Notes under the pieces: generated by a model
Database searches by the model: none
What the model saw: the letters and a program-made list of their open reading frames with translations, nothing else
Told to the model about the DNA's origin: nothing
Program-made: the position numbers and the translations under genes
DNA from: a virus
Taxonomy: Duplodnaviria; Heunggongvirae; Uroviricota; Caudoviricetes
Strand: one strand, 5' to 3'
DNA length: 19,205 nucleotides
Virus record (IMG/VR): IMGVR_UViG_2675903324_000004
In this document: positions 1 through 19,205 of the stretch, piece by piece
Layout of the letters: the number at the start of each line of letters is the position of its first letter
Numbering within the stretch: the stretch's first letter is position 1

Positions 1-49
1 TTTCAAAATTAAAGAAGACCGGCGTAAGGCGGCGCGGGGAGAGTAGACG

Positions 50-841
50 ATGAATAAACAATACGAACTGGTTGTTAAAGGGATAAATATTTACCCGGAT
101 AAGATTACTGTTACTGTGGCGCTGGAAACTGGTGGGTATACGTCACTGTTGTTGCCAAATGTGGTGATTGATCTTGATCGTGTTGAAGGTGCCCCGCTGG
201 AGTTTTACGAAGCTGAGGCGAAAAAGAAGGCGAAGCAGTTTTTCATGGATATTGCTGCCGGGTTATGTGAAGGGAACGAACCGTTGCCGGAAAAGCGCCT
301 CTGTTCAGAAGAGCGGTATACCATACAAATTAACAATGCATATAACACGATACAGTCAGAAAAAGATGATATCGAATCACGCATTGAAAAACTGGAGAAC
401 AGCGTCGTTGAACTGAATAAAAAACTGTCGGTGCAGATCCCTTCCGAAGGTGAAAAAAAACGCCGTGATGAGCAGTTCGCGGCGTTTTACGATTATTGCC
501 GGAAAGTGATGAGCAGAAATCTCGCAGAGTGTTTCCGTATTCAAAAAAACAGAGAGCGCTCTGCAAATAGTGAGATTCTGGATAATTTTTTAAAGGGGAC
601 GCATCTCGCCAGTGATTGTTTCATTGCTCATTCTTTTGGTGGCTTTCATGAGGCCATCAAACATGATGTTGAGAGAAGTCCAGGTATCCTCTGTTCCATT
701 CCCGTAAGCATCGAAATAGACACAAATACGATAACCGGTGAACTCGTTACCGCCGGAGTCGGTATATTCCGTCATGAGGGGAACGATGCCAAAGGTTCCT
801 TTACAAAAATCGGGCCGTTCTTTCTGAAGGTAGAGCGATAG
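50..841 (+). CDS. hypothetical protein; accessory (moron-like) gene with a charged, Lys/Glu-rich N-terminal two-thirds
   Basis: 263-codon ORF with ATG at 50 preceded by a G-rich stretch (GGGGAGAG). The first ~180 residues look coding and no competing ORF covers 50-590. The region looks AT-richer than the structural genes (by eye, not computed). The 3' ~250 nt (590-841) overlap the convergent ORF 590-1222 in the codon-aligned antisense frame, so the true 3' extent is uncertain. No family recognised. Confidence 0.5.
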   Translation: MNKQYELVVKGINIYPDKITVTVALETGGYTSLLLPNVVIDLDRVEGAPLEFYEAEAKKKAKQFFMDIAAGLCEGNEPLPEKRLCSEERYTIQINNAYNTIQSEKDDIESRIEKLENSVVELNKKLSVQIPSEGEKKRRDEQFAAFYDYCRKVMSRNLAECFRIQKNRERSANSEILDNFLKGTHLASDCFIAHSFGGFHEAIKHDVERSPGILCSIPVSIEIDTNTITGELVTAGVGIFRHEGNDAKGSFTKIGPFFLKVER

Positions 842-1222
842 TTTGTTAAGTACCCATCCGACAGCTCGCTCATTTTGGTTTATTTTCGTATCGCGAAACA
901 AAAATTCGAAGCGGCCAGATGACGCATGGGTGCAACCAAATACCGGGGCGTATTCATCAACCTTTGGTGTTCCTGAAAACATGCAGTCCGTGCTCTCGAA
1001 TGCAGATGAATTGCTGTTGATCCACTTAACAAAAGAAAAAAAGGTCTGAATCGCTTGTCTGTCTGAATATTCAACAAAATCCTCAAGGTGTGTCTCGATC
1101 AGTTCCGGGTGTTTACGAAAGTCATAATATTGACCGGGACGATATTTATGAGTGGTTGTTTTATCCCATGGTTGTGCTCTGCGTCCCTGTAAACGGAGGT
1201 CTGCCGCTGGATAGATAAGCAT
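590..1222 (-). CDS. hypothetical protein; accessory (moron-like) gene on the opposite strand to the phage late genes
   Basis: The minus-strand ORF is open 1291->590. The internal ATG at 1222-1220 has a good SD (AGGAGA, 6-nt spacer), whereas the GTG at 1291 has none, so 1222 is the preferred start (210 aa). Composition is protein-like and uniform along its length, and codon choice in the overlap (ATC, ACC, GGC common) looks more typical than the opposing frame (ATA x3, AGA, CGA). No family recognised. Confidence 0.55.
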   Translation of the reverse strand: MLIYPAADLRLQGRRAQPWDKTTTHKYRPGQYYDFRKHPELIETHLEDFVEYSDRQAIQTFFSFVKWINSNSSAFESTDCMFSGTPKVDEYAPVFGCTHASSGRFEFLFRDTKINQNERAVGWVLNKLSLYLQKERPDFCKGTFGIVPLMTEYTDSGGNEFTGYRICVYFDAYGNGTEDTWTSLNIMFDGLMKATKRMSNETITGEMRPL

Positions 1223-1352
1223 AAGTAATCTCCTGGTGGAATGTAATCCACGATCATCCGGGGAAATTAAGAACCCGCCAGTGCCCACCACTGGTGGGGT
1301 GAAGGCTTAACATATCCAGGGATTCGGAACCGATAAATCCTGATAAATATCC

Positions 1353-1886
1353 ATGAACACCAAAATCAAATACGGCCTGTCGGCTGCCGTTCTGGCGCTG
1401 ATTGCCGCAGGGGCGCCTGCGCCTGATATTCTCGACCAGTTTCTGGATGAAAAAGAAGGTAACCACACCACGGCATACCGTGATGGTGCGGGGATCTGGA
1501 CCATTTGTCGTGGTGCCACCAGGGTGGATGGCAAACCTGTCGTCCCGGGCATGAAGTTGTCGAAGAAAAAATGCGACCAGGTTAACGCCATTGAGCGTGA
1601 TAAGGCGCTGGCATGGGTGGAGAAAAACATCCGGGTGCCACTGACTGAACCCCAGAAAGCGGGGATCGCGTCATTCTGCCCGTATAACATTGGCCCCGGT
1701 AAGTGTTTCCCGTCGACGTTTTATAAACGAATTAATGCAGGCGATCGCCGGGGTGCATGCGAGGCGATTCGCTGGTGGATTAAAGACGGTGGCAGAGACT
1801 GCCGTATCCGCTCAAATAACTGTTATGGTCAGGTATCCCGTCGTGACCAGGAGAGCGCGCTGGCGTGCTGGGGTATCGACAGATAA
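1353..1886 (+). CDS. R: SAR endolysin (T4-type lysozyme, glycoside hydrolase family 24)
   Basis: 177 aa. The N-terminus has a weakly hydrophobic Gly/Ala-rich signal-anchor-release segment (YGLSAAVLALIAAGAPAP), followed by the Glu-8aa-Asp-5aa-Thr catalytic spacing (EGNHTTAYRDGAGIWT) typical of T4-lysozyme-like enzymes. It resembles P21 R21 and Stx-phage R-type endolysins from memory. Confidence 0.9.
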   Translation: MNTKIKYGLSAAVLALIAAGAPAPDILDQFLDEKEGNHTTAYRDGAGIWTICRGATRVDGKPVVPGMKLSKKKCDQVNAIERDKALAWVEKNIRVPLTEPQKAGIASFCPYNIGPGKCFPSTFYKRINAGDRRGACEAIRWWIKDGGRDCRIRSNNCYGQVSRRDQESALACWGIDR

Positions 1887-1995
1887 GCCGAATATTTTGC
1901 TGAAAAATGACGTTGGCCAACGCGGACGGATAACACGAAATCCTGCGAACTGGCAAAATGTAAGTGAATAACGTCAGGAACATTATTTCACGCAG

Positions 1996-2025
1996 AGGCA
2001 CCGTAATGGTGCCTTTGTCATTTCT
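1996..2025 (+). terminator. candidate intrinsic terminator downstream of the endolysin gene
   Basis: Hairpin AGGCACC (1996-2002) / loop GTAAT / GGTGCCT (2008-2014), followed by a T-rich but interrupted tract (TTGTCATTTCT). Confidence 0.4.
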
Positions 2026-2160
2026 GCGCTTCGCACAAGCGTAAATAAACCAAAGAACCTTTCAGGATGAGCCCTGGTGGATAACCGGCAGTGGTCTGGT
2101 TAACCCTCTTTGGGCTGGTTATTCCTGTGCGCAGGGTTCATCACTAAAAGGAAATAACCG

Positions 2161-2733
2161 ATGAATATGATGACCGTGCCGTTTCACGGCGATTCTCTTT
2201 ATGTGGTTAACCATAACGGCGAACCATACGTTCCCATGAAACCTGTCGTTGAGGGAATGGGTATGACCTGGCAGTCTCAACACCGCAAATTGATGGAGAG
2301 ATTTAAGACCTGCATCATCGAAATGATGATTCAGCTCCCCGGTGATACTCAGCGTCGTCTGGTTATCTGTCTTGCTTTACGTAAACTTGCAGGTTGGCTG
2401 CAAACCATCAACCCAAATAAAGTTAAACCTGAAATCCGCGACAGAGTCATTCAGTATCAGGAAGAGTGCGACGATGTTCTCTATGAATACTGGACGAAGG
2501 GTTTTGTCGTTAATCCTCGTCAAATGAGCGTGATGGAAGAACTCAACCAGGCATGCGCTGACATGAAACGGGATAAAAACATTGCCAGTCTGTTTGGTAC
2601 AGGGTTAAACGAATGGAAATTGGTTAAAGCTGCGCATGTGTCAAAAATCCGCACATTGATAAACGAAGCGAATCTGCTGATTGATTTTGTCCTGGCTGAT
2701 ACAGGCAAAGGGAAAATAACAAAGGCGGATTGA
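2161..2733 (+). CDS. phage antirepressor-like protein (tentative; N-terminal region resembles P22-AR-N-type antirepressor domains)
   Basis: 190-aa ORF with SD AAGGA upstream of the ATG. The N-terminal motif TVPFHGDSLYVVNHNGEPYVPMKPVVEGMGMTWQSQ matches my memory of proteins annotated as phage antirepressors that sit between R and Rz in some E. coli lambdoid/Stx-type prophages. The family assignment is from memory only. Confidence 0.6.
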   Translation: MNMMTVPFHGDSLYVVNHNGEPYVPMKPVVEGMGMTWQSQHRKLMERFKTCIIEMMIQLPGDTQRRLVICLALRKLAGWLQTINPNKVKPEIRDRVIQYQEECDDVLYEYWTKGFVVNPRQMSVMEELNQACADMKRDKNIASLFGTGLNEWKLVKAAHVSKIRTLINEANLLIDFVLADTGKGKITKAD

Positions 2734-2882
2734 TGGAGTGGTGGCTAATGATATCGGATAAAATCATAACGCTGACAAAGACCATTTGTGTGATTGTCGG
2801 CGTTTCATTTTCGCTAATGATGGTTGCTCTTTTTCTTTCCATAGCCTGGATGGCGTTGAGTTCGGCAGGGCTGGTGGGGTGA
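2733..2882 (+). CDS. small hydrophobic membrane protein (49 aa); possible lysis-accessory protein
   Basis: Not in the ORF track (<60 aa). Its ATG at 2733 overlaps the upstream stop (TGATG) and its TGA at 2880-2882 overlaps the Rz GTG start (GTGA), so it is translationally coupled on both sides. It encodes MEWWLMISDKIITLTKTICVIVGVSFSLMMVALFLSIAWMALSSAGLVG, with one long or two short transmembrane segments. It lacks the charged C-terminal tail usual for holins. Confidence 0.4.
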   Translation: MEWWLMISDKIITLTKTICVIVGVSFSLMMVALFLSIAWMALSSAGLVG

Positions 2883-3322
2883 GCATAAACCGAATTCTTT
2901 CCGCGTTTACCGTTATTCTGCTGGTGGCCTGTGGTGCGCTTAGTTTGGGGCTGAATCATTACCGTGATAACGCCATCGCCTACAAAGAGCAGCGCGATAA
3001 AGCCACATCCATCATCGCTGATATGCAGAAGCGGCAACGTGATGTAGCAGAACTTGACGCCAGATACACAAAGGAGCTTGCTGATGCTAATGCGACTATC
3101 GAAAGTCTCCGTGCTGATGTTTCTGCTGGGCGTAAGCGCCTGCAAGTCGCCGCCACCTGTGCAAACTCAACGACCGGAGCCAGCAGCATGGGCGATGGAG
3201 AAAGCCCAGGACTTACAGCAGATGCTGAACTCAATTATTACCGTCTCCGAAGTGGAATCGACAGGATAACCGCGCAGGTTAACTACCTGCAGGAGTACAT
3301 CAGGACGCAATGCCTGAAATAA
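2879..3322 (+). CDS. Rz: i-spanin (inner-membrane spanin subunit) Rz
   Basis: From the GTG at 2879 the product begins MSINRILSAFTVILLVACGALSLGLNHYRDNAIAYKEQRDK..., i.e. an N-terminal TMD then a coiled-coil periplasmic domain, closely resembling lambda Rz (…AVNHYRDNAITYKAQRDK…). The upstream extension of the track ORF (TTG at 2786) is non-homologous, so the GTG start is preferred. Confidence 0.9.
   Translation: MSINRILSAFTVILLVACGALSLGLNHYRDNAIAYKEQRDKATSIIADMQKRQRDVAELDARYTKELADANATIESLRADVSAGRKRLQVAATCANSTTGASSMGDGESPGLTADAELNYYRLRSGIDRITAQVNYLQEYIRTQCLK
3084..3269 (+). CDS. Rz1: o-spanin (outer-membrane lipoprotein spanin subunit) Rz1, embedded in the +1 frame of Rz
   Basis: ATG at 3084 with a strong SD (AAGGAG at 3071-3076, 7-nt spacer). 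The signal peptide MLMRLSKVSVLMFLLGVSAC carries a lipobox (VSAC), followed by the Pro-rich mature region (KSPPPVQTQRPEPAAW) characteristic of Rz1. It is wholly embedded in Rz, as in lambda. Confidence 0.85.
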   Translation: MLMRLSKVSVLMFLLGVSACKSPPPVQTQRPEPAAWAMEKAQDLQQMLNSIITVSEVESTG

Positions 3323-3354
3323 TTTTTTTGCAAATCACAAAGTCAATTTAATGA

Positions 3355-3377
3355 GCCTCGCGATGCGGGGCTTTTTT
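3355..3377 (+). terminator. rho-independent terminator after Rz/Rz1
   Basis: 7-bp GC-rich stem GCCTCGC (3355-3361) / loop GAT / GCGGGGC (3365-3371), including one G-U pair, followed by TTTTTT (3372-3377). Confidence 0.7.
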
Positions 3378-3520
3378 ATGTCCGCAGTAAACGCGCATCT
3401 CACGCGCATATTAACGAGAGCCTTTCAGTAAGCGGGCCTGAGAATTGCCGTTATAGGTGGCGACCTCTCTCGGGCGGCTTTTCTGTGAGACAGGCTCACT
3501 TTCTAAAAGGTAAAGACGCC

Positions 3521-4018
3521 ATGAAAGCAATCACGCTTTTTAATACACCGATCCGTGTTGATGAATCAGGAATGATCTGCCTCACTGATATGTGGAAAGC
3601 CAGTGGTAAAAGTGAATCTGAATCTCCGTACCACTACCTGCGAAACAAGCAGACCAAAGAGTTCTTAGCCGAGCTGGAGAAAAACCACGAATCTGTGGTT
3701 TTTACTGAGCGCGGTGTACACGGTGGAACATATGGCGGGAAGTTTGTTGCTTATGATTATGCAGCATGGCTAACCCCCGGATTTAAATATGCAGCCTATA
3801 AAGTCCTGGATGACTACTTCACCGGAGAACTTCAGCATCGCAACAGCTTAAGTGCGCAGCTCAATATGAAGTGTCATGAGTTTGATCAGAAAAAAGATAT
3901 GGCGAGCTTCTGTGGGCAAGGTCTGGCGGCATGGCGCTATACGAAACCAGTGTTGGTCGCTGAGATTAACTCCCTGGCTAACCAGCTGCAGATAACGATC
4001 CCCGGGCTTCCGGGATGA
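3521..4018 (+). CDS. KilA-N domain-containing protein
   Basis: N-terminal region MKAITLFNTPIRVDESGMICLTDMWKASGK…GGKFVAYDYAAWLTPGFKYAAYKVLDDYF resembles KilA-N (APSES-like) DNA-binding domains common in prophage accessory regions. ATG 3521 is preferred over the GTG at 3485 by homology, but the start is uncertain. Confidence 0.7.
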   Translation: MKAITLFNTPIRVDESGMICLTDMWKASGKSESESPYHYLRNKQTKEFLAELEKNHESVVFTERGVHGGTYGGKFVAYDYAAWLTPGFKYAAYKVLDDYFTGELQHRNSLSAQLNMKCHEFDQKKDMASFCGQGLAAWRYTKPVLVAEINSLANQLQITIPGLPG

Positions 4019-4272
4019 GTGATCGTGTCATTGAATGCGCCTCCAGAGCGGGGCGCGACTTCTCAGAGTTCATGAAAGGCGAGAAGGGCATGATGGAAGC
4101 ATTGGCCTCGGTGGATGAGTTTGGCGAGCAGCTGCGCCTCAACGGCTGTGTCAATCATCACTTTGTTAGCTACATGATGCGGAACTCGATCATGCAGGCA
4201 TTCATGGACATGGCAAAAGCCGAGAGGAAAGAAGAGCGCCGGCGTAAGCGAGCGGAAGCAAAAGCGAAGTAG
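4015..4272 (+). CDS. small hypothetical protein (85 aa) with a basic, Arg/Lys-rich C-terminal tail
   Basis: The ATG at 4015 overlaps the stop of the KilA-N gene (ATGA), indicating translational coupling. The C-terminus is AKAERKEERRRKRAEAKAK. No family recognised. Confidence 0.5.
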   Translation: MSDRVIECASRAGRDFSEFMKGEKGMMEALASVDEFGEQLRLNGCVNHHFVSYMMRNSIMQAFMDMAKAERKEERRRKRAEAKAK

Positions 4273-4309
4273 CCATTACAAAGCCTACCTACGGGTGGGC
4301 TTGATAATG
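4273..4309. repeat. copy 1 of a repeated post-stop hairpin element (ATTACAAA - 5-bp stem AAGCC/GGCTT with 12-nt loop containing CCTAC - GATAATG)
   Basis: Lies immediately 3' of the TAG stop at 4270-4272 and resembles the element at 4873-4913 (roughly 75-80 percent identity by eye, same architecture). Confidence 0.6.
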
Positions 4310-4497
4310 AAACCGGAATTTATTCTGGGCAACCAGTTACGGCAGTACAGCGAAACAACCCAAGCCAGTAAGTGGGGAAATAACACTGGCAGCCACTGAA
4401 AGATGAACCTCCAGCCTTATGGCAAAAAAGATTCTTTGTGGTGGCAGACTGATGGAAAGACATCCTAATCAAGCAACCACTCCACAGGGTCATAATT

Positions 4498-4872
4498 ATG
4501 AACGACCAGCAAATCGAAAAAGAAATCGTTGAGAAAGGCAAAACGGCACCGCGTGTAACACCTGAGAAAATTGAAGGCCTCATTTGCAGTGAGCATTTTT
4601 TCACTGCTGCGCAGGGTGGCCACTAGGCTAAAGAAGATGACCTTATTTATAATCCGGAGCCTTATGTCGAAGCCACCCCTGATGCTCTGCACCTTCTTAC
4701 TTTCTGCGTATTGGTACTGAAGAATGGCTTCACCGTTACCGGAGAGAGTGCCTGTGCAAGTCCGGAAAATTTTGATGCAGAAATTGGTCGGAAGATTGCC
4801 CGGCAGAATGCTGTAAACAAAATCTGGATGCTCGAAGGTTACTTGCTGAAGCAGAAGCTAAGCGAACAGTAG
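4498..4872 (+). pseudogene. small phage accessory protein (possibly of the N4 Gp49 / Sf6 gp66-like family, tentative) interrupted by an in-frame TAG at 4624-4626
   Basis: The reading frame is continuous from ATG 4498 to TAG 4870-4872 (124 codons) except for a single in-frame TAG at codon 43. The downstream part (…LHLLTFCVLVLKNGFTVTGESACASPENFDAEIGRKIARQNAVNKIWMLEGYLLKQ) is clearly protein-like and has no in-frame ATG of its own other than one 14 codons from the end. The competing minus-strand ORFs (4320-4604, 4465-4692) look non-coding. Confidence 0.5.
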
Positions 4873-4913
4873 TTATTACAAAAGCCATTCCCTACAGAGT
4901 GGCTTTGATAATG
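4873..4913. repeat. copy 2 of the repeated post-stop hairpin element (7-bp stem AAAGCCA/TGGCTTT, 12-nt loop containing CCTAC, then GATAATG)
   Basis: Lies immediately 3' of the TAG stop at 4870-4872 and has the same architecture and flanking motifs as 4273-4309. Confidence 0.6.
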
Positions 4914-5229
4914 GCTTATACCCTACACGGGATAACTTAATTGATATCCTTTTTAACGGATAAAGGCATTTCAGCCTGACATAGCCATGCGCCGTATCGT
5001 CGCCGTATTCCTGCATTAACAGAGACCGCAGCCCGACAGGGAGACTCCTCTGCGAGAGTGTGCGGGGATAATCAAAAACGATACACACCGGGGTTTACCG
5101 CGTTAACGGAGCGCGGCGTTGTCCCCTCATGGTCGCTGGTCCGGTGCGATGGTGGAAGAAACTGGATTTTGTTGCAACTGATAACCATTATCATTTTGCG
5201 GGTCCTTTCCGGCGATCCGGGCCGTTACG

Positions 5230-5241
5230 GGGCGGCGACCT
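5230..5241. other. cosN: cosN cohesive-end site (12-nt overhang sequence GGGCGGCGACCT)
   Basis: The sequence 5208-5270, GCGGGTCCTTTCCGGCGATCCGGGCCGTTACG|GGGCGGCGACCT|CGCGGGTTTTCGCTATTTATGAAAATTTT, matches my memory of the lambda right-end/left-end junction almost base for base. It lies about 170 bp upstream of the terminase small subunit gene, as in lambda. Confidence 0.9.
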
Positions 5242-5400
5242 CGCGGGTTTTCGCTATTTATGAAAATTTTTAGGGAAAAATCAGATCCGTTCTTCTTCTT
5301 TTTAACTGATTGATTATCAATAGAATTTTAAAAATATAAAAGGATCTGACAAAGGCTGTTTTTGTCCGAAAACGCCATTTTCAGATCCTTTCTGGTTCCC
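5242..5400 (+). promoter_or_regulatory. cosB: cosB-like terminase-binding region with three R-site-like elements and an IHF-consensus-like AT-rich segment
   Basis: R3-like TCAGATCCGTTCTTCTTC (5281-5298); inverted R2-like AAAAGGATCTGACAAAGG (5338-5355); R1-like TTCAGATCCTTTCTGG (5380-5395). Spacing relative to cosN resembles lambda R3/R2/R1. AT-rich 5304-5337 contains a WATCAANNNNTTR-like match on the minus strand (AATCAATCAGTTA). Confidence 0.65.
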
Positions 5401-5410
5401 GGGGGAGTGT

Positions 5411-5959
5411 ATGAACGTCAATAAGAAAAAACTGGCCGATATTTTTGGCGTTGATGTCAGGACCATCACCGCCTGGCAGAGTCAGGGGTTACCACTAGTT
5501 TCTGGTGGAGGGAAAGGGACTGAATCAGTTTTTGATACAACTGCTGCCATTCAGTGGTATGCGCAGAGGGAAGCTGATATTGAAAACGAAAAACTCCGTA
5601 AAGAGATCGAGGATTTGAGGGCTGCCAGCGAATCAGACCTTCAGCCCGGCACCATTGATTACGAACGTTACCGACTGACGAAGGCACAGGCCGATGCACA
5701 GGAGCTGAAAAATGCTCGTGAGGAAGGCCTTGTCCTCGAGACGGAGTTATTTACCTACATCTTTCAGCGAGTGGCACAGAATATATCAGGGATCCTTGTC
5801 CGTGTCCCTCAGACACTGCAGCGTAAATACCCTGATATATCACCCGTACATCTTGATGCTGTGAAAACTGAAATCGCGAAAGCATCCGATGTGGCTTCTG
5901 AAGCCGGTGAGAATGTGCGCAGGTGGATTGATGATTTCAGACGAACTGAGGGCGGCTAA
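5411..5959 (+). CDS. Nu1: terminase small subunit (gpNu1 homolog)
   Basis: 182 aa with SD GGGGGAG upstream. Strong similarity from memory to lambda Nu1 (MEVNKKQLADIFGASIRTIQNWQEQGMPVLRGGGKGNEVLYDSAAVIKWYAE…), including the N-terminal winged-HTH region. Confidence 0.95.
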
Positions 5960-7859
5960 TTCTGCAGGAGCGATAGCAACCGGCCTCCTTGCGCTAAAAA
6001 TTCCTGTCCCTCTGACGACAGTTCAGTGGGCAGATCGACATTATTACCTTCCGAAAGAGTCATCTTACACCCCGGGGCGGTGGGAAACACTGCCGTTTCA
6101 GGTTGCCATCATGAACAGCATGGGGAATGACCGGATCCGCACTGTTAATCTGATTAAATCTGCCCGTGTTGGTTATACAAAGATGTTGCTGGGAGTGGAG
6201 GCTTATTTTATTGAGCATAAATCACGCAACAGCCTTCTTTTCCAGCCCACGGATTCTGCTGCTGAAGATTTTATGAAATCTCATGTGGAACCCACGATCA
6301 GGGATGTGCCGGTTTTACTCGATCTTGCACCGTGGTTTGGGCGTAAACATCGTGATAATACCCTCACGCTGAAACGTTTTTCATCGGGCGTGGGCTTCTG
6401 GTGCCTGGGCGGGGCTGCCGCTAAAAACTACCGTGAAAAATCCGTGGACGTGGTCTGCTATGACGAACTTTCCTCGTTCGAACCGGATGTCGAAAAAGAG
6501 GGTTCGCCAACCCTGCTTGGGGATAAACGTATTGAGGGCTCTGTATGGCCCAAATCCATTCGCGGCTCGACGCCTAAAATCAAAGGCACCTGCCAGATCG
6601 AAAAAGCGGCCAACGAGTCGGCGCATTTCATGCGTTTTTATGTGCCCTGCCCACACTGTGGGGAGGCGCAGTATCTGAAATTTGGCGATGAATCCACGCC
6701 TTTTGGCCTTAAATGGGAGAAGGACAGCCCCGAAAGCGTTTTCTACCTCTGTGAACATCATGGCTGCGTGATCCATCAGTCTGAGCTTGACCAGAGCAAC
6801 GGGCGGTGGATCTGTGAAAACACGGGGATGTGGACCCGTGACGGTCTGACGTTTTTCAGCGCCGCGGATAATGAAATTCCGCCGCCACGCTCCATCACGT
6901 TCCACATCTGGACGGCGTACAGTCCGTTCACCACCTGGGTACAGATAGTCTATGACTGGCTGGATGCACTGAAAGATCCCAACGGCGTGAAAACCTTTGT
7001 GAACACCACGCTGGGCGAGACCTGGGAAGAGGCCGTGGGCGAAAAACTCGATCACCAGGTACTGATGGATAAGGTTGTGCGTTACACGGCGGCGGTGCCT
7101 GCCCGGGTGGTTTATCTGACGGCGGGCATTGACTCGCAGCGAAACCGTTTTGAGATGTATGTCTGGGGATGGGCTCCGGGAGAGGAAGCCTTTCTGGTGG
7201 ATAAAATCATCATTATGGGGCGTCCCGATGAGGAAGAGACGCTGTTACGTGTGGATGCGGCGATCAACAAAAAATACCGCCATGCAGACGGAACCGAAAT
7301 GACCATTTCCCGGGTCTGCTGGGACACCGGGGGGATCGATGGCGAAATCGTTTATCAGCGGTCAAAAAAACACGGTGTTTTCCGGGTGCTGCCGGTAAAA
7401 GGCGCATCTGTCTATGGCAAGCCGGTGATCACCATGCCAAAAACCCGCAATCAGCGGGGCGTGTATCTGTGTGAAGTGGGGACGGACACCGCAAAAGAAA
7501 TTCTCTATGCCCGTATGAAAGCCGAGCCCACGCCTGCGGATGAAGCCACGTCGTATGCCATCCGTTTTCCTGATGATCCGGAGATTTTTTCGCAGACAGA
7601 GGCGCAGCAACTGGTGGCGGAAGAGCTGGTGGAGAAGTGGGAAAAAGGAAAGATGCGTCTGTTGTGGGATAACAAAAAGCGGCGTAACGAAGCGCTGGAC
7701 TGCCTGGTGTATGCCTACGCGGCATTACGTGTGTCCGTGCAACGCTGGCAGCTTGATCTGGCTGTACTGGCAAAATCCCGGGAAGAAGAGACGACCCGGC
7801 CAACCCTGAAAGAACTGGCAGCGAAGCTGTCCGGAGGAGTGAATGGTTACAGTCGCTGA
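5931..7859 (+). CDS. A: terminase large subunit (gpA homolog; ATPase/endonuclease)
   Basis: Collinear similarity to lambda gpA over its whole length (e.g. [53 protein letters not shown]). ATG 5931 (SD AGGTGG) gives a ~29-nt overlap with the Nu1 3' end as in lambda; ATG 5889 and 5913 are alternative starts in the same frame. Confidence 0.95.
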
Positions 7860-8049
7860 ACTGCAGGCGCTGCGTCAGGCGCGCCTTGATTTATTAACCG
7901 GTAAACGGGTGGTGTCTGTCCAGAAAGATGGTCGCAGAATTGAATATACGGCGGCTTCTCTGGATGAGCTTAACCGTGCGATCAATGATGCGGAGTCGGT
8001 ACTGGGGACAACCCGCCGTCGCCGTCGTCCGCTGGGAGTGAGGTTATGA
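7843..8049 (+). CDS. W: head-tail joining / head stabilisation protein (gpW homolog)
   Basis: 68 aa with SD GGAGGAG. Similar to lambda W (…[21 protein letters not shown]…). Overlaps the A stop and the B start. Confidence 0.9.
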   Translation: MVTVAELQALRQARLDLLTGKRVVSVQKDGRRIEYTAASLDELNRAINDAESVLGTTRRRRRPLGVRL

Positions 8050-9638
8050 AACGAACGCCTGTCCTGATTGATGTGAACGGCGTTCCGCTTCGGGAGAGCC
8101 TCAGCTACCACGGGGGCGGTGCAGGATTTGGCGGGCAAATGGCGGAGTGGTTGCCACCGGCGCAGAGTGCCGATGCAGCCCTGCTGCCTGCGTTGCGTCT
8201 GGGGAATGCCCGGGCAGATGATCTGGTGCGCAATAACGGGATAGCGGCTAATGCGGTGGCCCTGCATAAGGATCATATTGTCGGGCATATGTTTCTGATC
8301 AGCTACCGTCCGAACTGGCGCTGGCTGGGGATGCGGGAGACTGCGGCAAAAAGTTTTGTCGATGAGGTGGAGGCGGCCTGGTCGGAATACGCCGAAGGGA
8401 TGTTTGGCGAGATCGACGTGGAAGGGAAACGCACGTTTACGGAATTTATCCGTGAAGGTGTGGGCGTTCATGCGTTTAACGGCGAAATCTTTGTGCAGCC
8501 GGTCTGGGATACGGAGAGCACGCAACTGTTTCGTACGCGTTTTAAAGCCGTGAGTCCGAAACGGGTGGACACGCCAGGACACGGTATGGGGAACCGTTTT
8601 CTGCGGGCCGGTGTGGAGGTCGATCGATATGGTCGTGCCGTTGCGTACCATATCTGTGAGGATGATTTTCCGTTCTCCGGGAGTGGACGATGGGAACGGA
8701 TCCCGCGTGAACTTCCCACCGGGCGTCCGGCCATGCTGCATATTTTCGAGCCGGTGGAGGACGGGCAGACCCGTGGGGCCAATCAGTTTTACAGCGTAAT
8801 GGAACGGCTGAAGATGCTCGATTCCCTGCAGGCAACACAGCTTCAGTCGGCCATAGTGAAGGCGATGTATGCAGCGACGATTGAAAGTGACCTTGATACC
8901 GAAAAGGCCTTTGAATATATCGCCGGTGCGCCGCAGGGGCAGAAGGATAATCCGCTTATTAATATTCTGGATAAGTTCTCCACCTGGTATGACACGAATA
9001 GCGTGACGCTGGGCGGTGTCAAAATTCCGCACCTTTTCCCCGGTGATGATCTGAAACTTCAGACCGCGCAGGATTCAGACAATGGATTTTCGGCGCTTGA
9101 ACAGGCGCTGCTGCGGTATATCGCCGCCGGTCTTGGCGTTTCCTACGAACAGTTGTCCCGTGATTACTCGAAGGTCAGTTATTCAAGTGCCCGCGCATCC
9201 GCCAATGAGTCGTGGCGCTATTTTATGGGGCGGCGAAAATTTATTGCGTCCCGGCTGGCCACGCAGATGTTTTCCTGCTGGCTGGAAGAGGCACTTCTTC
9301 GGGGGATTATTCGTCCGCCACGGGCACGTTTTGATTTTTATCAGGCGCGATCAGCCTGGTCACGGGCTGAGTGGATTGGAGCCGGAAGAATGGCCATTGA
9401 CGGGCTCAAGGAGGTTCAGGAATCAGTGATGCGCATTGAGGCCGGACTGAGCACGTATGAGAAAGAGCTGGCGCTGATGGGCGAGGATTATCAGGACATT
9501 TTCCGCCAGCAGGTCAGGGAATCTGCAGAGCGGGAAAAAGCCGGACTCTCACATCCGGTGTGGATAGCGCAGGCGTATCAGCAGCAGATAGCGGAGAGTC
9601 GCAGGCCGGAAGAGGAGACAACACCACGTGAGACGTAA
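8046..9638 (+). CDS. B: portal protein (gpB homolog)
   Basis: 530 aa, collinear with lambda gpB (533 aa), e.g. HIFEPVEDGQTRGANQFYSVMERLKMLDSLQATQLQSAIVKAMYAATIES. Confidence 0.95.
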   Translation: MKRTPVLIDVNGVPLRESLSYHGGGAGFGGQMAEWLPPAQSADAALLPALRLGNARADDLVRNNGIAANAVALHKDHIVGHMFLISYRPNWRWLGMRETAAKSFVDEVEAAWSEYAEGMFGEIDVEGKRTFTEFIREGVGVHAFNGEIFVQPVWDTESTQLFRTRFKAVSPKRVDTPGHGMGNRFLRAGVEVDRYGRAVAYHICEDDFPFSGSGRWERIPRELPTGRPAMLHIFEPVEDGQTRGANQFYSVMERLKMLDSLQATQLQSAIVKAMYAATIESDLDTEKAFEYIAGAPQGQKDNPLINILDKFSTWYDTNSVTLGGVKIPHLFPGDDLKLQTAQDSDNGFSALEQALLRYIAAGLGVSYEQLSRDYSKVSYSSARASANESWRYFMGRRKFIASRLATQMFSCWLEEALLRGIIRPPRARFDFYQARSAWSRAEWIGAGRMAIDGLKEVQESVMRIEAGLSTYEKELALMGEDYQDIFRQQVRESAEREKAGLSHPVWIAQAYQQQIAESRRPEEETTPRET

Positions 9639-11133
9639 TCTTTCACACATTATTGCCGCAGCATTCAATGAACCGCTGCTTCTGGAGCCCGCCTATGCGC
9701 GGGTTTTCTTTTGCGCGCTCGGGCGCGAGATGGGGGCAGCAAGTCTTTCGGTACCACAACAGCAGGTACAGCTTGATGCTCCCGGAATGCTGGCTGAAAC
9801 GGACGAGTACATGGCCGGAGGTAAACGACCGGCCCGTGTTTACCGGGTGGTGAACGGTATTGCTGTACTGCCGGTGACCGGCACGCTGGTGCACCGGCTG
9901 GGCGGTATGCGGCCATTTTCCGGAATGACAGGCTATGACGGCATTGTCGCCTGTCTTCAGCAGGCAATGGCAGATAGCCAGGTGCGGGGCGTACTGCTGG
10001 ACATTGACAGTCCTGGCGGGCAGGCCGCCGGCGCGTTTGACTGCGCTGACATGATTTACCGCCTCCGTCAGCAGAAGCCGGTCTGGGCACTGTGCAATGA
10101 CACGGCCTGTTCTGCAGCCATGCTGCTGGCGTCGGCCTGCTCCCGACGGCTGGTTACCCAGACATCCCGTATCGGCTCCATTGGCGTGATGATGAGCCAT
10201 GTCAGCTATGCCGGTCATCTGGCGCAGGCCGGGGTGGATATCACGCTGATTTATGCCGGGGCGCACAAGGTGGATGGCAATCAGTTTGAAGCTTTACCGG
10301 CAGAGGTGCGTCAGGACATGCAGCAGCGGGTTGATGCGGCGCACCGGATGTTTGCCGAAAAAGTGGCGATGTATACGGGGCTGTCTGTGGAAGCTGTCAC
10401 GGGGACAGAGGCTGCCGTTTTTGAAGGTCAGTCCGCTATTAAGGCCGGACTGGCGGATGAATTAATCAATGCGTCGGATGCCATCAGCGTGATGGCTGCG
10501 GCGCTGAACACTCATGATACAGGAGGCACTATGCCGCAATTAACTGCAACGGAAGCTGCCGCGCAGGAGAACCAGCGAGTGATGGGGATCCTGACGTGTC
10601 AGGAAGCGAAAGGACGTGAACAGCTTGCCACGATGCTGGCAGGACAACAGGGCATGAGCATTGAACAGGCCCGGGCGATTCTGGCCGCGGCGGCACCACA
10701 GCAGCCGGTGGCATCCGCGCAGAGTGAAGCCGATCGCATTATGGCGTGTGAAGAAGCGAAAGGTCGTGAACAACTGGCGGCAACGCTGGCGGCGATGCCG
10801 GAGATGACGGTGGAAAAAGCCCGCCCGATCCTCGCTGCCTCACCGCAGGCGAATGCCGGGCCCTCACTTCGTGATCAGATCATGGCCCTGGATGAGGCAA
10901 AAGGGGCAGAAGCGCAGGCTGAAAAACTGGCGGCCTGCCCGGGAATGACCGTGGAGAACGCCCGGGCTGTGCTGGCTGCGGGATCAGGTAAGGCCGAACC
11001 GGTCTCTGCATCCACAACCGCCCTGTTTGAACATTTCATGGCGAACCATTCACCGGCAGCAGTGCAGGGTGGCGTGCCACAGACGTCAGCAGACGGTGAT
11101 GCGGACGTGAAAATGCTCATGGCCATGCCATGA
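9628..11133 (+). CDS. C: head maturation protease / minor capsid protein (gpC homolog, S49/ClpP-like)
   Basis: GTG start at 9628 overlapping the B stop. N-terminal ~300 aa similar to lambda gpC (AFNEPLLLEPAYARVFFCAL…, NGIAVLPVTGTLV…, RLVTQTSRIGSIGVMM). The C-terminal third contains the scaffold-like repeats. Confidence 0.9.
   Translation: MRRNLSHIIAAAFNEPLLLEPAYARVFFCALGREMGAASLSVPQQQVQLDAPGMLAETDEYMAGGKRPARVYRVVNGIAVLPVTGTLVHRLGGMRPFSGMTGYDGIVACLQQAMADSQVRGVLLDIDSPGGQAAGAFDCADMIYRLRQQKPVWALCNDTACSAAMLLASACSRRLVTQTSRIGSIGVMMSHVSYAGHLAQAGVDITLIYAGAHKVDGNQFEALPAEVRQDMQQRVDAAHRMFAEKVAMYTGLSVEAVTGTEAAVFEGQSAIKAGLADELINASDAISVMAAALNTHDTGGTMPQLTATEAAAQENQRVMGILTCQEAKGREQLATMLAGQQGMSIEQARAILAAAAPQQPVASAQSEADRIMACEEAKGREQLAATLAAMPEMTVEKARPILAASPQANAGPSLRDQIMALDEAKGAEAQAEKLAACPGMTVENARAVLAAGSGKAEPVSASTTALFEHFMANHSPAAVQGGVPQTSADGDADVKMLMAMP
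10531..11133 (+). CDS. Nu3: scaffolding protein (gpNu3-like), nested in-frame within the 3' part of C
   Basis: In-frame internal ATG at 10531 preceded by a consensus SD (AGGAGG at 10521-10526). A nested in-frame scaffold gene is the lambda C/Nu3 arrangement. The exact start is inferred, not proven. Confidence 0.55.
   Translation: MPQLTATEAAAQENQRVMGILTCQEAKGREQLATMLAGQQGMSIEQARAILAAAAPQQPVASAQSEADRIMACEEAKGREQLAATLAAMPEMTVEKARPILAASPQANAGPSLRDQIMALDEAKGAEAQAEKLAACPGMTVENARAVLAAGSGKAEPVSASTTALFEHFMANHSPAAVQGGVPQTSADGDADVKMLMAMP
10576..11013 (+). repeat. three diverged in-frame tandem repeats (~44-53 codons each) within C/Nu3
   Basis: Protein-level repeats: RVMGILTCQEAKGREQLATMLAGQQGMSIEQARAILAAAAPQ… / RIMACEEAKGREQLAATLAAMPEMTVEKARPILAASPQ… / QIMALDEAKGAEAQAEKLAACPGMTVENARAVLAAGSG…. 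Approximate unit boundaries are 10576, 10735 and 10879. Confidence 0.7.
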
Positions 11134-11169
11134 AGCCAGTGCTGACCATCAATATGAGGTTTTAACAAA

Positions 11170-11517
11170 ATGGTGACGAAAACCATCACTGAACAACGTG
11201 CGGAAGTACGTATTTTTGCCGGTAATGATCCGGCTCATACCGCCACAGGCAGCAGCGGGATTTCTCAGGCAACACCGGCACTGACCCCCCTGATGCTGGA
11301 TGAAGCCAGCGGGAAACTGGTGGTCTGGGACGGACAGAAAGCCGGTAGTGCGGTTGGCATACTGGTACTGCCGCTTGAAGGCACAGAGACGGTGCTGACC
11401 TATTACAAGTCGGGGACCTTTGCGACGGAGGCAATCCGCTGGCCTGACAGTGTGGATGAACACAAAAAGGCAAATGCCTTTGCCGGCACAGCCCTGAGTC
11501 ACGCGGCGCTGCCGTAA
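11170..11517 (+). CDS. D: head decoration protein (gpD homolog)
   Basis: 115 aa, similar to lambda gpD (…DPAHTATGSSG…TPLMLD…KLVVWDG…AVGILV…YKSGTF…AFAGTA…). Confidence 0.9.
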   Translation: MVTKTITEQRAEVRIFAGNDPAHTATGSSGISQATPALTPLMLDEASGKLVVWDGQKAGSAVGILVLPLEGTETVLTYYKSGTFATEAIRWPDSVDEHKKANAFAGTALSHAALP

Positions 11518-11574
11518 CACGTTATCAGGCCGCCGCGTTGGCCTGACTGATTTCTGAATGAAAGGAACTGATTT

Positions 11575-12603
11575 ATGGGATTGTTTACGACCCGCCAGTT
11601 ACTCGGTTATACCGAACAAAAAGTGAAATTTCGTGCGCTGTTTCTGGAACTGTTTTTCCGCCGTACGGTGAATTTCCACACCGAAGAGGTGATGCTGGAC
11701 AAAATTACCGGAAAAACGCCGGTGGCGGCCTATGTCTCCCCGATCGTTGAAGGAAAAGTGCTTCGCCATCGCGGTGGTGAAACCCGCGTGTTACGTCCGG
11801 GCTACGTCAAGCCCAAACACGAATTTAATTACCAGCAGGCGGTTGAGCGCCTTCCTGGTGAAGATCCGGCTCAGCTGAACGACCCGGCCTACCGTCGTCT
11901 GCGTATCATTACCGATAACCTCAAACAGGAAGAGCACGCCATTGTCCAGGTGGAAGAAATGCAGGCGGTGAATGCCGTGCTGTATGGCAAATACACCATG
12001 GAAGGGGATCAGTTTGATACTGTCGAGGTGGATTTCGGGCGCTCTGAAGGAAATAACATTGAGCAGGCTGACGGTAAAAAATGGTCTGAGCAGGACCGTG
12101 ATACGTTTGATCCGACGCATGATATTGACCTCTACTGCGATCAGGCCAGCGGCCTTGTGAATATCGCCATTATGGACGGTACGGTCTGGCGTCTGCTGAA
12201 TGGCTTTAAGCTGTTCCGCGAAAAACTGGATACCCGTCGCGGCTCAAATTCACAACTCGAAACGGCAGTGAAAGATCTGGGCGCAGTGGTGTCCTTCAAG
12301 GGGTATTACGGCGATCTGGCCATTGTGGTGGCGAAAACGTCTTATGTGGCAGAGGACGGTACCGAAAAACGTTATCTGCCGGAGGGCATGCTGGTGCTGG
12401 GGAATACGGCGGCAGAGGGGATTCGTTGCTATGGTGCCATTAAGGATGCACAGGCGTTGTCTGAAGGAGTGGTGGCTTCTTCCCGTTACCCGAAACACTG
12501 GCTGACCGTGGGCGATCCGTCCTGTGAATTCACCATGACGCAGTCCGCTCCGCTGATGGTGCTGCCGGATCCGGATGAGTTTGTGGTGGTACAGGTGAAA
12601 TAA
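11575..12603 (+). CDS. E: major capsid protein (gpE homolog)
   Basis: 342 aa with SD AAGGA. Collinear with lambda gpE (341 aa), e.g. PGYVKPKHE, RRGSNSQLETAVKDLG, FTMTQSAPLMVLPDPDEFV. Confidence 0.95.
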   Translation: MGLFTTRQLLGYTEQKVKFRALFLELFFRRTVNFHTEEVMLDKITGKTPVAAYVSPIVEGKVLRHRGGETRVLRPGYVKPKHEFNYQQAVERLPGEDPAQLNDPAYRRLRIITDNLKQEEHAIVQVEEMQAVNAVLYGKYTMEGDQFDTVEVDFGRSEGNNIEQADGKKWSEQDRDTFDPTHDIDLYCDQASGLVNIAIMDGTVWRLLNGFKLFREKLDTRRGSNSQLETAVKDLGAVVSFKGYYGDLAIVVAKTSYVAEDGTEKRYLPEGMLVLGNTAAEGIRCYGAIKDAQALSEGVVASSRYPKHWLTVGDPSCEFTMTQSAPLMVLPDPDEFVVVQVK

Positions 12604-12610
12604 TCCGTGA

Positions 12611-12640
12611 GCGGGGGCGAAATGCCCCCGTGTCTTTTTT
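12611..12640 (+). terminator. intrinsic terminator/attenuator immediately after the major capsid gene
   Basis: Stem GCGGGGGC (12611-12618) / loop GAAAT / GCCCCCGT (12624-12631), then a T-tract (12634-12640). The next gene's SD AGGAGG follows at 12644-12649. Confidence 0.7.
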
Positions 12641-12654
12641 CACAGGAGGCTGAG

Positions 12655-13038
12655 ATGGCAACAAAAGAAGAAAATCTGAATCGTCTTCGTCAACTGGCTG
12701 GCCTGCTGGGGCGCGAGGCGGATATGTCGGGGAGTGCTGCGGATATTGCTCAACGTGTGTCTGAGTGGGAAGAGGAGCTTGCTGTTTCCCCGGAGGGCAT
12801 TATGCACTCTGATGAGAGCGGGGCTGATCAAAATCACACAGACGATGGTGAGCAGTTGAACAACACGGATGCTCCGGATGATGTTAAAGCCGTCCGGGTA
12901 CGGAAGTGCCTGCAAGTAATGGGGTATTGCCCGGAGACAGGTCGTCCCGTTGAGCTGGCGTTACGGGGGATGCGTGTTCTGGTGCCATCATCACTGGCAA
13001 CGGCCATGATACAGCACGGAACGGCTGAATATGCGTGA
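12655..13038 (+). CDS. FI: DNA packaging / head assembly protein (gpFI-like)
   Basis: ATG 12655 with a consensus SD (AGGAGG, 5-nt spacer); the upstream GTG at 12607 would span the terminator. Position between E and FII, an acidic central linker and overall size match lambda FI. Sequence similarity to lambda FI is weaker than for the neighbouring genes. Confidence 0.7.
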   Translation: MATKEENLNRLRQLAGLLGREADMSGSAADIAQRVSEWEEELAVSPEGIMHSDESGADQNHTDDGEQLNNTDAPDDVKAVRVRKCLQVMGYCPETGRPVELALRGMRVLVPSSLATAMIQHGTAEYA

Positions 13039-13384
13039 TTTTCAGAATGCCTTTGATGCTGCCCTCGCCGGGGTAGACAGTACGATCGTTGAAGTGATGG
13101 GGCTCTGTGCGCAGTTCACCTCGGGGGCACAGTGTGGCAGCGAAGTTCAGGGGGTTTTTGACGATCCGGAGTCGCTGGGGTTTGCCGGTGGCGGGGTCCG
13201 TATTGAAGGAAGCAGCCCGTCATTATTTGTGCGGACGGATACGGTTCGTGCCGTGCGGCGTGGTGACACGCTGACCATTAATGGTGAGATATTCTGGGTG
13301 GATCGTGTTTCTCCGGATGACGGGGGCAGCTGTTATCTCTGGCTCAACCGTGGTCAACCACCCGCAGTTAACCGGCGACGATAA
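13031..13384 (+). CDS. FII: head-tail connector protein (gpFII homolog)
   Basis: 117 aa, similar to lambda FII (…GVFDDPE…GVRIEGSSPSLFVRTD…RRGDTLTI…FWVDRVSPDDGGSC.LWL.RG.PPAVNRRR). Confidence 0.9.
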   Translation: MRDFQNAFDAALAGVDSTIVEVMGLCAQFTSGAQCGSEVQGVFDDPESLGFAGGGVRIEGSSPSLFVRTDTVRAVRRGDTLTINGEIFWVDRVSPDDGGSCYLWLNRGQPPAVNRRR

Positions 13385-13399
13385 ACGCAGGGTGAAATT

Positions 13400-13975
13400 A
13401 TGGCGATAAAAGGGCTTGATCAGGCGATTGACAATCTGAGCCGGGTTCGTAAAAACGCCATTCCGGCGGCTTCAGCAATGGCCATTAACCGCGTGGCCAC
13501 AACGGCGATTAATCAGTCTTCATCACAGGTTGCCCGGGAGACAAAGGTTCGCCGGAAACTGGTTAAGGAACGGTCCAGACTGAAACGGGCGACGGTCAGA
13601 AATCCGAATGCCAGAATTATCGTTAACCGCGGTGATCTCCCTGTGATTAAGCTGGGGATCAGGATGCTGGGGCGTCGCCCGAACAGCATACTTAAAGCCG
13701 GTCAGCATCGTTATCAGCGGGCATTTATCCAGCGATTAAATAATGGGCGCTGGCATGTTATGCAACGTCTTCCCCAGGCCAGATATGAGGAGGGCAATGA
13801 CGACAAGGGAAGGAAAAAGCGTAATCGCCTTCCCATTCAGGTGGTGAAAATCCCGATGGCGGCCCCACTGAAACAGGCATTTGATGAGAATGTTGACCGT
13901 ATCCGGCGTGAACGCCTGCCTAAAGAACTGGCATACGCGCTGAAACAACAACTGAGGATTGCGATAAAACGATGA
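13400..13975 (+). CDS. Z: tail completion protein (gpZ homolog)
   Basis: 191 aa, similar to lambda Z (MAIKGLEQA…ARETKVRRKLVKER.RLKRATV.NP.ARI.VNRGDLPVIKLG…VVKIPMA…RIRRERLPKEL). Confidence 0.9.
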   Translation: MAIKGLDQAIDNLSRVRKNAIPAASAMAINRVATTAINQSSSQVARETKVRRKLVKERSRLKRATVRNPNARIIVNRGDLPVIKLGIRMLGRRPNSILKAGQHRYQRAFIQRLNNGRWHVMQRLPQARYEEGNDDKGRKKRNRLPIQVVKIPMAAPLKQAFDENVDRIRRERLPKELAYALKQQLRIAIKR

Positions 13976-14367
13976 AACACACTGACATTCGTGCCGCAGT
14001 GCTGGATGCACTCGAGCAGCATGAACACGGGGCGACGCTGTTTGATGGTCGCCCCGTTGTTTTTGACGAAGAGGATTTTCCTGCGATCGCGGTTTATCTG
14101 ACGGATGCAGAGTATACCGGTGAAGAGCTGGATGCAGATACCTGGCGGGCCACACTGCATATTGAGGTGTTTTTACCGGCACAGGTACCTGATTCGGAGC
14201 TCGATCAGTGGATGGAAAGCCGGATTTATCCGGCGATGACTGCGATCCCTGCACTGGCAGGACTGATTACCACGATGGTTACGCAGGGCTATGAGTATCG
14301 TCGTGATGACGATATGGCGTTATGGAGCTCTGCAGATCTGACTTATTCCATTACATACGAGATGTGA
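13972..14367 (+). CDS. U: tail terminator protein (gpU homolog)
   Basis: 131 aa, near-collinear with lambda U ([15 protein letters not shown]…[24 protein letters not shown]…DLTY.ITYEM). ATGA overlap with Z. Confidence 0.95.
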
Positions 14368-14374
14368 GGACGAT

Positions 14375-15127
14375 ATGGCAACACCAAATCCCCTGGAGCC
14401 AGTAAAAGGTGCCGGTACCACTCTGTGGGTTTACAACGGCAAGGGTGATGCTTATGCAAACCCGTTGTCAGACGCTGACTGGCAGCGACTGGCTAAGGTG
14501 AAGGATCTGACGCCGGGCGAGATGACGGCAGAATCCTACGATGATAACTACCTGGATGATGAAGACGCAGACTGGACCGCGACCGGGCAGGGGCAGAAAT
14601 CTGCAGGTGATACCAGTTTTACGCTGGCCTGGAAACCGGGAGAGGAAGGTCAGAAAGGGCTTATAGGCTGGTTTGAAAGCGGCGATGTCCGGGCCTATAA
14701 AATCCGTTTTCCGAATGGCACGGTGGATGTGTTTCGTGGCTGGGTCAGCAGTATCGGTAAGGCCGTGACGGCGAAAGAAGTGATCACCCGCACGGTGAAA
14801 GTCACTAACGTGGGTAAACCTTCTGTAGCGGAAGAACGCAGCAAAATTACGCCGGTCAGTGCGATTAAGGTGACGCCTACATCCGGTACGGTGGCAAAAG
14901 GGAAAACAACCACCCTGACGGTTTCTTTTGAGCCGGAAAGTGCAACCGACAAGACGTTCAGAGCGGTTTCCGCCGATCCGTCGAAAGCCACCATTAGTGT
15001 GAAAGATATGACAATTACGGTAAACGGCGTGGCGACAGGTAAGGTGCAGATCCCTGTGGTGAGCGGAAATGGTCAGTTCGCCGCAGTGGCTGAAGTCACC
15101 GTTACTGAAGCGGGCGCTGCAGGGTAA
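14375..15127 (+). CDS. V: major tail tube protein (gpV homolog) with C-terminal Ig-like domain
   Basis: 250 aa, highly similar to lambda V ([10 protein letters not shown]…[55 protein letters not shown]…). Confidence 0.95.
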
Positions 15128-15140
15128 ACGGAGGTAATAC

Positions 15141-15572
15141 ATGTTTCTGAAAACAGAACAATTTGAATATAACGGTGTGTCTGTCACGCTTTCCGAATTG
15201 TCTGCGCTGCAGCGTATCGAGCATCTTGCCCTTCTGAAACGGCGTGCAGAACAGGCAGAATCCAGCGGCAACCTGCAGGTAAGCGTGGAAGATCTCGTCA
15301 GAACCGGCGCGTTTCTGGTGGCGATGTCCCTGTGGCATAACCATCCACAGAAAACGCAGTCACCGTCAATGAATGAGGACGTGATGAAGATAGAGCAGGA
15401 AGTGCTCACCACCTGGCCTGCCGATGCCATTGCCCGGGCGGAAGACGTGGTGTTGTGCCTGTCCGGGATGATCGAAGCTGTTCGTCCGGATACTGATATT
15501 ACTGAAGTGGCGAAAAATAACACGCTGACTGATGATGATTTTTCTGCGGGAAAGTCTTCGACGGCGAGCTGA
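15141..15572 (+). CDS. G: tail assembly chaperone (gpG homolog)
   Basis: 143 aa with SD GGAGG. Similar to lambda G (MFLKTE.FE.NGV.VTLSELSALQRIEHLAL.KR.AEQAES…), ending …AGKSSTAS just after the slippery site. Confidence 0.9.
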   Translation: MFLKTEQFEYNGVSVTLSELSALQRIEHLALLKRRAEQAESSGNLQVSVEDLVRTGAFLVAMSLWHNHPQKTQSPSMNEDVMKIEQEVLTTWPADAIARAEDVVLCLSGMIEAVRPDTDITEVAKNNTLTDDDFSAGKSSTAS

Positions 15573-16012
15573 ACTTTGCCCTCAGACTGGCGCGTGAGAT
15601 GGGGAGACCCGACTGGCGCGCCATGCTTGCCGGGATGACATCCACCGAATATGCCGACTGGCGACGTTTTTACCGCACGCATTATTTTCACGATACCCAG
15701 CTGGATATGCATTTTTCCGGGCTGACGTACGCCGTACTCAGCCTGTTTTTATACGATCCGGATATGCATCCCTCGGATTTCAGTCTGCTTGTCCCCCGGC
15801 GTGAGGAAGCGCAGACGGAGAGGCCGGATGAGGAAGACATGCTGATGCAGAAAGCGGCAGGACTTGCCGGAGGCGTCCGGTTCGGCGGGGAGGGCGGGGG
15901 CGATATTTCACCTTCTGCGGATGTGGTGGATGTCAGCGAGGATGATGTCGCATTAATGATGGCTTCTGCGGGGATTTCCGGAGGTGTGAGATATGTCCCA
16001 GCCGGTTGGTGA
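15141..16012 (+). CDS. G-T: tail assembly chaperone fusion protein G-T, produced by -1 frameshift at 15548-15554
   Basis: G frame to the slippery site, then the -1 frame (track ORF 15599-16012 plus its upstream open extension). The T-region sequence is similar to lambda gpT (GRPDWRAMLAGM.STEYADW.RFY.THYFHD…LDMHFSGLTY.VLSLF). Confidence 0.8.
15548..15554 (+). promoter_or_regulatory. programmed -1 ribosomal frameshift slippery heptamer G GGA AAG (G -> G-T fusion)
   Basis: The heptamer GGGAAAG sits in the correct phase of the G frame (GGA = codon 15549-15551). The -1 frame is open from here to 16012 and encodes …GKVFDGELNFALRLAREMGRPDW…, matching the lambda gpT region. Confidence 0.85.
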
Positions 16013-18566
16013 TCTTGTTATTGACCTGAGTCTGGATGCGGTCCGTTTCGATGAGCAGATGACCCGCGTAAGGCGTCATTTTTCAGGACTGGAGACTGAC
16101 GCCAGAAAAACCGCCAGTGCTGTTGAGCAGGGGCTGAGCCGTCAGGCGCTGGCTGCACAAAAAGCCGGGATGTCCGTCGGGCAGTATAAAGCGGCCATGC
16201 GAACCCTGCCTGCACAGTTTACGGATATCGCCACGCAGCTTGCCGGTGGTCAGAATCCCTGGCTGATCCTGCTGCAACAGGGCGGTCAGGTGAAGGACTC
16301 CTTCGGCGGGATGATCCCCATGTTCAGGGGGCTCGCCGGTGCGATCACCCTGCCGATGGTCGGGGTCACCTCGCTGGCGGTGGCGACAGGTGCGCTGGTG
16401 TACGCCTGGTACCAGGGAGATTCCACGCTTTCAGCGTTTAATAAAACCCTGGTTCTTTCCGGTAATCAGTCCGGACTGACTGCCGATCGTATGCTGACTC
16501 TCTCAAGAGCCGGGCAGGCAGCAGGGCTGACGTTTAACCAGGCGAGAGAGTCACTGGCAGCCCTGGTGAATGCCGGTGTGCGTGGTGGTGAACAGTTTGA
16601 TGCCATCAACCAGAGTGTCGCGCGTTTTGCGTCTGCATCCGGTGTGGAGGTGGATAAAGTCGCTGAAGCCTTCGGGAAGCTGACCACTGACCCGACGTCG
16701 GGACTGATGGCGATGGCGCGCCAGTTCCGTAACGTGACGGCAGAGCAGATTGCGTATGTTGCACAGCTGCAGCGTTCCGGAGACGAGGCCGGGGCATTGC
16801 AGGCGGCGAACGATATCGCCACGAAAGGCTTTGATGAGCAGACCCGTCGCCTGAAAGAAAACATGGGAACACTGGAGACCTGGGCGGATAAAACAGGGAA
16901 GGCATTCAAATCGATGTGGGATGCCATTCTGGATATCGGTCGTCCTGAATCCTCAGCGGATATGCTCGCCAGTGCGCAGAAGGCATTTGATGAGGCGGAT
17001 AAAAAATGGCAGTGGTACCAGAGCCGGAGCCAGCGCCGGGGAAAGACCTCCTCTTTTCGTGCGAACCTTCAGGGGGCATGGGATGACCGGGAAAATGCCC
17101 GTCTGGGTCTGGCAGCGGCCACGCTGCAGTCGGATATGGAAAAAGCCGGTGAACTGGCGGCAAGGGACCGGGCTGAGCGTTAGGCGTCACAGCTGAAGTA
17201 TACCGGAGAGGCGCAGAAGGCGTATGAGCGCCTGCAGACGCCGCTGGATAAATATACCGCCCGTCAGAAAGAGCTGAATAAGGCCCTGAAAGACGGAAAA
17301 ATCCTGCAGGCGGATTACAACACGCTGATGGCGTCGGCAAAAAAGGATTATGAATCGACGCTGAAAAAGCCGTCAGGTGTGAAGGTGTCTGCCGGTGAGC
17401 GCCAGGAAGACCGGGCGCATGCAGCCATGCTGGCGCTTGAAACCGAGCTCAGGACGCTGGAAAAACACAGCGGTGTGAATGAGAAAATCAGCCAGCAGCG
17501 CCGGGATTTATGGGAAGCGGAAAATCAGTATGTGGTCCTGAAAGAGGCCGCCACGAAACGGCAGTTATCTGAGCAGGAAAAATCCCTGCTGGCTCATGAG
17601 AAAGAAACGCTGGAGTACAAACGCCAGCTGGCTGAGCTGGGTGACAAGGTTGAATACCAGAAACGGCTGAATGAGCTGGCACAGCAGGCGGCACGGTTTG
17701 AAGAGCAGCAGAGCGCGAAGCAGGCCGCCATCAGCGCAAAAGCCCGTGGTCTCACTGACCGTCAGGCGCAGCGGGAGTCTGAAGAGCAGCGTCTTCGTGA
17801 CGTGTATGGCGATAATCCGCAGGCGCTGGCCCGGGTCACCGGGGCACTGAAACAGACATGGGCGGATGAAGACATGCTGCGCGGTGACTGGCTGGCCGGT
17901 CTGAAGTCCGGCTGGGGTGAGTGGACGGAAAGTGCGACGGACAGTTTTTCGCAGGTTAAAAGTGCTGCCACGCAGACCTTTGACGGTATTGCACAGAATA
18001 TGACGGCGATGCTGACCGGTGCAGAGGCAGACTGGCGGGGATTCACCCGTTCGGTGCTGTCCATGATGACAGAAATCCTGCTTAAACAGGCCATGGTGGG
18101 CATTGTCGGGCGTATCGGCAGCGCCATTGGTGGTGCTTTCGGTGGTGGGGCGTCTGCCTCCACGGGGACGGCCATTGAGGCTGCGGCGGCGAACTTTCAT
18201 TTTGCGACCGGCGGATTTACGGGCACGGGCGGCAAATATGAGCCTGCGGGGATAGTTCACCGCGGGGAGTTTGTCTTCACGAAGGAGGCAACCAGCCGGA
18301 TAGGCGTGGGGAATCTTTACCGTCTGATGCGCGGCTATGCGGAAGGGGGTTATGTGGGTGGTGCCGGAAGTCCGGCGCAGATGCGGCGGGCGGAAGGTAT
18401 TAATTTTAATCAGAACAATCACGTGGTGATTCAGAACGACGGTATCAACGGACAGGCGGGGCCGCAGCTGATGAAGGCGGTGTATGACATGGCCCGCAAG
18501 GGGGCGCAGGATGAACTCCGGCTGCAGTTGCGTGATGGCGGTATGTTATCAGGGAGCGGGCGATGA
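15993..18566 (+). pseudogene. H: tail tape measure protein (gpH homolog) interrupted by a single in-frame TAG at 17181-17183
   Basis: Track ORFs 15993-17183 and 17328-18566 are in the same frame (both coordinates ≡ 0 mod 3), and the 144 nt between them are open in that frame. The translation is collinear with lambda gpH across the junction (…LKYTGEAQKAYERLQTPLDKYTARQKELNKALKDGKILQADYNTLMASAKKDYESTLKK). The only interruption is the TAG at 17181-17183. ATG 15993 has SD GGAGG. Confidence 0.85.
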
Positions 18567-18892
18567 AAACCTTTCGCTGGAAAGTGAAGCCGGATATGGA
18601 GGTGAACTCGCAGCCATCGGTGCGTGAAGTGCGTTTTGGTGACGGGTACTCACAGCGTATGGCGGCAGGGCTGAATGCTGACCTGAAAACATACCGGGTG
18701 ATGCTTTCCGTGAGCCGGGAGGAGGCCCGGCATCTGGAAGCGTTCCTGGCAGAGCACGGGGGCTGGAAGGCATTTTTGTGGAAGCCACCCTATGCATACC
18801 GGCAGATAAAGGTGACCTGTGCCGGGTGGTCTGCGCGGGTCGGGATGTTGCGCGTTGAGTTCAGCGCGGAGTTTAAGCAGGTGGTGAACTGA
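18563..18892 (+). CDS. M: minor tail protein (gpM homolog)
   Basis: 109 aa, similar to lambda M (MKTFRWKVKP.M.V…VR.VRFGDGYSQR…FLWTPPY…RQIKVTCA.WS.RV.MLRVEFSAEF.QVVN). ATGA overlap with the H stop. Confidence 0.9.
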   Translation: MKTFRWKVKPDMEVNSQPSVREVRFGDGYSQRMAAGLNADLKTYRVMLSVSREEARHLEAFLAEHGGWKAFLWKPPYAYRQIKVTCAGWSARVGMLRVEFSAEFKQVVN

Positions 18893-19205
18893 TGCAGGAT
18901 ATTCACGAAGCAAGCCTGAACGAGTCGGTTAAATCAGAGCAGTCACCGCGGGTGGTGCTCTGGGAAATCGACCTGACGGTGCAGGGCGGTGAGCGGTATT
19001 TTTTCTGCAATGAGCTGAATGAAAAAGGGGAGCCGGTGACCTGGCAGGGGCGTGAATATCAGGCGTACCCGATTGAGGGGAGTGGCTTTGAGATGAACGG
19101 AAAGGGCAGCAGTGCCCGCCCGTCGCTGACGGTGTCCAATCTTTTCGGCCTTGTCACCGGGATGGCGGAGGATTTGCAGAGCCTGGTGGGGGCCACGGTG
19201 GTCCG
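18892..19205 (+). CDS. L: minor tail protein (gpL homolog), 3'-truncated by the window edge
   Basis: ATG 18892 overlaps the M stop (TGATG). The product, MQDIHEASLNE…VVLWEIDLT.QGGERYFFCNE.NEKGEPVTWQGR.YQ.YPI.GSGFE.NGKG…, is similar to the lambda L N-terminus. The ORF runs off the end of the window. Confidence 0.9.
   Translation, partial: MQDIHEASLNESVKSEQSPRVVLWEIDLTVQGGERYFFCNELNEKGEPVTWQGREYQAYPIEGSGFEMNGKGSSARPSLTVSNLFGLVTGMAEDLQSLVGATVV

Follow-up and report, generated by a model that had tools for sequence, protein, structure and literature searches.

Is the lysis region at the beginning of this phage DNA truly aberrant, and what is the small membrane protein encoded in the midst of it? 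A preliminary description of the window, i.e. the whole stretch of 19,205 nucleotides under analysis, had proposed an atypical lysis cassette in which a SAR endolysin has no holin in view (positions 1-1352), and in which an unannotated 49-aa membrane ORF might act in lysis timing or alongside the spanin. The region is almost certainly the lysis module that is standard in the late operon of lambdoid E. coli prophages of the Stx type, its genes running S / DUF1327 / R (SAR lysozyme) / ant / small ORF / Rz-Rz1.

The apparent absence of a holin is an artefact of the window edge, since the S gene is truncated by the window start. Bases 2-46 of the + strand translate as FKIKEDRRKAARGE*, the last 14 codons and the stop of a P21-type class II holin (pinholin), and this C-terminal tail is highly charged and cytoplasmic, as in holins. 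It is close to the ...EDRRKAARGE tail of S21. The sequence upstream was inspected through relatives, three of which carry a complete holin gene of 68-71 aa that ends exactly at window position 46. In the 99%-identical relative L003 (5831-6046), this gene encodes a 71-aa phage-21-type holin matching PF04971 (Phage_holin_2_1) at 2.9e-33, a match made on the L003 protein, the window itself holding only the last 14 codons of S.

Two accessory genes appear to have been inserted between S and R. The DUF1327/YdfR-family gene (50..841, + strand; PF07041 at 7.5e-34) is a 263-aa ORF whose family homology is confined to residues 1-168 (nt 50 to ~553), the PHROG matches likewise ending at about residue 168. 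Because the portion past this residue runs antisense through the adjacent minus-strand gene, this is either a chimeric ORF or a pseudogene; PGAP flags the gene as incomplete in the 99%-identical relative, and the homolog in phage 86 bears the RefSeq label 'YdfR family protein'. The minus-strand neighbour (590..1222) is a reverse-oriented orphan gene, which encodes 210 aa and has been inserted in the gap separating S/ydfR from R. A DUF1327/YdfR gene also separates holin and lysozyme in the essQ-ydfR-rrrQ segment of the E. coli K-12 Qin prophage, whereas in the window the 3' end of ydfR is replaced by the reverse-oriented gene.

R (1353..1886, + strand) is a lysozyme of the R21/933W type (PF00959 at 7.3e-25) that matches structures 3HDE, 3HDF and 4ZPU. 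Its Glu-8aa-Asp-5aa-Thr catalytic triad is present: E35, D44 and T50 line up with the residues that bear the same numbers in 3HDE, the solved lysozyme of phage 21. The N-terminus, MNTKIKYGLSAAVLALIAAGAPAP, contains the basic residues K4 and K6 followed by a Gly/Ala-rich stretch, YGLSAAVLALIAAGAPAP, which is weakly hydrophobic (best 19-residue Kyte-Doolittle mean of 1.74, versus 2.3-2.5 for the TMDs of Rz and of the small ORF). The gene is 93% identical to the R gene of the EDL933 Stx prophage (L007), and R of phage 933W has been employed as a SAR endolysin (PMC9239132). R is a SAR endolysin, predicted to be exported through Sec, tethered to the membrane and released upon depolarization. It is followed by a terminator-like hairpin (1992..2018, + strand; fold with an 11-bp stem, a GUAAU loop and an interrupted U tract) that is not among the results of a simple terminator scan.

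This hairpin, an antirepressor-like gene and the small ORF all lie between R and Rz, as the preliminary description had it. The ant-like gene (2161..2733, + strand) encodes a 190-aa protein matching P22_AR_N (PF10547) at 8.1e-46, ORF11CD3 at 5.8e-07 and phrog_524 (anti-repressor Ant) at 1.9e-105, the last match covering only positions 7-210 of a 317-position profile. Its product is a putative P22 Ant-type antirepressor, predicted to bind and inactivate a phage repressor. The ATG of the small ORF (2733..2882, + strand) overlaps the stop codon of ant by a single base (TGATG), and its TGA overlaps the GTG start of Rz at 2879 (GTGA), both overlaps being directly legible in the sequence. The i-spanin gene Rz (2879..3322, + strand; PF03245 at 7.5e-35; PGAP coordinates in the relative) encodes an N-terminal TMD (best 19-residue Kyte-Doolittle mean of 2.32), and the Shine-Dalgarno-like bases preceding its GTG are closer to it than normal spacing allows. 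The o-spanin gene Rz1 (3084..3269, + strand; PF06085 at 3e-20) lies wholly within Rz in the +1 frame, as in two-component embedded spanins; its translation displays the lipobox LLGVSAC (VSAC) and a proline-rich mature part. An intrinsic-terminator-like site (3353..3383, + strand), with a 9-bp stem of which 6 pairs are GC followed by TTTTTAT, closes the ant / small ORF / Rz / Rz1 block.

Far from being atypical, this gene order has been published and is widespread among Stx phages, in which P21-type pinholins are normally paired with SAR endolysins and the R-ant-Rz order, correctly named in the preliminary description, is likewise the norm (PMC8136144, PMC10462455). In the published surveys, pinholin and SAR endolysin occur together in ~99% of Stx phages, the S genes belong to the P21 family and Ant is found in 126 of 279 (PMC8136144, PMC10462455). 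The relatives agree: the lysis modules of the EDL933 Stx prophage/933W, Stx2-86, P13374, Stx1_14040 and BP-4795, situated downstream of stx and nanS-p, present the same S-(ydfR)-R-ant-small ORF-Rz/Rz1 order and are 87-99% identical to the window over the matched parts. Differences are allelic and mosaic only, the window carrying the 210-aa reverse orphan gene and an allele of the small ORF that is peculiar to it.

Resemblance to the cassette of phage 21 (S21, R21, Rz/Rz1) extends to the holin family (PF04971), to the lysozyme type (N-terminal SAR-like domain, E35/D44/T50) and to the embedded Rz/Rz1 spanin. The phage 21 cassette is contiguous, whereas here S and R are split by the DUF1327 remnant and the reverse orphan gene, and R and Rz by ant and the small ORF. 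The core of the module is formed by S as P21-type pinholin, R as SAR endolysin and Rz/Rz1 as embedded two-component spanin. The S-R and R-Rz gaps are the two usual slots for accessory genes, and it is the latter that received the ant-like gene and the small membrane ORF. As family membership suggests, S would form small pinholes (PMC10462455) and depolarize the inner membrane as in phage 21; the membrane-tethered R would then be released, refold and degrade the peptidoglycan, before disruption of the outer membrane by Rz-Rz1.

What, then, is the small ORF? Its product would have 49 aa with a start at the 2733 ATG and 44 aa, the conserved core, with a start at the in-frame ATG at 2748; ant-linked alleles have both starts. 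In loci without ant, the ATG falls exactly at the conserved Met, behind a strong Shine-Dalgarno sequence, and the N-terminal extension, the most variable part of the protein, is missing. Across alleles, the product is 43-49 aa long with a single TMD at about residues 17-38 (best 19-residue Kyte-Doolittle mean of 2.54). The predicted topology places the lysine-bearing N-terminus in the cytoplasm and a tail of ~11 residues in the periplasm. The ORF cannot be called unannotated: PGAP annotates it as WP_000443009.1 in the 99%-identical relative, it appears as 'hypothetical protein' in GenBank phage records, and it matches phrog_4906 over its full length (positions 1-49, E = 1.2e-27), the ant-less 43-aa form matching positions 7-49. 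These entries and XECs191, its homolog in the Sakai strain (O157:H7), describe the same small protein family, and none of the sources gives a function or a link to the lysis cassette. A profile search returned no Pfam match, DUF2730 included.

The small ORF, a genuine gene, combines a narrow host range (E. coli, Shigella) with high abundance: among 5,426 complete genomes of E. coli it is present in 1,696, and it also occurs in 276 phage records and 377 IMG/VR stretches. Lysis does not need it, since about half of the 553 phage records that match the lysis region lack it. The preliminary description had called for its conservation in related prophages to be checked, and it proved intact in 90/90 loci (28 alleles, no indels) and under modest purifying selection. 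Alleles in the phage collection are 63-82% identical to the window protein. The length of 42 codons from Ser8 to the stop is constant over ~35% nucleotide divergence, and K10, the Ser25-Phe26 pair, W39, L42 and G46 are kept in relatives down to ~55% identity. In frame, dN/dS is 0.44, whereas the two alternative sense frames give 0.82 and 1.10, and Fisher tests on two divergent pairs gave p = 0.002 and 0.006. Constraint is weaker than on the neighbours R (0.095) and ant (0.118), one lineage has a dN/dS >1, and a test of conserved hydrophobicity was not significant (p = 0.067). Variable sites are distributed 22/17/22 by codon position, i.e., with the fewest changes at the second position and without the usual third-position excess. 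Of the two observations that the preliminary description had named as jointly telling against it, the holin immediately upstream was thus found, whereas the small ORF is neither absent from related prophages nor free of selection there (dN/dS ~0.44).

Comparison of 95 loci carrying the small ORF revealed a diversity of contexts. Upstream endolysins include SAR, M15 and GH108 types; the small ORF is immediately preceded by a P22_AR_N ant, a KilAC ANT or a phrog_1115-like ORF, and it is followed by Rz, by a methylase gene or by a gene for a lipoprotein. Altogether, antirepressors of two unrelated types, methylases of the D12 and N6/N4 kinds and a further small TMD ORF occupy the R-Rz slot. The small ORF shifts as a mosaic module among different lysis systems, and in every arrangement seen its stop overlaps the start of the following gene or comes within ~10 nt of it. 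Its occurrence with non-SAR endolysins, without ant and apart from Rz indicates that it is neither SAR- or pinholin-specific nor strictly tied to the spanin. These comparative data show its coupling to ant and to Rz to be dispensable.

It is therefore very unlikely that the locus is a holin-less, atypical SAR cassette whose small membrane protein times lysis through the SAR endolysin or pinholin, or serves as a dedicated spanin factor. The location of the ORF inside the cassette, overlapping the Rz start, speaks for such a role, and the in-frame starts at 2733 and 2748 loosely recall holin dual-start motifs. Moreover, non-holin membrane proteins governing SAR endolysin release do exist: the setting of the small ORF resembles that of the phage Mu releasin gp25 (DUF2730), a small membrane-anchored protein encoded near a SAR endolysin (PMC9239132). 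Yet a P21-type holin lies directly upstream, the same small ORF occurs beside Phage_holin_8/3_7 holins and cytoplasmic M15 or GH108 endolysins, and the extension that begins at 2733 is dispensed with in ant-less loci. Methylase genes part the ORF from Rz in 6 of the 95 loci, and in phiP27-like loci no Rz-like gene adjoins it, which weakens a spanin-specific role. The small ORF was also considered as a holin and rejected: it has one TMD, but its C-terminus, WMALSSAGLVG, is uncharged and stops 11 residues past it instead of forming a charged hydrophilic domain. Nor does it qualify as a releasin, given that Mu gp25 is a 99-aa, N-out/C-in protein with a cytoplasmic domain of 73 aa, whereas the small ORF product is 44-49 aa long, predicted N-in, with lysines N-terminal to the TMD, no soluble domain and no match to DUF2730 or any other Pfam family, and is found with non-SAR endolysins as well.

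A lysis-unrelated 'moron' that targets the host or rival phages from the inner membrane, for instance by superinfection exclusion or modulation of host membrane proteins, and riding in the insertion-tolerant R-Rz slot with ant, methylase and phrog_1115 genes, is a less remote alternative that we nonetheless consider unlikely. The interchangeable accessory genes of this slot, the mosaic travel of the ORF between lysis systems and its relaxed, lineage-variable constraint, typical of accessory genes, are all consistent with this proposal. The same holds for the RNA and ribosome-footprint (RIBOseq) coverage of XECs191, a predicted single-TMH protein of the inner membrane, in uninduced Sakai cultures (Hucker et al., 2017, PMC5597208). 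That signal is low enough for spontaneous induction to be its source (RPKM 12.6, 55% coverage; PMC5597208), and PADLOC gave no hit. A scan of the + strand gave no sigma-70-like promoter, so that expression in lysogens, though it may occur, is unsupported, and with the terminator-like hairpin preceding the block, expression from a repressed prophage is doubtful. It is more improbable still that the product is functionless, the frame being kept as a 'leader' coupled to a weak next start such as the Rz GTG, or being a fortuitous hydrophobic ORF. The invariable proximity of its stop to the next start, the cramped Shine-Dalgarno-like bases of Rz, a dN/dS of only 0.44, the even spread of variable sites and an antisense frame that is also open would all fit. 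On the other hand, the lack of Tyr, His and Gln codons by itself keeps the antisense frame open, and the ORF is retained where the next gene has its own ATG. The constant length, the conserved residues and cytoplasmic-side lysines, the least-changed second codon position and a dN/dS of ~1 in the other sense frames also argue against an empty frame.

The small ORF is probably a true accessory gene for a membrane protein, and our best reading is that it encodes a non-essential inner-membrane accessory protein of the late operon, rather than a holin or a timer specific to SAR endolysins or pinholins. It would be transcribed together with the late genes, and in the arrangement of the window its translation probably also supplies the weak Rz start, a GTG, with ribosomes. 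The likeliest role of the protein, though below even odds in our judgment, would be to fine-tune a lysis step at the inner membrane that different types of holin and endolysin share; its most frequent neighbour, the i-spanin Rz, is the first candidate partner. On balance, we favour the view that this Stx-type prophage carries a standard lysis cassette supplemented by a small, non-essential accessory protein of the inner membrane.

The window is the late region of an Stx-type lambdoid prophage. Searches with its positions 1-3400 found 553 phage records, most of them Stx1- or Stx2-converting phages, as well as 4,981 of 5,426 complete E. coli genomes; thirteen chromosomes match over the full length at 98-99%. 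In the closest annotated relatives, the lysis region lies directly downstream of stx and a SASA/NanS-p esterase gene and is followed by terminase genes, and the remainder of the window encodes lambda-type Nu1, A, portal, protease, capsid, tail-tube and tape-measure proteins. The assignment follows from these matches, flanks and late genes together. A search of the whole window against Rfam returned zero matches. The lambda-H-type tape-measure gene (within 15993-18566) is split by an in-frame TAG at 17181-17183. The two pieces share one frame, with TMP_2 in 15993-17183 and Tape_meas_lam_C in 17328-18566; in the plaque-forming relative PhiR12_1, the interrupting codon is GAG. The TAG may reflect either a tail-defective prophage or a sequencing error.

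A preliminary description portrayed the lysis cassette as atypical, with a SAR endolysin and no holin. Its anatomy stands, all listed features being present where they were placed, but its reading as holin-less and atypical does not. Window bases 2-46 encode FKIKEDRRKAARGE followed by a stop. Inspection of the upstream sequence in relatives, as that description advised, revealed a complete S gene: the 99%-identical chromosome NZ_CP027449 encodes a 71-aa "class II holin family protein" that ends exactly at the equivalent of base 46 and is recognised by the Pfam profile "Bacteriophage P21 holin S" (2.9e-33), and the holin genes of Stx1_14040 and Stx2-86 (68 and 71 aa) end at the same position. 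Hence, the window begins inside S, and the missing holin is an edge effect. The endolysin gene R (1353-1886, plus strand, PF00959) encodes a protein that bears the marks of a SAR endolysin. Its N-terminus is MNTKIKYGLSAAVLALIAAGAPAP, where the best 19-residue Kyte-Doolittle mean reaches only 1.74; its residues E35, D44 and T50 align with the equal-numbered residues of the solved phage-21 enzyme (3HDE), and the gene is 93% identical to R of the EDL933 Stx prophage. R of phage 933W is in experimental use as a SAR endolysin (PMC9239132). According to published surveys, a predicted SAR endolysin is accompanied by a pinholin in about 99% of Stx phages, the S proteins of Stx2a phages belong to the P21 holin family, and Ant is present in 126 of 279 Stx phages (PMC8136144, PMC10462455). 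Because the window starts inside S and these surveys show the same S/R pairing and Ant, the cassette is typical. The apparent anomaly is thereby corrected to an ordinary Stx-phage lysis module, whose holin was lost to the window edge and whose architecture, small ORF included, is already in databases and literature. Judging from family membership, the pinholin would trigger and depolarise the membrane as in phage 21, membrane-tethered R would then be released and activated, and Rz-Rz1 would finally disrupt the outer membrane.

The interval between S and R contains a plus-strand ORF (50-841, 263 aa) whose homology to DUF1327/YdfR is limited to its first ~168 residues (to nt ~553). Its remaining 95 codons are antisense to a minus-strand orphan gene (590-1222), and the ORF is a chimera; PGAP calls the DUF1327 gene truncated or a pseudogene, and GenBank phage records annotate the full ORF. 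The reverse gene has homologs of 209-220 aa in Salmonella and Yersinia, 52-65% identical and sharing many invariant residues, and possesses its own terminator-like hairpin (564-549, minus strand). The DUF1327 homology ends exactly at this minus-strand terminator. Family searches, including Pfam, PHROG, NCBIfam and PADLOC, gave no assignment for the reverse gene, and its predicted fold had no convincing structural match. Since different reverse-oriented genes occupy the same site in related phages, the S-R site is a slot for accessory genes.

Downstream of R, on the plus strand, lie a hairpin with an 11-bp stem (1992-2018), the ant-like gene with a P22_AR_N domain (2161-2733), a small hydrophobic ORF of 49 codons recognized by sequence reading (2733-2882), Rz with a GTG start (2879-3322), Rz1 embedded in Rz (3084-3269) and a strong terminator-like site (3353-3383). 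The overlaps reported previously are confirmed: the ATG of the small ORF shares the A of the ant stop codon (TGATG), and its TGA overlaps the Rz start (GTGA). The hairpin behind R would be passed by Q-modified RNA polymerase, and as no sigma-70-like promoter was found on the plus strand, late expression is most likely for ant, the small ORF and Rz/Rz1. The spanin genes are flanked by two regulator-like genes (2161-2733 and 3485-4018) that have a common ORF11CD3 C-terminal domain and different N-terminal domains (P22_AR_N and KilA-N, respectively); the second also has a weak PADLOC match (PDC-S22, 8.6e-09).

The small ORF had been thought unannotated. PGAP in fact lists it as WP_000443009.1, several GenBank phage records carry it under the label "hypothetical protein", and its match to phrog_4906 spans the entire profile. 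By tblastn, it occurs in 276 phage records, always full-length and 63-82% identical; 377 copies were found in IMG/VR. Among 5,426 complete E. coli genomes, 1,696 contain its DNA, the largest number of copies in one genome being 11. Beyond E. coli and Shigella, it is essentially absent. A scan of GTDB with one genome per species (185,579 representatives) gave a single match on a contaminant-like contig, NZ_JPLE01000251.1, labelled Xanthomonas pisi. This 328-bp contig carries the junction between an E. coli phage ant 3'-end and the small ORF, and is most likely a contamination of that assembly. When 1.84 billion representative proteins were searched with a profile, the result was 26 matches, all to the same narrow family or to frame-shifted fusions of it, and no connection to any characterised family; Pfam, NCBIfam and PADLOC gave zero matches. 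Peptide strings of the small ORF were absent from the main texts of the literature searched and matched just in the supplement of PMC5597208, and no functional study was found.

Conservation in related prophages, a check suggested in the preliminary description, was borne out. The small ORF is intact in 90 of 90 loci, which represent 28 distinct alleles, and the distance from Ser8 to the stop is exactly 42 codons in every allele. Pairwise Nei-Gojobori estimates on these alleles gave a pooled dN/dS of 0.44 in frame versus 0.82 and 1.10 in the other sense frames; divergent pairs ranged from 0.25 to 0.5, with Fisher tests on two pairs at p = 0.002 and 0.006. K10, the Ser25-Phe26 pair, W39, L42 and G46 are kept out to ~55%-identical relatives, and a second lysine remains N-terminal to the TMD at position 16 or 13. 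In loci devoid of ant, the start is the Met equivalent to 2748, preceded by a strong Shine-Dalgarno (AAGGGAGGA or AAGGGG), so that the conserved product is the core of 43-44 aa; a start at 2733 adds MEWWL, a variable extension restricted to ant-linked alleles. The predicted layout comprises a short lysine-bearing cytoplasmic N-terminus, one TMD (~17-38; its highest 19-residue mean is 2.54) and a tail of ~11 residues that carries no charge. The Sakai allele, XECs191, is among the ribosome-footprinted intergenic ORFs and was predicted to be an inner-membrane protein with one TMH; in uninduced LB cultures, its RNA RPKM was 30.0, its footprint RPKM 12.6, its ribosome-coverage value 0.43 and its coverage 0.55 (Hucker et al. 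2017, PMC5597208). This evidence for translation is weak. From its pattern of conservation, the small ORF nonetheless appears to be a real gene. An antisense ORF of 40 aa (2764-2886, minus strand) is also open in all 28 alleles and seemingly equally constrained (dN/dS 0.50). It was rejected as a by-product: the two frames have wobble positions in common, and a stop on the antisense side would require a Tyr, His or Gln codon on the sense side, of which the hydrophobic peptide has none.

In every one of 95 loci surveyed for context, the small ORF is on the late strand and follows the endolysin. The endolysin is a SAR lysozyme in most loci, a cytoplasmic M15 peptidase in two (with Phage_holin_8 and Phage_holin_3_7 in the one examined) and a GH108 enzyme in two phiP27-like loci with the Phage_holin_8 and Phage_holin_3_7 types. 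Upstream, 54 loci have a P22_AR_N ant as the neighbour, 13 a KilAC ANT that is unrelated to it, and 23 a second small TMD ORF, which is phrog_1115-like. Downstream, Rz is the usual neighbour; a D12 methylase is interposed in 6 loci (preceded by a phrog_1115-like ORF where read), another methyltransferase directly follows one allele, and a 60-aa lipoprotein gene follows in phiP27-like phages. About half of the phage records matching the lysis region lack the small ORF (553 vs 276). Given this absence and the changing partners, the small ORF is dispensable for lysis and tied to neither SAR endolysins nor pinholins, and coupling to ant and Rz is a property of the window's allele, not of the family. 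In the phiP27-like lysis cluster, gene calling gave no Rz-like spanin in the stretch from the endolysin to the terminase genes. The predicted lipoprotein (4141-4322 in the phiP27-like locus L090) has a signal peptide ending LLVGC and a mature part of ~30 aa; a mini-spanin formed with the small ORF was rejected, the 11-residue periplasmic tail being too short for the periplasm. The phrog_1115-like proteins have a C-terminal TMD and end in ...LAKLVIALKS or ...ARLITAIKG. Their ORFs (comparison loci L071, 2277-2492; L005, 3310-3492; L017, ~2647-2769; L061, 2361-2498; L090, 3861-3998) adjoin the small ORF on either side in loci without a P22-type ant, and also where a methylase separates it from Rz. 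The two may form a pair.

We commit to the view that the small protein is a non-essential inner-membrane accessory peptide made late. A role as holin was rejected, the C-terminal domain being uncharged, as was a role as Mu-type releasin: such a protein has a cytoplasmic domain and DUF2730, whereas the small ORF lacks both and has the opposite topology. In the leading, though still tentative, reading, the peptide could modulate some membrane step that different holin/endolysin systems share during lysis, with the i-spanin as first candidate partner. Constant features of its loci are the place within the lysis cluster and a stop that overlaps the next start or lies at most ~10 nt from it; when its alleles were set against the N-terminal TMD of Rz for co-variation, the latter hardly varied. 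In the window's allele, its translation would also feed ribosomes into Rz, whose GTG start is weak.

A SAR/pinholin-specific timer, as first proposed, is quite improbable in view of the M15 and GH108 loci. Rather unlikely, too, is a leader or fortuitous ORF without a function of its own. Constraint on the small ORF is far weaker than on R (0.095) or ant (0.118), and its hydrophobicity was not significantly conserved when tested (p = 0.067). An accessory gene unrelated to lysis, for example a superinfection-exclusion or host-membrane effector, is a less probable but serious contender; constraint that varies between lineages, with dN/dS above 1 in one of them, and the changing neighbours speak for it.

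The finding thus concerns an abundant, conserved single-TMD gene inside the lysis cassette of Shiga-toxin phages. Exit of Stx from the cell rests largely on phage-mediated lysis; any effect of this peptide on the timing or efficiency of lysis would therefore bear on toxin output. A bolder and doubtful proposal is that phrog_4906, as a peptide of 44 aa in the inner membrane that is produced along with the late genes, may be the first representative of a so far unrecognised class of accessory proteins in lysis cassettes, one that tunes lysis timing and Shiga toxin release. It would modulate a step common to pinholin/SAR and canonical holin/endolysin systems, such as i-spanin assembly or restraint, or membrane integrity before triggering. 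If this were true, lysis timing, and hence the release of Shiga toxin, would be tuned by such a peptide in about one third of E. coli genomes.

Follow-up and report, generated by a model that had tools for sequence, protein, structure and literature searches.

Introduction

In the recently described prophage systems Tha/Ith, Tai/Ati and Tab/aTab, a reversed defence gene expressed in the lysogen is combined with an antagonist expressed late or during the lytic cycle (PMC11087260, PMC11364771, PMC10884400). In Staphylococcus aureus phage 80alpha, Tha and Ith belong to opposed transcription units that make up a noncontiguous operon, and Tha, located in the lysogeny module, is a HEPN RNase (PMC11087260). 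Tai of phi80, named for tail assembly inhibition, is expressed in the lysogen and encoded by a reversed gene of ~200 aa that interrupts the Q-dependent late operon close to the genes for lysis and packaging; beside it, on the late strand, lies the small counter-defence gene ati, whose overlap with the 5' end of tai is only 20 nt (PMC11364771). In Pseudomonas phage JBD26, Tab is encoded on the minus strand under its own promoter, and translation of aTab, on the late strand, is linked to that of the late gene before it (PMC10884400).

Genes that overlap antisense over a much longer stretch have been proposed in EHEC, for example ano; these are long antisense ORFs at the same locus that annotation pipelines discard, and the evidence for them comes mainly from RNA-seq and Ribo-seq of individual strains (PMC5960689, PMC9927249).

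Here, we analyze a locus in a 19,205-nt stretch of DNA from a virus of the Caudoviricetes (IMG/VR record IMGVR_UViG_2675903324_000004; hereafter, the window), in which two convergent ORFs overlap immediately upstream of the endolysin gene. As with tai, the minus-strand gene is reversed within a noncontiguous operon, here between S and R, and its relatives likewise lie in tail operons and in the Q–holin region.

Results

Layout of the Overlap and Base Composition

The features of the locus are given in Table 1. Both ORFs were confirmed in the ORF list, and their overlap occupies positions 590–841 (252 nt), which agrees with the ~250-nt codon-aligned antisense overlap of the original prediction. 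The frames are exactly codon-aligned because both codon sets begin at positions congruent to 2 mod 3.

The GC content was calculated as 0.435 for positions 50–546, 0.445 for 547–1276, 0.551 for the endolysin gene and 0.561 for 6001–19205. The predicted lower GC of the region relative to the phage structural genes was thus obtained (about 0.44 vs. 0.56), but the low value is not specific to the insert, since the DUF1327 gene of the backbone has an equal GC content, and it does not mark the insertion boundaries. Two further details required correction: the holin, which lambdoid phages usually carry at this place, does not lie within 50–1222, its 3' end being at 1–46, and the Lys/Glu-rich stretch of the plus product is central (about aa 55–150) rather than N-terminal.

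Table 1. Features of the locus (positions in the window).
Feature	Position	Strand	Description	Basis
Class II holin gene (S), 3' end	1..46	+		RefSeq annotation of identical copy NZ_CP015244; also annotated in PhiR12 phages
263-aa fused ORF	50..841	+	DUF1327 portion and antisense-encoded module	ORF list
DUF1327-family portion	50..550	+	about aa 1–167: domain aa 1–96, then Lys/Glu-rich segment	Pfam, PHROG
Putative asORF module	551..841	+	nested antisense in 3' third of 210-aa gene	homology, stop avoidance, synonymous divergence
Inserted cassette (~730 bp)	547..1276		relative to related lysis regions; left edge 499–551, varying with the relative compared	
Terminator-like hairpin and T-run	549..564	-	25 nt 3' of the stop codon of the 210-aa gene	consensus scan
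210-aa gene of uncharacterised family	590..1222	-	opposes late transcription	homologues, profile search, dN/dS, AF2
Shine-Dalgarno AGGAG	1230..1234	-	7 nt upstream of ATG at 1222	read from sequence
Endolysin (phage lysozyme, rrrQ-like)	1353..1886	+	immediately downstream, context only	Pfam PF00959, E = 7.3e-25; RefSeq annotation

The Minus-Strand Gene

Full-length homologues of the 210-aa protein, with 53–65% identity, are present in Salmonella and in metagenomes, and a profile search with the family gave 251 clusters (at 50% identity). The dN/dS of the sense frame is 0.1–0.33 where dS can be estimated, synonymous sites being saturated otherwise, and the AF2 model has a pLDDT of 95.8 and a pTM of 0.92. 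A shadow ORF on this strand was rejected given how large the family is, the dN/dS and the predicted structure; the minus ORF is a real gene of a widespread unnamed protein family, although RefSeq leaves it unannotated. A longer version of 233 aa, with a GTG start at 1291, was rejected because the homologues start at MLIYPA.

The gene has its own Shine-Dalgarno (SD) motif and faces late transcription in the manner of a moron, as had been predicted. Promoter scans detected no sigma-70-consensus promoter upstream of it, either in the window or in three relatives. The terminator-like hairpin behind it is weak evidence, since the number of hairpins in the region does not exceed the shuffle expectation; in one relative (L048), a hairpin is found at the equivalent relative position.

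It should be noted that neither the 210-aa protein nor the asORF has a match in Pfam, PHROGs, PADLOC or NCBIfam, so that the earlier statement that both proteins are unrecognised holds for the minus family, which has no model in these collections, and fails for the first ~168 residues of the plus protein, which are DUF1327. Neither the plus nor the minus protein matches any defence model of PADLOC-DB 2.0 at E ≤ 1. The AlphaFold model of the 210-aa protein has no convincing structural neighbour, and the family, when compared by sequence with solved structures, gave only a chance-level septin motif (E = 0.4). Distant family members lie among housekeeping genes, indicating that the family is not intrinsically one of phage defence; scans of the genome and viral collections returned no match to the DNA of these distant members.

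The Plus-Strand ORF

The plus ORF starts 4 nt past the end of the holin gene. Because it shares its strand with the lysis genes S and R, its translation presumably draws on the late lysis transcript. Pfam PF07041 (DUF1327) matches aa 1–96 of the product with 116.3 bits (gathering cutoff 25, E = 7.5e-34), and aa 1–168 cover positions 1–182 of the 183 of PHROG_2091 (E = 2.4e-85), i.e., this part corresponds end to end to the DUF1327/YdfR-type proteins of lambdoid lysis regions.

The position between holin and endolysin is also that of DUF1327 members, but these have about 100–180 aa. Typical ones stop at about 169 aa, as in PhiR12_1, whereas the present ORF of 263 aa runs 95 residues further into the antisense module, and these residues have no family match in Pfam or PHROG. 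The DNA homology of the DUF1327 part ends at 499 in comparison with the DUF1327 gene of PhiR12_1 and at 546 in comparison with another relative. As judged from these matches, the plus ORF is a DUF1327 gene fused to a separate conserved module and not a single novel gene. Deposited records of Stx1a phages label it a "hypothetical protein", and PGAP annotates only 50–298, as a DUF1327 pseudogene.

Cassette, Mobility and Distribution

Positions 500–1276 of the window replace 303 bp of PhiR12_1, and in many E. coli prophages the match begins no earlier than 1276/1277 or else extends no further than 546. The absence of the cassette from close relatives such as PhiR12_1 supports the suggestion that accessory cargo lies beside the lysis genes here. 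The cassette was found at an identity of at least 99% in 132 of 5426 complete E. coli genomes; the carriers are largely Shiga-toxin-producing strains, and Stx1a/Stx2a-converting phages also carry it beside their lysis genes.

Between lineages, DNA homology is limited to the 210-aa CDS and about 12 nt, and the surroundings vary. The cassette occupies the S–R slot in the window and the Q–holin region, beside Kiwa, in a P22-like Salmonella prophage; elsewhere it lies between tail genes I/K and J or adjoins the tape-measure gene. A further Salmonella homologue, L002, belongs to a prophage remnant and adjoins sodC. In every phage context seen, the 210-aa gene is opposite to the late genes.

We conclude with moderate confidence that positions 547–1276 form a mobile moron cassette coding on both strands; this grading refers to our best explanation overall, in which the anatomy shown is weighted above the inferred function.

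The Antisense Module across Lineages

In the window, the asORF, which lies opposite the final ~82 codons of the 210-aa gene, is in frame with DUF1327 and has neither an ATG nor an SD of its own. In about ten diverged phage lineages, the homologous antisense stretch is a separate ORF of 89–107 aa with its own ATG, and homology to a stand-alone asORF of 104 aa begins at 551. This ATG always lies 3–14 codons beyond the sense stop in the related phage lineages, in most cases with an SD-like motif at 4–9 nt amid otherwise unrelated sequence; the asORF of Salmonella L006 starts without an SD, and in L051 the start overlaps the stop of the preceding gene as ATGA. The position of the asORF stop is conserved as well.

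Downstream of the holin, the frame leading into the module is kept in four plus-strand architectures (263, 161, 178 and 104 aa). It is broken in the remnant L002 and in two chromosomal, non-phage members of the family; for the chromosomal comparison, three distant loci were examined, one of which (73% GC) was uninformative. A comparison of the asORF with solved structures by sequence gave an antibody heavy chain as the best match (E = 0.0026), with no matched stretch passing the threshold by itself, and was treated as chance.

In the window, DUF1327 codons 1–~167 stand in place of the first ~8 codons of the asORF, including its start, and the module is therefore predicted to be the C-terminal domain of the 263-aa fusion, read from the S–R lysis transcript. 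Since the asORF has no start or SD of its own here, its translation in the window requires synthesis of the fusion. The 132 copies in E. coli are at least 99% identical, and selection on the fusion itself is therefore unmeasurable.

Tests for Coding in the Antisense Frame

The sense codons TTA, CTA and TCA create stops in the antisense frame. In 10 lineages they make up 67 of the 181 Leu/Ser codons in sense codons 1–127 and none of the 132 in sense codons 129–210, although these pooled counts overstate independence because the lineages are phylogenetically related. Shuffling of synonymous Leu/Ser codons within each gene gave per-lineage values from P = 0.00005 to P = 0.25. In the window alone the open antisense run is only marginally unusual (P = 0.053); the significance of the open frame comes from the comparison with relatives.

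The synonymous divergence (pS) of the sense gene decreases from 0.84 outside to 0.68 inside the overlap overall, and the closer groups show values of 0.84 outside against 0.51 inside and of 0.75 against 0.37, while the non-synonymous divergence (pN) stays flat where pS falls. Between the window and a relative of 88% identity, the sense pS is 0.16 in the overlap and 0.53 next to it. The trio that includes L002, with its broken frame, shows no drop of pS in the overlap.

Stop avoidance, synonymous constraint and conserved starts thus favor a genuine long overlap over a shadow ORF, the two readings offered by the original prediction, and its two convergent, overlapping coding units are favored by the comparative evidence across lineages. 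A known protein ending before the overlap had been named as counting against them: DUF1327 does stop there, and this alone would speak for a shadow tail, but the relatives argue for both frames. On these comparisons, both frames are, in all likelihood, real coding sequences.

Discussion

We propose that the lysogen would produce the 210-aa protein as an effector that benefits the host, most likely through anti-phage exclusion. On induction, Q-dependent late transcription would run antisense through the 210-aa gene and damp its expression, and the late transcript would also supply the asORF module, which may neutralise the effector, leaving the prophage unharmed by its own cargo. Such a pairing of a lysogen-expressed effector with a late-expressed antagonist is a tentative suggestion, and we infer the defence or host-interaction role from the architecture only.

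In a more general form, the locus may represent a widespread, previously unrecognised prophage module in which the effector gene carries its late-expressed antagonist antisense in its last ~250 nt, one segment yielding a protein of the lysogen, an antagonist after induction and a switch by antisense transcription. Within a protein family that is otherwise chromosomal, the antisense frame would have been overprinted solely in the phage-borne clade and, in Stx-type phages, captured as a C-terminal domain of DUF1327. This picture as a whole is likewise put forward as possible rather than probable.

Somewhat less probable, but the best of the alternatives, is that both frames are coding and have unrelated functions, the plus module being a late or lysis-associated domain (a DUF1327 partner, or a virion or lysis accessory) and the minus gene an independent lysogenic-conversion gene, overprinted by chance. 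Two relatives retain the module, intact and in frame, although their 210-aa gene has lost its N-terminal 80–100 codons, which is a poor fit to a pure antagonist role unless the deletions are recent; the repeated fusion to DUF1327-type sequence straight after the holin and the Salmonella homologue adjoining sodC in a prophage remnant are also in keeping with separate roles. However, in the lineages sampled the module only ever overlaps a gene of the 210-aa family, complete or reduced to a remnant, a search of 5.8 billion proteins gave no free-standing homologue, and in tail operons the module is not beside lysis genes.

It is unlikely that only the 210-aa gene is functional, i.e., that the insertion removed the DUF1327 stop and the plus frame is open to 841 by chance. 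The absence of stop-creating codons from the overlap across lineages (0/132 vs. 67/181), the conserved ATG outside the sense CDS, mostly with an SD-like motif, and the fall in synonymous divergence in the overlap only all contradict a shadow ORF, as do the preservation of the frame in four fusion or stand-alone architectures and its breakage exactly where the late operon is absent. These observations outweigh the facts that the recognisable plus-ORF family stops at about aa 168, that the PGAP annotation has DUF1327 as a truncated pseudogene at this locus, that a stop-poor codon-aligned antisense frame needs only the avoidance of TTA, CTA and TCA, and that the plus tail of the window has no start or SD of its own and a window-only P of 0.053.

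Two tightly linked, antisense-overlapping genes that move together as a unit might also suggest an addiction pair of the toxin–antitoxin type, with a toxic 210-aa protein and the antisense module or its RNA as the antidote that stabilises the prophage. We consider this very improbable: the putative antidote is on the late-gene strand, with no visible promoter of its own in most phage contexts, and would therefore not be expressed in the lysogen, the very state that requires an antitoxin; furthermore, intact sense genes without the asORF occur in a prophage remnant and in chromosomes, and neither protein matches a TA family.

Least probable of all is that the constraint on the 3' third of the minus gene stems not from a second protein but from an element of the RNA or DNA, such as the target of an antisense RNA, a structured 3' region, or a signal for transcription interference or termination. 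An embedded RNA element would equally reduce synonymous divergence, and convergent transcription is to be expected at this locus. However, neither the 252-nt overlap (z = +0.68) nor the neighbouring control stretch (z = +0.28) folds more stably than its shuffles, positions 1–2200 have no Rfam match, and frame-specific stop avoidance, the conserved ATG with its SD-like motif, the conserved stop position and the in-frame fusions would be left unexplained.

Protein genes of bacteria and phages that overlap antisense over a long stretch are a contested class, of which very few members have gained acceptance. The comparative support for the asORF is unusually clean: stops are avoided, synonymous sites are constrained, starts are conserved, and the frame is lost where the late operon is missing. 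The locus also marks an annotation gap, since RefSeq annotates neither strand of the cassette properly and the phage records inspected give the plus ORF only, and it adds a new family of 210-aa proteins with a confident predicted structure and no Pfam, PHROG, PADLOC or NCBIfam entry. If a lysogen-expressed effector and its late-expressed antagonist are indeed encoded here, they would count as a new family among the prophage systems that combine defence with self-immunity, a recently described class, and as the most compact coupling of two such genes yet.

Comparison with Known Systems

The classical lambdoid morons, such as bor and lom, are autonomous accessory genes of the late region that code on a single strand. 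Like them, the cassette is missing from close relatives, and it has an SD of its own as well as a terminator-like hairpin; it differs from them in coding on both strands and in lacking a recognisable promoter.

Membership in the Tai/Ati system was rejected: TaiEcA (phi80 orf63) and the profile of 103 family sequences gave an hhalign probability of 0.14% and a BLASTP E of 3.2, and AtiEcA (phi80 orf64) and the asORF gave an hhalign probability of 1.5% over 11 columns. The geometry is also different, since, unlike that of ati and tai, the overlap here covers the 3' third of the 210-aa gene. TerI, described as a small Listeria protein, and GiPD474 of Salmonella Gifsy, described as containing an ATPase domain, were set aside on the strength of these descriptions.

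The likeness to Tha/Ith is one of architecture: a small antisense overlapping ORF, which may encode an inhibitor, is present here and conserved. Unlike in Tha, no HEPN or any other domain was detected in the 210-aa protein, and unlike Ith, the small ORF is encoded on the strand of the late genes, overlaps its partner CDS by about 250 nt and, in the window, is fused to another protein.

The ATGA start/stop overlap of L051 is comparable in layout with the arrangement of Tab–aTab; in JBD26, however, tab and aTab are adjacent between terminase genes and not nested as here (PMC10884400). Finally, unlike that for ano of EHEC, the case presented here for an antisense overlapping gene is built on comparison across lineages down to 37% protein identity.

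Structure and Composition of the Overlapping Locus

The plus and minus frames listed in the table are in exact codon alignment on opposing strands, with a common stretch of 252 nt (590–841). The gene order of the window, S (holin), the overlapping pair, R (endolysin), an antirepressor-like insert, Rz, terminase, and head and tail genes, is that of a lambda-like prophage. An identical copy is found in E. coli O91 RM7190, where a nanS-p-type esterase, DUF1378, DUF826, and a class II holin lie upstream; this is the late-region layout of Stx phages, and the same sequence is present in Stx1a- and Stx2a-converting phages.

Coordinates of the features of the overlapping pair
Feature	Position	Strand	Description
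Plus ORF	50–841	+	263 aa (ORF list)
Minus ORF	590–1222	−	210 aa, ATG at 1222 (ORF list)
AGGAG	1230–1234	−	7 nt upstream of the minus-ORF ATG
Terminator-like hairpin	564–549	−	3′ of the minus gene

The low GC content noted in the original prediction is real (0.435 for 50–546 and 0.445 for 547–1276, versus 0.551 in the endolysin gene and 0.561 across head and tail genes) but is not specific to the insert, since the backbone DUF1327 gene is equally low. Residues 1–96 of the plus product belong to DUF1327 (PF07041, E = 7.5e-34), residues 1–168 match PHROG_2091 (profile positions 1–182 of 183), and ordinary DUF1327 relatives such as that of PhiR12_1 end at about 169 aa; thus, the recognisable family stops about 10 codons short of the overlap. 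For the O91 RM7190 copy, PGAP annotates only 50–298, as a truncated DUF1327 pseudogene, and leaves 299–1352 empty. The cassette carries no feature in every full-length RefSeq match viewed, and in the phage records inspected the plus ORF is annotated and the minus gene is not.

Elsewhere in the window, a P22_AR_N/ORF11CD3 antirepressor-like gene between endolysin and Rz (2161–2733) and a second ORF after Rz (3485–4018), which by eye we take to be KilA-N/Bro-like, add to the accessory insertions of the lysis region, a part in which the window and the O91 RM7190 copy are not alike. An in-frame stop interrupts tape-measure gene H at 17181–17183 (between ..RDRAER and ASQLKY..), leaving ORFs 15993–17183 and 17328–18566 in one frame; the prophage may be tail-defective unless this stop is read through.

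The Minus-Strand Gene and Its Family

The minus ORF proved to be a real gene. Full-length homologues with 65, 64, 54, and 53% identity occur in Salmonella and metagenomes, and profile searching against 1.84 billion representatives yielded 251 clusters at E ≤ 1e-3, almost all of them single-domain proteins of about 200–215 aa. The dN/dS ratio is 0.1–0.33 in the sense frame where dS could be estimated (synonymous sites are saturated in most pairs) and 0.55–1.0 in the antisense frame. The AlphaFold model, built on a 103-sequence alignment (pLDDT 95.8, pTM 0.92), predicts an alpha/beta fold with long helices packed on an antiparallel sheet. R15, P18, P39, I42, L46, E47, D48, F61, N69, E76, D79, R104, R110, N115, G163, and G174 are near-invariant and would be compatible with a role in binding or catalysis.

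No Pfam domain was found in any of the 103 members, and searches of PHROGs, PADLOC, and NCBIfam gave no match. Residues ~12–54, with the motif R-x-x-P-W ... D-F ... L-I ... L-E-D, weakly match the C-terminal part of septin G-domain chains (E = 0.4), probably by chance. Promoter scans found no consensus promoter for the gene. On non-phage contigs, more distant members (about 30% identity) have housekeeping genes as neighbours; the phage copies are therefore a single captured clade within a wider family.

Mobility of the Cassette

Compared with PhiR12_1, window 500–1276 stands in place of 303 bp; other prophages cease to match the window after 546 or begin to match it only at 1276/1277, and between lineages DNA similarity extends no further than the minus CDS and some 12 nt. 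On these comparisons, 547–1276 is a mobile cassette. Homologues lie between Q and the holin gene, beside Kiwa, in a P22-like Salmonella prophage; next to sodC in a Salmonella prophage remnant; and, in many IMG/VR phages, between tail genes I/K and J or beside the tape-measure gene. In all phage contexts the gene opposes the late-gene strand.

In the P22-like prophage (L006), Kiwa (KwaA/KwaB, 11618–13257) lies a few kb from the 219-aa homologue and shares its strand. The DUF1327–R slot of PhiR12 phages, at the position of window ~500–1276, holds a different reversed 86-aa ORF annotated as "DUF1823" (L010 2958–3218, L070 507–767), which shares about 50 nt with the 3′ end of DUF1327. This site seems to be a hot spot for morons in reverse orientation. 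At window 1284–1298, upstream of the endolysin and a few bases into the backbone resuming at 1277, is a 15-nt palindrome, CCCACCACTGGTGGG. In three lineages a late-strand GC-rich hairpin with a T-run follows the cassette directly before J (L037 5873–5890, L048 5843–5859, L057 3857–3873) and may keep non-antiterminated antisense transcripts out of J.

Evidence for Coding in the Antisense Frame

The original prediction left open whether the overlap is genuine or contains a shadow ORF; stop avoidance, start signals, and synonymous constraint favour the former. Stops in the codon-aligned antisense frame come solely from the sense codons TTA, CTA, and TCA. In ten lineages with 48–64% nucleotide identity to the window copy, which are not phylogenetically independent, these account for 67 of the 181 Leu/Ser codons within sense codons 1–127 versus 0 of the 132 in codons 129–210. 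Most lineages keep the antisense stop facing sense codon 127/128; in the P0008 group it lies at codon 114 or 121. Within-gene synonymous shuffling, a conservative test on the same non-independent lineages, gave P = 0.00005–0.25 for individual lineages and P = 0.053 for the window copy.

An ATG is found in every phage lineage 3–14 codons past the sense stop, outside the sense CDS, preceded in most at 4–9 nt by GGAG, GAGG, AGGAGG, GGAGG, or AGGA and in a few by weak motifs only; these SD-like motifs are set in sequence otherwise unrelated between lineages. In one lineage (L051) the ATG overlaps the stop of the preceding late gene as ATGA.

The synonymous divergence of the sense gene falls only in the overlap, from 0.84 to 0.68 over all lineages, and from 0.84 to 0.51 and from 0.75 to 0.37 in closer groups, with no change in non-synonymous divergence. 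An 88%-identical relative differs from the window at 7.7% of nucleotides within the overlap and at 17.8% alongside (sense pS 0.16 versus 0.53). The trio of the window, the sodC remnant, and the P22-like prophage has no synonymous drop. The antisense frame is broken in the sodC remnant, by three stops, and also in both informative chromosomal family members. An RNA element as the source of the constraint is made unlikely by unremarkable structure in the overlap (z = +0.68; control stretch, +0.28) and the lack of an Rfam match there.

The resulting ORF (asORF) encodes 89–107 aa, ends in ...GPFYLK(I/V)xR, and is in every case oriented with the late genes. Pfam and PHROG gave no match to it and PDB no meaningful one, and a search of 5.8 billion proteins found it at such loci only. 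We consider it probable, judging from sequence, that both frames are real coding sequences.

Fusion Architectures of the Module

Homology to the 104-aa stand-alone asORF (MGHNNDKSRVRLVNSEALDKFLKG...) starts at window 551. Here the first ~8 asORF codons and any start signal are replaced in frame by DUF1327 codons 1–~167, and the module has no start codon of its own. Directly 3′ of the holin gene are found a 161-aa in-frame form (Stx2a phages, ~1000 contigs, minus gene intact), a 178-aa in-frame form with a different linker and 82% identity, and likewise the 104-aa form. Retention of the frame in four architectures argues for translation of the module.

Two relatives have lost 200–350 nt from the 5′ part of the 210-aa gene and keep the plus module intact; the sodC remnant is the reverse case, a 210-aa gene without an intact asORF. 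Each gene can therefore occur without the other, in copies that look decaying. The deletions (window 978–1326 in L065–L067 and 981–1182 in L063–L064) have near-identical left ends (977/980), pointing either to one ancestral break common to both or to a site prone to recombination.

Taken together, the sequence comparisons indicate that the overlapping pair is genuine and of greater interest than an artefact of read-through: the locus joins a protein family that is widespread and unannotated to a second, antisense frame with good support, beside the lysis genes of Shiga-toxin phages.

Comparison with Known Systems

By analogy with prophage defence and self-immunity pairs, the lysogen would make the 210-aa protein as an effector, probably of phage exclusion; late transcription across the minus gene would hinder its expression, and the asORF module, fused to DUF1327 in the window, would neutralise the effector in the prophage's own lytic cycle. 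We offer this effector/antagonist function as a tentative proposal. Sequence and profile comparison ruled out membership of the Tai or Ati families. The layout, in which a Q-dependent operon contains a reversed gene and the late strand carries its small partner, is the "noncontiguous operon" of such pairs, shared with Tha/Ith, whose inhibitor is described as "a small overlapping antisense gene" (PMC11087260), Tai/Ati of phi80 (PMC11364771), and Tab/aTab (PMC10884400).

What the first reader, a model, noticed from the sequence alone, without database searches (positions are those of the whole stretch)
4273..4913. Repeated hairpin element directly after the stop codons of two consecutive accessory genes
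Elements at 4273-4309 and 4873-4913 share flanking ATTACAAA, a stem AAGCC(A)/(T)GGCTT, a 12-nt loop containing CCTAC, and a trailing GATAATG. Both begin within a few nt of a TAG stop. There is no T-tract, so they are not classical intrinsic terminators. Candidate roles are mRNA 3'-stabilising or processing hairpins, a protein-binding site, or conserved module-boundary sequences mediating mosaic exchange of accessory genes. GATAAT could also be a -10-like hexamer for the next gene.
Basis: seen in the sequence. Interest (0 to 1): 0.5.

Follow-up and report, generated by a model that had tools for sequence, protein, structure and literature searches.

The report
Conserved late-mRNA hairpin at phage cassette boundaries
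The two repeats are copies of a widespread, unannotated RNA hairpin in the late operon of lambda-like phages; it sits just after gene ends, looks like a phage T7 RNase III cutting site, and marks the points where accessory genes are swapped between phages.

Summary
Each element is bipartite. It has an A/U-rich lower stem (CAUUA/UAAUG, extendable), an invariant 2x2 internal loop (CA/GA), a 9-10 bp upper stem that starts AAG/CUU, and a small loop.

They are the only two copies in the window. Both lie on the late-gene strand, with ATTAC starting 2 nt after a TAG.

The same motif occurs once or twice in P22, HK97, HK022, HK620, Sf6, ST64T, ES18, Stx phages and Klebsiella, Enterobacter and Aeromonas phages. 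It also occurs in prophages of many Enterobacterales genera. It is absent from lambda and from K-12 DLP12 and Qin.

The upper stem changes sequence completely yet keeps pairing. The core pairs hold 120 G.U against 2 A.C, so the fold is selected on the mRNA-sense strand. Flanks diverge exactly at the element edges and hybrid joints exist, so it is also a mosaic boundary.

Architecture and base-pair content match E. coli RNase III determinants and T7 sites R1.1 and R1. Two reciprocal covariance models rank each other's sites first, but at weak scores.

Best reading: an intercistronic RNase III-type processing and 3'-stabilising hairpin (confidence about 0.5). A cis-acting RNA structure of some kind is much more certain (about 0.85). 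It is not a terminator or a promoter. No cleavage data exist.

The parts
4015..4272 (+). 85-aa accessory gene (HK620 hkbL homologue, phrog_875, function unknown). Its TAG stop (4270-4272) lies 2 nt before the ATTAC of E1.
   Evidence: ORF list; no Pfam hit; phrog_875, E = 3e-54; annotated hkbL in HK620.
4274..4309 (+). E1, a type-1 hairpin. Lower stem 4274-4278/4305-4309; internal loop CA (4279-4280) / GA (4303-4304); upper stem 4281-4289/4294-4302, starting AAG/CUU; UACG loop 4290-4293.
   Evidence: Fold -20.9 kcal/mol, z = -4.9; covariance model 66.8 bits, E = 5e-14; coordinates read.
4333..4464 (+). 'U', an ultra-conserved non-coding unit between the two hairpins. It ends at a sharp junction (GACATC) after which different phages carry either a type-3 hairpin or one of several gene cassettes.
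   Evidence: 78 unique variants in 108 copies, almost invariant, with no codon periodicity and no conserved ORF; four alternative continuations.
4498..4872 (+). Gp49 / Sf6-gp66-family accessory gene, the cassette lying between U and E2. Here it is a pseudogene with an in-frame TAG at 4624-4626. Its terminal TAG (4870-4872) lies 2 nt before the ATTAC of E2.
   Evidence: PF13876, E = 3.5e-31 on the C-terminal part. In the one fetched locus matching this variant's flanking 20-mers the codon is CAG; Sf6 gp66 and phiKp_30 Gp49 read through without a stop. PGAP marks the gene as split or partial.
4871..4916 (+). E2, a type-2 hairpin. Lower stem 4871-4878/4909-4916, which includes the AG of the stop codon; internal loop CA (4879-4880) / GA (4907-4908); upper stem 4881-4890/4897-4906; loop CCUACA 4891-4896. 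The CAUUC/GAGUG top of the stem is identical to T7 R1.1.
   Evidence: Fold -20.6 kcal/mol, z = -4.8; covariance model 61.7 bits; T7-site model hits this locus first in the window.
4917..4954 (+). Conserved 3' flank (GGCTTATACCCTACAC...) that starts inside the E2 lower stem at 4913. This entry covers the part beyond the stem. It holds a small hairpin GGATA (4930-4934) / TATCC (4945-4949) followed by T5. The flank travels with type-2 and type-3 hairpins in many phages.
   Evidence: Sequence; the same flank in HK620, HK022, Sf6 and Stx2-1717; the GGCTTATAC flank is dominant.

Best explanation
E1 and E2 are two copies of a conserved cis-acting RNA hairpin that folds in the Q-antiterminated late transcript.

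It most likely works as an intercistronic RNase III processing signal of the phage T7 R1.1 type. The host enzyme would bind the roughly 16-20 bp quasi-continuous helix. It would read the AAG/CUU base of the upper stem as its proximal box and the U-A / U.G pairs near the loop as its distal box. It would then cut at the small CA/GA internal loop.

A cut on the 3' side would leave the upstream accessory-gene message ending in a stable hairpin right after its stop codon, protected from 3'-5' exonucleases. It would also separate that message's fate from the downstream message.

The roughly 50-nt motif is the only sequence shared between otherwise unrelated accessory-gene cassettes. It is therefore also where recombination joints between phages fall. 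I read that as a consequence of its conservation, not as its selected function.

**Shown:** the structure, its covariation, the strand on which it folds, its distribution, and its boundary role.

**Inferred:** RNase III as the reader of the motif, the cleavage position, and the stabilising sign of the effect.
For: **1. The structure is selected.**
- On 55 distinct sequences, 91.4% of cells pair, against 29-50% when partners are slid by 1-3 columns. Nine of 18 pairs show changes on both sides (the seed alignment gives the same picture).
- An unbiased test scanned one genome per species for CATTACAAAG-N16-24-CTTGATAATG, leaving the inner segment free. Of 39 hits with a 16-nt inner segment, 34 form at least 5 consecutive pairs (random expectation 0.75%). 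They use 15 different stem sequences. Chance hits in unrelated taxa form 0-2 pairs.

**2. The fold is on the mRNA-sense strand.**
- The core pairs hold 690 Watson-Crick, 120 G.U and only 2 A.C.
- The + strand is more stable in 50 of 55 variants, with mean free energy -20.4 against -15.6 kcal/mol.
- Wherever gene orientation was checked, the copy lies on the late-gene strand: the annotated phage loci and the ORF-adjacent contexts.

**3. Placement suits an mRNA element.**
- In 93 of 130 ORF-adjacent contexts the stop codon ends exactly 2 nt before ATTAC. This holds for unrelated genes: the 85-aa gene, Rha and Gp49 among others.
- In Xenorhabdus, Serratia, Morganella, Pantoea and Siccibacter prophages the motif lies between the major tail protein gene (phrog_853, E = 6e-87) and the next gene, which starts 5-31 nt after it. 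Elsewhere it follows Rz or Rz1, or precedes the small terminase gene.

**4. It matches published RNase III determinants (Pertzev and Nicholson 2006, PMC1540722).**
- Their rule: an 11-bp helix from cut site to loop; a proximal box of G-C, A-U, A-U followed by a position that should not be G-C; a distal box of U-A and U.G; internal loops restrict cleavage to one strand and leave a protective 3' hairpin.
- Here the nearly invariant AAG/CUU is followed by non-Watson-Crick A.G and C.A positions, and the upper stem is 9-10 bp.
- Types 2 and 3 carry CAUUC/GAGUG exactly as in R1.1.
- The E2 upper stem is 17 of 20 nt identical to that of T7 R1.1.

**5. Reciprocal model tests.**
- The lambdoid model run over all of T7 (both strands) puts R1.1 (17.1 bits) and R1 (16.5 bits) first. 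R0.5, R18.5 and R4.7 are also among its 13 hits.
- A model built from 7 T7 sites puts E2 and E1 first in the window. Nearly all its hits in 17 other loci fall on the elements.

**6. Precedent.** RNase III processing of the lambda late transcript is on record (Daniels et al. 1988, cited in PMC7547250).
Against: - There are no RNA-end or cleavage data for any copy.
- The cross-family model scores are weak (E = 0.04-1.5), so they show resemblance, not homology. Any model of a stable hairpin would favour the few strong intergenic hairpins in T7.
- The T7-site model scores the E2 locus higher on the minus strand (18.6 bits) than on the plus strand (14.7 bits).
- E2 has A-U where the proximal box prefers G-C. 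Type 3 has G-C where A-U is preferred. E1 lacks the U-A of the distal box, and its lower stem is only 5 bp.
- The CAUUACA / GAUAAUG frame is conserved more tightly than RNase III is known to require. That leaves room for another reader.
- If RNase III cut both strands, the effect would be destabilising, as with lambda sib, rather than protective.
- Lambda itself lacks the motif, so it is not essential for lambdoid late expression.
Confidence: 0.5

Rival explanations
1. The hairpin is an RNA element, but RNase III is not its reader. It could be a passive 3'-exonuclease barrier that becomes a 3' end after RNase E cuts downstream. Or it could bind another host or phage RNA-binding protein through the invariant CAUUA-CA-AAG / CUU-GA-UAAUG core.
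For: All the evidence for a sense-strand RNA structure applies here too. The core around the internal loop is far more conserved than the rest, which suggests sequence-specific recognition. The cross-family scores with T7 sites are weak.
Against: No candidate partner gene travels with the motif. Its neighbours range from KilA-N, Rha and Gp49 genes to tail and terminase genes. The invariant AAG/CUU, the helix length and the internal-loop position are all explained by published RNase III rules.
Confidence: 0.27
2. The element has no RNA function. It is a DNA-level linker, a 'boundary sequence'. It persists because homologous recombination between phages (Red, Erf or Rad52-like enzymes using short homologies) keeps re-using it as the joint between accessory-gene cassettes.
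For: - Flanks of most context pairs diverge within 0-4 nt of the element, on the 5' side in 18,569 of 22,578 pairs and on the 3' side in 12,102.
- More than 20 different upstream gene tails and at least 8 downstream flanks adjoin the element.
- Hybrid joints exist. The 85-aa stop plus a type-1 hairpin plus the E2-type flank occurs in 38 loci. L036 has a type-2 hairpin directly after the 85-aa gene. L056 and L043 have chimaeric arms.
- PhiR49_1 lacks everything between E1 and E2.
- Sf6 carries annotated boundary sequences elsewhere in its genome.
Against: A recombination linker needs sequence identity, not pairing. Here the upper stem is replaced by unrelated sequences that always pair. G.U outnumbers A.C by 120 to 2. 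The motif also sits at fixed, non-mosaic positions such as major tail gene / next gene.
Confidence: 0.12
3. The element folds as single-stranded DNA and is the target of a site-specific or structure-specific recombinase. This would resemble integron attC sites, which lie at the 3' end of gene cassettes.
For: There is a formal analogy: a gene plus a 3' imperfect palindrome with conserved outer boxes, unpaired positions and a variable, compensated centre. The joints lie at the element edges. Strand asymmetry alone cannot separate RNA from one DNA strand.
Against: The element has no attC core consensus (GTTRRRY / RYYYAAC) by direct reading. No recombinase gene lies among the neighbouring genes that were examined. 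The motif keeps a fixed register with stop and start codons and also occurs between essential tail genes.
Confidence: 0.03
4. The element is a transcription signal. It would be either an intrinsic terminator closing a 'moron', or a promoter that uses GATAAT as its -10 hexamer for the next gene.
For: It is a G+C-containing hairpin placed right after genes. GATAAT is one mismatch from TATAAT.
Against: - No U-tract follows it on either strand.
- The terminator scan finds other sites but not these, and it finds no + strand promoter at 3300-5500.
- The spacing between the TTACAA-like stretch and GATAAT varies (20, 21 and 24 nt) and is too long for a promoter.
- GAUAAU is base-paired inside the conserved structure, and it changes to GACAAU together with its partner (AU to GC at pair 12-44).
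- The real terminator-like hairpins in HK97 carry U-tracts and look different.
Confidence: 0.03

Closest known systems
Phage T7 RNase III processing signals (R0.3, R0.5, R1, R1.1, R1.3, R4.7, R18.5)
   Same: - They are intercistronic hairpins in a long phage polycistronic mRNA.
- They have an A/U-rich lower stem, an internal loop, and a 9-11 bp upper stem that starts AAGG/CCUU with a small loop.
- Several copies per genome share the sequence around the loop.
- The E2 upper stem is 17 of 20 nt identical to R1.1. The type-1 top, CAUCUGCGGGUGG, equals T7 R1.
- The two covariance models rank each other's sites first.
   Different: - The internal loop here is a symmetric 2x2 (CA/GA). In T7 it is larger and asymmetric (ACUC / UAUGAU).
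- The lower stem here is CAUUA/UAAUG and often shorter.
- The hosts are temperate lambdoid and other siphovirus or podovirus prophages, not T7-like lytic phages.
- Cleavage is untested, and the cross-scores are statistically weak.
Lambda RNase III sites: the late-transcript processing sites (Daniels et al. 1988) and the sib retroregulator
   Same: RNase III acts on lambdoid transcripts, including the Q-dependent late RNA (reference seen). sib shows that a hairpin 3' of a gene can set that gene's mRNA stability. HK97 has an annotated sib site.
   Different: Lambda 44000-48502 contains no copy of this motif. sib is a single site behind int on the other arm of the genome, and it destabilises. The positions of the Daniels sites could not be read here.
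Boundary sequences (bsq) of lambdoid phages (Clark et al. 2001 for HK620; annotated in the Sf6 record)
   Same: They are short conserved stretches at the joints between mosaic modules. The present motif behaves the same way with respect to its flanks.
   Different: The annotated Sf6 bsq7 lies inside Rz, not at this element. Neither Sf6 copy carries any feature. From my own knowledge, boundary sequences are defined by sequence only. This motif is defined by a covarying structure and a strand.
Integron attC sites
   Same: A cassette consists of a gene plus a 3' imperfect palindrome. The palindrome has conserved outer parts, unpaired bases and a variable, compensated centre, and it folds on one strand.
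   Different: This motif has no attC core consensus, no integrase, and a fixed register with stop codons. It also occurs between non-cassette structural genes.
Terminator-like intergenic hairpins and 'moron' terminators of HK97 (Juhala et al. 2000)
   Same: They occupy the same kind of position, after the major head, major tail and moron genes.
   Different: Most of them (six of the seven examined) are G+C hairpins followed by U-tracts; the one after the major tail gene has none. None shows the lower stem, internal loop or AAG/CUU frame of this motif. The covariance model does not find them, apart from one weak upper-stem hit of 15.4 bits.

Membership tests
E. coli RNase III processing signal (T7 R1.1 type) | A quasi-continuous helix of about two turns, with at least 11 stacked positions between the cut site and the loop | tested here: met
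   The upper stem is 9 bp (E1) or 10 bp (E2), plus two stacked non-Watson-Crick positions (A.G, C.A). The lower stem is 5 bp (E1), 8 bp (E2), and up to 10 bp in other genera. Rule taken from PMC1540722.
E. coli RNase III processing signal (T7 R1.1 type) | An internal loop or bulge at the target site that can restrict cleavage to one strand | tested here: met
   An invariant 2x2 loop, CA/GA, in every type in the E. coli-type samples (AA/GA in Aeromonas phage AsXd-1).; rule.
E. coli RNase III processing signal (T7 R1.1 type) | Proximal box: G-C, then A-U or U-A, then A-U, then a pair next to the scissile bond that is not G-C | tested here: inconclusive
   E1 and all type-1 variants fit exactly (AAG/CUU, then A.G). 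E2 has A-U at position 1. Type 3 has G-C at position 3. Column counts: pair 15-41 is AU in 43 and GC in 11; pair 16-40 is AU in 55; pair 17-39 is GC in 46 and AU in 9.
E. coli RNase III processing signal (T7 R1.1 type) | Distal box: U-A and U.G next to the loop-closing pair | tested here: inconclusive
   E2 and type 3 have CAUUC/GAGUG, the same as R1.1. E1 has only the U.G, as does T7 R1.
E. coli RNase III processing signal (T7 R1.1 type) | Profile similarity to proven sites | tested here: inconclusive
   The hits are reciprocal and top-ranked, but at 12-19 bits and E = 0.04-1.5.
E. coli RNase III processing signal (T7 R1.1 type) | Cleavage by RNase III in vivo or in vitro | not testable with these tools
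   No RNA-end data were found. K-12 prophages, for which rnc datasets exist, lack the motif.
Intrinsic (Rho-independent) terminator | A G+C-rich hairpin immediately followed by a U-tract | tested here: not met
   After the upper stem come GAUAAUG or GACAAUG. The terminator scan of 3300-5500 lists other sites only.
Sigma-70 promoter (GATAAT as the -10 hexamer) | A -35-like hexamer 16-18 nt upstream of the -10 hexamer | tested here: not met
   There is no + strand promoter-like site at 3300-5500. The distance from ATTACA to GATAAT is 20, 21 or 24 nt and varies by type.
Lambdoid boundary sequence (mosaic joint) | A short conserved sequence flanked by unrelated modules in different phages | tested here: met
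   However, neither copy is annotated as a boundary sequence in Sf6.
Integron attC site | Core sites RYYYAAC and GTTRRRY at the ends of the palindrome | tested here: not met
   The ends read CATTACA and GATAATG.
Integron attC site | An associated integron integrase | not tested
   Only neighbouring ORFs and record annotations were inspected. None is a recombinase.
Any Rfam 15 family | A covariance-model match | tested here: not met
   The whole window, both strands, at E up to 1, gave only a chance Noro_CRE hit elsewhere.

The most novel reading that the evidence does not exclude
E1 and the next hairpin downstream (type 2 or type 3) are paired processing sites. Together they would excise the ultra-conserved, ORF-less 'U' segment (window 4333-4464; about 195 nt from hairpin to hairpin in HK97, HK022 and ST64T, about 253 nt in HK620) from the late transcript. 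The product would be a discrete, hairpin-capped phage small RNA. Accessory-gene cassettes are inserted precisely at its 3' end, after GACATC, and so would ride on this processing unit.
Probability: 0.12. Interest if true: 0.7.

Novelty: new member of a known kind. Interest (0 to 1): 0.45.

Why it matters
If the hairpin is an RNase III-type processing and stabilising signal, T7-style segmental control of mRNA stability also operates in the late operons of temperate phages across Enterobacterales, including Shiga-toxin phages. It would then set the dose of accessory genes such as KilA-N, Rha, Gp49 and anti-CRISPR-annotated genes, and in other genera the ratio of major tail protein to the next gene.

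It also gives a concrete case where a functional RNA motif doubles as the short homology at which gene cassettes are exchanged. That helps explain why mosaic joints fall exactly at gene ends.

Practically, the motif has strong covariation, is absent from Rfam, and is not annotated in any of the phage or genome records inspected here. The locus (85-aa gene plus E1 plus U) matches in 1408 of 5426 complete E. coli genomes. It could be added to annotation pipelines.

Tried and rejected
- **Rfam.** A scan of the whole window at a permissive threshold found nothing at the elements.
- **Promoter and terminator scans.** Nothing at the elements.
- **Small ORFs from the AUG of GATAATG.** Not conserved: 30, 3 and 9 codons in the window, HK620 and HK022. 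P22 'orf25' starts inside the loop.
- **More copies in the window or elsewhere in phage genomes.** None in the window. None in HK97 1-36200. None in lambda 44000-48502. None in K-12 DLP12 or Qin.
- **Known prophage small RNAs.**
  - The Pas sRNA preprint concerns the Q-holin region.
  - The EHEC Hfq-CLIP candidates in Sakai prophage Sp3 lie at 901.3-901.7 kb, not at the Sp3 copy at 903,180-903,234.
  - AgvB, AsxR, STnc100 and Esr41 are Rfam families, and none matched the window.
- **Literature.**
  - Full-text search for the element's own sequence strings found only unrelated papers.
  - Searches on lambdoid late-operon hairpins or RNase III found no description of this motif.
  - The epsilon34 genome paper does not mention it.
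- **IHF site in CATTATCAAG.** Rejected by eye: the TTR part of the consensus is absent.
- **Coding potential or covariation of the U unit.** It varies too little to test.
- **V01146.** Tried for annotated T7 RNase III features; none are listed. The T7 site positions are therefore from my memory of Dunn and Studier 1983. They were checked by folding and against the description of R1.1 in PMC1540722.
Full report
**Context.** The window is the late region of a lambda-like E. coli prophage, with every gene on the + strand. It carries:
- an endolysin (1353-1886);
- a P22_AR_N/ORF11CD3 antirepressor-like gene (2161-2733);
- Rz (2786-3322);
- a KilA-N/ORF11CD3 gene (3485-4018);
- an 85-aa ORF (4015-4272);
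- a Gp49/Sf6-gp66-family gene (4498-4872);
- a lambda-type cos region;
- Nu1 (5411-5959), A, and the head and tail genes.

Several complete E. coli genomes carry identical DNA. The 4015-4500 segment matches in 1408 of 5426 genomes.

**Observation.** Both elements are at the stated coordinates. In each, ATTAC starts 2 nt after a TAG, and neither is followed by a T-tract. The conserved flanks ATTAC and GATAAT are complementary and form a lower stem. A 2x2 internal loop (CA/GA) separates that stem from a 9-bp upper stem (E1, UACG tetraloop) or a 10-bp upper stem (E2, 6-nt loop). Free energies are -20.9 and -20.6 kcal/mol, z about -4.9, and 0 of 200 shuffles fold as well. The reverse strand folds less well. 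A covariance model (R1) finds only these two sites in the window, at 66.8 and 61.7 bits. The reverse complements score 11-12 bits.

**Distribution.**
- BLAST of each element finds about 150-190 phage records: P22, HK97, HK022, HK620, Sf6, ST64T, ES18, epsilon34, CUS-3, Stx phages and a Klebsiella phage. Matches often begin exactly at ATTACAAA. In every locus I retrieved from these hits the element lies between the lysis and packaging genes.
- R1 finds one or two copies on the late-gene strand in all twelve other lambdoid or related phages tested. These include Enterobacter phage CobraSix (57.6 bits) and Aeromonas phage AsXd-1 (41.7 bits). It finds none in lambda.
- It also finds none in the rest of HK97 and none in K-12 DLP12 or Qin.
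- In 100 IMG/VR loci there are 135 copies, normally one or two per locus.
- A third type occurs in P22, HK620, HK022 and HK97: GGUUAUUGCA-GAGGCCAUUC-AAU-GAGUGGUCUC-GACAAUGG.

**Is the structure selected?** Yes.
- On 55 distinct sequences, 91.4% of cells pair, against 29-50% for slid controls. Nine of 18 pairs change on both sides. Examples are pair 12-44 (AU/GC), pair 15-41 (AU/GC), pair 18-38 (CG/GC/AU/GU) and pair 23-33 (CG/UA) (seed alignment).
- That alignment was fitted to the model, so I ran an unbiased test. I scanned one genome per species for CATTACAAAG-N16-24-CTTGATAATG, which fixes only the frame.
- Of 39 hits with a 16-nt free segment, 34 form at least 5 consecutive pairs, against a random expectation of 0.75%. 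They use 15 unrelated stem sequences, such as GGGCGGU/ACUGCCC, GGGUGCU/AGUGCCC and GCGUCUC/GGGGCGC.
- Hits with longer gaps in unrelated taxa form 0-2 pairs.
- The true hits come from Enterobacter, Leclercia, Kluyvera, Pantoea, Serratia, Xenorhabdus, Morganella, Budvicia, Siccibacter and other genera. In these the distal lower stem also varies while keeping its pairing.

**Which strand?** The core pairs hold 690 Watson-Crick, 120 G.U and 2 A.C. The + strand is more stable in 50 of 55 variants. The fold is therefore selected on the sense strand of the late operon. This points to RNA, although a single DNA strand cannot be formally excluded.

**Placement.**
- In 93 of 130 ORF-adjacent contexts the stop codon ends exactly 2 nt before ATTAC. 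The genes are unrelated: the 85-aa protein, Rha, Gp49 and others. Further families end 3-15 nt upstream.
- In Xenorhabdus, Serratia, Morganella, Pantoea and Siccibacter prophages the motif lies between the major tail protein gene and a DUF6246 gene. The major tail protein matches phrog_853 at E = 6e-87, and its stop lies in the lower stem. The DUF6246 gene starts 5-31 nt after the motif.
- In other genomes it follows Rz or Rz1-like genes, or precedes the small terminase gene.
- It is therefore a general intercistronic feature of late operons, not only an accessory-gene tag.

**Boundary role.**
- Pairs of contexts mostly lose similarity within 0-4 nt of the element edges. More than 20 upstream gene tails and at least 8 downstream flanks adjoin it.
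- Hybrid joints exist. The 85-aa stop plus a type-1 hairpin plus the E2-type flank GGCTTATAC occurs in 38 loci and in PhiR49_1 and Stx2-1717, which lack everything between E1 and E2. One locus has a type-2 hairpin directly after the 85-aa gene. Two loci have chimaeric arms.
- Because the stem sequence is free to change as long as it pairs, I take the boundary role to be a by-product of a conserved functional motif.

**Mechanism.** The motif is not a terminator: it has no U-tract, and HK97's terminator-like hairpins look different. It is not a promoter (variable spacing; GAUAAU is paired and covaries). The AUG does not open a conserved ORF.

The architecture is that of T7 RNase III sites:
- an A/U-rich lower stem;
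- an internal loop;
- an upper stem of 9-11 bp starting AAGG/CCUU;
- a small loop.

The published rules for E. coli RNase III explain why AAG/CUU is nearly invariant while the rest covaries (PMC1540722). Those rules are:
- an 11-bp helix from cut site to loop;
- a proximal box of G-C, A-U, A-U followed by a pair that is not G-C;
- a distal box of U-A and U.G;
- internal loops that confine cleavage to one strand and leave a protective 3' hairpin.

They also explain why two non-Watson-Crick positions follow AAG/CUU, and why types 2 and 3 carry CAUUC/GAGUG. The E2 upper stem is 17 of 20 nt identical to that of T7 R1.1.

Model R1 run over the entire T7 genome ranks R1.1 and R1 first. R0.5, R18.5 and R4.7 are also among its 13 hits. 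A model built from seven T7 sites (R2) ranks E2 and E1 first in the window and picks out the elements in 17 other loci.

These scores are weak (E = 0.04-1.5). E2 and type 3 each deviate at one proximal-box position. RNase III is therefore the best-supported reader, not a demonstrated one. RNase III processing of lambda late RNA has precedent (Daniels 1988, reference seen).

**Novelty.** I found no Rfam family, no feature in any of the phage or genome records inspected, and no description in the searchable literature. The kind of element is known: an intercistronic processing or stabiliser hairpin in phage mRNA. This family, its breadth, and its coincidence with mosaic joints appear to be unreported.

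**Limits.**
- No RNA data exist for any copy.
- The T7 site positions come from memory of Dunn and Studier 1983, checked by folding.
- The sampling is dominated by E. coli and Salmonella prophages.
- The genome scan fixed the frame sequence, so it says nothing about how variable that frame is outside Enterobacterales.

Noticed in passing
window 4333-4464: An ultra-conserved non-coding unit ('U') lies between the hairpins. Across 108 copies (78 unique) it is almost invariant, with no conserved ORF and no codon periodicity. It ends at a sharp junction (GACATC). After that junction phages carry a type-3 hairpin (73 copies), the Gp49 cassette (24), or one of two other gene cassettes (8 and 3). It may be an RNA in its own right.
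   Followed up: partly
window 4624-4626 (in gene 4498-4872): The Gp49/Sf6-gp66-family gene carries an in-frame TAG. The one fetched locus matching this variant's flanking 20-mers has CAG there, Sf6 gp66 and phiKp_30 Gp49 read through without a stop, and PGAP annotates the gene as split or partial. It is a pseudogene in this prophage.
   Followed up: yes
window 4930-4954: A small hairpin, GGATA / TATCC with a 10-nt loop followed by T5, sits in the conserved GGCTTATACCC... flank that accompanies type-2 and type-3 hairpins in many phages. It may be a weak terminator for unmodified polymerase.
   Followed up: no
window 2161-2733: A P22_AR_N + ORF11CD3 antirepressor-like gene is inserted inside the lysis cassette, between the endolysin (1353-1886) and Rz (2786-3322). 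A second ORF11CD3 protein (KilA-N, 3485-4018) follows Rz.
   Followed up: no
window 5339-5391: A 23-nt inverted repeat, 83% complementary with 7 nt between the arms, lies just upstream of the Nu1 start, within the cos / terminase-binding region.
   Followed up: no
L216 3681-3735 (E. coli O157 Sakai NC_002695 903180-903234): Prophage Sp3 has a type-2 copy inside a 675-nt gap with no annotated gene, between ECs_0822 and the small terminase gene. The published Hfq-bound sRNA candidates of Sp3 lie elsewhere, at 901.3-901.7 kb.
   Followed up: partly
L290 7443-7462 (HK97): The hairpin annotated as a 'putative terminator' after the HK97 major tail gene has no U-tract (GAUGCCGGG-UUGU-CCCGGCAU, then GGAUAAG). 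It occupies the same position as the motif in Xenorhabdus and Serratia prophages but is not a member of this family.
   Followed up: partly
L002 3597-3645, minus strand (PhiR49_1, inside ybcV): The sequence ACAAAAGGTAT-TACT-ATACCTTTGATAAT mimics the upper stem and 3' frame of the motif, but it lies inside a coding region on the other strand. I treated it as a chance or degenerate match.
   Followed up: no

What the first reader, a model, noticed from the sequence alone, without database searches (positions are those of the whole stretch)
4498..4872. Second in-frame amber codon (TAG 4624-4626) in a small accessory gene
A 124-codon frame is open except for one TAG at codon 43, and the downstream 81 codons are clearly coding with no plausible start of their own. 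Together with H, this makes two TAG interruptions in about 19 kb of otherwise intact phage genes. Two events are weak statistical evidence, but a shared cause (amber suppression in the host, or an amber-mutant phage lineage) is worth excluding.
Basis: partly seen in the sequence, partly recalled or inferred. Interest (0 to 1): 0.55.

Follow-up and report, generated by a model that had tools for sequence, protein, structure and literature searches.

The report
Nonsense-inactivated anti-CBASS sponge gene (acb4/Gp49)
The in-frame TAG is real, but it is an ordinary inherited knock-out mutation (CAG to TAG at a known E. coli mutation hotspot) in a small phage accessory gene of the Acb4 anti-defence family, and it has no cause in common with the second TAG in the tail gene.

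Summary
Observation confirmed. Window 4498-4872 is a 124-codon Gp49/PF13876 gene with one TAG at codon 43 (4624-4626). PF13876 is the Acb4 anti-CBASS cyclic-dinucleotide sponge family.

Intact alleles about 99.5% identical in DNA (WP_000999684.1, 124 aa) read CAG (Gln) there. The change is C>T at the inner C of a CCAGG Dcm site, the classical 5-methylcytosine deamination amber hotspot.

The allele is inherited, not an error. It occurs in 4 of 5426 complete E. coli genomes, where RefSeq already calls it a pseudogene with an internal stop, and on at least 15 further contigs. One carrier is a Stx1a prophage with no other flagged gene in the 32 kb examined.

The H amber (17181-17183) is a separate event: GAG>TAG, a G>T transversion, absent from all 588 genomes that hold that segment. 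Sister prophages carry other private lesions: a different H amber, a terS ochre and a terL frameshift.

No suppressor was found. The window has no tRNA gene, and the closest host has wild-type glnV and glnX. supF-, supD- and supP-type tRNAs are absent or nearly absent from the 5426 genomes. TAG is also the expected commonest nonsense codon here (45% of all paths, 68% of transition paths).

Verdict: a known kind of nonsense pseudogene in a mosaic STEC prophage. Low interest.

The parts
4498..4623 (+). N-terminal 42 codons of the Gp49/Acb4-family gene. This is all that a non-suppressing host would translate.
   Evidence: Conserved start MNDQQIEKEI in all homologues. The fragment alone has no Pfam hit. 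The exact 42-aa product is on record on at least 15 contigs.
4619..4619 (+). A>G change (GAC>GGC, D41G) on top of the TAG haplotype. It is absent from the complete-genome carriers but present in other assemblies.
4623..4627 (+). CTAGG, a former Dcm site. It reads CCAGG in intact alleles, and the mutated base 4624 is the inner, methylated C.
   Evidence: It is one of only two CTAG tetranucleotides in the window.
4624..4626 (+). In-frame amber codon, codon 43. The ancestral codon is CAG (Gln).
4627..4872 (+). The 81 untranslated downstream codons plus the gene's own TAG terminator. They encode the region aligned with the SPO1 Acb4 structure and all mapped ligand-contact positions.
   Evidence: Pfam 108 bits for this part alone. 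Aligns with SPO1 Acb4 (PDB 9E4W) over residues 56-109. The C-terminal 60 aa are invariant among enteric homologues.
15993..18566 (+). Tail tape-measure gene H, 857 codons, the other interrupted gene. It is context for the finding, not part of the same event.
17181..17183 (+). Amber at codon 397 of H. The ancestral codon is GAG (Glu), the change is a G>T transversion, and it was not found outside the window.

Best explanation
The gene at 4498-4872 is a null allele, by nonsense mutation, of a phage accessory gene of the Gp49/PF13876 family. Its founding member, SPO1 Acb4, is a tetrameric sponge that sequesters CBASS cyclic-dinucleotide signals.

Shown:
- A single C>T transition converted Gln43 CAG to TAG.
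- The mutated base is the inner C of a CCAGG Dcm site.
- The allele is inherited within a nearly invariant 3.4-kb haplotype (roughly 2000-5400, lysis, antirepressor, KilA-N and Gp49 genes). This block has recombined onto different lambdoid and Stx structural modules in a few STEC strains.
- The amber in H is a later, unrelated G>T event.

Inferred:
- The cause was deamination of 5-methylcytosine that escaped very-short-patch repair. This is the classical amber hotspot mechanism.
- In an ordinary sup0 host, translation ends after 42 residues, before the Acb4-like part of the protein, so no functional sponge is made.
- The loss is tolerated because the gene is dispensable for phage growth in hosts without a matching defence.
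- The H amber makes this particular prophage tail-defective.
For: Family and domain:
- PF13876 match at 118 bits spanning the stop.
- PF13876 is the Acb4 family, and all eight purified homologues bound 3'3'-cGAMP (bioRxiv 10.1101/2024.12.30.630793).
- Direct hit to PDB 9E4W at E=0.0037, and every mapped contact residue lies downstream of codon 43.

Ancestral state and mutation:
- The ancestral codon is CAG in alleles that differ from the carriers at no other base (2012EL-2448) or only at six synonymous sites (ECE170).
- The context is CCAGG>CTAGG. Only 11 of 227 CAG codons in the window's genes sit in such a site.
- CCAGG ambers were the roughly 10-fold hotspots in lacI (PMC12606429).

Inheritance:
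- The same allele is in S19-141, STEC435, OkiPb01681 and OkiPb01694, where RefSeq annotates it as a pseudogene with an internal stop or as a split gene.
- It is also on at least 15 further contigs.
- The block at about 2000-5400 differs by 0-3 bases per kb among carriers, while the structural modules differ by up to 156 per kb.
- In OkiPb01694 it sits in a Stx1a prophage with no other flagged gene in the 32 kb examined.

Relaxed constraint:
- The two further changes on TAG haplotypes are both nonsynonymous (D41G, T21A). The six changes between intact alleles are all synonymous.

Independence from H:
- The ancestral codon is GAG in five relatives and the change is private to the window.
- Other private lesions in sister prophages are H Q825am, terS TTA>TAA and a terL frameshift.

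Background:
- TAG makes up 45% of all single-base nonsense paths and 68% of transition paths in these genes.
- Defective lambdoid prophages are the rule in EHEC (PMC2669165).
Against: - The host genome of the window is not available, so a host suppressor cannot be excluded directly.
- Three of the five independent lesions seen in this prophage group are ambers. The two closest prophages (the window and OkiPb01681) each carry the Gp49 amber plus a private H amber. That is mildly more amber-rich than a naive expectation.
- Attribution of one historical mutation to 5mC deamination is circumstantial. About 5% of random CAG>TAG events would fall in a Dcm site by chance.
- No member of this enteric Gp49 clade was shown here to bind a cyclic dinucleotide, and several SPO1 contact residues are not conserved (E49>T79, Y57>A87, T70>I100).
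Confidence: 0.9

Rival explanations
1. The host, or a co-resident prophage, carries an amber-suppressor tRNA. Both TAGs are then read through and the prophage stays functional. This is the shared cause the first reader proposed.
For: Both interruptions in the window are TAG. The closest relative, OkiPb01681, also carries two ambers, one of them private. A Gln-inserting suppressor would restore the wild-type Gp49 sequence. The window's own host could not be examined.
Against: - The window has no tRNA gene.
- OkiPb01681 has wild-type CUG anticodons in both glnV and glnX.
- Exact-match searches with CUA-anticodon tRNAs over 5426 complete genomes gave 155 supE-type hits, and the 30 listed were mostly named K-12 laboratory strains. 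They gave 0 supF-type tyrT, 1 supD-type serU (DSM 498) and 0 full-length supP-type leuX.
- The two ambers arose at different times by different mutation classes.
- Carriers of the Gp49 amber also carry an ochre and a frameshift.
- Gp49 and its upstream neighbour both use TAG as their normal terminator.
- Both post-amber changes in Gp49 are nonsynonymous.
Confidence: 0.03
2. The TAG is a sequencing or assembly error and the gene is intact.
For: No read data were available. No complete genome matches the window exactly.
Against: The same T is present in four independently sequenced complete genomes. The exact 42-aa product with the D41G change is on at least 15 contigs from separate NCBI and SRA assemblies, two of them 100% identical to the window over about 2.1 kb.
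Confidence: 0.01
3. The gene is split but still functional. The C-terminal Acb4-like part is expressed on its own by re-initiation downstream of the TAG, as RefSeq's 75-aa 'Gp49 family protein' WP_373415747.1 implies.
For: The 81 downstream codons are unchanged in all five carrier alleles compared and still score 108 bits against PF13876. PGAP annotates a 75-aa product starting at ATT, which corresponds to window 4645. SPO1 Acb4 itself is only 96 aa.
Against: - The only in-frame candidates are ATT 4645, TTG 4711, ATG 4828 and TTG 4843, none preceded by a Shine-Dalgarno-like motif on my reading.
- All natural homologues keep the conserved 40-residue N-terminus, and the first 15 positions of the Pfam model lie upstream of the stop.
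- The lack of downstream changes is expected for a young allele: carriers differ by 0-3 bases per kb across the whole block.
- A stoichiometric sponge needs abundant protein, which weak re-initiation would not supply. This last point is inference.
Confidence: 0.03
4. The knock-out was positively selected. Loss of the Acb4 sponge lets the phage escape host systems that sense sponge activity, such as PanDA, which fires when Acb4 sequesters 3'3'-c-di-AMP.
For: The null allele travels in a Stx1a prophage with no other flagged gene in the 32 kb examined, and has spread to strains from Japan, China and Switzerland and onto several structural backbones. Acb4 homologues from Gram-negative phages bind 3'3'-cAA. 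PanDA is triggered by Acb4-encoding phage (PMC13640721 abstract). An independent frameshifted Gp49 exists in isolate A3176.
Against: The allele is rare: 4 of 5426 complete genomes, against 34 other genomes with the same local allele and thousands with other Gp49 alleles. Neutral hitch-hiking in a recombining prophage pool explains the same facts. No sponge-sensing system was looked for or shown in these hosts.
Confidence: 0.08

Closest known systems
RefSeq pseudogenes QYQ94_RS10040 (STEC435), ACZ5ML_RS10605 (OkiPb01681) and ACZ5DA_RS11385 (OkiPb01694), 'Gp49 family protein, internal stop'
   Same: The same TAG at the same codon, on the same haplotype. Their DNA differs from the window only at 4619 over 375 bp.
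   Different: They lack the D41G change. Their prophages have an intact H, or a different H amber in OkiPb01681.
WP_000999684.1, the intact 124-aa Gp49 family protein (E. coli 2012EL-2448, ECE170)
   Same: 98% identical protein, with the same start, length and terminator.
   Different: It has CAG (Gln) at codon 43 and Asp at 41, and is the presumed functional ancestor.
Bacillus phage SPO1 Acb4 (PDB 9E4W), founder of the PF13876 anti-CBASS sponge family
   Same: Same Pfam family. The sequences align over the beta-core and the ENF-x-x-EIGR segment. The equivalents of F48, F62 and I66 are conserved as F78, F92 and I96.
   Different: Only a distant relative (E=0.0037). It lacks the about 30-residue N-terminal extension and the hypervariable central cassette. 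Several contact residues differ. The window copy is truncated before the entire aligned region.
Shigella phage Sf6 gene 66 protein, one of the two proteins the Pfam family is named after
   Same: 76% identical, with an identical N-terminus and C-terminal 60 aa. It occupies the same genomic slot after the lysis genes.
   Different: The ORF is intact (126 aa), the central segment is different, and the phage is P22-like.
lacI amber hotspots at CCAGG (Coulondre et al. 1978, as reviewed in PMC12606429)
   Same: The same change, C>T at the second C of CCAGG, converting an in-frame CAG to TAG.
   Different: Those were measured as recurrent events in a laboratory spectrum. Here a single historical event is attributed by context only.
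Classical amber-mutant phages propagated on supE or supF hosts
   Same: In-frame TAGs in phage genes, one of them in an essential tail gene.
   Different: No suppressor was found where it could be looked for. The mutations are of different ages, and a natural STEC prophage pool is not a laboratory stock.

Membership tests
Acb4 / Pfam PF13876 (Phage_gp49_66) | Match to the family HMM above the gathering score | tested here: met
   118.1 bits against a cut-off of 27, residues 20-121 covering model positions 1-82, for the conceptual read-through product. The C-terminal 81 aa alone score 108 bits.
Acb4 / Pfam PF13876 (Phage_gp49_66) | Sequence similarity to the structurally solved founder (SPO1 Acb4, 9E4W) | tested here: met
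   phmmer E=0.0037, query 56-109 against chain 31-80. The match is weak but specific, and it was the only PDB hit.
Acb4 / Pfam PF13876 (Phage_gp49_66) | Conservation of the ligand-contact residues defined in SPO1 Acb4 (K36, F48, E49, V56, Y57, F62, N63, I66, T70, K81) | tested here: inconclusive
   From the alignment with a +1 chain offset: F78, F92 and I96 are conserved, and N63 becomes D93 (a backbone contact). E49>T79, Y57>A87 and T70>I100 differ. K36 falls in the hypervariable segment. Residue list.
Acb4 / Pfam PF13876 (Phage_gp49_66) | Tetramer that binds 3'3'-cGAMP and related signals and blocks CBASS | not testable with these tools
   This needs biochemistry. The paper reports binding for all eight homologues it purified, but I could not establish whether any belongs to this enteric clade.
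Acb4 / Pfam PF13876 (Phage_gp49_66) | Uninterrupted reading frame giving the full-length protein | tested here: not met
   TAG at codon 43. The window copy is therefore a pseudogene member of the family, not a functional one.
Nonsense pseudogene (inherited null allele) | An in-frame stop at a position where close orthologues have a sense codon, with homology continuing beyond the stop | tested here: met
   CAG in 2012EL-2448 and ECE170. The sequence is identical downstream.
Nonsense pseudogene (inherited null allele) | Signs of relaxed constraint after the stop arose | tested here: inconclusive
   Two of two later changes on TAG haplotypes are nonsynonymous, against none of six between intact alleles (Fisher p about 0.04 by my own calculation). 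The numbers are tiny.
Dcm-site 5-methylcytosine deamination hotspot | A C>T transition at the inner C of CCWGG | tested here: met
   CCAGG>CTAGG at 4623-4627.
Dcm-site 5-methylcytosine deamination hotspot | The host methylates the site (dcm+) | not tested
   dcm is usual in E. coli (established knowledge), but no host genome was checked for it.
Suppressor-dependent (amber-suppressed) gene or TAG reassignment | A tRNA with a CUA anticodon available in cis or in the host | tested here: not met
   No tRNA in the window. The closest relative's glnV and glnX are wild type. supF-, supD- and supP-type tRNAs are absent from all the relatives' genomes. The window's own host is not testable.
Suppressor-dependent (amber-suppressed) gene or TAG reassignment | TAG avoided as a true terminator, and in-frame TAGs recurrent and conserved among relatives | tested here: not met
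   Two of 23 genes end in TAG, including Gp49 itself. The Gp49 TAG is confined to one haplotype and the H TAG is private.
Programmed stop-codon read-through or recoding | The stop is conserved across homologues, with a conserved downstream signal | tested here: not met
   All six other homologues aligned have sense codons there. There is no Rfam match in the window.

The most novel reading that the evidence does not exclude
The amber is not a neutral scar but a selected escape allele. Stx1a and lambdoid phages that lost their Acb4-type sponge would avoid triggering host 'guard' systems, such as PanDA or Panoptes-like systems, that fire when a phage sponge depletes a constitutively made cyclic dinucleotide. 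That would explain why the null allele travels in a prophage with no other flagged gene and has spread onto several backbones. A still rarer variant of this reading is that the window's unseen host carries a natural amber suppressor that keeps both ambers leaky.
Probability: 0.08. Interest if true: 0.4.

Novelty: already known. Interest (0 to 1): 0.1.

Why it matters
It matters little beyond correct annotation.
- The gene should be labelled a pseudogene of the Acb4 (anti-CBASS sponge) family, not two small ORFs. It should not be taken as evidence for amber suppression.
- It is a clean natural example of the Dcm CCAGG>CTAGG amber hotspot.
- It provides a natural acb4 null allele, next to a near-isogenic intact allele, in Stx-phage backgrounds. 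That pair could serve to test whether enteric Gp49 proteins counter CBASS, or trigger sponge-sensing defences.
- The private amber in H means this particular prophage probably cannot build tails without help from co-resident prophages.

Tried and rejected
- **Source lookup for H:** exact-product look-ups of both H fragments (396 aa and 412 aa) found nothing on record. The H amber therefore could not be replicated or traced.
- **supP check, first attempt:** I queried a CUA variant of what turned out to be leuZ rather than leuX. The best identity was 97.7%, so the search was uninformative. I repeated it with leuX. The 7 records at 99% or more there are partial matches, since 5432 records matched but only 5425 were covered to at least 80%.
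- **supE check:** 155 genomes hold the exact suppressor, too many to list. Only OkiPb01681 was checked directly, by fetching its glnX-glnV operon. S19-141, STEC435 and OkiPb01694 were not checked individually.
- **RNA and signal scans:** the Rfam scan of the whole window gave no match. The promoter and terminator scan of 4200-5450 gave nothing above shuffled expectation.
- **Literature:** the term 'Gp49 family' led only to an unrelated cyanophage paper. The link to Acb4 came from the PDB hit.
- **Annotation label:** the 'anti-CRISPR protein' label on the phage Huey homologue is unsupported. PHROGs lists the family as function unknown.
- **Not run:** structure prediction and the very large protein searches. 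The Pfam score and the published family assignment already settle what the gene is, and the fold has no bearing on the TAG question.
- **Rejected on the evidence:** programmed read-through, a naturally short homologue, and sequencing error at 4624 (see rivals and membership tests).

Full report
**1. The observation**

Window 4498-4872 on the + strand translates as 42 codons, then TAG at 4624-4626, then 81 codons, then the terminator TAG at 4870-4872.

- With Gln at codon 43, the 124-aa product matches Pfam PF13876 (Phage_gp49_66) at 118.1 bits (cut-off 27) over residues 20-121. The match therefore spans the stop.
- The 81 downstream codons alone score 108 bits. The 42-aa head alone scores nothing.
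- Seven enteric homologues align end to end, all 123-126 aa, all starting MNDQQIEKEI.
- In-frame restart candidates after the stop are ATT 4645, TTG 4711, ATG 4828 and TTG 4843. None is preceded by an obvious Shine-Dalgarno motif on my reading of the printed upstream bases.

The window is the late region of a lambdoid prophage. It runs from lysozyme, antirepressor, Rz, KilA-N and Gp49 through terS, terL, W, portal, C, D, E, FI, FII, Z, U, V, G, T and H to M. Of its 23 genes, only Gp49 and H have internal stops, and both are TAG.

**2. What the gene is**

The only hit in the PDB is 9E4W, 'anti-CBASS 4 (Acb4)' of Bacillus phage SPO1 (E=0.0037, query 56-109). Chang et al. (bioRxiv 10.1101/2024.12.30.630793) state that SPO1 Acb4 belongs to PF13876. 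They also report the following:

- The 1,331 family members are predominantly in phages and prophages.
- The protein is a tetrameric sponge for 3'3'-cGAMP.
- All eight homologues they purified bind 3'3'-cGAMP.
- Only those from phages of Gram-negative hosts also bind 3'3'-cAA.

I mapped their contact residues through the alignment. F48, F62 and I66 correspond to the conserved F78, F92 and I96. E49, Y57 and T70 correspond to T79, A87 and I100, which differ. Every mapped contact lies downstream of codon 43. Family membership is therefore secure, but ligand specificity is not established for this clade.

PHROGs lists the family as function unknown. One phage record labels its homologue 'anti-CRISPR protein', which I regard as a pipeline label.

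**3. Ancestral codon and mutational mechanism**

The nearest intact alleles both encode WP_000999684.1 and read CAC CAG GCT where the window reads CAC TAG GCT.

- The 2012EL-2448 allele differs from the window at two bases.
- The ECE170 allele differs from 2012EL-2448 only at six synonymous sites.

The change is therefore Gln CAG>TAG, a C>T transition. The context is CCAGG>CTAGG, which puts the mutated base at the inner C of a Dcm site.

Deamination of 5-methylcytosine at exactly this motif produced the roughly 10-fold amber hotspots in lacI (Coulondre et al. 1978, as reviewed in PMC12606429). Only 11 of 227 CAG codons in the window's genes lie in an in-frame CCAGG, so chance placement is about 5%. 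The attribution is circumstantial but well founded.

The mutation created one of only two CTAG tetranucleotides in 19.2 kb, against about 73 expected from base composition.

**4. Distribution**

A 63-nt probe centred on the TAG matches exactly in 4 of 5426 complete E. coli genomes. Thirty-four other genomes carry the same local allele with at least one difference.

| Carrier | Source | RefSeq annotation of Gp49 |
|---|---|---|
| S19-141 | human, Switzerland | split: a partial CDS plus a 75-aa protein starting at ATT |
| STEC435 | human, China | pseudogene, internal stop |
| OkiPb01681 | bovine, Japan | pseudogene, internal stop |
| OkiPb01694 | bovine, Japan | pseudogene, internal stop |

The window's version carries one more change, D41G at 4619. 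The exact 42-aa product with that change is on at least 15 further contigs from NCBI and SRA assemblies. Two of these are 100% identical to the window over about 2.1 kb. The TAG is therefore a real, inherited allele.

Among carriers, the block at about 2000-5400 differs by 0-3 bases per kb. The structural genes differ by up to 156 per kb, which is the usual lambdoid mosaic. In OkiPb01694 the allele lies in a Stx1a prophage in which no other gene of the 32 kb inspected is flagged. The loss appears to be tolerated by a prophage that otherwise looks intact.

**5. The second amber and the 'shared cause'**

H codon 397 reads TAG at 17181-17183.

- Five relatives read GAG (Glu) there, so the change is a G>T transversion and is not at a Dcm site.
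- None of the 588 genomes holding this H segment has the TAG.
- Carriers of the Gp49 amber have an intact H (S19-141, STEC435, OkiPb01694 Stx1a prophage) or a different H amber (OkiPb01681, Q825 CAG>TAG).
- S19-141 also has a terS ochre (TTA>TAA), and STEC435 has a terL frameshift.

The two TAGs of the window therefore differ in mutation class, context and age.

Enumeration of every single-base change in the 23 genes gives 1782 nonsense paths. TAG accounts for 798 of them (45%), and for 316 of the 462 transition paths (68%). By my arithmetic on those counts, two ambers out of two nonsense events has a probability of about 0.2-0.3. Three ambers among five independent lesions in the group is not significant either.

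**6. Suppressor search**

- The window has no tRNA gene.
- In OkiPb01681, the only relative with two ambers, I located the glnX-glnV operon. Both genes have CUG anticodons.
- CUA-anticodon versions of the tRNAs were searched against all 5426 complete genomes:

| Suppressor type | tRNA gene | Exact full-length matches |
|---|---|---|
| supE | glnV/glnX | 155 genomes; the 30 listed are mostly named K-12 laboratory strains (C600, DH5alpha, DH1), which serves as a positive control |
| supF | tyrT | 0 |
| supD | serU | 1 (DSM 498) |
| supP | leuX | 0 |

- Gp49 and its upstream neighbour both end in TAG.
- The later changes on TAG haplotypes (D41G, T21A) are both nonsynonymous. The six changes between intact alleles are all synonymous.

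The window's own host remains unexamined, so I leave about 3% for this rival.

**7. Mechanism and consequence**

Shown: the stop, its ancestry, its sequence context, its inheritance and its independence from H.

Inferred:
- 5mC deamination that escaped Vsr repair produced the amber.
- Translation ends after 42 residues, before the Acb4-like part of the protein.
- Spontaneous read-through, from general knowledge no more than about 1%, cannot supply a stoichiometric sponge.
- The gene is dispensable where no matching CBASS is met, so the allele hitch-hikes in the recombining STEC prophage pool. Genetic defects are the norm in that pool (PMC2669165).
- The H amber, if real, truncates the tape measure at 396 of 857 residues and makes this copy tail-defective unless another prophage complements it.

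**8. Novelty**

The allele is already annotated as a pseudogene in RefSeq. Both the mutational mechanism and the gene family are known.

One mildly interesting possibility remains. Loss of the sponge might be selected, because systems such as PanDA are triggered by Acb4 (PMC13640721 abstract). I give this about 8%.

Interest is low.

Noticed in passing
window 17181-17183 (H, 15993-18566): The amber at codon 397 of the tape-measure gene derives from GAG by a G>T transversion. It is absent from all 588 complete genomes that hold this segment and could not be replicated in any other assembly. It is either a very recent lesion or, less likely, an error.
   Followed up: yes
L006 20156-20158 (OkiPb01681 H codon 825); L007 5416-5925 (S19-141 terS); L008 5897-7824 (STEC435 terL): Sister prophages that carry the same Gp49 amber each have a different private lesion: H Q825 CAG>TAG, terS L121 TTA>TAA, and a terL frameshift. 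This points to independent decay of copies of one mosaic prophage family.
   Followed up: yes
window 4618-4690 (Gp49 residues about 41-63); alignments A1 and A2: Enteric Gp49/Acb4 homologues have an almost identical N-terminal 40 aa and an invariant C-terminal 60 aa. The 3' 150 bp are identical in DNA even between alleles 86% identical overall. Between these lies a hypervariable central cassette. The SPO1 guanine-contact residue K36 maps into this cassette, which could tune ligand specificity or evasion of host sensing.
   Followed up: partly
window 4623 and 5495: CTAG occurs only twice in 19,205 bases, against about 73 expected from base composition. This is the known CTAG depletion of E. coli. 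One of the two copies was created by the Gp49 mutation.
   Followed up: partly
window 50-841: A 263-aa ORF has a DUF1327 match only in its first 96 residues. RefSeq calls the homologous ORF in 2014C-4587 and OkiPb01694 'partial, missing C-terminus'. It is probably a truncated or fused gene at a recombination joint, since the window diverges from its closest relative upstream of about 1310.
   Followed up: partly
L003 746-973 (= window 4645-4872): PGAP annotates the part of the same allele downstream of the stop as a separate 75-aa 'Gp49 family protein' (WP_373415747.1) starting at ATT. This looks like an annotation artefact, and it has put a truncated protein into RefSeq.
   Followed up: yes
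L016 505-878 (E. coli A3176, chicken): An independently disrupted (frameshifted) Gp49 homologue in an unrelated allele. It could be a second loss event or a long-read indel error.
   Followed up: no
window 2161-2733 and 3521-4018: The P22-type antirepressor and the KilA-N protein flanking the Rz gene both end in an ORF11CD3 domain. The lysis-to-terminase interval is packed with accessory genes of this sort.
   Followed up: no
window 4873-5410: A 538-bp stretch without a gene lies between Gp49 and terS. It begins with an AAAGCCA...TGGCTTT hairpin right after the stop codon and presumably holds cos. There was no Rfam match and no consensus terminator or excess of promoters.
   Followed up: partly
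E. coli genome collection: Exact supE-type glnV/X(CUA) is present in 155 of 5426 complete genomes; the 30 listed are mostly named K-12 laboratory strains. A supD-type serU(CUA) is present in one genome (DSM 498). No annotated feature lay under any of these exact matches that were listed.
   Followed up: no

Follow-up and report, generated by a model that had tools for sequence, protein, structure and literature searches.

Which DNA would be packaged by a phage whose cohesive ends are those of lambda and whose terminase-binding elements are not? The question is raised by a 19,205-bp stretch of DNA, here called the window, from a member of the Caudoviricetes (IMG/VR record IMGVR_UViG_2675903324_000004). 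A first-pass annotation, made from the letters alone, had placed a lambda-type cos site with variant cosB elements at 5208 to 5410. In the searchable literature, a scope that stops short of two 2015 papers (Virology 476:115 and 482:260), packaging specificities are documented for lambda, 21, and N15 only. Sequence comparisons lead us to propose, with a probability of about 0.8, that this is a cos site of the lambda family read by the terminase encoded just downstream. It would join a Gifsy-1-type recognition pair to the cosN of lambda and 21 and to a terminase that is otherwise 21-like, and would have a specificity of its own.

The cos region has the full lambda-type anatomy

The 12-nt cohesive-end sequence cosN, GGGCGGCGACCT, lies at 5230 to 5241 on the plus strand and is identical at 12 of 12 positions to cosN of lambda, 21, and phi80. 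Its flanks, TTACG before GGGCGGCGACCT and CGCGGG after it, are also those of lambda. By homology, the nicks would fall at 5229/5230 on the top strand and at 5241/5242 on the bottom strand, and the virion ends would lie there. Counted from the nick, bp 1 to 41 match lambda at 41 of 41 positions, and the identity to lambda stops at bp 41. In this ungapped comparison anchored at the nick, bp 13 to 40 are 28/28 identical to lambda, and the 50 bp upstream of the nick are 42/50 identical, cosQ included. The first-pass reading of the cosN core and its flanks as lambda nearly base for base is borne out by these numbers.

The packaging termination subsite cosQ (GGGTCCT) is found at 5200 to 5206 on the plus strand, at -30 to -24 from the top-strand nick. 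Sequence and offset are as in lambda and in the annotated phage 21 genome (OL657228.1), and cosQ is kept in nearly all loci of the survey described below. Downstream of cosN, the AT-rich spacer I2 that separates it from cosB (bp 18 to 50, as defined in PMC4856287) occupies 5247 to 5279 on the plus strand. The IHF site I1 (AATCAATCAGTTA) lies between R3 and R2, at 5303 to 5315 on the minus strand, and its position and strand are those of the annotated I1 of phage 21 (bp 74 to 86). It is a perfect instance of the consensus WATCAANNNNTTR and the single match to it across the whole window. The distance from cosN to the terS ATG is 181 bp, versus 190 bp in lambda. All calls come from the anchored ungapped comparison and from motifs, which replaced a four-way MAFFT alignment in which R2 and R1 were misaligned.

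The locus has a cosN with nick-site flanks, a cosQ about 30 bp upstream, a complex cosB, and Nu1-family terS and gpA-family terL genes. These features support the assignment of 5200 to 5410, by sequence, as a lambda-type cos in the lambda register, with the order cosQ, cosN, I2, and R3-I1-R2-R1.

An RNA family at the cos region was also considered and rejected. An Rfam scan of 4900 to 5700 gave sub-threshold hits only (STnc540, E = 0.36; a miRNA, E = 0.99), and the STnc540 hit is a chance match that is missing from the Gifsy-1, L110, L106, and phage 21 loci.

Three R elements carry a variant core

R3 (AATCAGATCCGTTCTT; 5279 to 5294, plus strand) is predicted to be the main site at which TerS binds. 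Its core CAGATCC is at bp 53 to 59, with GATC at bp 55 to 58. R2 (5336 to 5351, minus strand) is inverted, with the reverse complement TGTCAGATCCTTTTAT and its core at bp 114 to 120, as in lambda. R1 (TTTCAGATCCTTTCTG; 5379 to 5394, plus strand) is direct and follows R3 by 100 bp. Each of the three elements has TCAGATCC in place of the lambda TCGTTTCC. The core GGATCTGA that the first-pass annotation had read here, against GGAAACGA in lambda, agrees with this result, because the lambda cores at the corresponding places are CGTTTCC and GGAAACG. The alignment of cosB to lambda that it had called for likewise gave R elements that differ from those of lambda, with AGA and not GTT at bp 54 to 56.

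The octamer TCAGATCC occurs four times in the window, versus about 0.67 expected by chance, and three of the copies are in cosB, at 5281 (+), 5342 (-), and 5381 (+). The longer motif AGATCCKTTY matches exactly at R3, R2, and R1 and nowhere else in the window. An independent repeat search returned R3/R1 as a direct repeat with a spacing of 100 and R3/R2 and R2/R1 as inverted repeats. The direct, inverted, direct order that had been claimed, with lambda-like spacing, therefore stands: the R3 and R2 cores are in exact lambda register, and R1 is 2 bp nearer cosN. Beyond the changed bases, bp 57 to 68 of R3 (TCCGTTCTTCTT) are identical to lambda. Among seven diverged members of the AGATCC class, the blocks AGATCCGTTCTTCTT in R3, AAAGGA..TG in R2, and AGATCCTTTC in R1 are invariant, and the spacers drift.

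The terminase is 21-like outside its DNA-binding domain

The terS gene (5411 to 5959, plus strand) encodes a 182-aa protein of the Nu1 family (Pfam Phage_Nu1, PF07471; E = 1.6e-86, 288 bits). Its ATG at 5411 is preceded by a GGGGGAG ribosome-binding site, and its 3' end overlaps terL (5931 to 7859, plus strand), which encodes a 642-aa gpA-family protein with GpA_ATPase and GpA_nuclease domains (PF05876 and PF20454). TerS matches 21 gp1 at 82% identity and Nu1 of lambda and phi80 at 52 to 53%. For TerL, identity is about 95% with 21 gp2 and about 66% with lambda gpA. The closest characterized terminase is therefore that of phage 21, not that of lambda, which the first-pass annotation had used as its reference.

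The TerS DNA-binding domain (DBD; residues 1 to 55, encoded at 5411 to 5575 on the plus strand) shares 46 of 55 residues with Gifsy-1, 40 with phage 21, and 33 with lambda. The remainder of TerS is phage 21-like. Residues 56 to 140 are identical to phage 21 at 76 of 85 positions (72 for Gifsy-1 and 51 for lambda), and the TerL-binding C terminus (42 aa) is identical at 33/42 to phage 21, 20/41 to Gifsy-1, and 10/41 to lambda. In DNA sequence, the window is close to phage 21 from cosN as far as about bp 50 and once more beyond about bp 285; in the intervening stretch, which covers cosB and the codons of the DBD, identity falls to 30 to 60%.

Solved TerS DBDs in the PDB are those of lambda (1J9I, 6HN7, and 7LW0), phage 21 (7LWR), and Gifsy-1 (7LXS). 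Among DBD-only PDB chains, 7LXS is the nearest to the window DBD. Literature searches by PDB code returned no descriptive paper for 7LXS or 7LWR.

The recognition helix and the R core form a Gifsy-1-type pair

Codons 17 to 24 of terS (5459 to 5482, plus strand) encode the recognition helix RTITAWQS, with T20, A21, and S24. The helix limits are those of PMC9026076, and published work places the contacted bases at bp 55 to 63. Residues 16 to 24 read VRTITAWQS in the window, PRTIERWQS in phage 21, and IRTIQNWQE in lambda, and R3 bp 53 to 60 read CAGATCCG, CGTGTCGG, and CGTTTCCG, respectively. The TerS comparison agrees with the segments first noted, DVRTITAWQ here and SIRTIQNWQ in lambda.

Published genetics has shown that discrimination between lambda and 21 is set by TerS residues 20 and 24 and R3 bp 56 and 59. 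Taken over these positions, the window is like neither phage, save for S24, which is common to 21. The lambda specificity pair (CGTTTCC, with T:A at bp 56 and C at bp 59, and RTIQNWQ(E/D)) is absent; the window has CAGATCC and RTITAWQS. The phage 21 pair (C(G/A)TGTCGG, with G:C at bp 56 and G at bp 59, and PRTIERWQS) is also absent, and bp 54 to 56, bp 59, and residues 16, 20, and 21 all differ. The Gifsy-1-type pair is present, namely, three R elements with AGATCC(G/T)TT(C/T) and a helix of the form VRT(I/V)T(A/G/S)WQS. By sequence, the DBD and the R cores are of a third predicted recognition type, which is neither lambda nor 21 and is common to Gifsy-1. The pair is therefore not peculiar to the window.

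Comparison with known systems

Gifsy-1 (NC_010392.1; 7LXS) shares with the window the R core AGATCC(G/T)TTC in three R elements, the helix save for I19V, the wing SGGGKG, and the layout of three R elements plus an IHF site. The three R sequences and the IHF site were noted in PMC9026076, and the literature counts Gifsy-1 as a lambda-like cos phage and includes its left end in a published alignment. However, its cosN (GGGCGGCAGCGT) differs at bp 8, 9, and 11, its host genus is Salmonella, and its TerS C terminus and TerL are less similar to those of the window than are the phage 21 counterparts. Fourteen loci of our survey (L112 to L125) are 99.5% identical to Gifsy-1 NC_010392.1 and have the cosN GGGCGGCAGCGT, the helix VRTVTAWQS, and the R3 CCAGATCCGTTCT.

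Phage 21 has identical cosQ and cosN, the same R3-I1-R2-R1 layout, and the close terminase described above, including S24. It differs in its R core, in having E20 and R21 in place of T and A and P16 in place of V, and in its wing (CASKGSKG versus LVSGGGKG), and the window cosB is 7 bp shorter. Lambda is alike in bp 1 to 41, cosQ, the R3/R2 register, R3 bp 57 to 68, and the Nu1 and gpA families. It is unlike in R bp 54 to 56, in Q20, N21, and E24 against T20, A21, and S24, and in TerS (52% identity overall; C terminus 10/41). N15, compared by published description, and Monarch also combine a lambda-like cosN with an R/helix pair that has diverged; the window has the complex three-R cosB, and N15 has a single-R cosB. 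The N15 R3 has no similarity to the R3 of lambda and 21 (PMC4669245), and the N15 terminase packages lambda DNA despite its diverged recognition system.

The Gifsy-1 R sites and the DBD structure 7LXS are already public. The additions made here are a table of the co-variation, the limits of the cassette, and a count of how often it occurs in Escherichia coli.

Helix type and R-core type co-vary one to one

We took 39 related loci from GTDB genomes and a further 80 from IMG/VR, 119 in all, and added reference phages. An anchored script called cosN, R3, R2, R1, and the helix at each locus, and 103 loci, 72 of them non-identical, were compared. Helices with QN(E/D) at residues 20, 21, and 24 go with (G/A)TT..C at R3 bp 54 to 56 and 59 (23 loci), helices with ERS go with (G/A)(T/A)G..G (44 loci), and helices with T(A/G/S)S go with AGA..C (32 loci). 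Across the 103 loci, helix type matches R-core type one to one, with no real exception; the two off-diagonal cells are both AGATCC sites shifted by 1 bp in register. None of the 103 loci pairs AGATCC sites with a lambda-type helix, or lambda-type sites with a helix of the AGATCC class. The co-variation of cosB and the small terminase subunit proposed in the first pass is thus recovered across the family.

The AGATCC class is represented by 32 loci (22 non-identical sequences) and has six cosN variants. Every class contains several cosN sequences, and therefore the classes are not single clones. Co-variation between neighboring sequences is partly what inheritance as a block would yield. However, the class-specific core is present in all three R copies in every class. 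This sharing points to a single reader protein, for linkage alone is insufficient to produce it. The invariant parts also pair, with R17, T18, W22, and Q23 matched to T57 and C58.

Two further pairs were seen, IRTIDRWQT with CATGTC(A/G)(G/T)TT in PhiR5_1 (PV340545.1) and TRTITTWQS with CACTTCC in a Serratia proteamaculans locus (L040). These pairs suggest that there are more recognition types among lambda-like cos phages than the three documented ones.

cosB and the recognition helix behave as a swappable cassette

Two surveyed phage contigs, the 21-type L083 and the AGATCC-type L068 (1200 to 1720), have DNA that is about 98 to 99% identical between cosQ and I2 and also beyond about terS codon 24, and 124 of 125 residues of TerS 56 to 180 are the same. 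Between R3 and about helix codon 23, their sequences are scrambled. Because the difference is confined to this interval, the interval behaves as a swappable cassette. Therefore, the exchange unit, as read from these alignments, would be cosB plus about the first 23 terS codons, with conserved sequence at either limit, I2 on one side and the WQSQG codons on the other. The L083/L068 pair amounts to a natural, near-isogenic specificity swap that is fit for testing the recognition code. In the window, the DNA upstream of cosB matches Stx1a phages with lambda-type Nu1 at about 95% identity, and this similarity ends at about bp 41, which points again to cassette exchange.

In L058 (IMGVR_UViG_2529293040_000025, 1380 to 1500), a relative with a 99%-identical TerS, an exact 100-bp deletion has occurred between the R3/R1 direct repeats. 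It retains one hybrid R (ATCAGATCCTTTCTGG) and is without I1 and R2, and its ATG follows bp 1 of cosN by 81 bp. This R3/R1 fusion is a natural counterpart of the unequal crossover from which the single-R cosB of N15 has been proposed to arise. Escherichia phage IdasGreatGrand (PP925829.1) has a hybrid TerS: its DBD and R sites are 21-type, and the protein is lambda-type from about residue 70 on, including the C terminus. It resembles the lambda-21 hybrids made in the laboratory.

The cassette in E. coli and its prophage context

A query spanning R3 through the helix codons was run against 5,426 complete E. coli genomes. The window-type cassette was present in 223 of them (about 4%), always at 95% identity or above. 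The 21-type cassette was found in 584 and the lambda-type cassette in 4,012, a count that takes in the noh genes of cryptic prophages. In the phage-isolate collection, only Gifsy-1 is of the AGATCC type. PhiR5_1, the best DNA match among isolates, is excluded from the window type by its different helix/R pair, and so is IdasGreatGrand (82% identical in the DBD), with its 21-type helix and R sites and lambda-type C terminus.

The window from 1310 to 19205 is 99.1% identical to the Stx1a prophage of bovine E. coli OkiPb01681; positions 1 to 1309 do not align to that prophage, and the lysis-region module differs between the two. In OkiPb01681, an 861-nt cos/terS query matches four places and the cassette matches one, which indicates that lambda-like cos regions of other cassette types coexist there. 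A lambda-like cos/terS query matches a median of two places per E. coli genome and a maximum of 13.

The homologue of the tape-measure gene H (15993 to 18566, 857 codons) has an in-frame TAG at 17181 to 17183 (codon 397), and the OkiPb01681 annotation treats H with the same stop as a pseudogene. The prophage is probably tail defective unless the TAG is suppressed or a co-resident prophage helps. Defective O157 prophages are packaged and rescued by co-resident prophages (PMC2669165). In the window, none of the terS, terL, portal, protease, decoration, and capsid genes is disrupted. Just upstream of cos, the annotation of a 99%-identical genome has, at the counterpart of 4498 to 4872, a Gp49-family pseudogene interrupted by a stop.

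Lambda Nu1/cos sequences also appeared in GTDB assemblies of non-enteric bacteria, Kitasatospora, Chromatium, Paenibacillus, Oceanobacillus, Bradyrhizobium, and Limosilactobacillus included (L016 to L023, L030, L033 to L039, L041, L043, and L045). These are often short contigs or low-coverage contigs of about 48.4 kb that start at cosN, and they are almost certainly contamination with lambda control DNA.

A model for packaging initiation and its alternatives

From the observed anatomy, family membership, co-variation, and cassette-like inheritance, we infer binding, nick positions, and specificity as follows. By homology with lambda and 21, IHF would bend the DNA at I1. A TerS winged-helix dimer would dock on R3 and R2 across the bend, and R1 would serve as an accessory site. 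The R core (C/T)AGATCC(G/T)TTC would be read by the helix VRTITAWQS, with the variable contacts made between residues 20, 21, and 24 and R bp 54 to 56 and 59. The docked TerS would anchor the 21-like TerL, which would nick 12 nt apart, at 5229/5230 and 5241/5242. Packaging would run rightward from 5230, and cosQ would serve in termination at the next cos. On this evidence, the packaging specificity probably differs from that of either lambda or 21. The phage is predicted to package DNA with an AGATCC-type cosB and to disfavor the DNA of lambda-type and 21-type prophages that share its cell. Terminases of those two types should in turn disfavor AGATCC-type DNA.

The cos site could instead be functional and share its specificity with lambda, fully or in one direction, with the three-base change in the R core tolerated because the rest is lambda-like. 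The identity of R3 bp 57 to 68 to lambda and the lambda positions of R3 and R2 are in keeping with such sharing. We consider it unlikely, because the changed bases include bp 56, the genetically defined contact of lambda E24 and a point of discrimination, and because helix residues 20, 21, and 24 are all unlike lambda. Moreover, none of the 103 loci mixes a lambda-type helix with AGATCC sites, which is unexpected if the pairs are interchangeable. The conserved R3 segment and the N15 asymmetry do suggest that recognition could cross the types in part or in one direction. A specificity like that of phage 21, which the 82% TerS identity, the 95% TerL identity, and the shared S24 might suggest, is highly improbable. 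The R3 core is unlike 21 at bp 54, 55, 56, and 59, and at bp 62 as well, and residues 20 and 21 are TA and not ER. Position 59 and residue 20 are themselves published 21/lambda determinants, and 21-type loci always carry (G/A)TGTCGG.

The site might also be an unused relic in a decaying prophage, its pattern reflecting ancestry only. The amber stop in H and the neighboring Gp49-family pseudogene of the near-identical genome fit such decay, yet the packaging and head genes from terS to capsid are intact, and in diverged hosts the R blocks and I1 stay unchanged next to spacers that vary. The cassette is also conserved at 95% or above in 223 genomes, and defective O157 prophages are known to be packaged with the help of co-resident ones. 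We therefore regard a relic as improbable, though somewhat less so than a 21-like specificity, and we favor a functional site with a Gifsy-1-type pair and its own specificity.

Dam sites within the R cores

A GATC Dam site lies within each R core (5284 to 5287, 5343 to 5346, and 5384 to 5387). In R3, the methylatable adenine is at bp 56, the lambda/21 discrimination position. Across the AGATCC class, R3 and R1 always keep the GATC, and R2 has lost it in two members, L110 and L068. A phage N6-adenine methyltransferase is encoded in the near-identical prophage genome. As a speculative and rather doubtful idea, Dam methylation of these sites might tune the initiation of packaging, with TerS binding either requiring or being blocked by full or hemi-methylation. 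The N6-methyl group at bp 56 would lie in the major groove and face a helix whose variable residues, T20 and A21, are small and apolar. The pac site of P1 offers a parallel. If true, such a reading would couple packaging to replication or to the methylation state. Alternatively, the GATC may be no more than a component of the word that TerS recognizes.

Implications for lambda-like prophages

The paradigm drawn from lambda, 21, and N15 is unchanged, and the window holds an ordinary variant of a well-known system. One E. coli strain often carries several lambda-like prophages with the same cosN. Among them, the pair formed by cosB and the TerS helix would decide which genomes a terminase packages, and so which prophages rescue, compete with, or mobilize one another, Stx-converting prophages included. 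A third type, present in about 4% of complete E. coli genomes and carried in a small exchangeable cassette, would provide a simple sequence rule for cross-packaging groups.

What the first reader, a model, noticed from the sequence alone, without database searches (positions are those of the whole stretch)
10576..11013. Tandemly triplicated motif in the scaffold (C/Nu3) C-terminal region
Three diverged in-frame repeats of a (I/V)M-x-(I/C)-x-(E/Q)-EAKG-(R/A)-E-Q-x-A-x-x-LA-x-x-(P/Q)-GM-(S/T)-(I/V)-E-x-AR-x-(I/V)-LAA unit occupy the C-terminal third of C. From memory lambda has one clear copy of this motif, and this protein is about 60 aa longer than lambda gpC. Repeat number in scaffold or maturation-cleavage regions could affect procapsid assembly or protease processing.
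Basis: partly seen in the sequence, partly recalled or inferred. Interest (0 to 1): 0.45.

Follow-up and report, generated by a model that had tools for sequence, protein, structure and literature searches.

The report
Triplicated scaffold module in phage-21-type head gene
The head protease/scaffold gene of this E. coli prophage carries three old, diverged tandem copies of a small helical module that phage lambda has only once; the repeat is real, but it is the normal state of the classic phage 21 and of prophages in about a third of E. coli genomes, so it is ordinary.

Summary
ORF 9628-11133 (501 aa, S49 prohead protease with a nested Nu3-like scaffold from ATG 10531) holds three in-frame ~44-aa repeats at 10570-10701, 10720-10851 and 10861-10992. 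Pairwise scores lie 12-16 SD above composition-preserving shuffles.

It is not special to this window. Phage 21 gp5/gp6 is 95.5% identical with the same three copies, and 1870 of 5426 complete E. coli genomes carry this form.

The triplication is old. Synonymous sites are saturated, the longest DNA word shared between units is 11 nt, and the copies are position-orthologous across E. coli and Salmonella lineages.

A profile of the unit finds 1786 protein clusters, nearly all single-copy, at the C-terminus of S49 prohead proteases or nested scaffolds. Copy number ranges from 1 to 4, and distant lineages have duplicated the unit independently. No Pfam or NCBIfam model covers it, and nothing in the PDB matches it.

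AlphaFold predicts each unit as an autonomous three-helix mini-domain, with the units strung like beads. The likely role is the folded core of the scaffold, here trivalent. That role is inferred, not shown. Interest is low to moderate.

The parts
9628..11133 (+). Gene for the head maturation protease / scaffold (lambda C, phage 21 gene 5 equivalent), 501 aa, GTG start
   Evidence: ORF listing. Pfam Peptidase_S49 E=4.4e-36. phrog_53 head maturation protease E=6e-228. 95.8% identical to the phage ev017 CDS and 95.5% to phage 21 gp5/gp6.
10063..10506 (+). S49 peptidase domain (aa 146-293)
   Evidence: Pfam PF01343 matches aa 146-293. TIGR00706 SppA_dom matches aa 78-290.
10521..10526 (+). Shine-Dalgarno AGGAGG for the nested scaffold start
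   Evidence: Read directly from the sequence. The same AGGAGG-N4-ATG sits at the aligned position in lambda, tcAGGAGGgcgaATG. A ribosome binding site is annotated here in the phage 21 record.
10531..11133 (+). Nested in-frame scaffold ORF (lambda Nu3, phage 21 gene 6 equivalent), 200 aa
   Evidence: ATG at 10531 in the C frame. The equivalent CDS is annotated as scaffolding protein in phage 21 OL657228. phrog_8399 head scaffolding protein E=7e-35 with 3 stretches.
10570..10701 (+). Repeat unit R1 (aa 315-358, NQRVMGILTCQEAKGREQLATMLAGQQGMSIEQARAILAAAAPQ); the ortholog of lambda's single unit
   Evidence: HMM score 86 bits. Lambda's unit scores 115 against R1-position units and 84-86 against R2/R3.
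10720..10851 (+). Repeat unit R2 (aa 365-408, QSEADRIMACEEAKGREQLAATLAAMPEMTVEKARPILAASPQA)
   Evidence: HMM score 83 bits. z=15.8 against R1 and 15.7 against R3.
10861..10992 (+). Repeat unit R3 (aa 412-455, PSLRDQIMALDEAKGAEAQAEKLAACPGMTVENARAVLAAGSGK)
   Evidence: HMM score 82 bits. z=11.8 against R1 and 15.7 against R2.
10993..11130 (+). Non-repeated C-terminal tail (aa 456-501), with the conserved ..LFEHFM..SPAAV.. and ..LLMxMP motifs shared by protease and scaffold
   Evidence: Conserved in the alignment of 3-copy relatives and recognisable in lambda as ALDRLM...DLLNTPV. AF2 predicts one helix at Nu3 residues 160-173, then a low-confidence stretch.

Best explanation
The region encodes three tandem copies of a roughly 43-aa module, consensus I(M/L)a..EAKGRExLAxxLAxxPGMTxExAkxxLAAAP. 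This module is the conserved folded core of lambda-type Nu3 scaffolding proteins. [quoted passage not shown]

Each copy is predicted to fold on its own into a mini-domain of three short helices. Poorly conserved, flexible linkers join the copies, so the scaffold looks like three beads on a string followed by a conserved C-terminal tail.

The ancestral and usual state is one copy preceded by a long disordered linker, as in lambda. In the phage-21 lineage the module was duplicated twice long ago. R1 is the ortholog of lambda's copy, and R2 and R3 form a second 'internal' type. All three copies have since been kept under purifying selection.

Inferred mechanism: the module is the unit through which the scaffold, and the co-assembling protease, engage the procapsid. 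The partner would be the interior of the major capsid protein and/or other scaffold molecules, probably through the invariant charged EAKGRE turn. The phage-21-type scaffold would then be a trivalent version of lambda's monovalent, weakly dimerising Nu3. After assembly the S49 protease would degrade the whole region.

Shown here: the repeats, their homology to lambda's unit, their age, their distribution and the predicted fold. Inferred: the binding partner, the valency effect and the degradation. The confidence of 0.6 is a blend: about 0.9 for the structural and evolutionary description and about 0.35-0.4 for the binding and valency mechanism.
For: - **Repeat significance:** z is 12-16 against shuffles, and there are 3 stretches against the lambda Nu3 profile phrog_8399.
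- **Lambda has one unit:**
- **Nested start:** an SD plus ATG is conserved with lambda and is annotated as the scaffold CDS in phage 21.
- **Age and selection:** NG86 dS is 1.4-2.2 (saturated) and dN is 0.42-0.65. Codons differ at about half of the identical residues.
- **Orthology by position:** across eight 3-copy proteins sharing 45-95% identity, 132 of 168 best unit matches fall at the same ordinal position. Mean same-position scores are 138, 114 and 111, against 79-105 off-diagonal.
- **Distribution:** the profile search finds 1786 cluster representatives at E<=1e-3. Of the 144 newly listed, 134 have one copy, 8 have two and 2 have three. In full-length proteins the unit always lies C-terminal to the S49 domain.
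- **Fold:** AF2 of one unit gives pLDDT 84 and helices 2-8, 17-24 and 31-40. AF2 of the whole Nu3 repeats the same pattern three times at pLDDT 72-82. Linkers score 44-60 and pTM is 0.27, so no fixed inter-repeat packing is predicted.
- **Structural relatives:** the best BFVD matches are S49 prohead proteases of a Salmonella phage and a cyanophage, with TM 0.85-0.89.
- **Interactions reported for lambda:** Nu3-E, Nu3-Nu3, Nu3-C and Nu3-B interactions are reported (PMC3224144).
- **From my own knowledge, paper not readable here:** purified lambda gpNu3 is partly helical and partly disordered, is a weak dimer, and drives gpE polymerisation (Medina et al. 2011, J Mol Biol 412:723).
Against: No experiment or structure assigns a partner to this module. 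The conserved C-terminal tail (aa 456-501) could equally be the capsid- or portal-binding element, with the repeats acting as spacer or self-association domains.

The capsid protein is 60% identical to lambda gpE and of essentially the same length. One copy is evidently enough for the same kind of shell, so the extra copies may have little functional consequence.

The total tail length after the protease domain (204 aa) lies within the range of single-copy proteins (47-281, median 148). The pre-unit linker is short, 17 aa against a median of 52. The extra copies may therefore simply replace linker.

The AF2 models rest on shallow alignments of 18-20 sequences. Foldseek found no solved structure to anchor the fold.
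Confidence: 0.6

Rival explanations
1. The repeats are processing cassettes. Each unit or linker supplies a cleavage site for the S49 protease, and more copies mean the scaffold is cut into smaller pieces that can leave the procapsid.
For: Lambda C is reported as possibly degrading Nu3 before DNA packaging (table in PMC3224144). Every unit ends in a conserved LAAAP-like motif followed by a short variable linker.
Against: Conservation spans the whole 43 aa in an amphipathic, helix-forming pattern, and AF2 is confident about the fold. The linkers, where accessible sites would be expected, are the least conserved parts. Single-copy scaffolds are degraded too. The cleavage specificity of lambda-type S49 proteases is not known to me and could not be tested.
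Confidence: 0.12
2. The extra copies are near-neutral filler. Duplicated modules replaced part of the long disordered linker seen in single-copy scaffolds, and only one copy (R1) or the C-terminal tail is functional.
For: Multi-copy forms have the shortest pre-unit linker, 17 aa against a median of 52, and their total tail length is within the single-copy range. The capsid protein is 60% identical to lambda's and of essentially the same length. Rare 2-copy deletion variants of the 21 type exist (P0014, P0018, P0022).
Against: R2 and R3 keep the invariant positions (A13, G15, E17, A20, A34) and the near-invariant ones except R16 (Ala in window R3) after a divergence that has saturated synonymous sites; dN/dS is about 0.2-0.45. 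Copies are conserved position by position across lineages down to 45% identity. All 38 evenly sampled full-coverage rows among the 1870 matching E. coli genomes have exactly the full 751-nt span. The 2-copy forms are singletons or tiny clusters of 1-3 members.
Confidence: 0.2
3. The similarity is compositional chance in an Ala/Gln/Glu-rich region, or a recent duplication or assembly artefact.
For: The region is Ala-rich. Tandem Repeats Finder sees no DNA repeat.
Against: Composition-preserving shuffles never reach the observed scores, with z of 12-16. Independent profiles such as phrog_8399 hit three times. An identical architecture is present in phage 21 and in complete genomes. dS is saturated, so the duplication is not recent.
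Confidence: 0.01
4. The repeat serves a DNA- or RNA-level function, such as repeated regulator binding sites or structure, and the protein repeat is a by-product.
For: The phage 21 record annotates two pattern-matched CII sites (ttgynnnnnnttgy) on the minus strand inside gene 6.
Against: DNA identity between units is only 52-58%, and the longest shared word is 11 nt. Conservation is at amino-acid level with different codons. The two annotated sites are bare pattern matches and do not follow the repeat period.
Confidence: 0.01

Closest known systems
Phage 21 gp5 / gp6 (capsid protease/scaffolding protein and nested scaffolding protein; OL657228, genus Jouyvirus)
   Same: Same length (501 and 200 aa), 95.5% identity over the scaffold part, the same three repeat units, the same nested start with a ribosome binding site, and the same gene order portal - protease/scaffold - decoration - major capsid.
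   Different: Only point substitutions, for example EAKG in the window R2 against EANG in phage 21. The window copy sits in an E. coli chromosome and is 100% identical to strain RM14516 over the 751 nt searched, window 10450-11200.
Phage lambda gpC / gpNu3 (S49 prohead protease with nested scaffold)
   Same: S49 domain about 54% identical. The SD-ATG for the nested scaffold is conserved at the aligned position. There is one homologous unit (AENSRIMGILNCEEAHGREEQARVLAETPGMTVKTARRILAAAPQ), orthologous to R1. The C-terminal tail is similar and the flanking genes are the same.
   Different: Lambda has one unit, preceded by a low-complexity linker of about 52 aa within Nu3. The window has three units and a 13-aa leader. 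gpC is 439 aa against 501 aa.
Four-copy S49 protease/scaffold of another E. coli prophage type (P0028; locus L005)
   Same: Same module, the same position after the S49 domain, and the same neighbouring decoration and lambda-E-type capsid genes.
   Different: Four units, with units 2-4 still similar at DNA level (138-nt period, 3.7 copies, 77% matches). This is a younger or homogenised expansion. It is found in 106 of 5426 complete E. coli genomes, against 1870 for the 3-copy type.
P22 scaffolding protein C-terminal helix-turn-helix coat-binding domain
   Same: A small helical module in a scaffolding protein carrying conserved charged residues. It serves as a functional analogy for capsid-protein binding, drawn from general knowledge and from the discussion in PMC11922011.
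   Different: No sequence or structure match was detected. Three helices are predicted rather than two. The module is not at the extreme C-terminus. It is repeated, and it sits in a scaffold that is degraded rather than recycled.

Membership tests
Lambda-type gpC/Nu3 nested prohead protease-scaffold | N-terminal two thirds is an S49 (SppA-like) peptidase domain | tested here: met
   Pfam PF01343 E=4.4e-36 over aa 146-293. TIGR00706 SppA_dom E=1e-33. 54% identity to lambda-type gpC over aa 3-344.
Lambda-type gpC/Nu3 nested prohead protease-scaffold | In-frame internal translation start gives a scaffold identical to the protease C-terminus | tested here: inconclusive
   The sequence signals are present. 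AGGAGG at 10521-10526 is followed by ATG at 10531, and both are conserved at the aligned site in lambda. The site is annotated as a CDS in phage 21. Actual translation cannot be tested here. The start that GenBank annotates for lambda nu3 (5132) aligns to a GTT codon in the window.
Lambda-type gpC/Nu3 nested prohead protease-scaffold | Homology of the C-terminal part to the Nu3 scaffold | tested here: met
   phrog_8399 'head scaffolding protein' E=7e-35 with 3 stretches. The unit HMM also hits lambda gpC aa 345-387 of the 426-aa annotation.
Lambda-type gpC/Nu3 nested prohead protease-scaffold | Gene order terminase - portal - protease/scaffold - decoration protein - lambda-E-type major capsid protein | tested here: met
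   ORFs and PHROG assignments. The order matches the annotated ev017, phage 21 and lambda records. The capsid protein is 60% identical to gpE.
Lambda-type gpC/Nu3 nested prohead protease-scaffold | Scaffold activity, and degradation by the protease during maturation | not testable with these tools
   Needs genetics or biochemistry. Known for lambda only from the literature (PMC3224144).
P22-type scaffold helix-turn-helix coat-binding domain | Detectable sequence or fold similarity to the solved domain | tested here: not met
   There are no PDB sequence hits for the unit profile or for Nu3 beyond chance, the best being E=0.086 for a haemoglobin. Foldseek against the PDB gives no match at E<=0.001 for either model.
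P22-type scaffold helix-turn-helix coat-binding domain | Located at the extreme C-terminus of the scaffold | tested here: not met
   A conserved 46-aa tail follows the last unit.
Solenoid-type helical repeat proteins (TPR/HEAT-like) | Adjacent repeats pack into one continuous superhelical domain | tested here: inconclusive
   AF2 of the whole scaffold gives pTM 0.27 with low-confidence linkers (pLDDT 44-60), while the isolated unit folds alone at pLDDT 84. This points to independent beads, but the alignment is shallow. The only repeat-protein hits in Foldseek have E>6.

The most novel reading that the evidence does not exclude
The ~43-aa 'EAKGRE' three-helix module is an uncurated, widespread capsid-protein-binding or self-association domain of S49-protease-linked scaffolds. 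Its copy number (1-4, changed repeatedly and independently in several lineages) sets scaffold valency. Phage-21-type heads would then use a monomeric trivalent scaffold where lambda uses a monovalent scaffold that must dimerise. Copy number would be an evolvable knob on assembly kinetics or fidelity.
Probability: 0.25. Interest if true: 0.5.

Novelty: already known. Interest (0 to 1): 0.27.

Why it matters
Scaffolding proteins are the least conserved and least understood parts of tailed-phage head assembly, and there is no solved structure for lambda Nu3.

This work shows that the lambda-type scaffold is built around a small autonomous module. The module is single-copy in most phages but occurs in 3 or 4 copies in very common E. 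coli prophage types. That gives a natural copy-number series (lambda 1, phage 21 3, a third type 4) on closely related capsid proteins.

The series could be used to test how scaffold valency affects procapsid nucleation, fidelity and protease packaging. It also offers a clean domain definition for databases, since none of Pfam, NCBIfam or the PDB covers it.

For this window the result is mainly reassurance. The feature is a normal, old, selected property of a well-known phage lineage, not an anomaly.

Tried and rejected
- **Tandem Repeats Finder on the window DNA:** nothing found. The repeat is visible only in protein.
- **Pfam-A and NCBIfam:** no model covers aa 300-501.
- **PDB by sequence:** the unit profile gave only chance hits. 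An exact 10-residue match (AKGREALAEK) to the 24-residue chain 9hqv_Un looked like a possible scaffold peptide in a capsid map. The entry turned out to be an apicomplexan mitoribosome, so I rejected it. Nu3 as a single query gave no hits.
- **Foldseek against the PDB:** nothing at E<=0.001 for either the whole-Nu3 model or the single-unit model. BFVD returned only homologous S49 proteases.
- **Literature:** no held paper mentions the triplication. The two most relevant papers could not be read. They are Medina et al. 2011, J Mol Biol 412:723, and Smith & Feiss 1993, Gene 126:1. I therefore cannot say whether the phage 21 authors already noted the repeat.
- **Hidden degenerate copies in lambda's N-terminal Nu3 linker:** the HMM finds none.
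Full report
**What is there.** The finding lies inside ORF 9628..11133 on the + strand (GTG start, 501 aa). Residues 146-293 are an S49 peptidase domain (Pfam PF01343, E=4.4e-36), and the whole protein matches the PHROG 'head maturation protease' family. It sits between the portal gene (8046-9638) and the head-decoration (11170-11517) and lambda-E-type major capsid (11575-12603) genes. That is the place of lambda gene C with its nested scaffold gene Nu3. AGGAGG at 10521-10526 is followed four bases later by an in-frame ATG at 10531, which opens a nested 200-aa product. Lambda has the same AGGAGG-N4-ATG at the aligned codons, and the phage 21 record annotates this start as the scaffolding protein CDS with a ribosome binding site.

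**Checking the observation.** Anchoring on the three EAKG tetrapeptides gives units at aa 315-358, 365-408 and 412-455, i.e. nt 10570-10701, 10720-10851 and 10861-10992. Local BLOSUM62 scores between the three segments are 81-105. Shuffles of the same residues give 25 +/- 5, so z is 12-16, and none of 2000 shuffles reaches the observed score. The Ala-rich composition is therefore not the cause. Independent profiles agree: the lambda-Nu3 PHROG (phrog_8399, 131 positions) hits three separate stretches. The repeat is a protein-level feature only. Tandem Repeats Finder reports nothing, the units share 52-58% of nucleotides, and the longest common word is 11 nt.

**Lambda and close relatives.** Translating lambda gene C shows exactly one unit...AENSRIMGILNCEEAHGREEQARVLAETPGMTVKTARRILAAAPQ.... 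A unit HMM finds one hit in lambda and three in the window protein. Lambda-type gpC is 439 aa against 501 aa here.

The three-copy protein is not new, however. Phage 21 gp5/gp6 has the same lengths, is 95.5% identical over the scaffold part and has the same three units. So do phages ev017, 4A7, D2, 3W and others of the genus Jouyvirus. Among 5426 complete E. coli genomes:

| Scaffold type | Copies of the unit | Genomes with a match |
|---|---|---|
| Phage-21 type (this window) | 3 | 1870, at >=90% nucleotide identity |
| Lambda type | 1 | 3228 |
| Third type (P0028 / L005) | 4 | 106 |

The window is 100% identical to the chromosome of strain RM14516 over the 751 nt searched (window 10450-11200). 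All 38 evenly sampled full-coverage rows for the 21 type have exactly the 751-nt query span.

**Age and history of the repeats.** Between units, Nei-Gojobori dS is 1.4-2.2, which is saturated, and dN is 0.42-0.65. About half of the identical residues use different codons.

An alignment of three-copy scaffolds from E. coli, Salmonella and other sources, down to 45% identity, aligns copy to copy. In eight such proteins, 132 of 168 best unit-to-unit matches fall at the same ordinal position. R1 is distinct: mean same-position score 138, against about 80 to R2 or R3. Lambda's single unit groups with R1 (115 against 84-86). R2 and R3 resemble each other (105) almost as much as they resemble their own orthologs (111-114).

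The simplest history is one ancestral R1-type unit, a duplication that created an 'internal' type, and a further duplication of that type. All of this happened before these enterobacterial lineages diverged, and purifying selection has acted on every copy since.

The four-copy type shows the process still at work. Its units 2-4 are similar enough for a DNA-level tandem repeat to be detected, with a 138-nt period, 3.7 copies and 77% matches. Rare two-copy forms of the 21 type (P0014, P0018, P0022) look like in-register deletions. P0022, for example, joins R1 to R2 at ...EQAR|PILAASPQ....

**How widespread the unit is.** A profile of 20 units (alignment A1) was run exhaustively against 1.84 billion cluster representatives. 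It finds 1786 proteins at E<=1e-3 and 199 at E<=1e-10. Re-scanning the 144 newly listed proteins, where multi-copy proteins rank first because their scores add, gives 134 with one unit, 8 with two and 2 with three. Of 58 full-length-sized proteins, 56 have one unit.

Some two-copy proteins belong to quite different lineages, and their two units share lineage-specific residues. In P0104, for example, both units read ..HLA.NT..SA.DAIATLK... Duplication of the module has therefore happened repeatedly and independently.

In proteins that contain the protease domain, the unit always follows it. The tail after the protease is 204 aa here, against a median of 148 (range 47-281) for single-copy proteins. 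The linker before the first unit is only 17 aa, against a median of 52. The extra copies partly take the place of disordered linker.

No Pfam-A or NCBIfam model covers the unit.

**Structure.** AlphaFold2 on the 200-aa scaffold with an 18-sequence alignment gives the same helix pattern three times, at pLDDT 72-82. Linkers and the far C-terminus score 44-60 and pTM is 0.27. That is a set of independent beads rather than one packed domain. A single unit folded with alignment A1 reaches pLDDT 84 and pTM 0.58, with helices at residues 2-8, 17-24 and 31-40. The invariant and near-invariant positions (I7, A13, K14, G15, R16, E17, A20, L23, A24, M29, A34, L38, A40) fit small-residue helix packing plus a charged turn, EAKGRE.

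Foldseek finds no solved structure for either model, and the PDB sequence search finds none either. In BFVD the only good matches are S49 prohead proteases of a Salmonella phage, a cyanophage and an uncultured siphovirus, with TM 0.85-0.89.

**How it most likely works.** Shown here: this is the nested scaffold/protease C-terminal region of a lambda-type head module, and it contains three conserved copies of the scaffold's only well-conserved folded element.

From the literature: lambda Nu3 is the scaffold, is required for portal incorporation, interacts with E, C and itself, and is thought to be degraded by C (PMC3224144). From my own knowledge, and not readable here, purified gpNu3 is partly helical and partly disordered, is a weak dimer, and catalyses gpE polymerisation (Medina et al. 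2011).

Inference: the unit is the interaction module, with the capsid protein interior and/or other scaffold molecules as partner. The shared C-terminus is what carries the protease into the prohead. The phage-21-type scaffold is a trivalent version of lambda's. I put about 0.9 on the structural and evolutionary description and about 0.35-0.4 on the valency and binding mechanism.

The main rival is that R2 and R3 are near-neutral substitutes for linker. The unchanged capsid protein (60% identical to gpE, essentially the same length) and the short linker in multi-copy forms support this. The long-term conservation of all three copies weakens it. A processing-cassette reading is possible but fits the conservation pattern poorly. 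Chance, artefact and DNA-level explanations are excluded by the tests above.

**Comparison with what is known, and novelty.** By every feature that could be tested, the gene is a member of the lambda gpC/Nu3 family, and it is nearly identical to phage 21 genes 5 and 6. The object itself is therefore already known and extremely common.

What I could not find documented is the explicit description of the module, its 1-4 copy range and its recurrent duplication. It is absent from Pfam, NCBIfam, the PDB and the papers available here. I could not read the original phage 21 head-gene paper, so I make no priority claim.

The module resembles the P22 scaffold's coat-binding helix-turn-helix only by functional analogy. 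Sequence, fold and position tests for membership were not met.

**Verdict.** But it is old, fixed, and typical of a classic phage lineage. Interest is 0.27. The main value is a natural copy-number series for studying scaffold valency and a clean definition of an uncurated scaffold domain.

Noticed in passing
window 15993-18566 (stop codon at 17181-17183): The tail tape-measure gene is interrupted by an in-frame stop (...RDRAER*ASQLKY...). ORFs 15993..17183 and 17328..18566 share a frame, whereas phage ev017 has one 2562-nt CDS. This suggests that this prophage copy cannot make tails on its own.
   Followed up: partly
window 10315-10340 (codon aligned to the lambda nu3 start annotated in GenBank) and L002 1126: GenBank-style lambda records annotate nu3 as a 201-aa CDS starting at 5132, inside the S49 domain and with no obvious SD. 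The aligned codon in the window is GTT (Val), not a start. The AGGAGG-N4-ATG about 70 codons downstream is conserved in both phages. The downstream start is the better candidate for the real scaffold start.
   Followed up: partly
L005 410-918 (E. coli GCA_032727965.1 contig; protein P0028): A different E. coli prophage head module has four copies of the unit. A DNA-level tandem repeat is still detectable (138-nt period, 3.7 copies, 77% matches), which points to a recent or homogenised expansion. This type is present in 106 of 5426 complete E. coli genomes.
   Followed up: yes
proteins P0014, P0018, P0022, P0103 (database relatives of window 10531-11130): These are rare two-copy variants of the phage-21-type scaffold and look like in-register deletions of one unit. 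P0022, for example, fuses R1 to R2 at EQAR|PILAASPQ. Clusters hold 1-3 members, and some may be assembly errors.
   Followed up: partly
window 2161-2733 and 3485-4018: An Ant-like anti-repressor ORF lies between the endolysin (1353-1886) and the Rz-like spanin (2786-3322). A Rha-like regulator ORF lies between the lysis genes and the small terminase gene (5411-5959).
   Followed up: no
L003 1506-1519 and 1740-1753 (phage 21 record), equivalent to window about 10536-10549 and 10770-10783: The phage 21 GenBank record annotates two CII-binding-site pattern matches (ttgynnnnnnttgy) on the minus strand inside the scaffold gene. These are bare pattern matches and do not follow the repeat period.
   Followed up: no
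window 10993-11130: The non-repeated C-terminal tail has two short motifs, (A/L)F(D/E)xFM and LLMS(I/M)P. They are conserved across 3- and 4-copy scaffolds and are recognisable in lambda as ALDRLM and DLLNTPV. This tail is an alternative candidate for the capsid- or portal-binding element.
   Followed up: partly

What the first reader, a model, noticed from the sequence alone, without database searches (positions are those of the whole stretch)
15993..18566. Tape measure gene H is split by a single in-frame amber codon (TAG 17181-17183)
The two track ORFs are one gene in one frame, with protein collinear to lambda gpH on both sides of the stop. By my recollection the homologous lambda position is a sense codon (Glu), so a single G->T change would create the TAG. 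Every other morphogenesis gene in the window looks intact. The possibilities are a very recent inactivating mutation (a tail-defective cryptic prophage), a sequencing or assembly error, a host with an amber suppressor, or a laboratory-derived amber mutant.
Basis: partly seen in the sequence, partly recalled or inferred. Interest (0 to 1): 0.75.

Follow-up and report, generated by a model that had tools for sequence, protein, structure and literature searches.

The report
Amber-broken tape measure gene in prophage
A lambda-like prophage fragment from a draft E. coli-type genome has one premature stop codon in its tail-length (tape measure) gene, which is an ordinary one-off inactivating mutation (or, less likely, a base-call error) of a kind common in prophages.

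Summary
Window 15993-18566 is one reading frame of 857 sense codons, broken only by TAG at 17181-17183 (codon 397). It encodes a lambda gpH-type tape measure protein (77% identical to lambda gpH) in an otherwise intact Z-U-V-G/T-H-M-L tail operon. Lambda has Glu (GAA) at the aligned residue, and 85 of 87 close homologs examined have GAG. The TAG allele was found nowhere else: not in 5,426 complete E. coli genomes, IMG/VR, GTDB representatives or JGI metagenomes. The window is a whole public contig (LOIH01000143.1, draft assembly GCA_001607555.1), so the TAG is in the deposited record. The stop removes 460 residues, including the Tape_meas_lam_C domain and the C-terminal helix that anchors gpH in the tail tip, and no restart signal follows it. 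The prophage therefore should not build tails on its own. Such damage is common: 5 of 46 full-length homologs in the fetched loci are broken, including an independent amber at codon 825 in the closest relative. Amber is also the expected nonsense outcome, at 54% of single-base routes in this gene. Two things remain unexplained or untested. The only otherwise identical allele (E. coli RM14516) differs at the same nucleotide (AAG, Lys). A second, inherited amber lies in the gp49-family gene (4624-4626). Raw reads and host suppressor tRNAs could not be checked. Verdict: ordinary, low interest.

The parts
15993..17180 (+). 5' part of tape measure gene H: codons 1-396, the only part expected to be translated. 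It contains the Pfam TMP_2 domain (residues 54-256).
17181..17183 (+). In-frame amber codon TAG (codon 397). Close homologs have GAG (85 of 87), or AAG in RM14516 and one IMG/VR contig; lambda has GAA (Glu391).
17184..18566 (+). 3' part of H: 460 codons plus TGA, cut off from translation. It holds the Tape_meas_lam_C domain and the C-terminal helix that corresponds to the tip-anchored lambda gpH residues 818-842. The first in-frame ATG (17328) has no Shine-Dalgarno sequence.
15141..15572 (+). Tail assembly chaperone gene G, intact. The lambda-type -1 slippery heptamer G GGA AAG lies at 15548-15554 in the correct phase.
15599..16012 (+). T reading frame, open and continuous with G after a -1 shift (G-T fusion). 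It overlaps the start of H.
18563..18892 (+). Tail tip gene M, intact. Its start overlaps the H stop codon. It is identical to the OkiPb01681 M protein at all 110 positions, and the RM14516 DNA is also identical here.

Best explanation
This is a genuine, private nonsense mutation in the tape measure gene H of a lambdoid prophage. One transversion at window 17181 (G->T from GAG, or A->T from AAG) turned codon 397 into TAG. Shown: the stop exists in the deposited contig, it is unique to that contig, and homologs carry a sense codon there. Inferred: translation ends after 396 residues. The fragment lacks the C-terminal 460 residues, including the Tape_meas_lam_C domain and the C-terminal helix that sits in the tail tip on the gpI trimer. 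It therefore cannot nucleate or measure a tail, and the prophage makes heads but no tails on its own. Also inferred: it could still be rescued in trans, or by recombination with a co-resident lambdoid prophage, or leak slightly through natural UAG read-through.
For: There is a single in-frame TAG in an otherwise open 857-codon frame. The protein is collinear with lambda gpH, and the aligned lambda residue is Glu391. The allele census with exact flanks is G 85, A 2, T 0. A 33-nt probe centred on the TAG finds nothing in 5,426 complete E. coli genomes, while the same probe with A finds RM14516, so the method works. The exact 33-mer is absent from IMG/VR, GTDB representative genomes and JGI metagenomes. 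The window equals public contig LOIH01000143.1, TAG included. The N-terminal fragment holds only TMP_2, and the lost part holds Tape_meas_lam_C. The gpH C-terminal helix 818-842 is anchored in the tip by gpI, and gpH forms a trimer inside the tube (PMC10721106). No Shine-Dalgarno/start combination follows the stop. Broken H genes are common among relatives: 5 of 46 full-length homologs, including an independent CAG->TAG at codon 825 in OkiPb01681, which RefSeq flags as a pseudogene with an internal stop. TAG is the expected outcome, at 153 of 282 single-base nonsense routes in H. Defective lambdoid prophages are the rule in E. coli O157 Sakai, and their defects can be complemented (PMC2669165). 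H homologs occur at a median of 2 places per E. coli genome that has any.
Against: The source is contig 143 of a draft assembly and the reads could not be inspected, so a base-call error is not excluded. The host genome could not be searched for suppressor tRNAs. The only otherwise identical allele (RM14516) differs at exactly the same nucleotide. A random recent hit does not predict that coincidence.
Confidence: 0.72

Rival explanations
1. Sequencing or assembly error: the true base at 17181 is G or A, and the T is a miscall in a draft assembly.
For: The window is a complete 19,205-nt contig of a fragmented draft genome. The allele is seen nowhere else. H homologs usually occur in several copies per genome, which complicates assembly. 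Four of the five broken homologs in the fetched loci carry indels, some probably errors in drafts.
Against: A mixture of paralogous G and A copies would not produce a T call. Consensus substitution errors are rare (my estimate, not measured here), and only 282 of 7,722 possible substitutions in H make a stop. A random error would also have to fall on the one nucleotide that distinguishes RM14516. Real nonsense mutations in this gene do occur in finished genomes, for example OkiPb01681.
Confidence: 0.15
2. The gene is functional through amber suppression. A host or co-resident phage suppressor tRNA, or efficient natural read-through, inserts an amino acid at codon 397, so full-length gpH is made.
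For: The contig holds two in-frame ambers, in gp49 at 4624-4626 and in H at 17181-17183. The sister prophage in OkiPb01681 has a third, in H. Both Glu and Lys occur at this residue in intact homologs, so substitution is tolerated.
Against: The window has no tRNA gene. Three ambers are not unusual, because TAG accounts for 54% of nonsense routes in H and 82% of transition routes. The gp49 amber is inherited across hosts from China and Japan and is flagged as a pseudogene by RefSeq. TAG also serves as the normal stop of three genes in the window. No relative conserves a stop at codon 397.
Confidence: 0.05
3. The gene is a natural split or a programmed read-through arrangement, making a short N-terminal product plus a rare full-length product.
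For: None beyond the presence of the stop. A GGGAAAG heptamer lies 140 nt upstream, at 17039-17045.
Against: The stop is not conserved in any of 87 close homologs or 5,426 genomes. The heptamer count in the window matches chance, and a -1 shift there terminates after 13 codons. No restart signal is present.
Confidence: 0.01
4. It is a laboratory-derived amber (sus) mutant of a phage.
For: Amber mutations in lambda gene H are classic laboratory tools (established knowledge).
Against: The sequence is not lambda: 77% amino-acid identity in H, and about 79% nucleotide identity to lambda copies over the 3' part of H. The best phage record is 94.8% identical. The sequence is a mosaic of wild E. coli prophages and comes from a draft bacterial genome.
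Confidence: 0.01

Closest known systems
Bacteriophage lambda gpH tape measure protein and its amber (sus H) mutants
   Same: Same gene family (TMP_2 plus Tape_meas_lam_C), 77% identity, and the same position in a V-G/T-H-M-L operon with an intact G-T frameshift site. An amber codon truncates the protein.
   Different: This is not lambda and not a laboratory allele. It is a natural mosaic prophage in a draft genome. The tail-less phenotype is inferred here, not tested.
Tape measure pseudogene of the sister prophage in E. coli OkiPb01681 (NZ_AP042510.1, ACZ5ML_RS10530, 'internal stop')
   Same: It is the closest overall relative, 99.1% identical over window 1310-19205. Its H gene is also broken by a single amber, and it shares the gp49 amber.
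   Different: Its stop is at codon 825 (CAG->TAG, window position 18465), not at codon 397, so it is an independent event.
Defective lambdoid prophage pool of E. coli O157 Sakai (Asadulghani et al. 2009, PMC2669165)
   Same: These are lambdoid prophages carrying point, frameshift, deletion or IS defects in genes needed for propagation. The defects can be complemented or repaired by co-resident prophages.
   Different: In Sakai, most of the prophages carry multiple genetic defects. In this window the single amber in H is the only defect found in a morphogenesis gene, and the rest of the prophage lies outside the 19-kb contig.
H allele of E. coli RM14516 (NZ_CP043937.1, WP_265468617.1)
   Same: Identical to the window over 15831-19205 (3,375 nt) except for one base.
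   Different: It has AAG (Lys) where the window has TAG, and it is annotated as an intact gene. Its head genes are only about 96% identical to the window.

Membership tests
Lambda gpH-type tail tape measure protein | N-terminal TMP_2 domain (PF06791) | tested here: met
   E = 5.9e-70, residues 54-256 of the 396-residue fragment
Lambda gpH-type tail tape measure protein | Tape_meas_lam_C domain (PF09718) near the C-terminus | tested here: met
   E = 1.6e-21 in the reading frame downstream of the TAG. It is encoded but lies beyond the stop.
Lambda gpH-type tail tape measure protein | End-to-end collinearity with lambda gpH | tested here: met
   662 identical positions of 859 aligned columns, on both sides of the stop
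Lambda gpH-type tail tape measure protein | Position between the G/T chaperone genes (with a -1 frameshift site) and gene M | tested here: met
Lambda gpH-type tail tape measure protein | Uninterrupted reading frame (functional gene) | tested here: not met
   TAG at codon 397. By sequence this is a pseudogene of the family.
Programmed stop-codon read-through or naturally split gene | The stop is conserved at the same position in independent homologs | tested here: not met
   0 of 87 homologs with identical flanks, and no hit in 5,426 E. coli genomes, IMG/VR, GTDB representatives or JGI metagenomes
Programmed stop-codon read-through or naturally split gene | A ribosome-binding site and start codon for a separate downstream cistron | tested here: not met
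   The first in-frame ATG is at 17328 and has no Shine-Dalgarno sequence
Amber-suppressed gene | A tRNA with a CUA anticodon in the phage or host | not testable with these tools
   The window has no tRNA gene. The other contigs of GCA_001607555.1 could not be reached.
Laboratory lambda sus mutant | The sequence is lambda or a laboratory derivative | tested here: not met
   77% amino-acid identity to lambda gpH; about 79% nucleotide identity to lambda copies over the 3' part of H; the source is a draft bacterial genome contig

The most novel reading that the evidence does not exclude
The ambers are not dead ends. This prophage lineage carries two in-frame TAGs in the contig (gp49 and H), and its sister carries a third in H. 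It may live in a natural amber-suppressing background, through a host or helper-phage suppressor tRNA, so that H is still expressed. A milder variant: the window preserves the amber ancestor of the rare Lys allele in RM14516, making a natural mutant and pseudo-revertant pair (GAG->TAG->AAG). That would explain why the two otherwise identical alleles differ at the very same nucleotide. I would put the milder variant at roughly 0.25, with interest about 0.3.
Probability: 0.05. Interest if true: 0.5.

Novelty: already known. Interest (0 to 1): 0.1.

Why it matters
It matters little beyond annotation. The two ORFs at 15993-17183 and 17328-18566 should be annotated as one tape measure pseudogene. 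The prophage should be scored as tail-defective unless it is helped by another prophage. If this is an Stx-type long-tailed prophage (its relatives include Stx2a-converting phages), such a defect would block transduction by that prophage alone. The same-site G/A/T variation is a small curiosity. It could record a natural amber reversion, but one site in two genomes cannot establish that.

Tried and rejected
**Searches for the TAG allele elsewhere**
- An exact 33-mer search found nothing in IMG/VR, GTDB representative genomes or JGI metagenomes.
- A 33-nt megablast probe found nothing in complete E. coli genomes.
- The 396-residue truncated product is not on record in the gene-position index.

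**Finding the source and the host**
- A search of GTDB representatives with the downstream K protein gave no source genome. It returned mostly lambda contamination in unrelated assemblies, and E. albertii at 92%.
- The source was then found through the exact large terminase sequence.
- No paper mentions the LOIH accession, so the strain's identity and sequencing method remain unknown.

**Alternatives considered and rejected**
- A frameshift bypass through the GGGAAAG at 17039-17045 is rejected, because both shifted frames terminate before or just past the TAG.
- A restart downstream of the TAG is rejected, because there is no Shine-Dalgarno sequence.
- A phage-borne suppressor tRNA is rejected for this contig, because the window has no tRNA gene.
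- A hairpin or quasi-palindrome hotspot at the site was considered. By eye there is only a 4-bp inverted repeat (GTGA/TCAC) around the G allele, which is too small to explain the variation.
- A diversity-generating retroelement was considered. Nothing in the window suggests one, but I did not search for it.

Full report
**Observation**

Window 15993-18566 translates in one frame as 396 sense codons, TAG at 17181-17183, 460 more sense codons and a terminal TGA. The ORF list shows the two pieces in the same frame, 15993..17183 and 17328..18566.

**What the gene is**

- The N-terminal piece matches Pfam TMP_2 (E = 5.9e-70), and the frame after the stop matches Tape_meas_lam_C (E = 1.6e-21).
- Aligned with lambda gpH, 662 of 859 columns are identical and both sides of the stop are collinear. 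The stop falls at the end of the most divergent segment, opposite lambda Glu391, codon GAA.
- The surrounding genes are a lambda-type late operon: terS, terL, W, portal, C, D, E, FI, FII, Z, U, V, G, T, H, M, L. All are open when mapped onto the RefSeq annotation of the nearest relative.
- The G-T -1 frameshift site (G GGA AAG, 15548-15554) is in phase, and the fusion frame is open.

**Where the window comes from**

The exact large terminase protein occurs on only one contig in the gene-position index: LOIH01000143.1 of draft assembly GCA_001607555.1. That contig is 19,205 nt long, the same length as the window. The stored part (1-17859) is identical to the window, TAG included. The stop is therefore in the public record. 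No product is on record there for H, which suggests, but does not show, that H was treated as a pseudogene in that annotation. No complete RefSeq E. coli genome holds the whole window. The best is OkiPb01681, at 99.1% over 93% of it. The window is a mosaic. Its head genes, and the tail genes through G, resemble OkiPb01681. From 15831 to the end it is identical to E. coli RM14516 apart from one base.

**What homologs have at the site**

- Base 17181 is G in PhiR12_1, ST130, S19-141 and OkiPb01681 (GAG, Glu), and A in RM14516 (AAG, Lys).
- Among all fetched loci with identical flanks, the count is G 85, A 2, T 0.
- A 33-nt probe centred on the TAG has no match in 5,426 complete E. coli genomes. 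The same probe with A finds exactly one genome, RM14516, which also serves as a positive control.
- The exact TAG 33-mer is absent from IMG/VR, GTDB representative genomes and JGI metagenomes.

The stop is therefore private to this contig.

**Likely consequence**

- In lambda, gpH is a trimer inside the tail tube. Its C-terminal helix (residues 818-842) forms a coiled coil in the tip lumen and rests on the gpI trimer. gpH works with chaperones to initiate tail polymerisation and sets the tail length (PMC10721106).
- A 396-residue fragment lacks all of this. The first in-frame ATG after the stop (17328) has no Shine-Dalgarno sequence.
- I infer that the prophage cannot build tails on its own. 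This step is inferred, not shown.
- Rescue in trans or by recombination is plausible. H homologs occur at a median of two places per E. coli genome that has any. Complementation of defective lambdoid prophages is documented (PMC2669165).

**How unusual this is**

It is not unusual.

- Of 46 full-length H homologs in the fetched loci, five are disrupted, one by a nonsense codon and four by indels.
- The nonsense case is the closest relative. OkiPb01681 has an independent CAG->TAG at codon 825, and RefSeq flags it as a pseudogene with an internal stop.
- That the stop is amber carries no information. In H, 153 of 282 single-base routes to a stop give TAG, as do 75 of 92 transition routes.

**Rival explanations**

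- A base-call error cannot be excluded, because the reads are not available and the source is a fragmented draft. However, a T cannot arise from mixing G and A paralogs, and only 3.7% of substitutions in H create a stop.
- Suppression cannot be tested. The window has no tRNA gene, and the host's other contigs are out of reach.
- Programmed read-through or a natural split is contradicted by the lack of conservation.
- A laboratory amber mutant is contradicted by the sequence not being lambda and by its source.

**An unexplained detail**

Across five close H alleles, the window and RM14516 match each other at every variable site and agree with the majority at all but two of them, 18197 and 18515, which they share with OkiPb01681. 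They differ only at 17181, where each has its own base (T and A) against G in the rest. Two independent hits on one nucleotide in 3.4 kb of otherwise identical sequence are improbable. A serial history is more economical. One order, GAG->TAG->AAG, would make RM14516 a pseudo-revertant of the amber. The other order is GAG->AAG->TAG. The AAG allele also occurs in an IMG/VR contig on a background only 96% identical, within a 281-nt identical patch, so it has had time to recombine. The data cannot fix the order.

**Verdict**

This is an ordinary prophage pseudogene of a well-known gene, and interest is low.

Noticed in passing
window 4498-4872 (+), TAG at 4624-4626: There is a second in-frame amber in the window. 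The gp49-family gene (Pfam Phage_gp49_66) has TAG at codon 43, where an intact homolog (strain 98889) has CAG. The same TAG is shared by OkiPb01681 and STEC435, where RefSeq marks the gene as a pseudogene with an internal stop, so it is an older, inherited nonsense mutation.
   Followed up: yes
L016 17684-20257 (OkiPb01681); equivalent to window 18465: The closest overall relative carries its own, independent amber in H: codon 825, CAG->TAG. This removes the C-terminal tip-anchoring helix.
   Followed up: yes
window 17181; L002 (RM14516) 21189; L039: One nucleotide has three alleles. G is the common one, A occurs only in RM14516 among 5,426 complete genomes plus one IMG/VR contig, and T occurs only in the window. 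The window and RM14516 are otherwise identical over 3,375 nt. This may be a mutant and revertant pair, but it is unresolved.
   Followed up: partly
window 1353-3322: The lysis cassette is interrupted. A P22-type antirepressor N-terminal domain gene (2161-2733) and a small ORF (2733-2882) lie between the lysozyme gene (1353-1886) and the Rz-like lysis gene (2879-3322). A KilA-N/ORF11CD3 gene follows at 3521-4018.
   Followed up: no
window 15449-15831 and 16040-16211: These are mosaic junctions. To the left of about 15450 the window follows OkiPb01681-type sequence. From 15831 onwards it is identical to RM14516. Eleven of the 19 differences from OkiPb01681 in H cluster in 16040-16211.
   Followed up: partly
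loci L095-L106, L115 and others (GTDB representative genomes): Many unrelated genomes (Neobacillus, Pseudomonas, Shewanella, Bradyrhizobium and others) hold low-coverage contigs of about 48.4 kb or fragments encoding a K protein 88% identical to the query. These look like phage lambda DNA contamination of the assemblies.
   Followed up: no
window 17039-17045: A GGGAAAG heptamer lies inside H in the same phase as the G-T slippery site. Both shifted frames terminate soon after it, and the heptamer count in the window matches chance, so it has no apparent role.
   Followed up: yes
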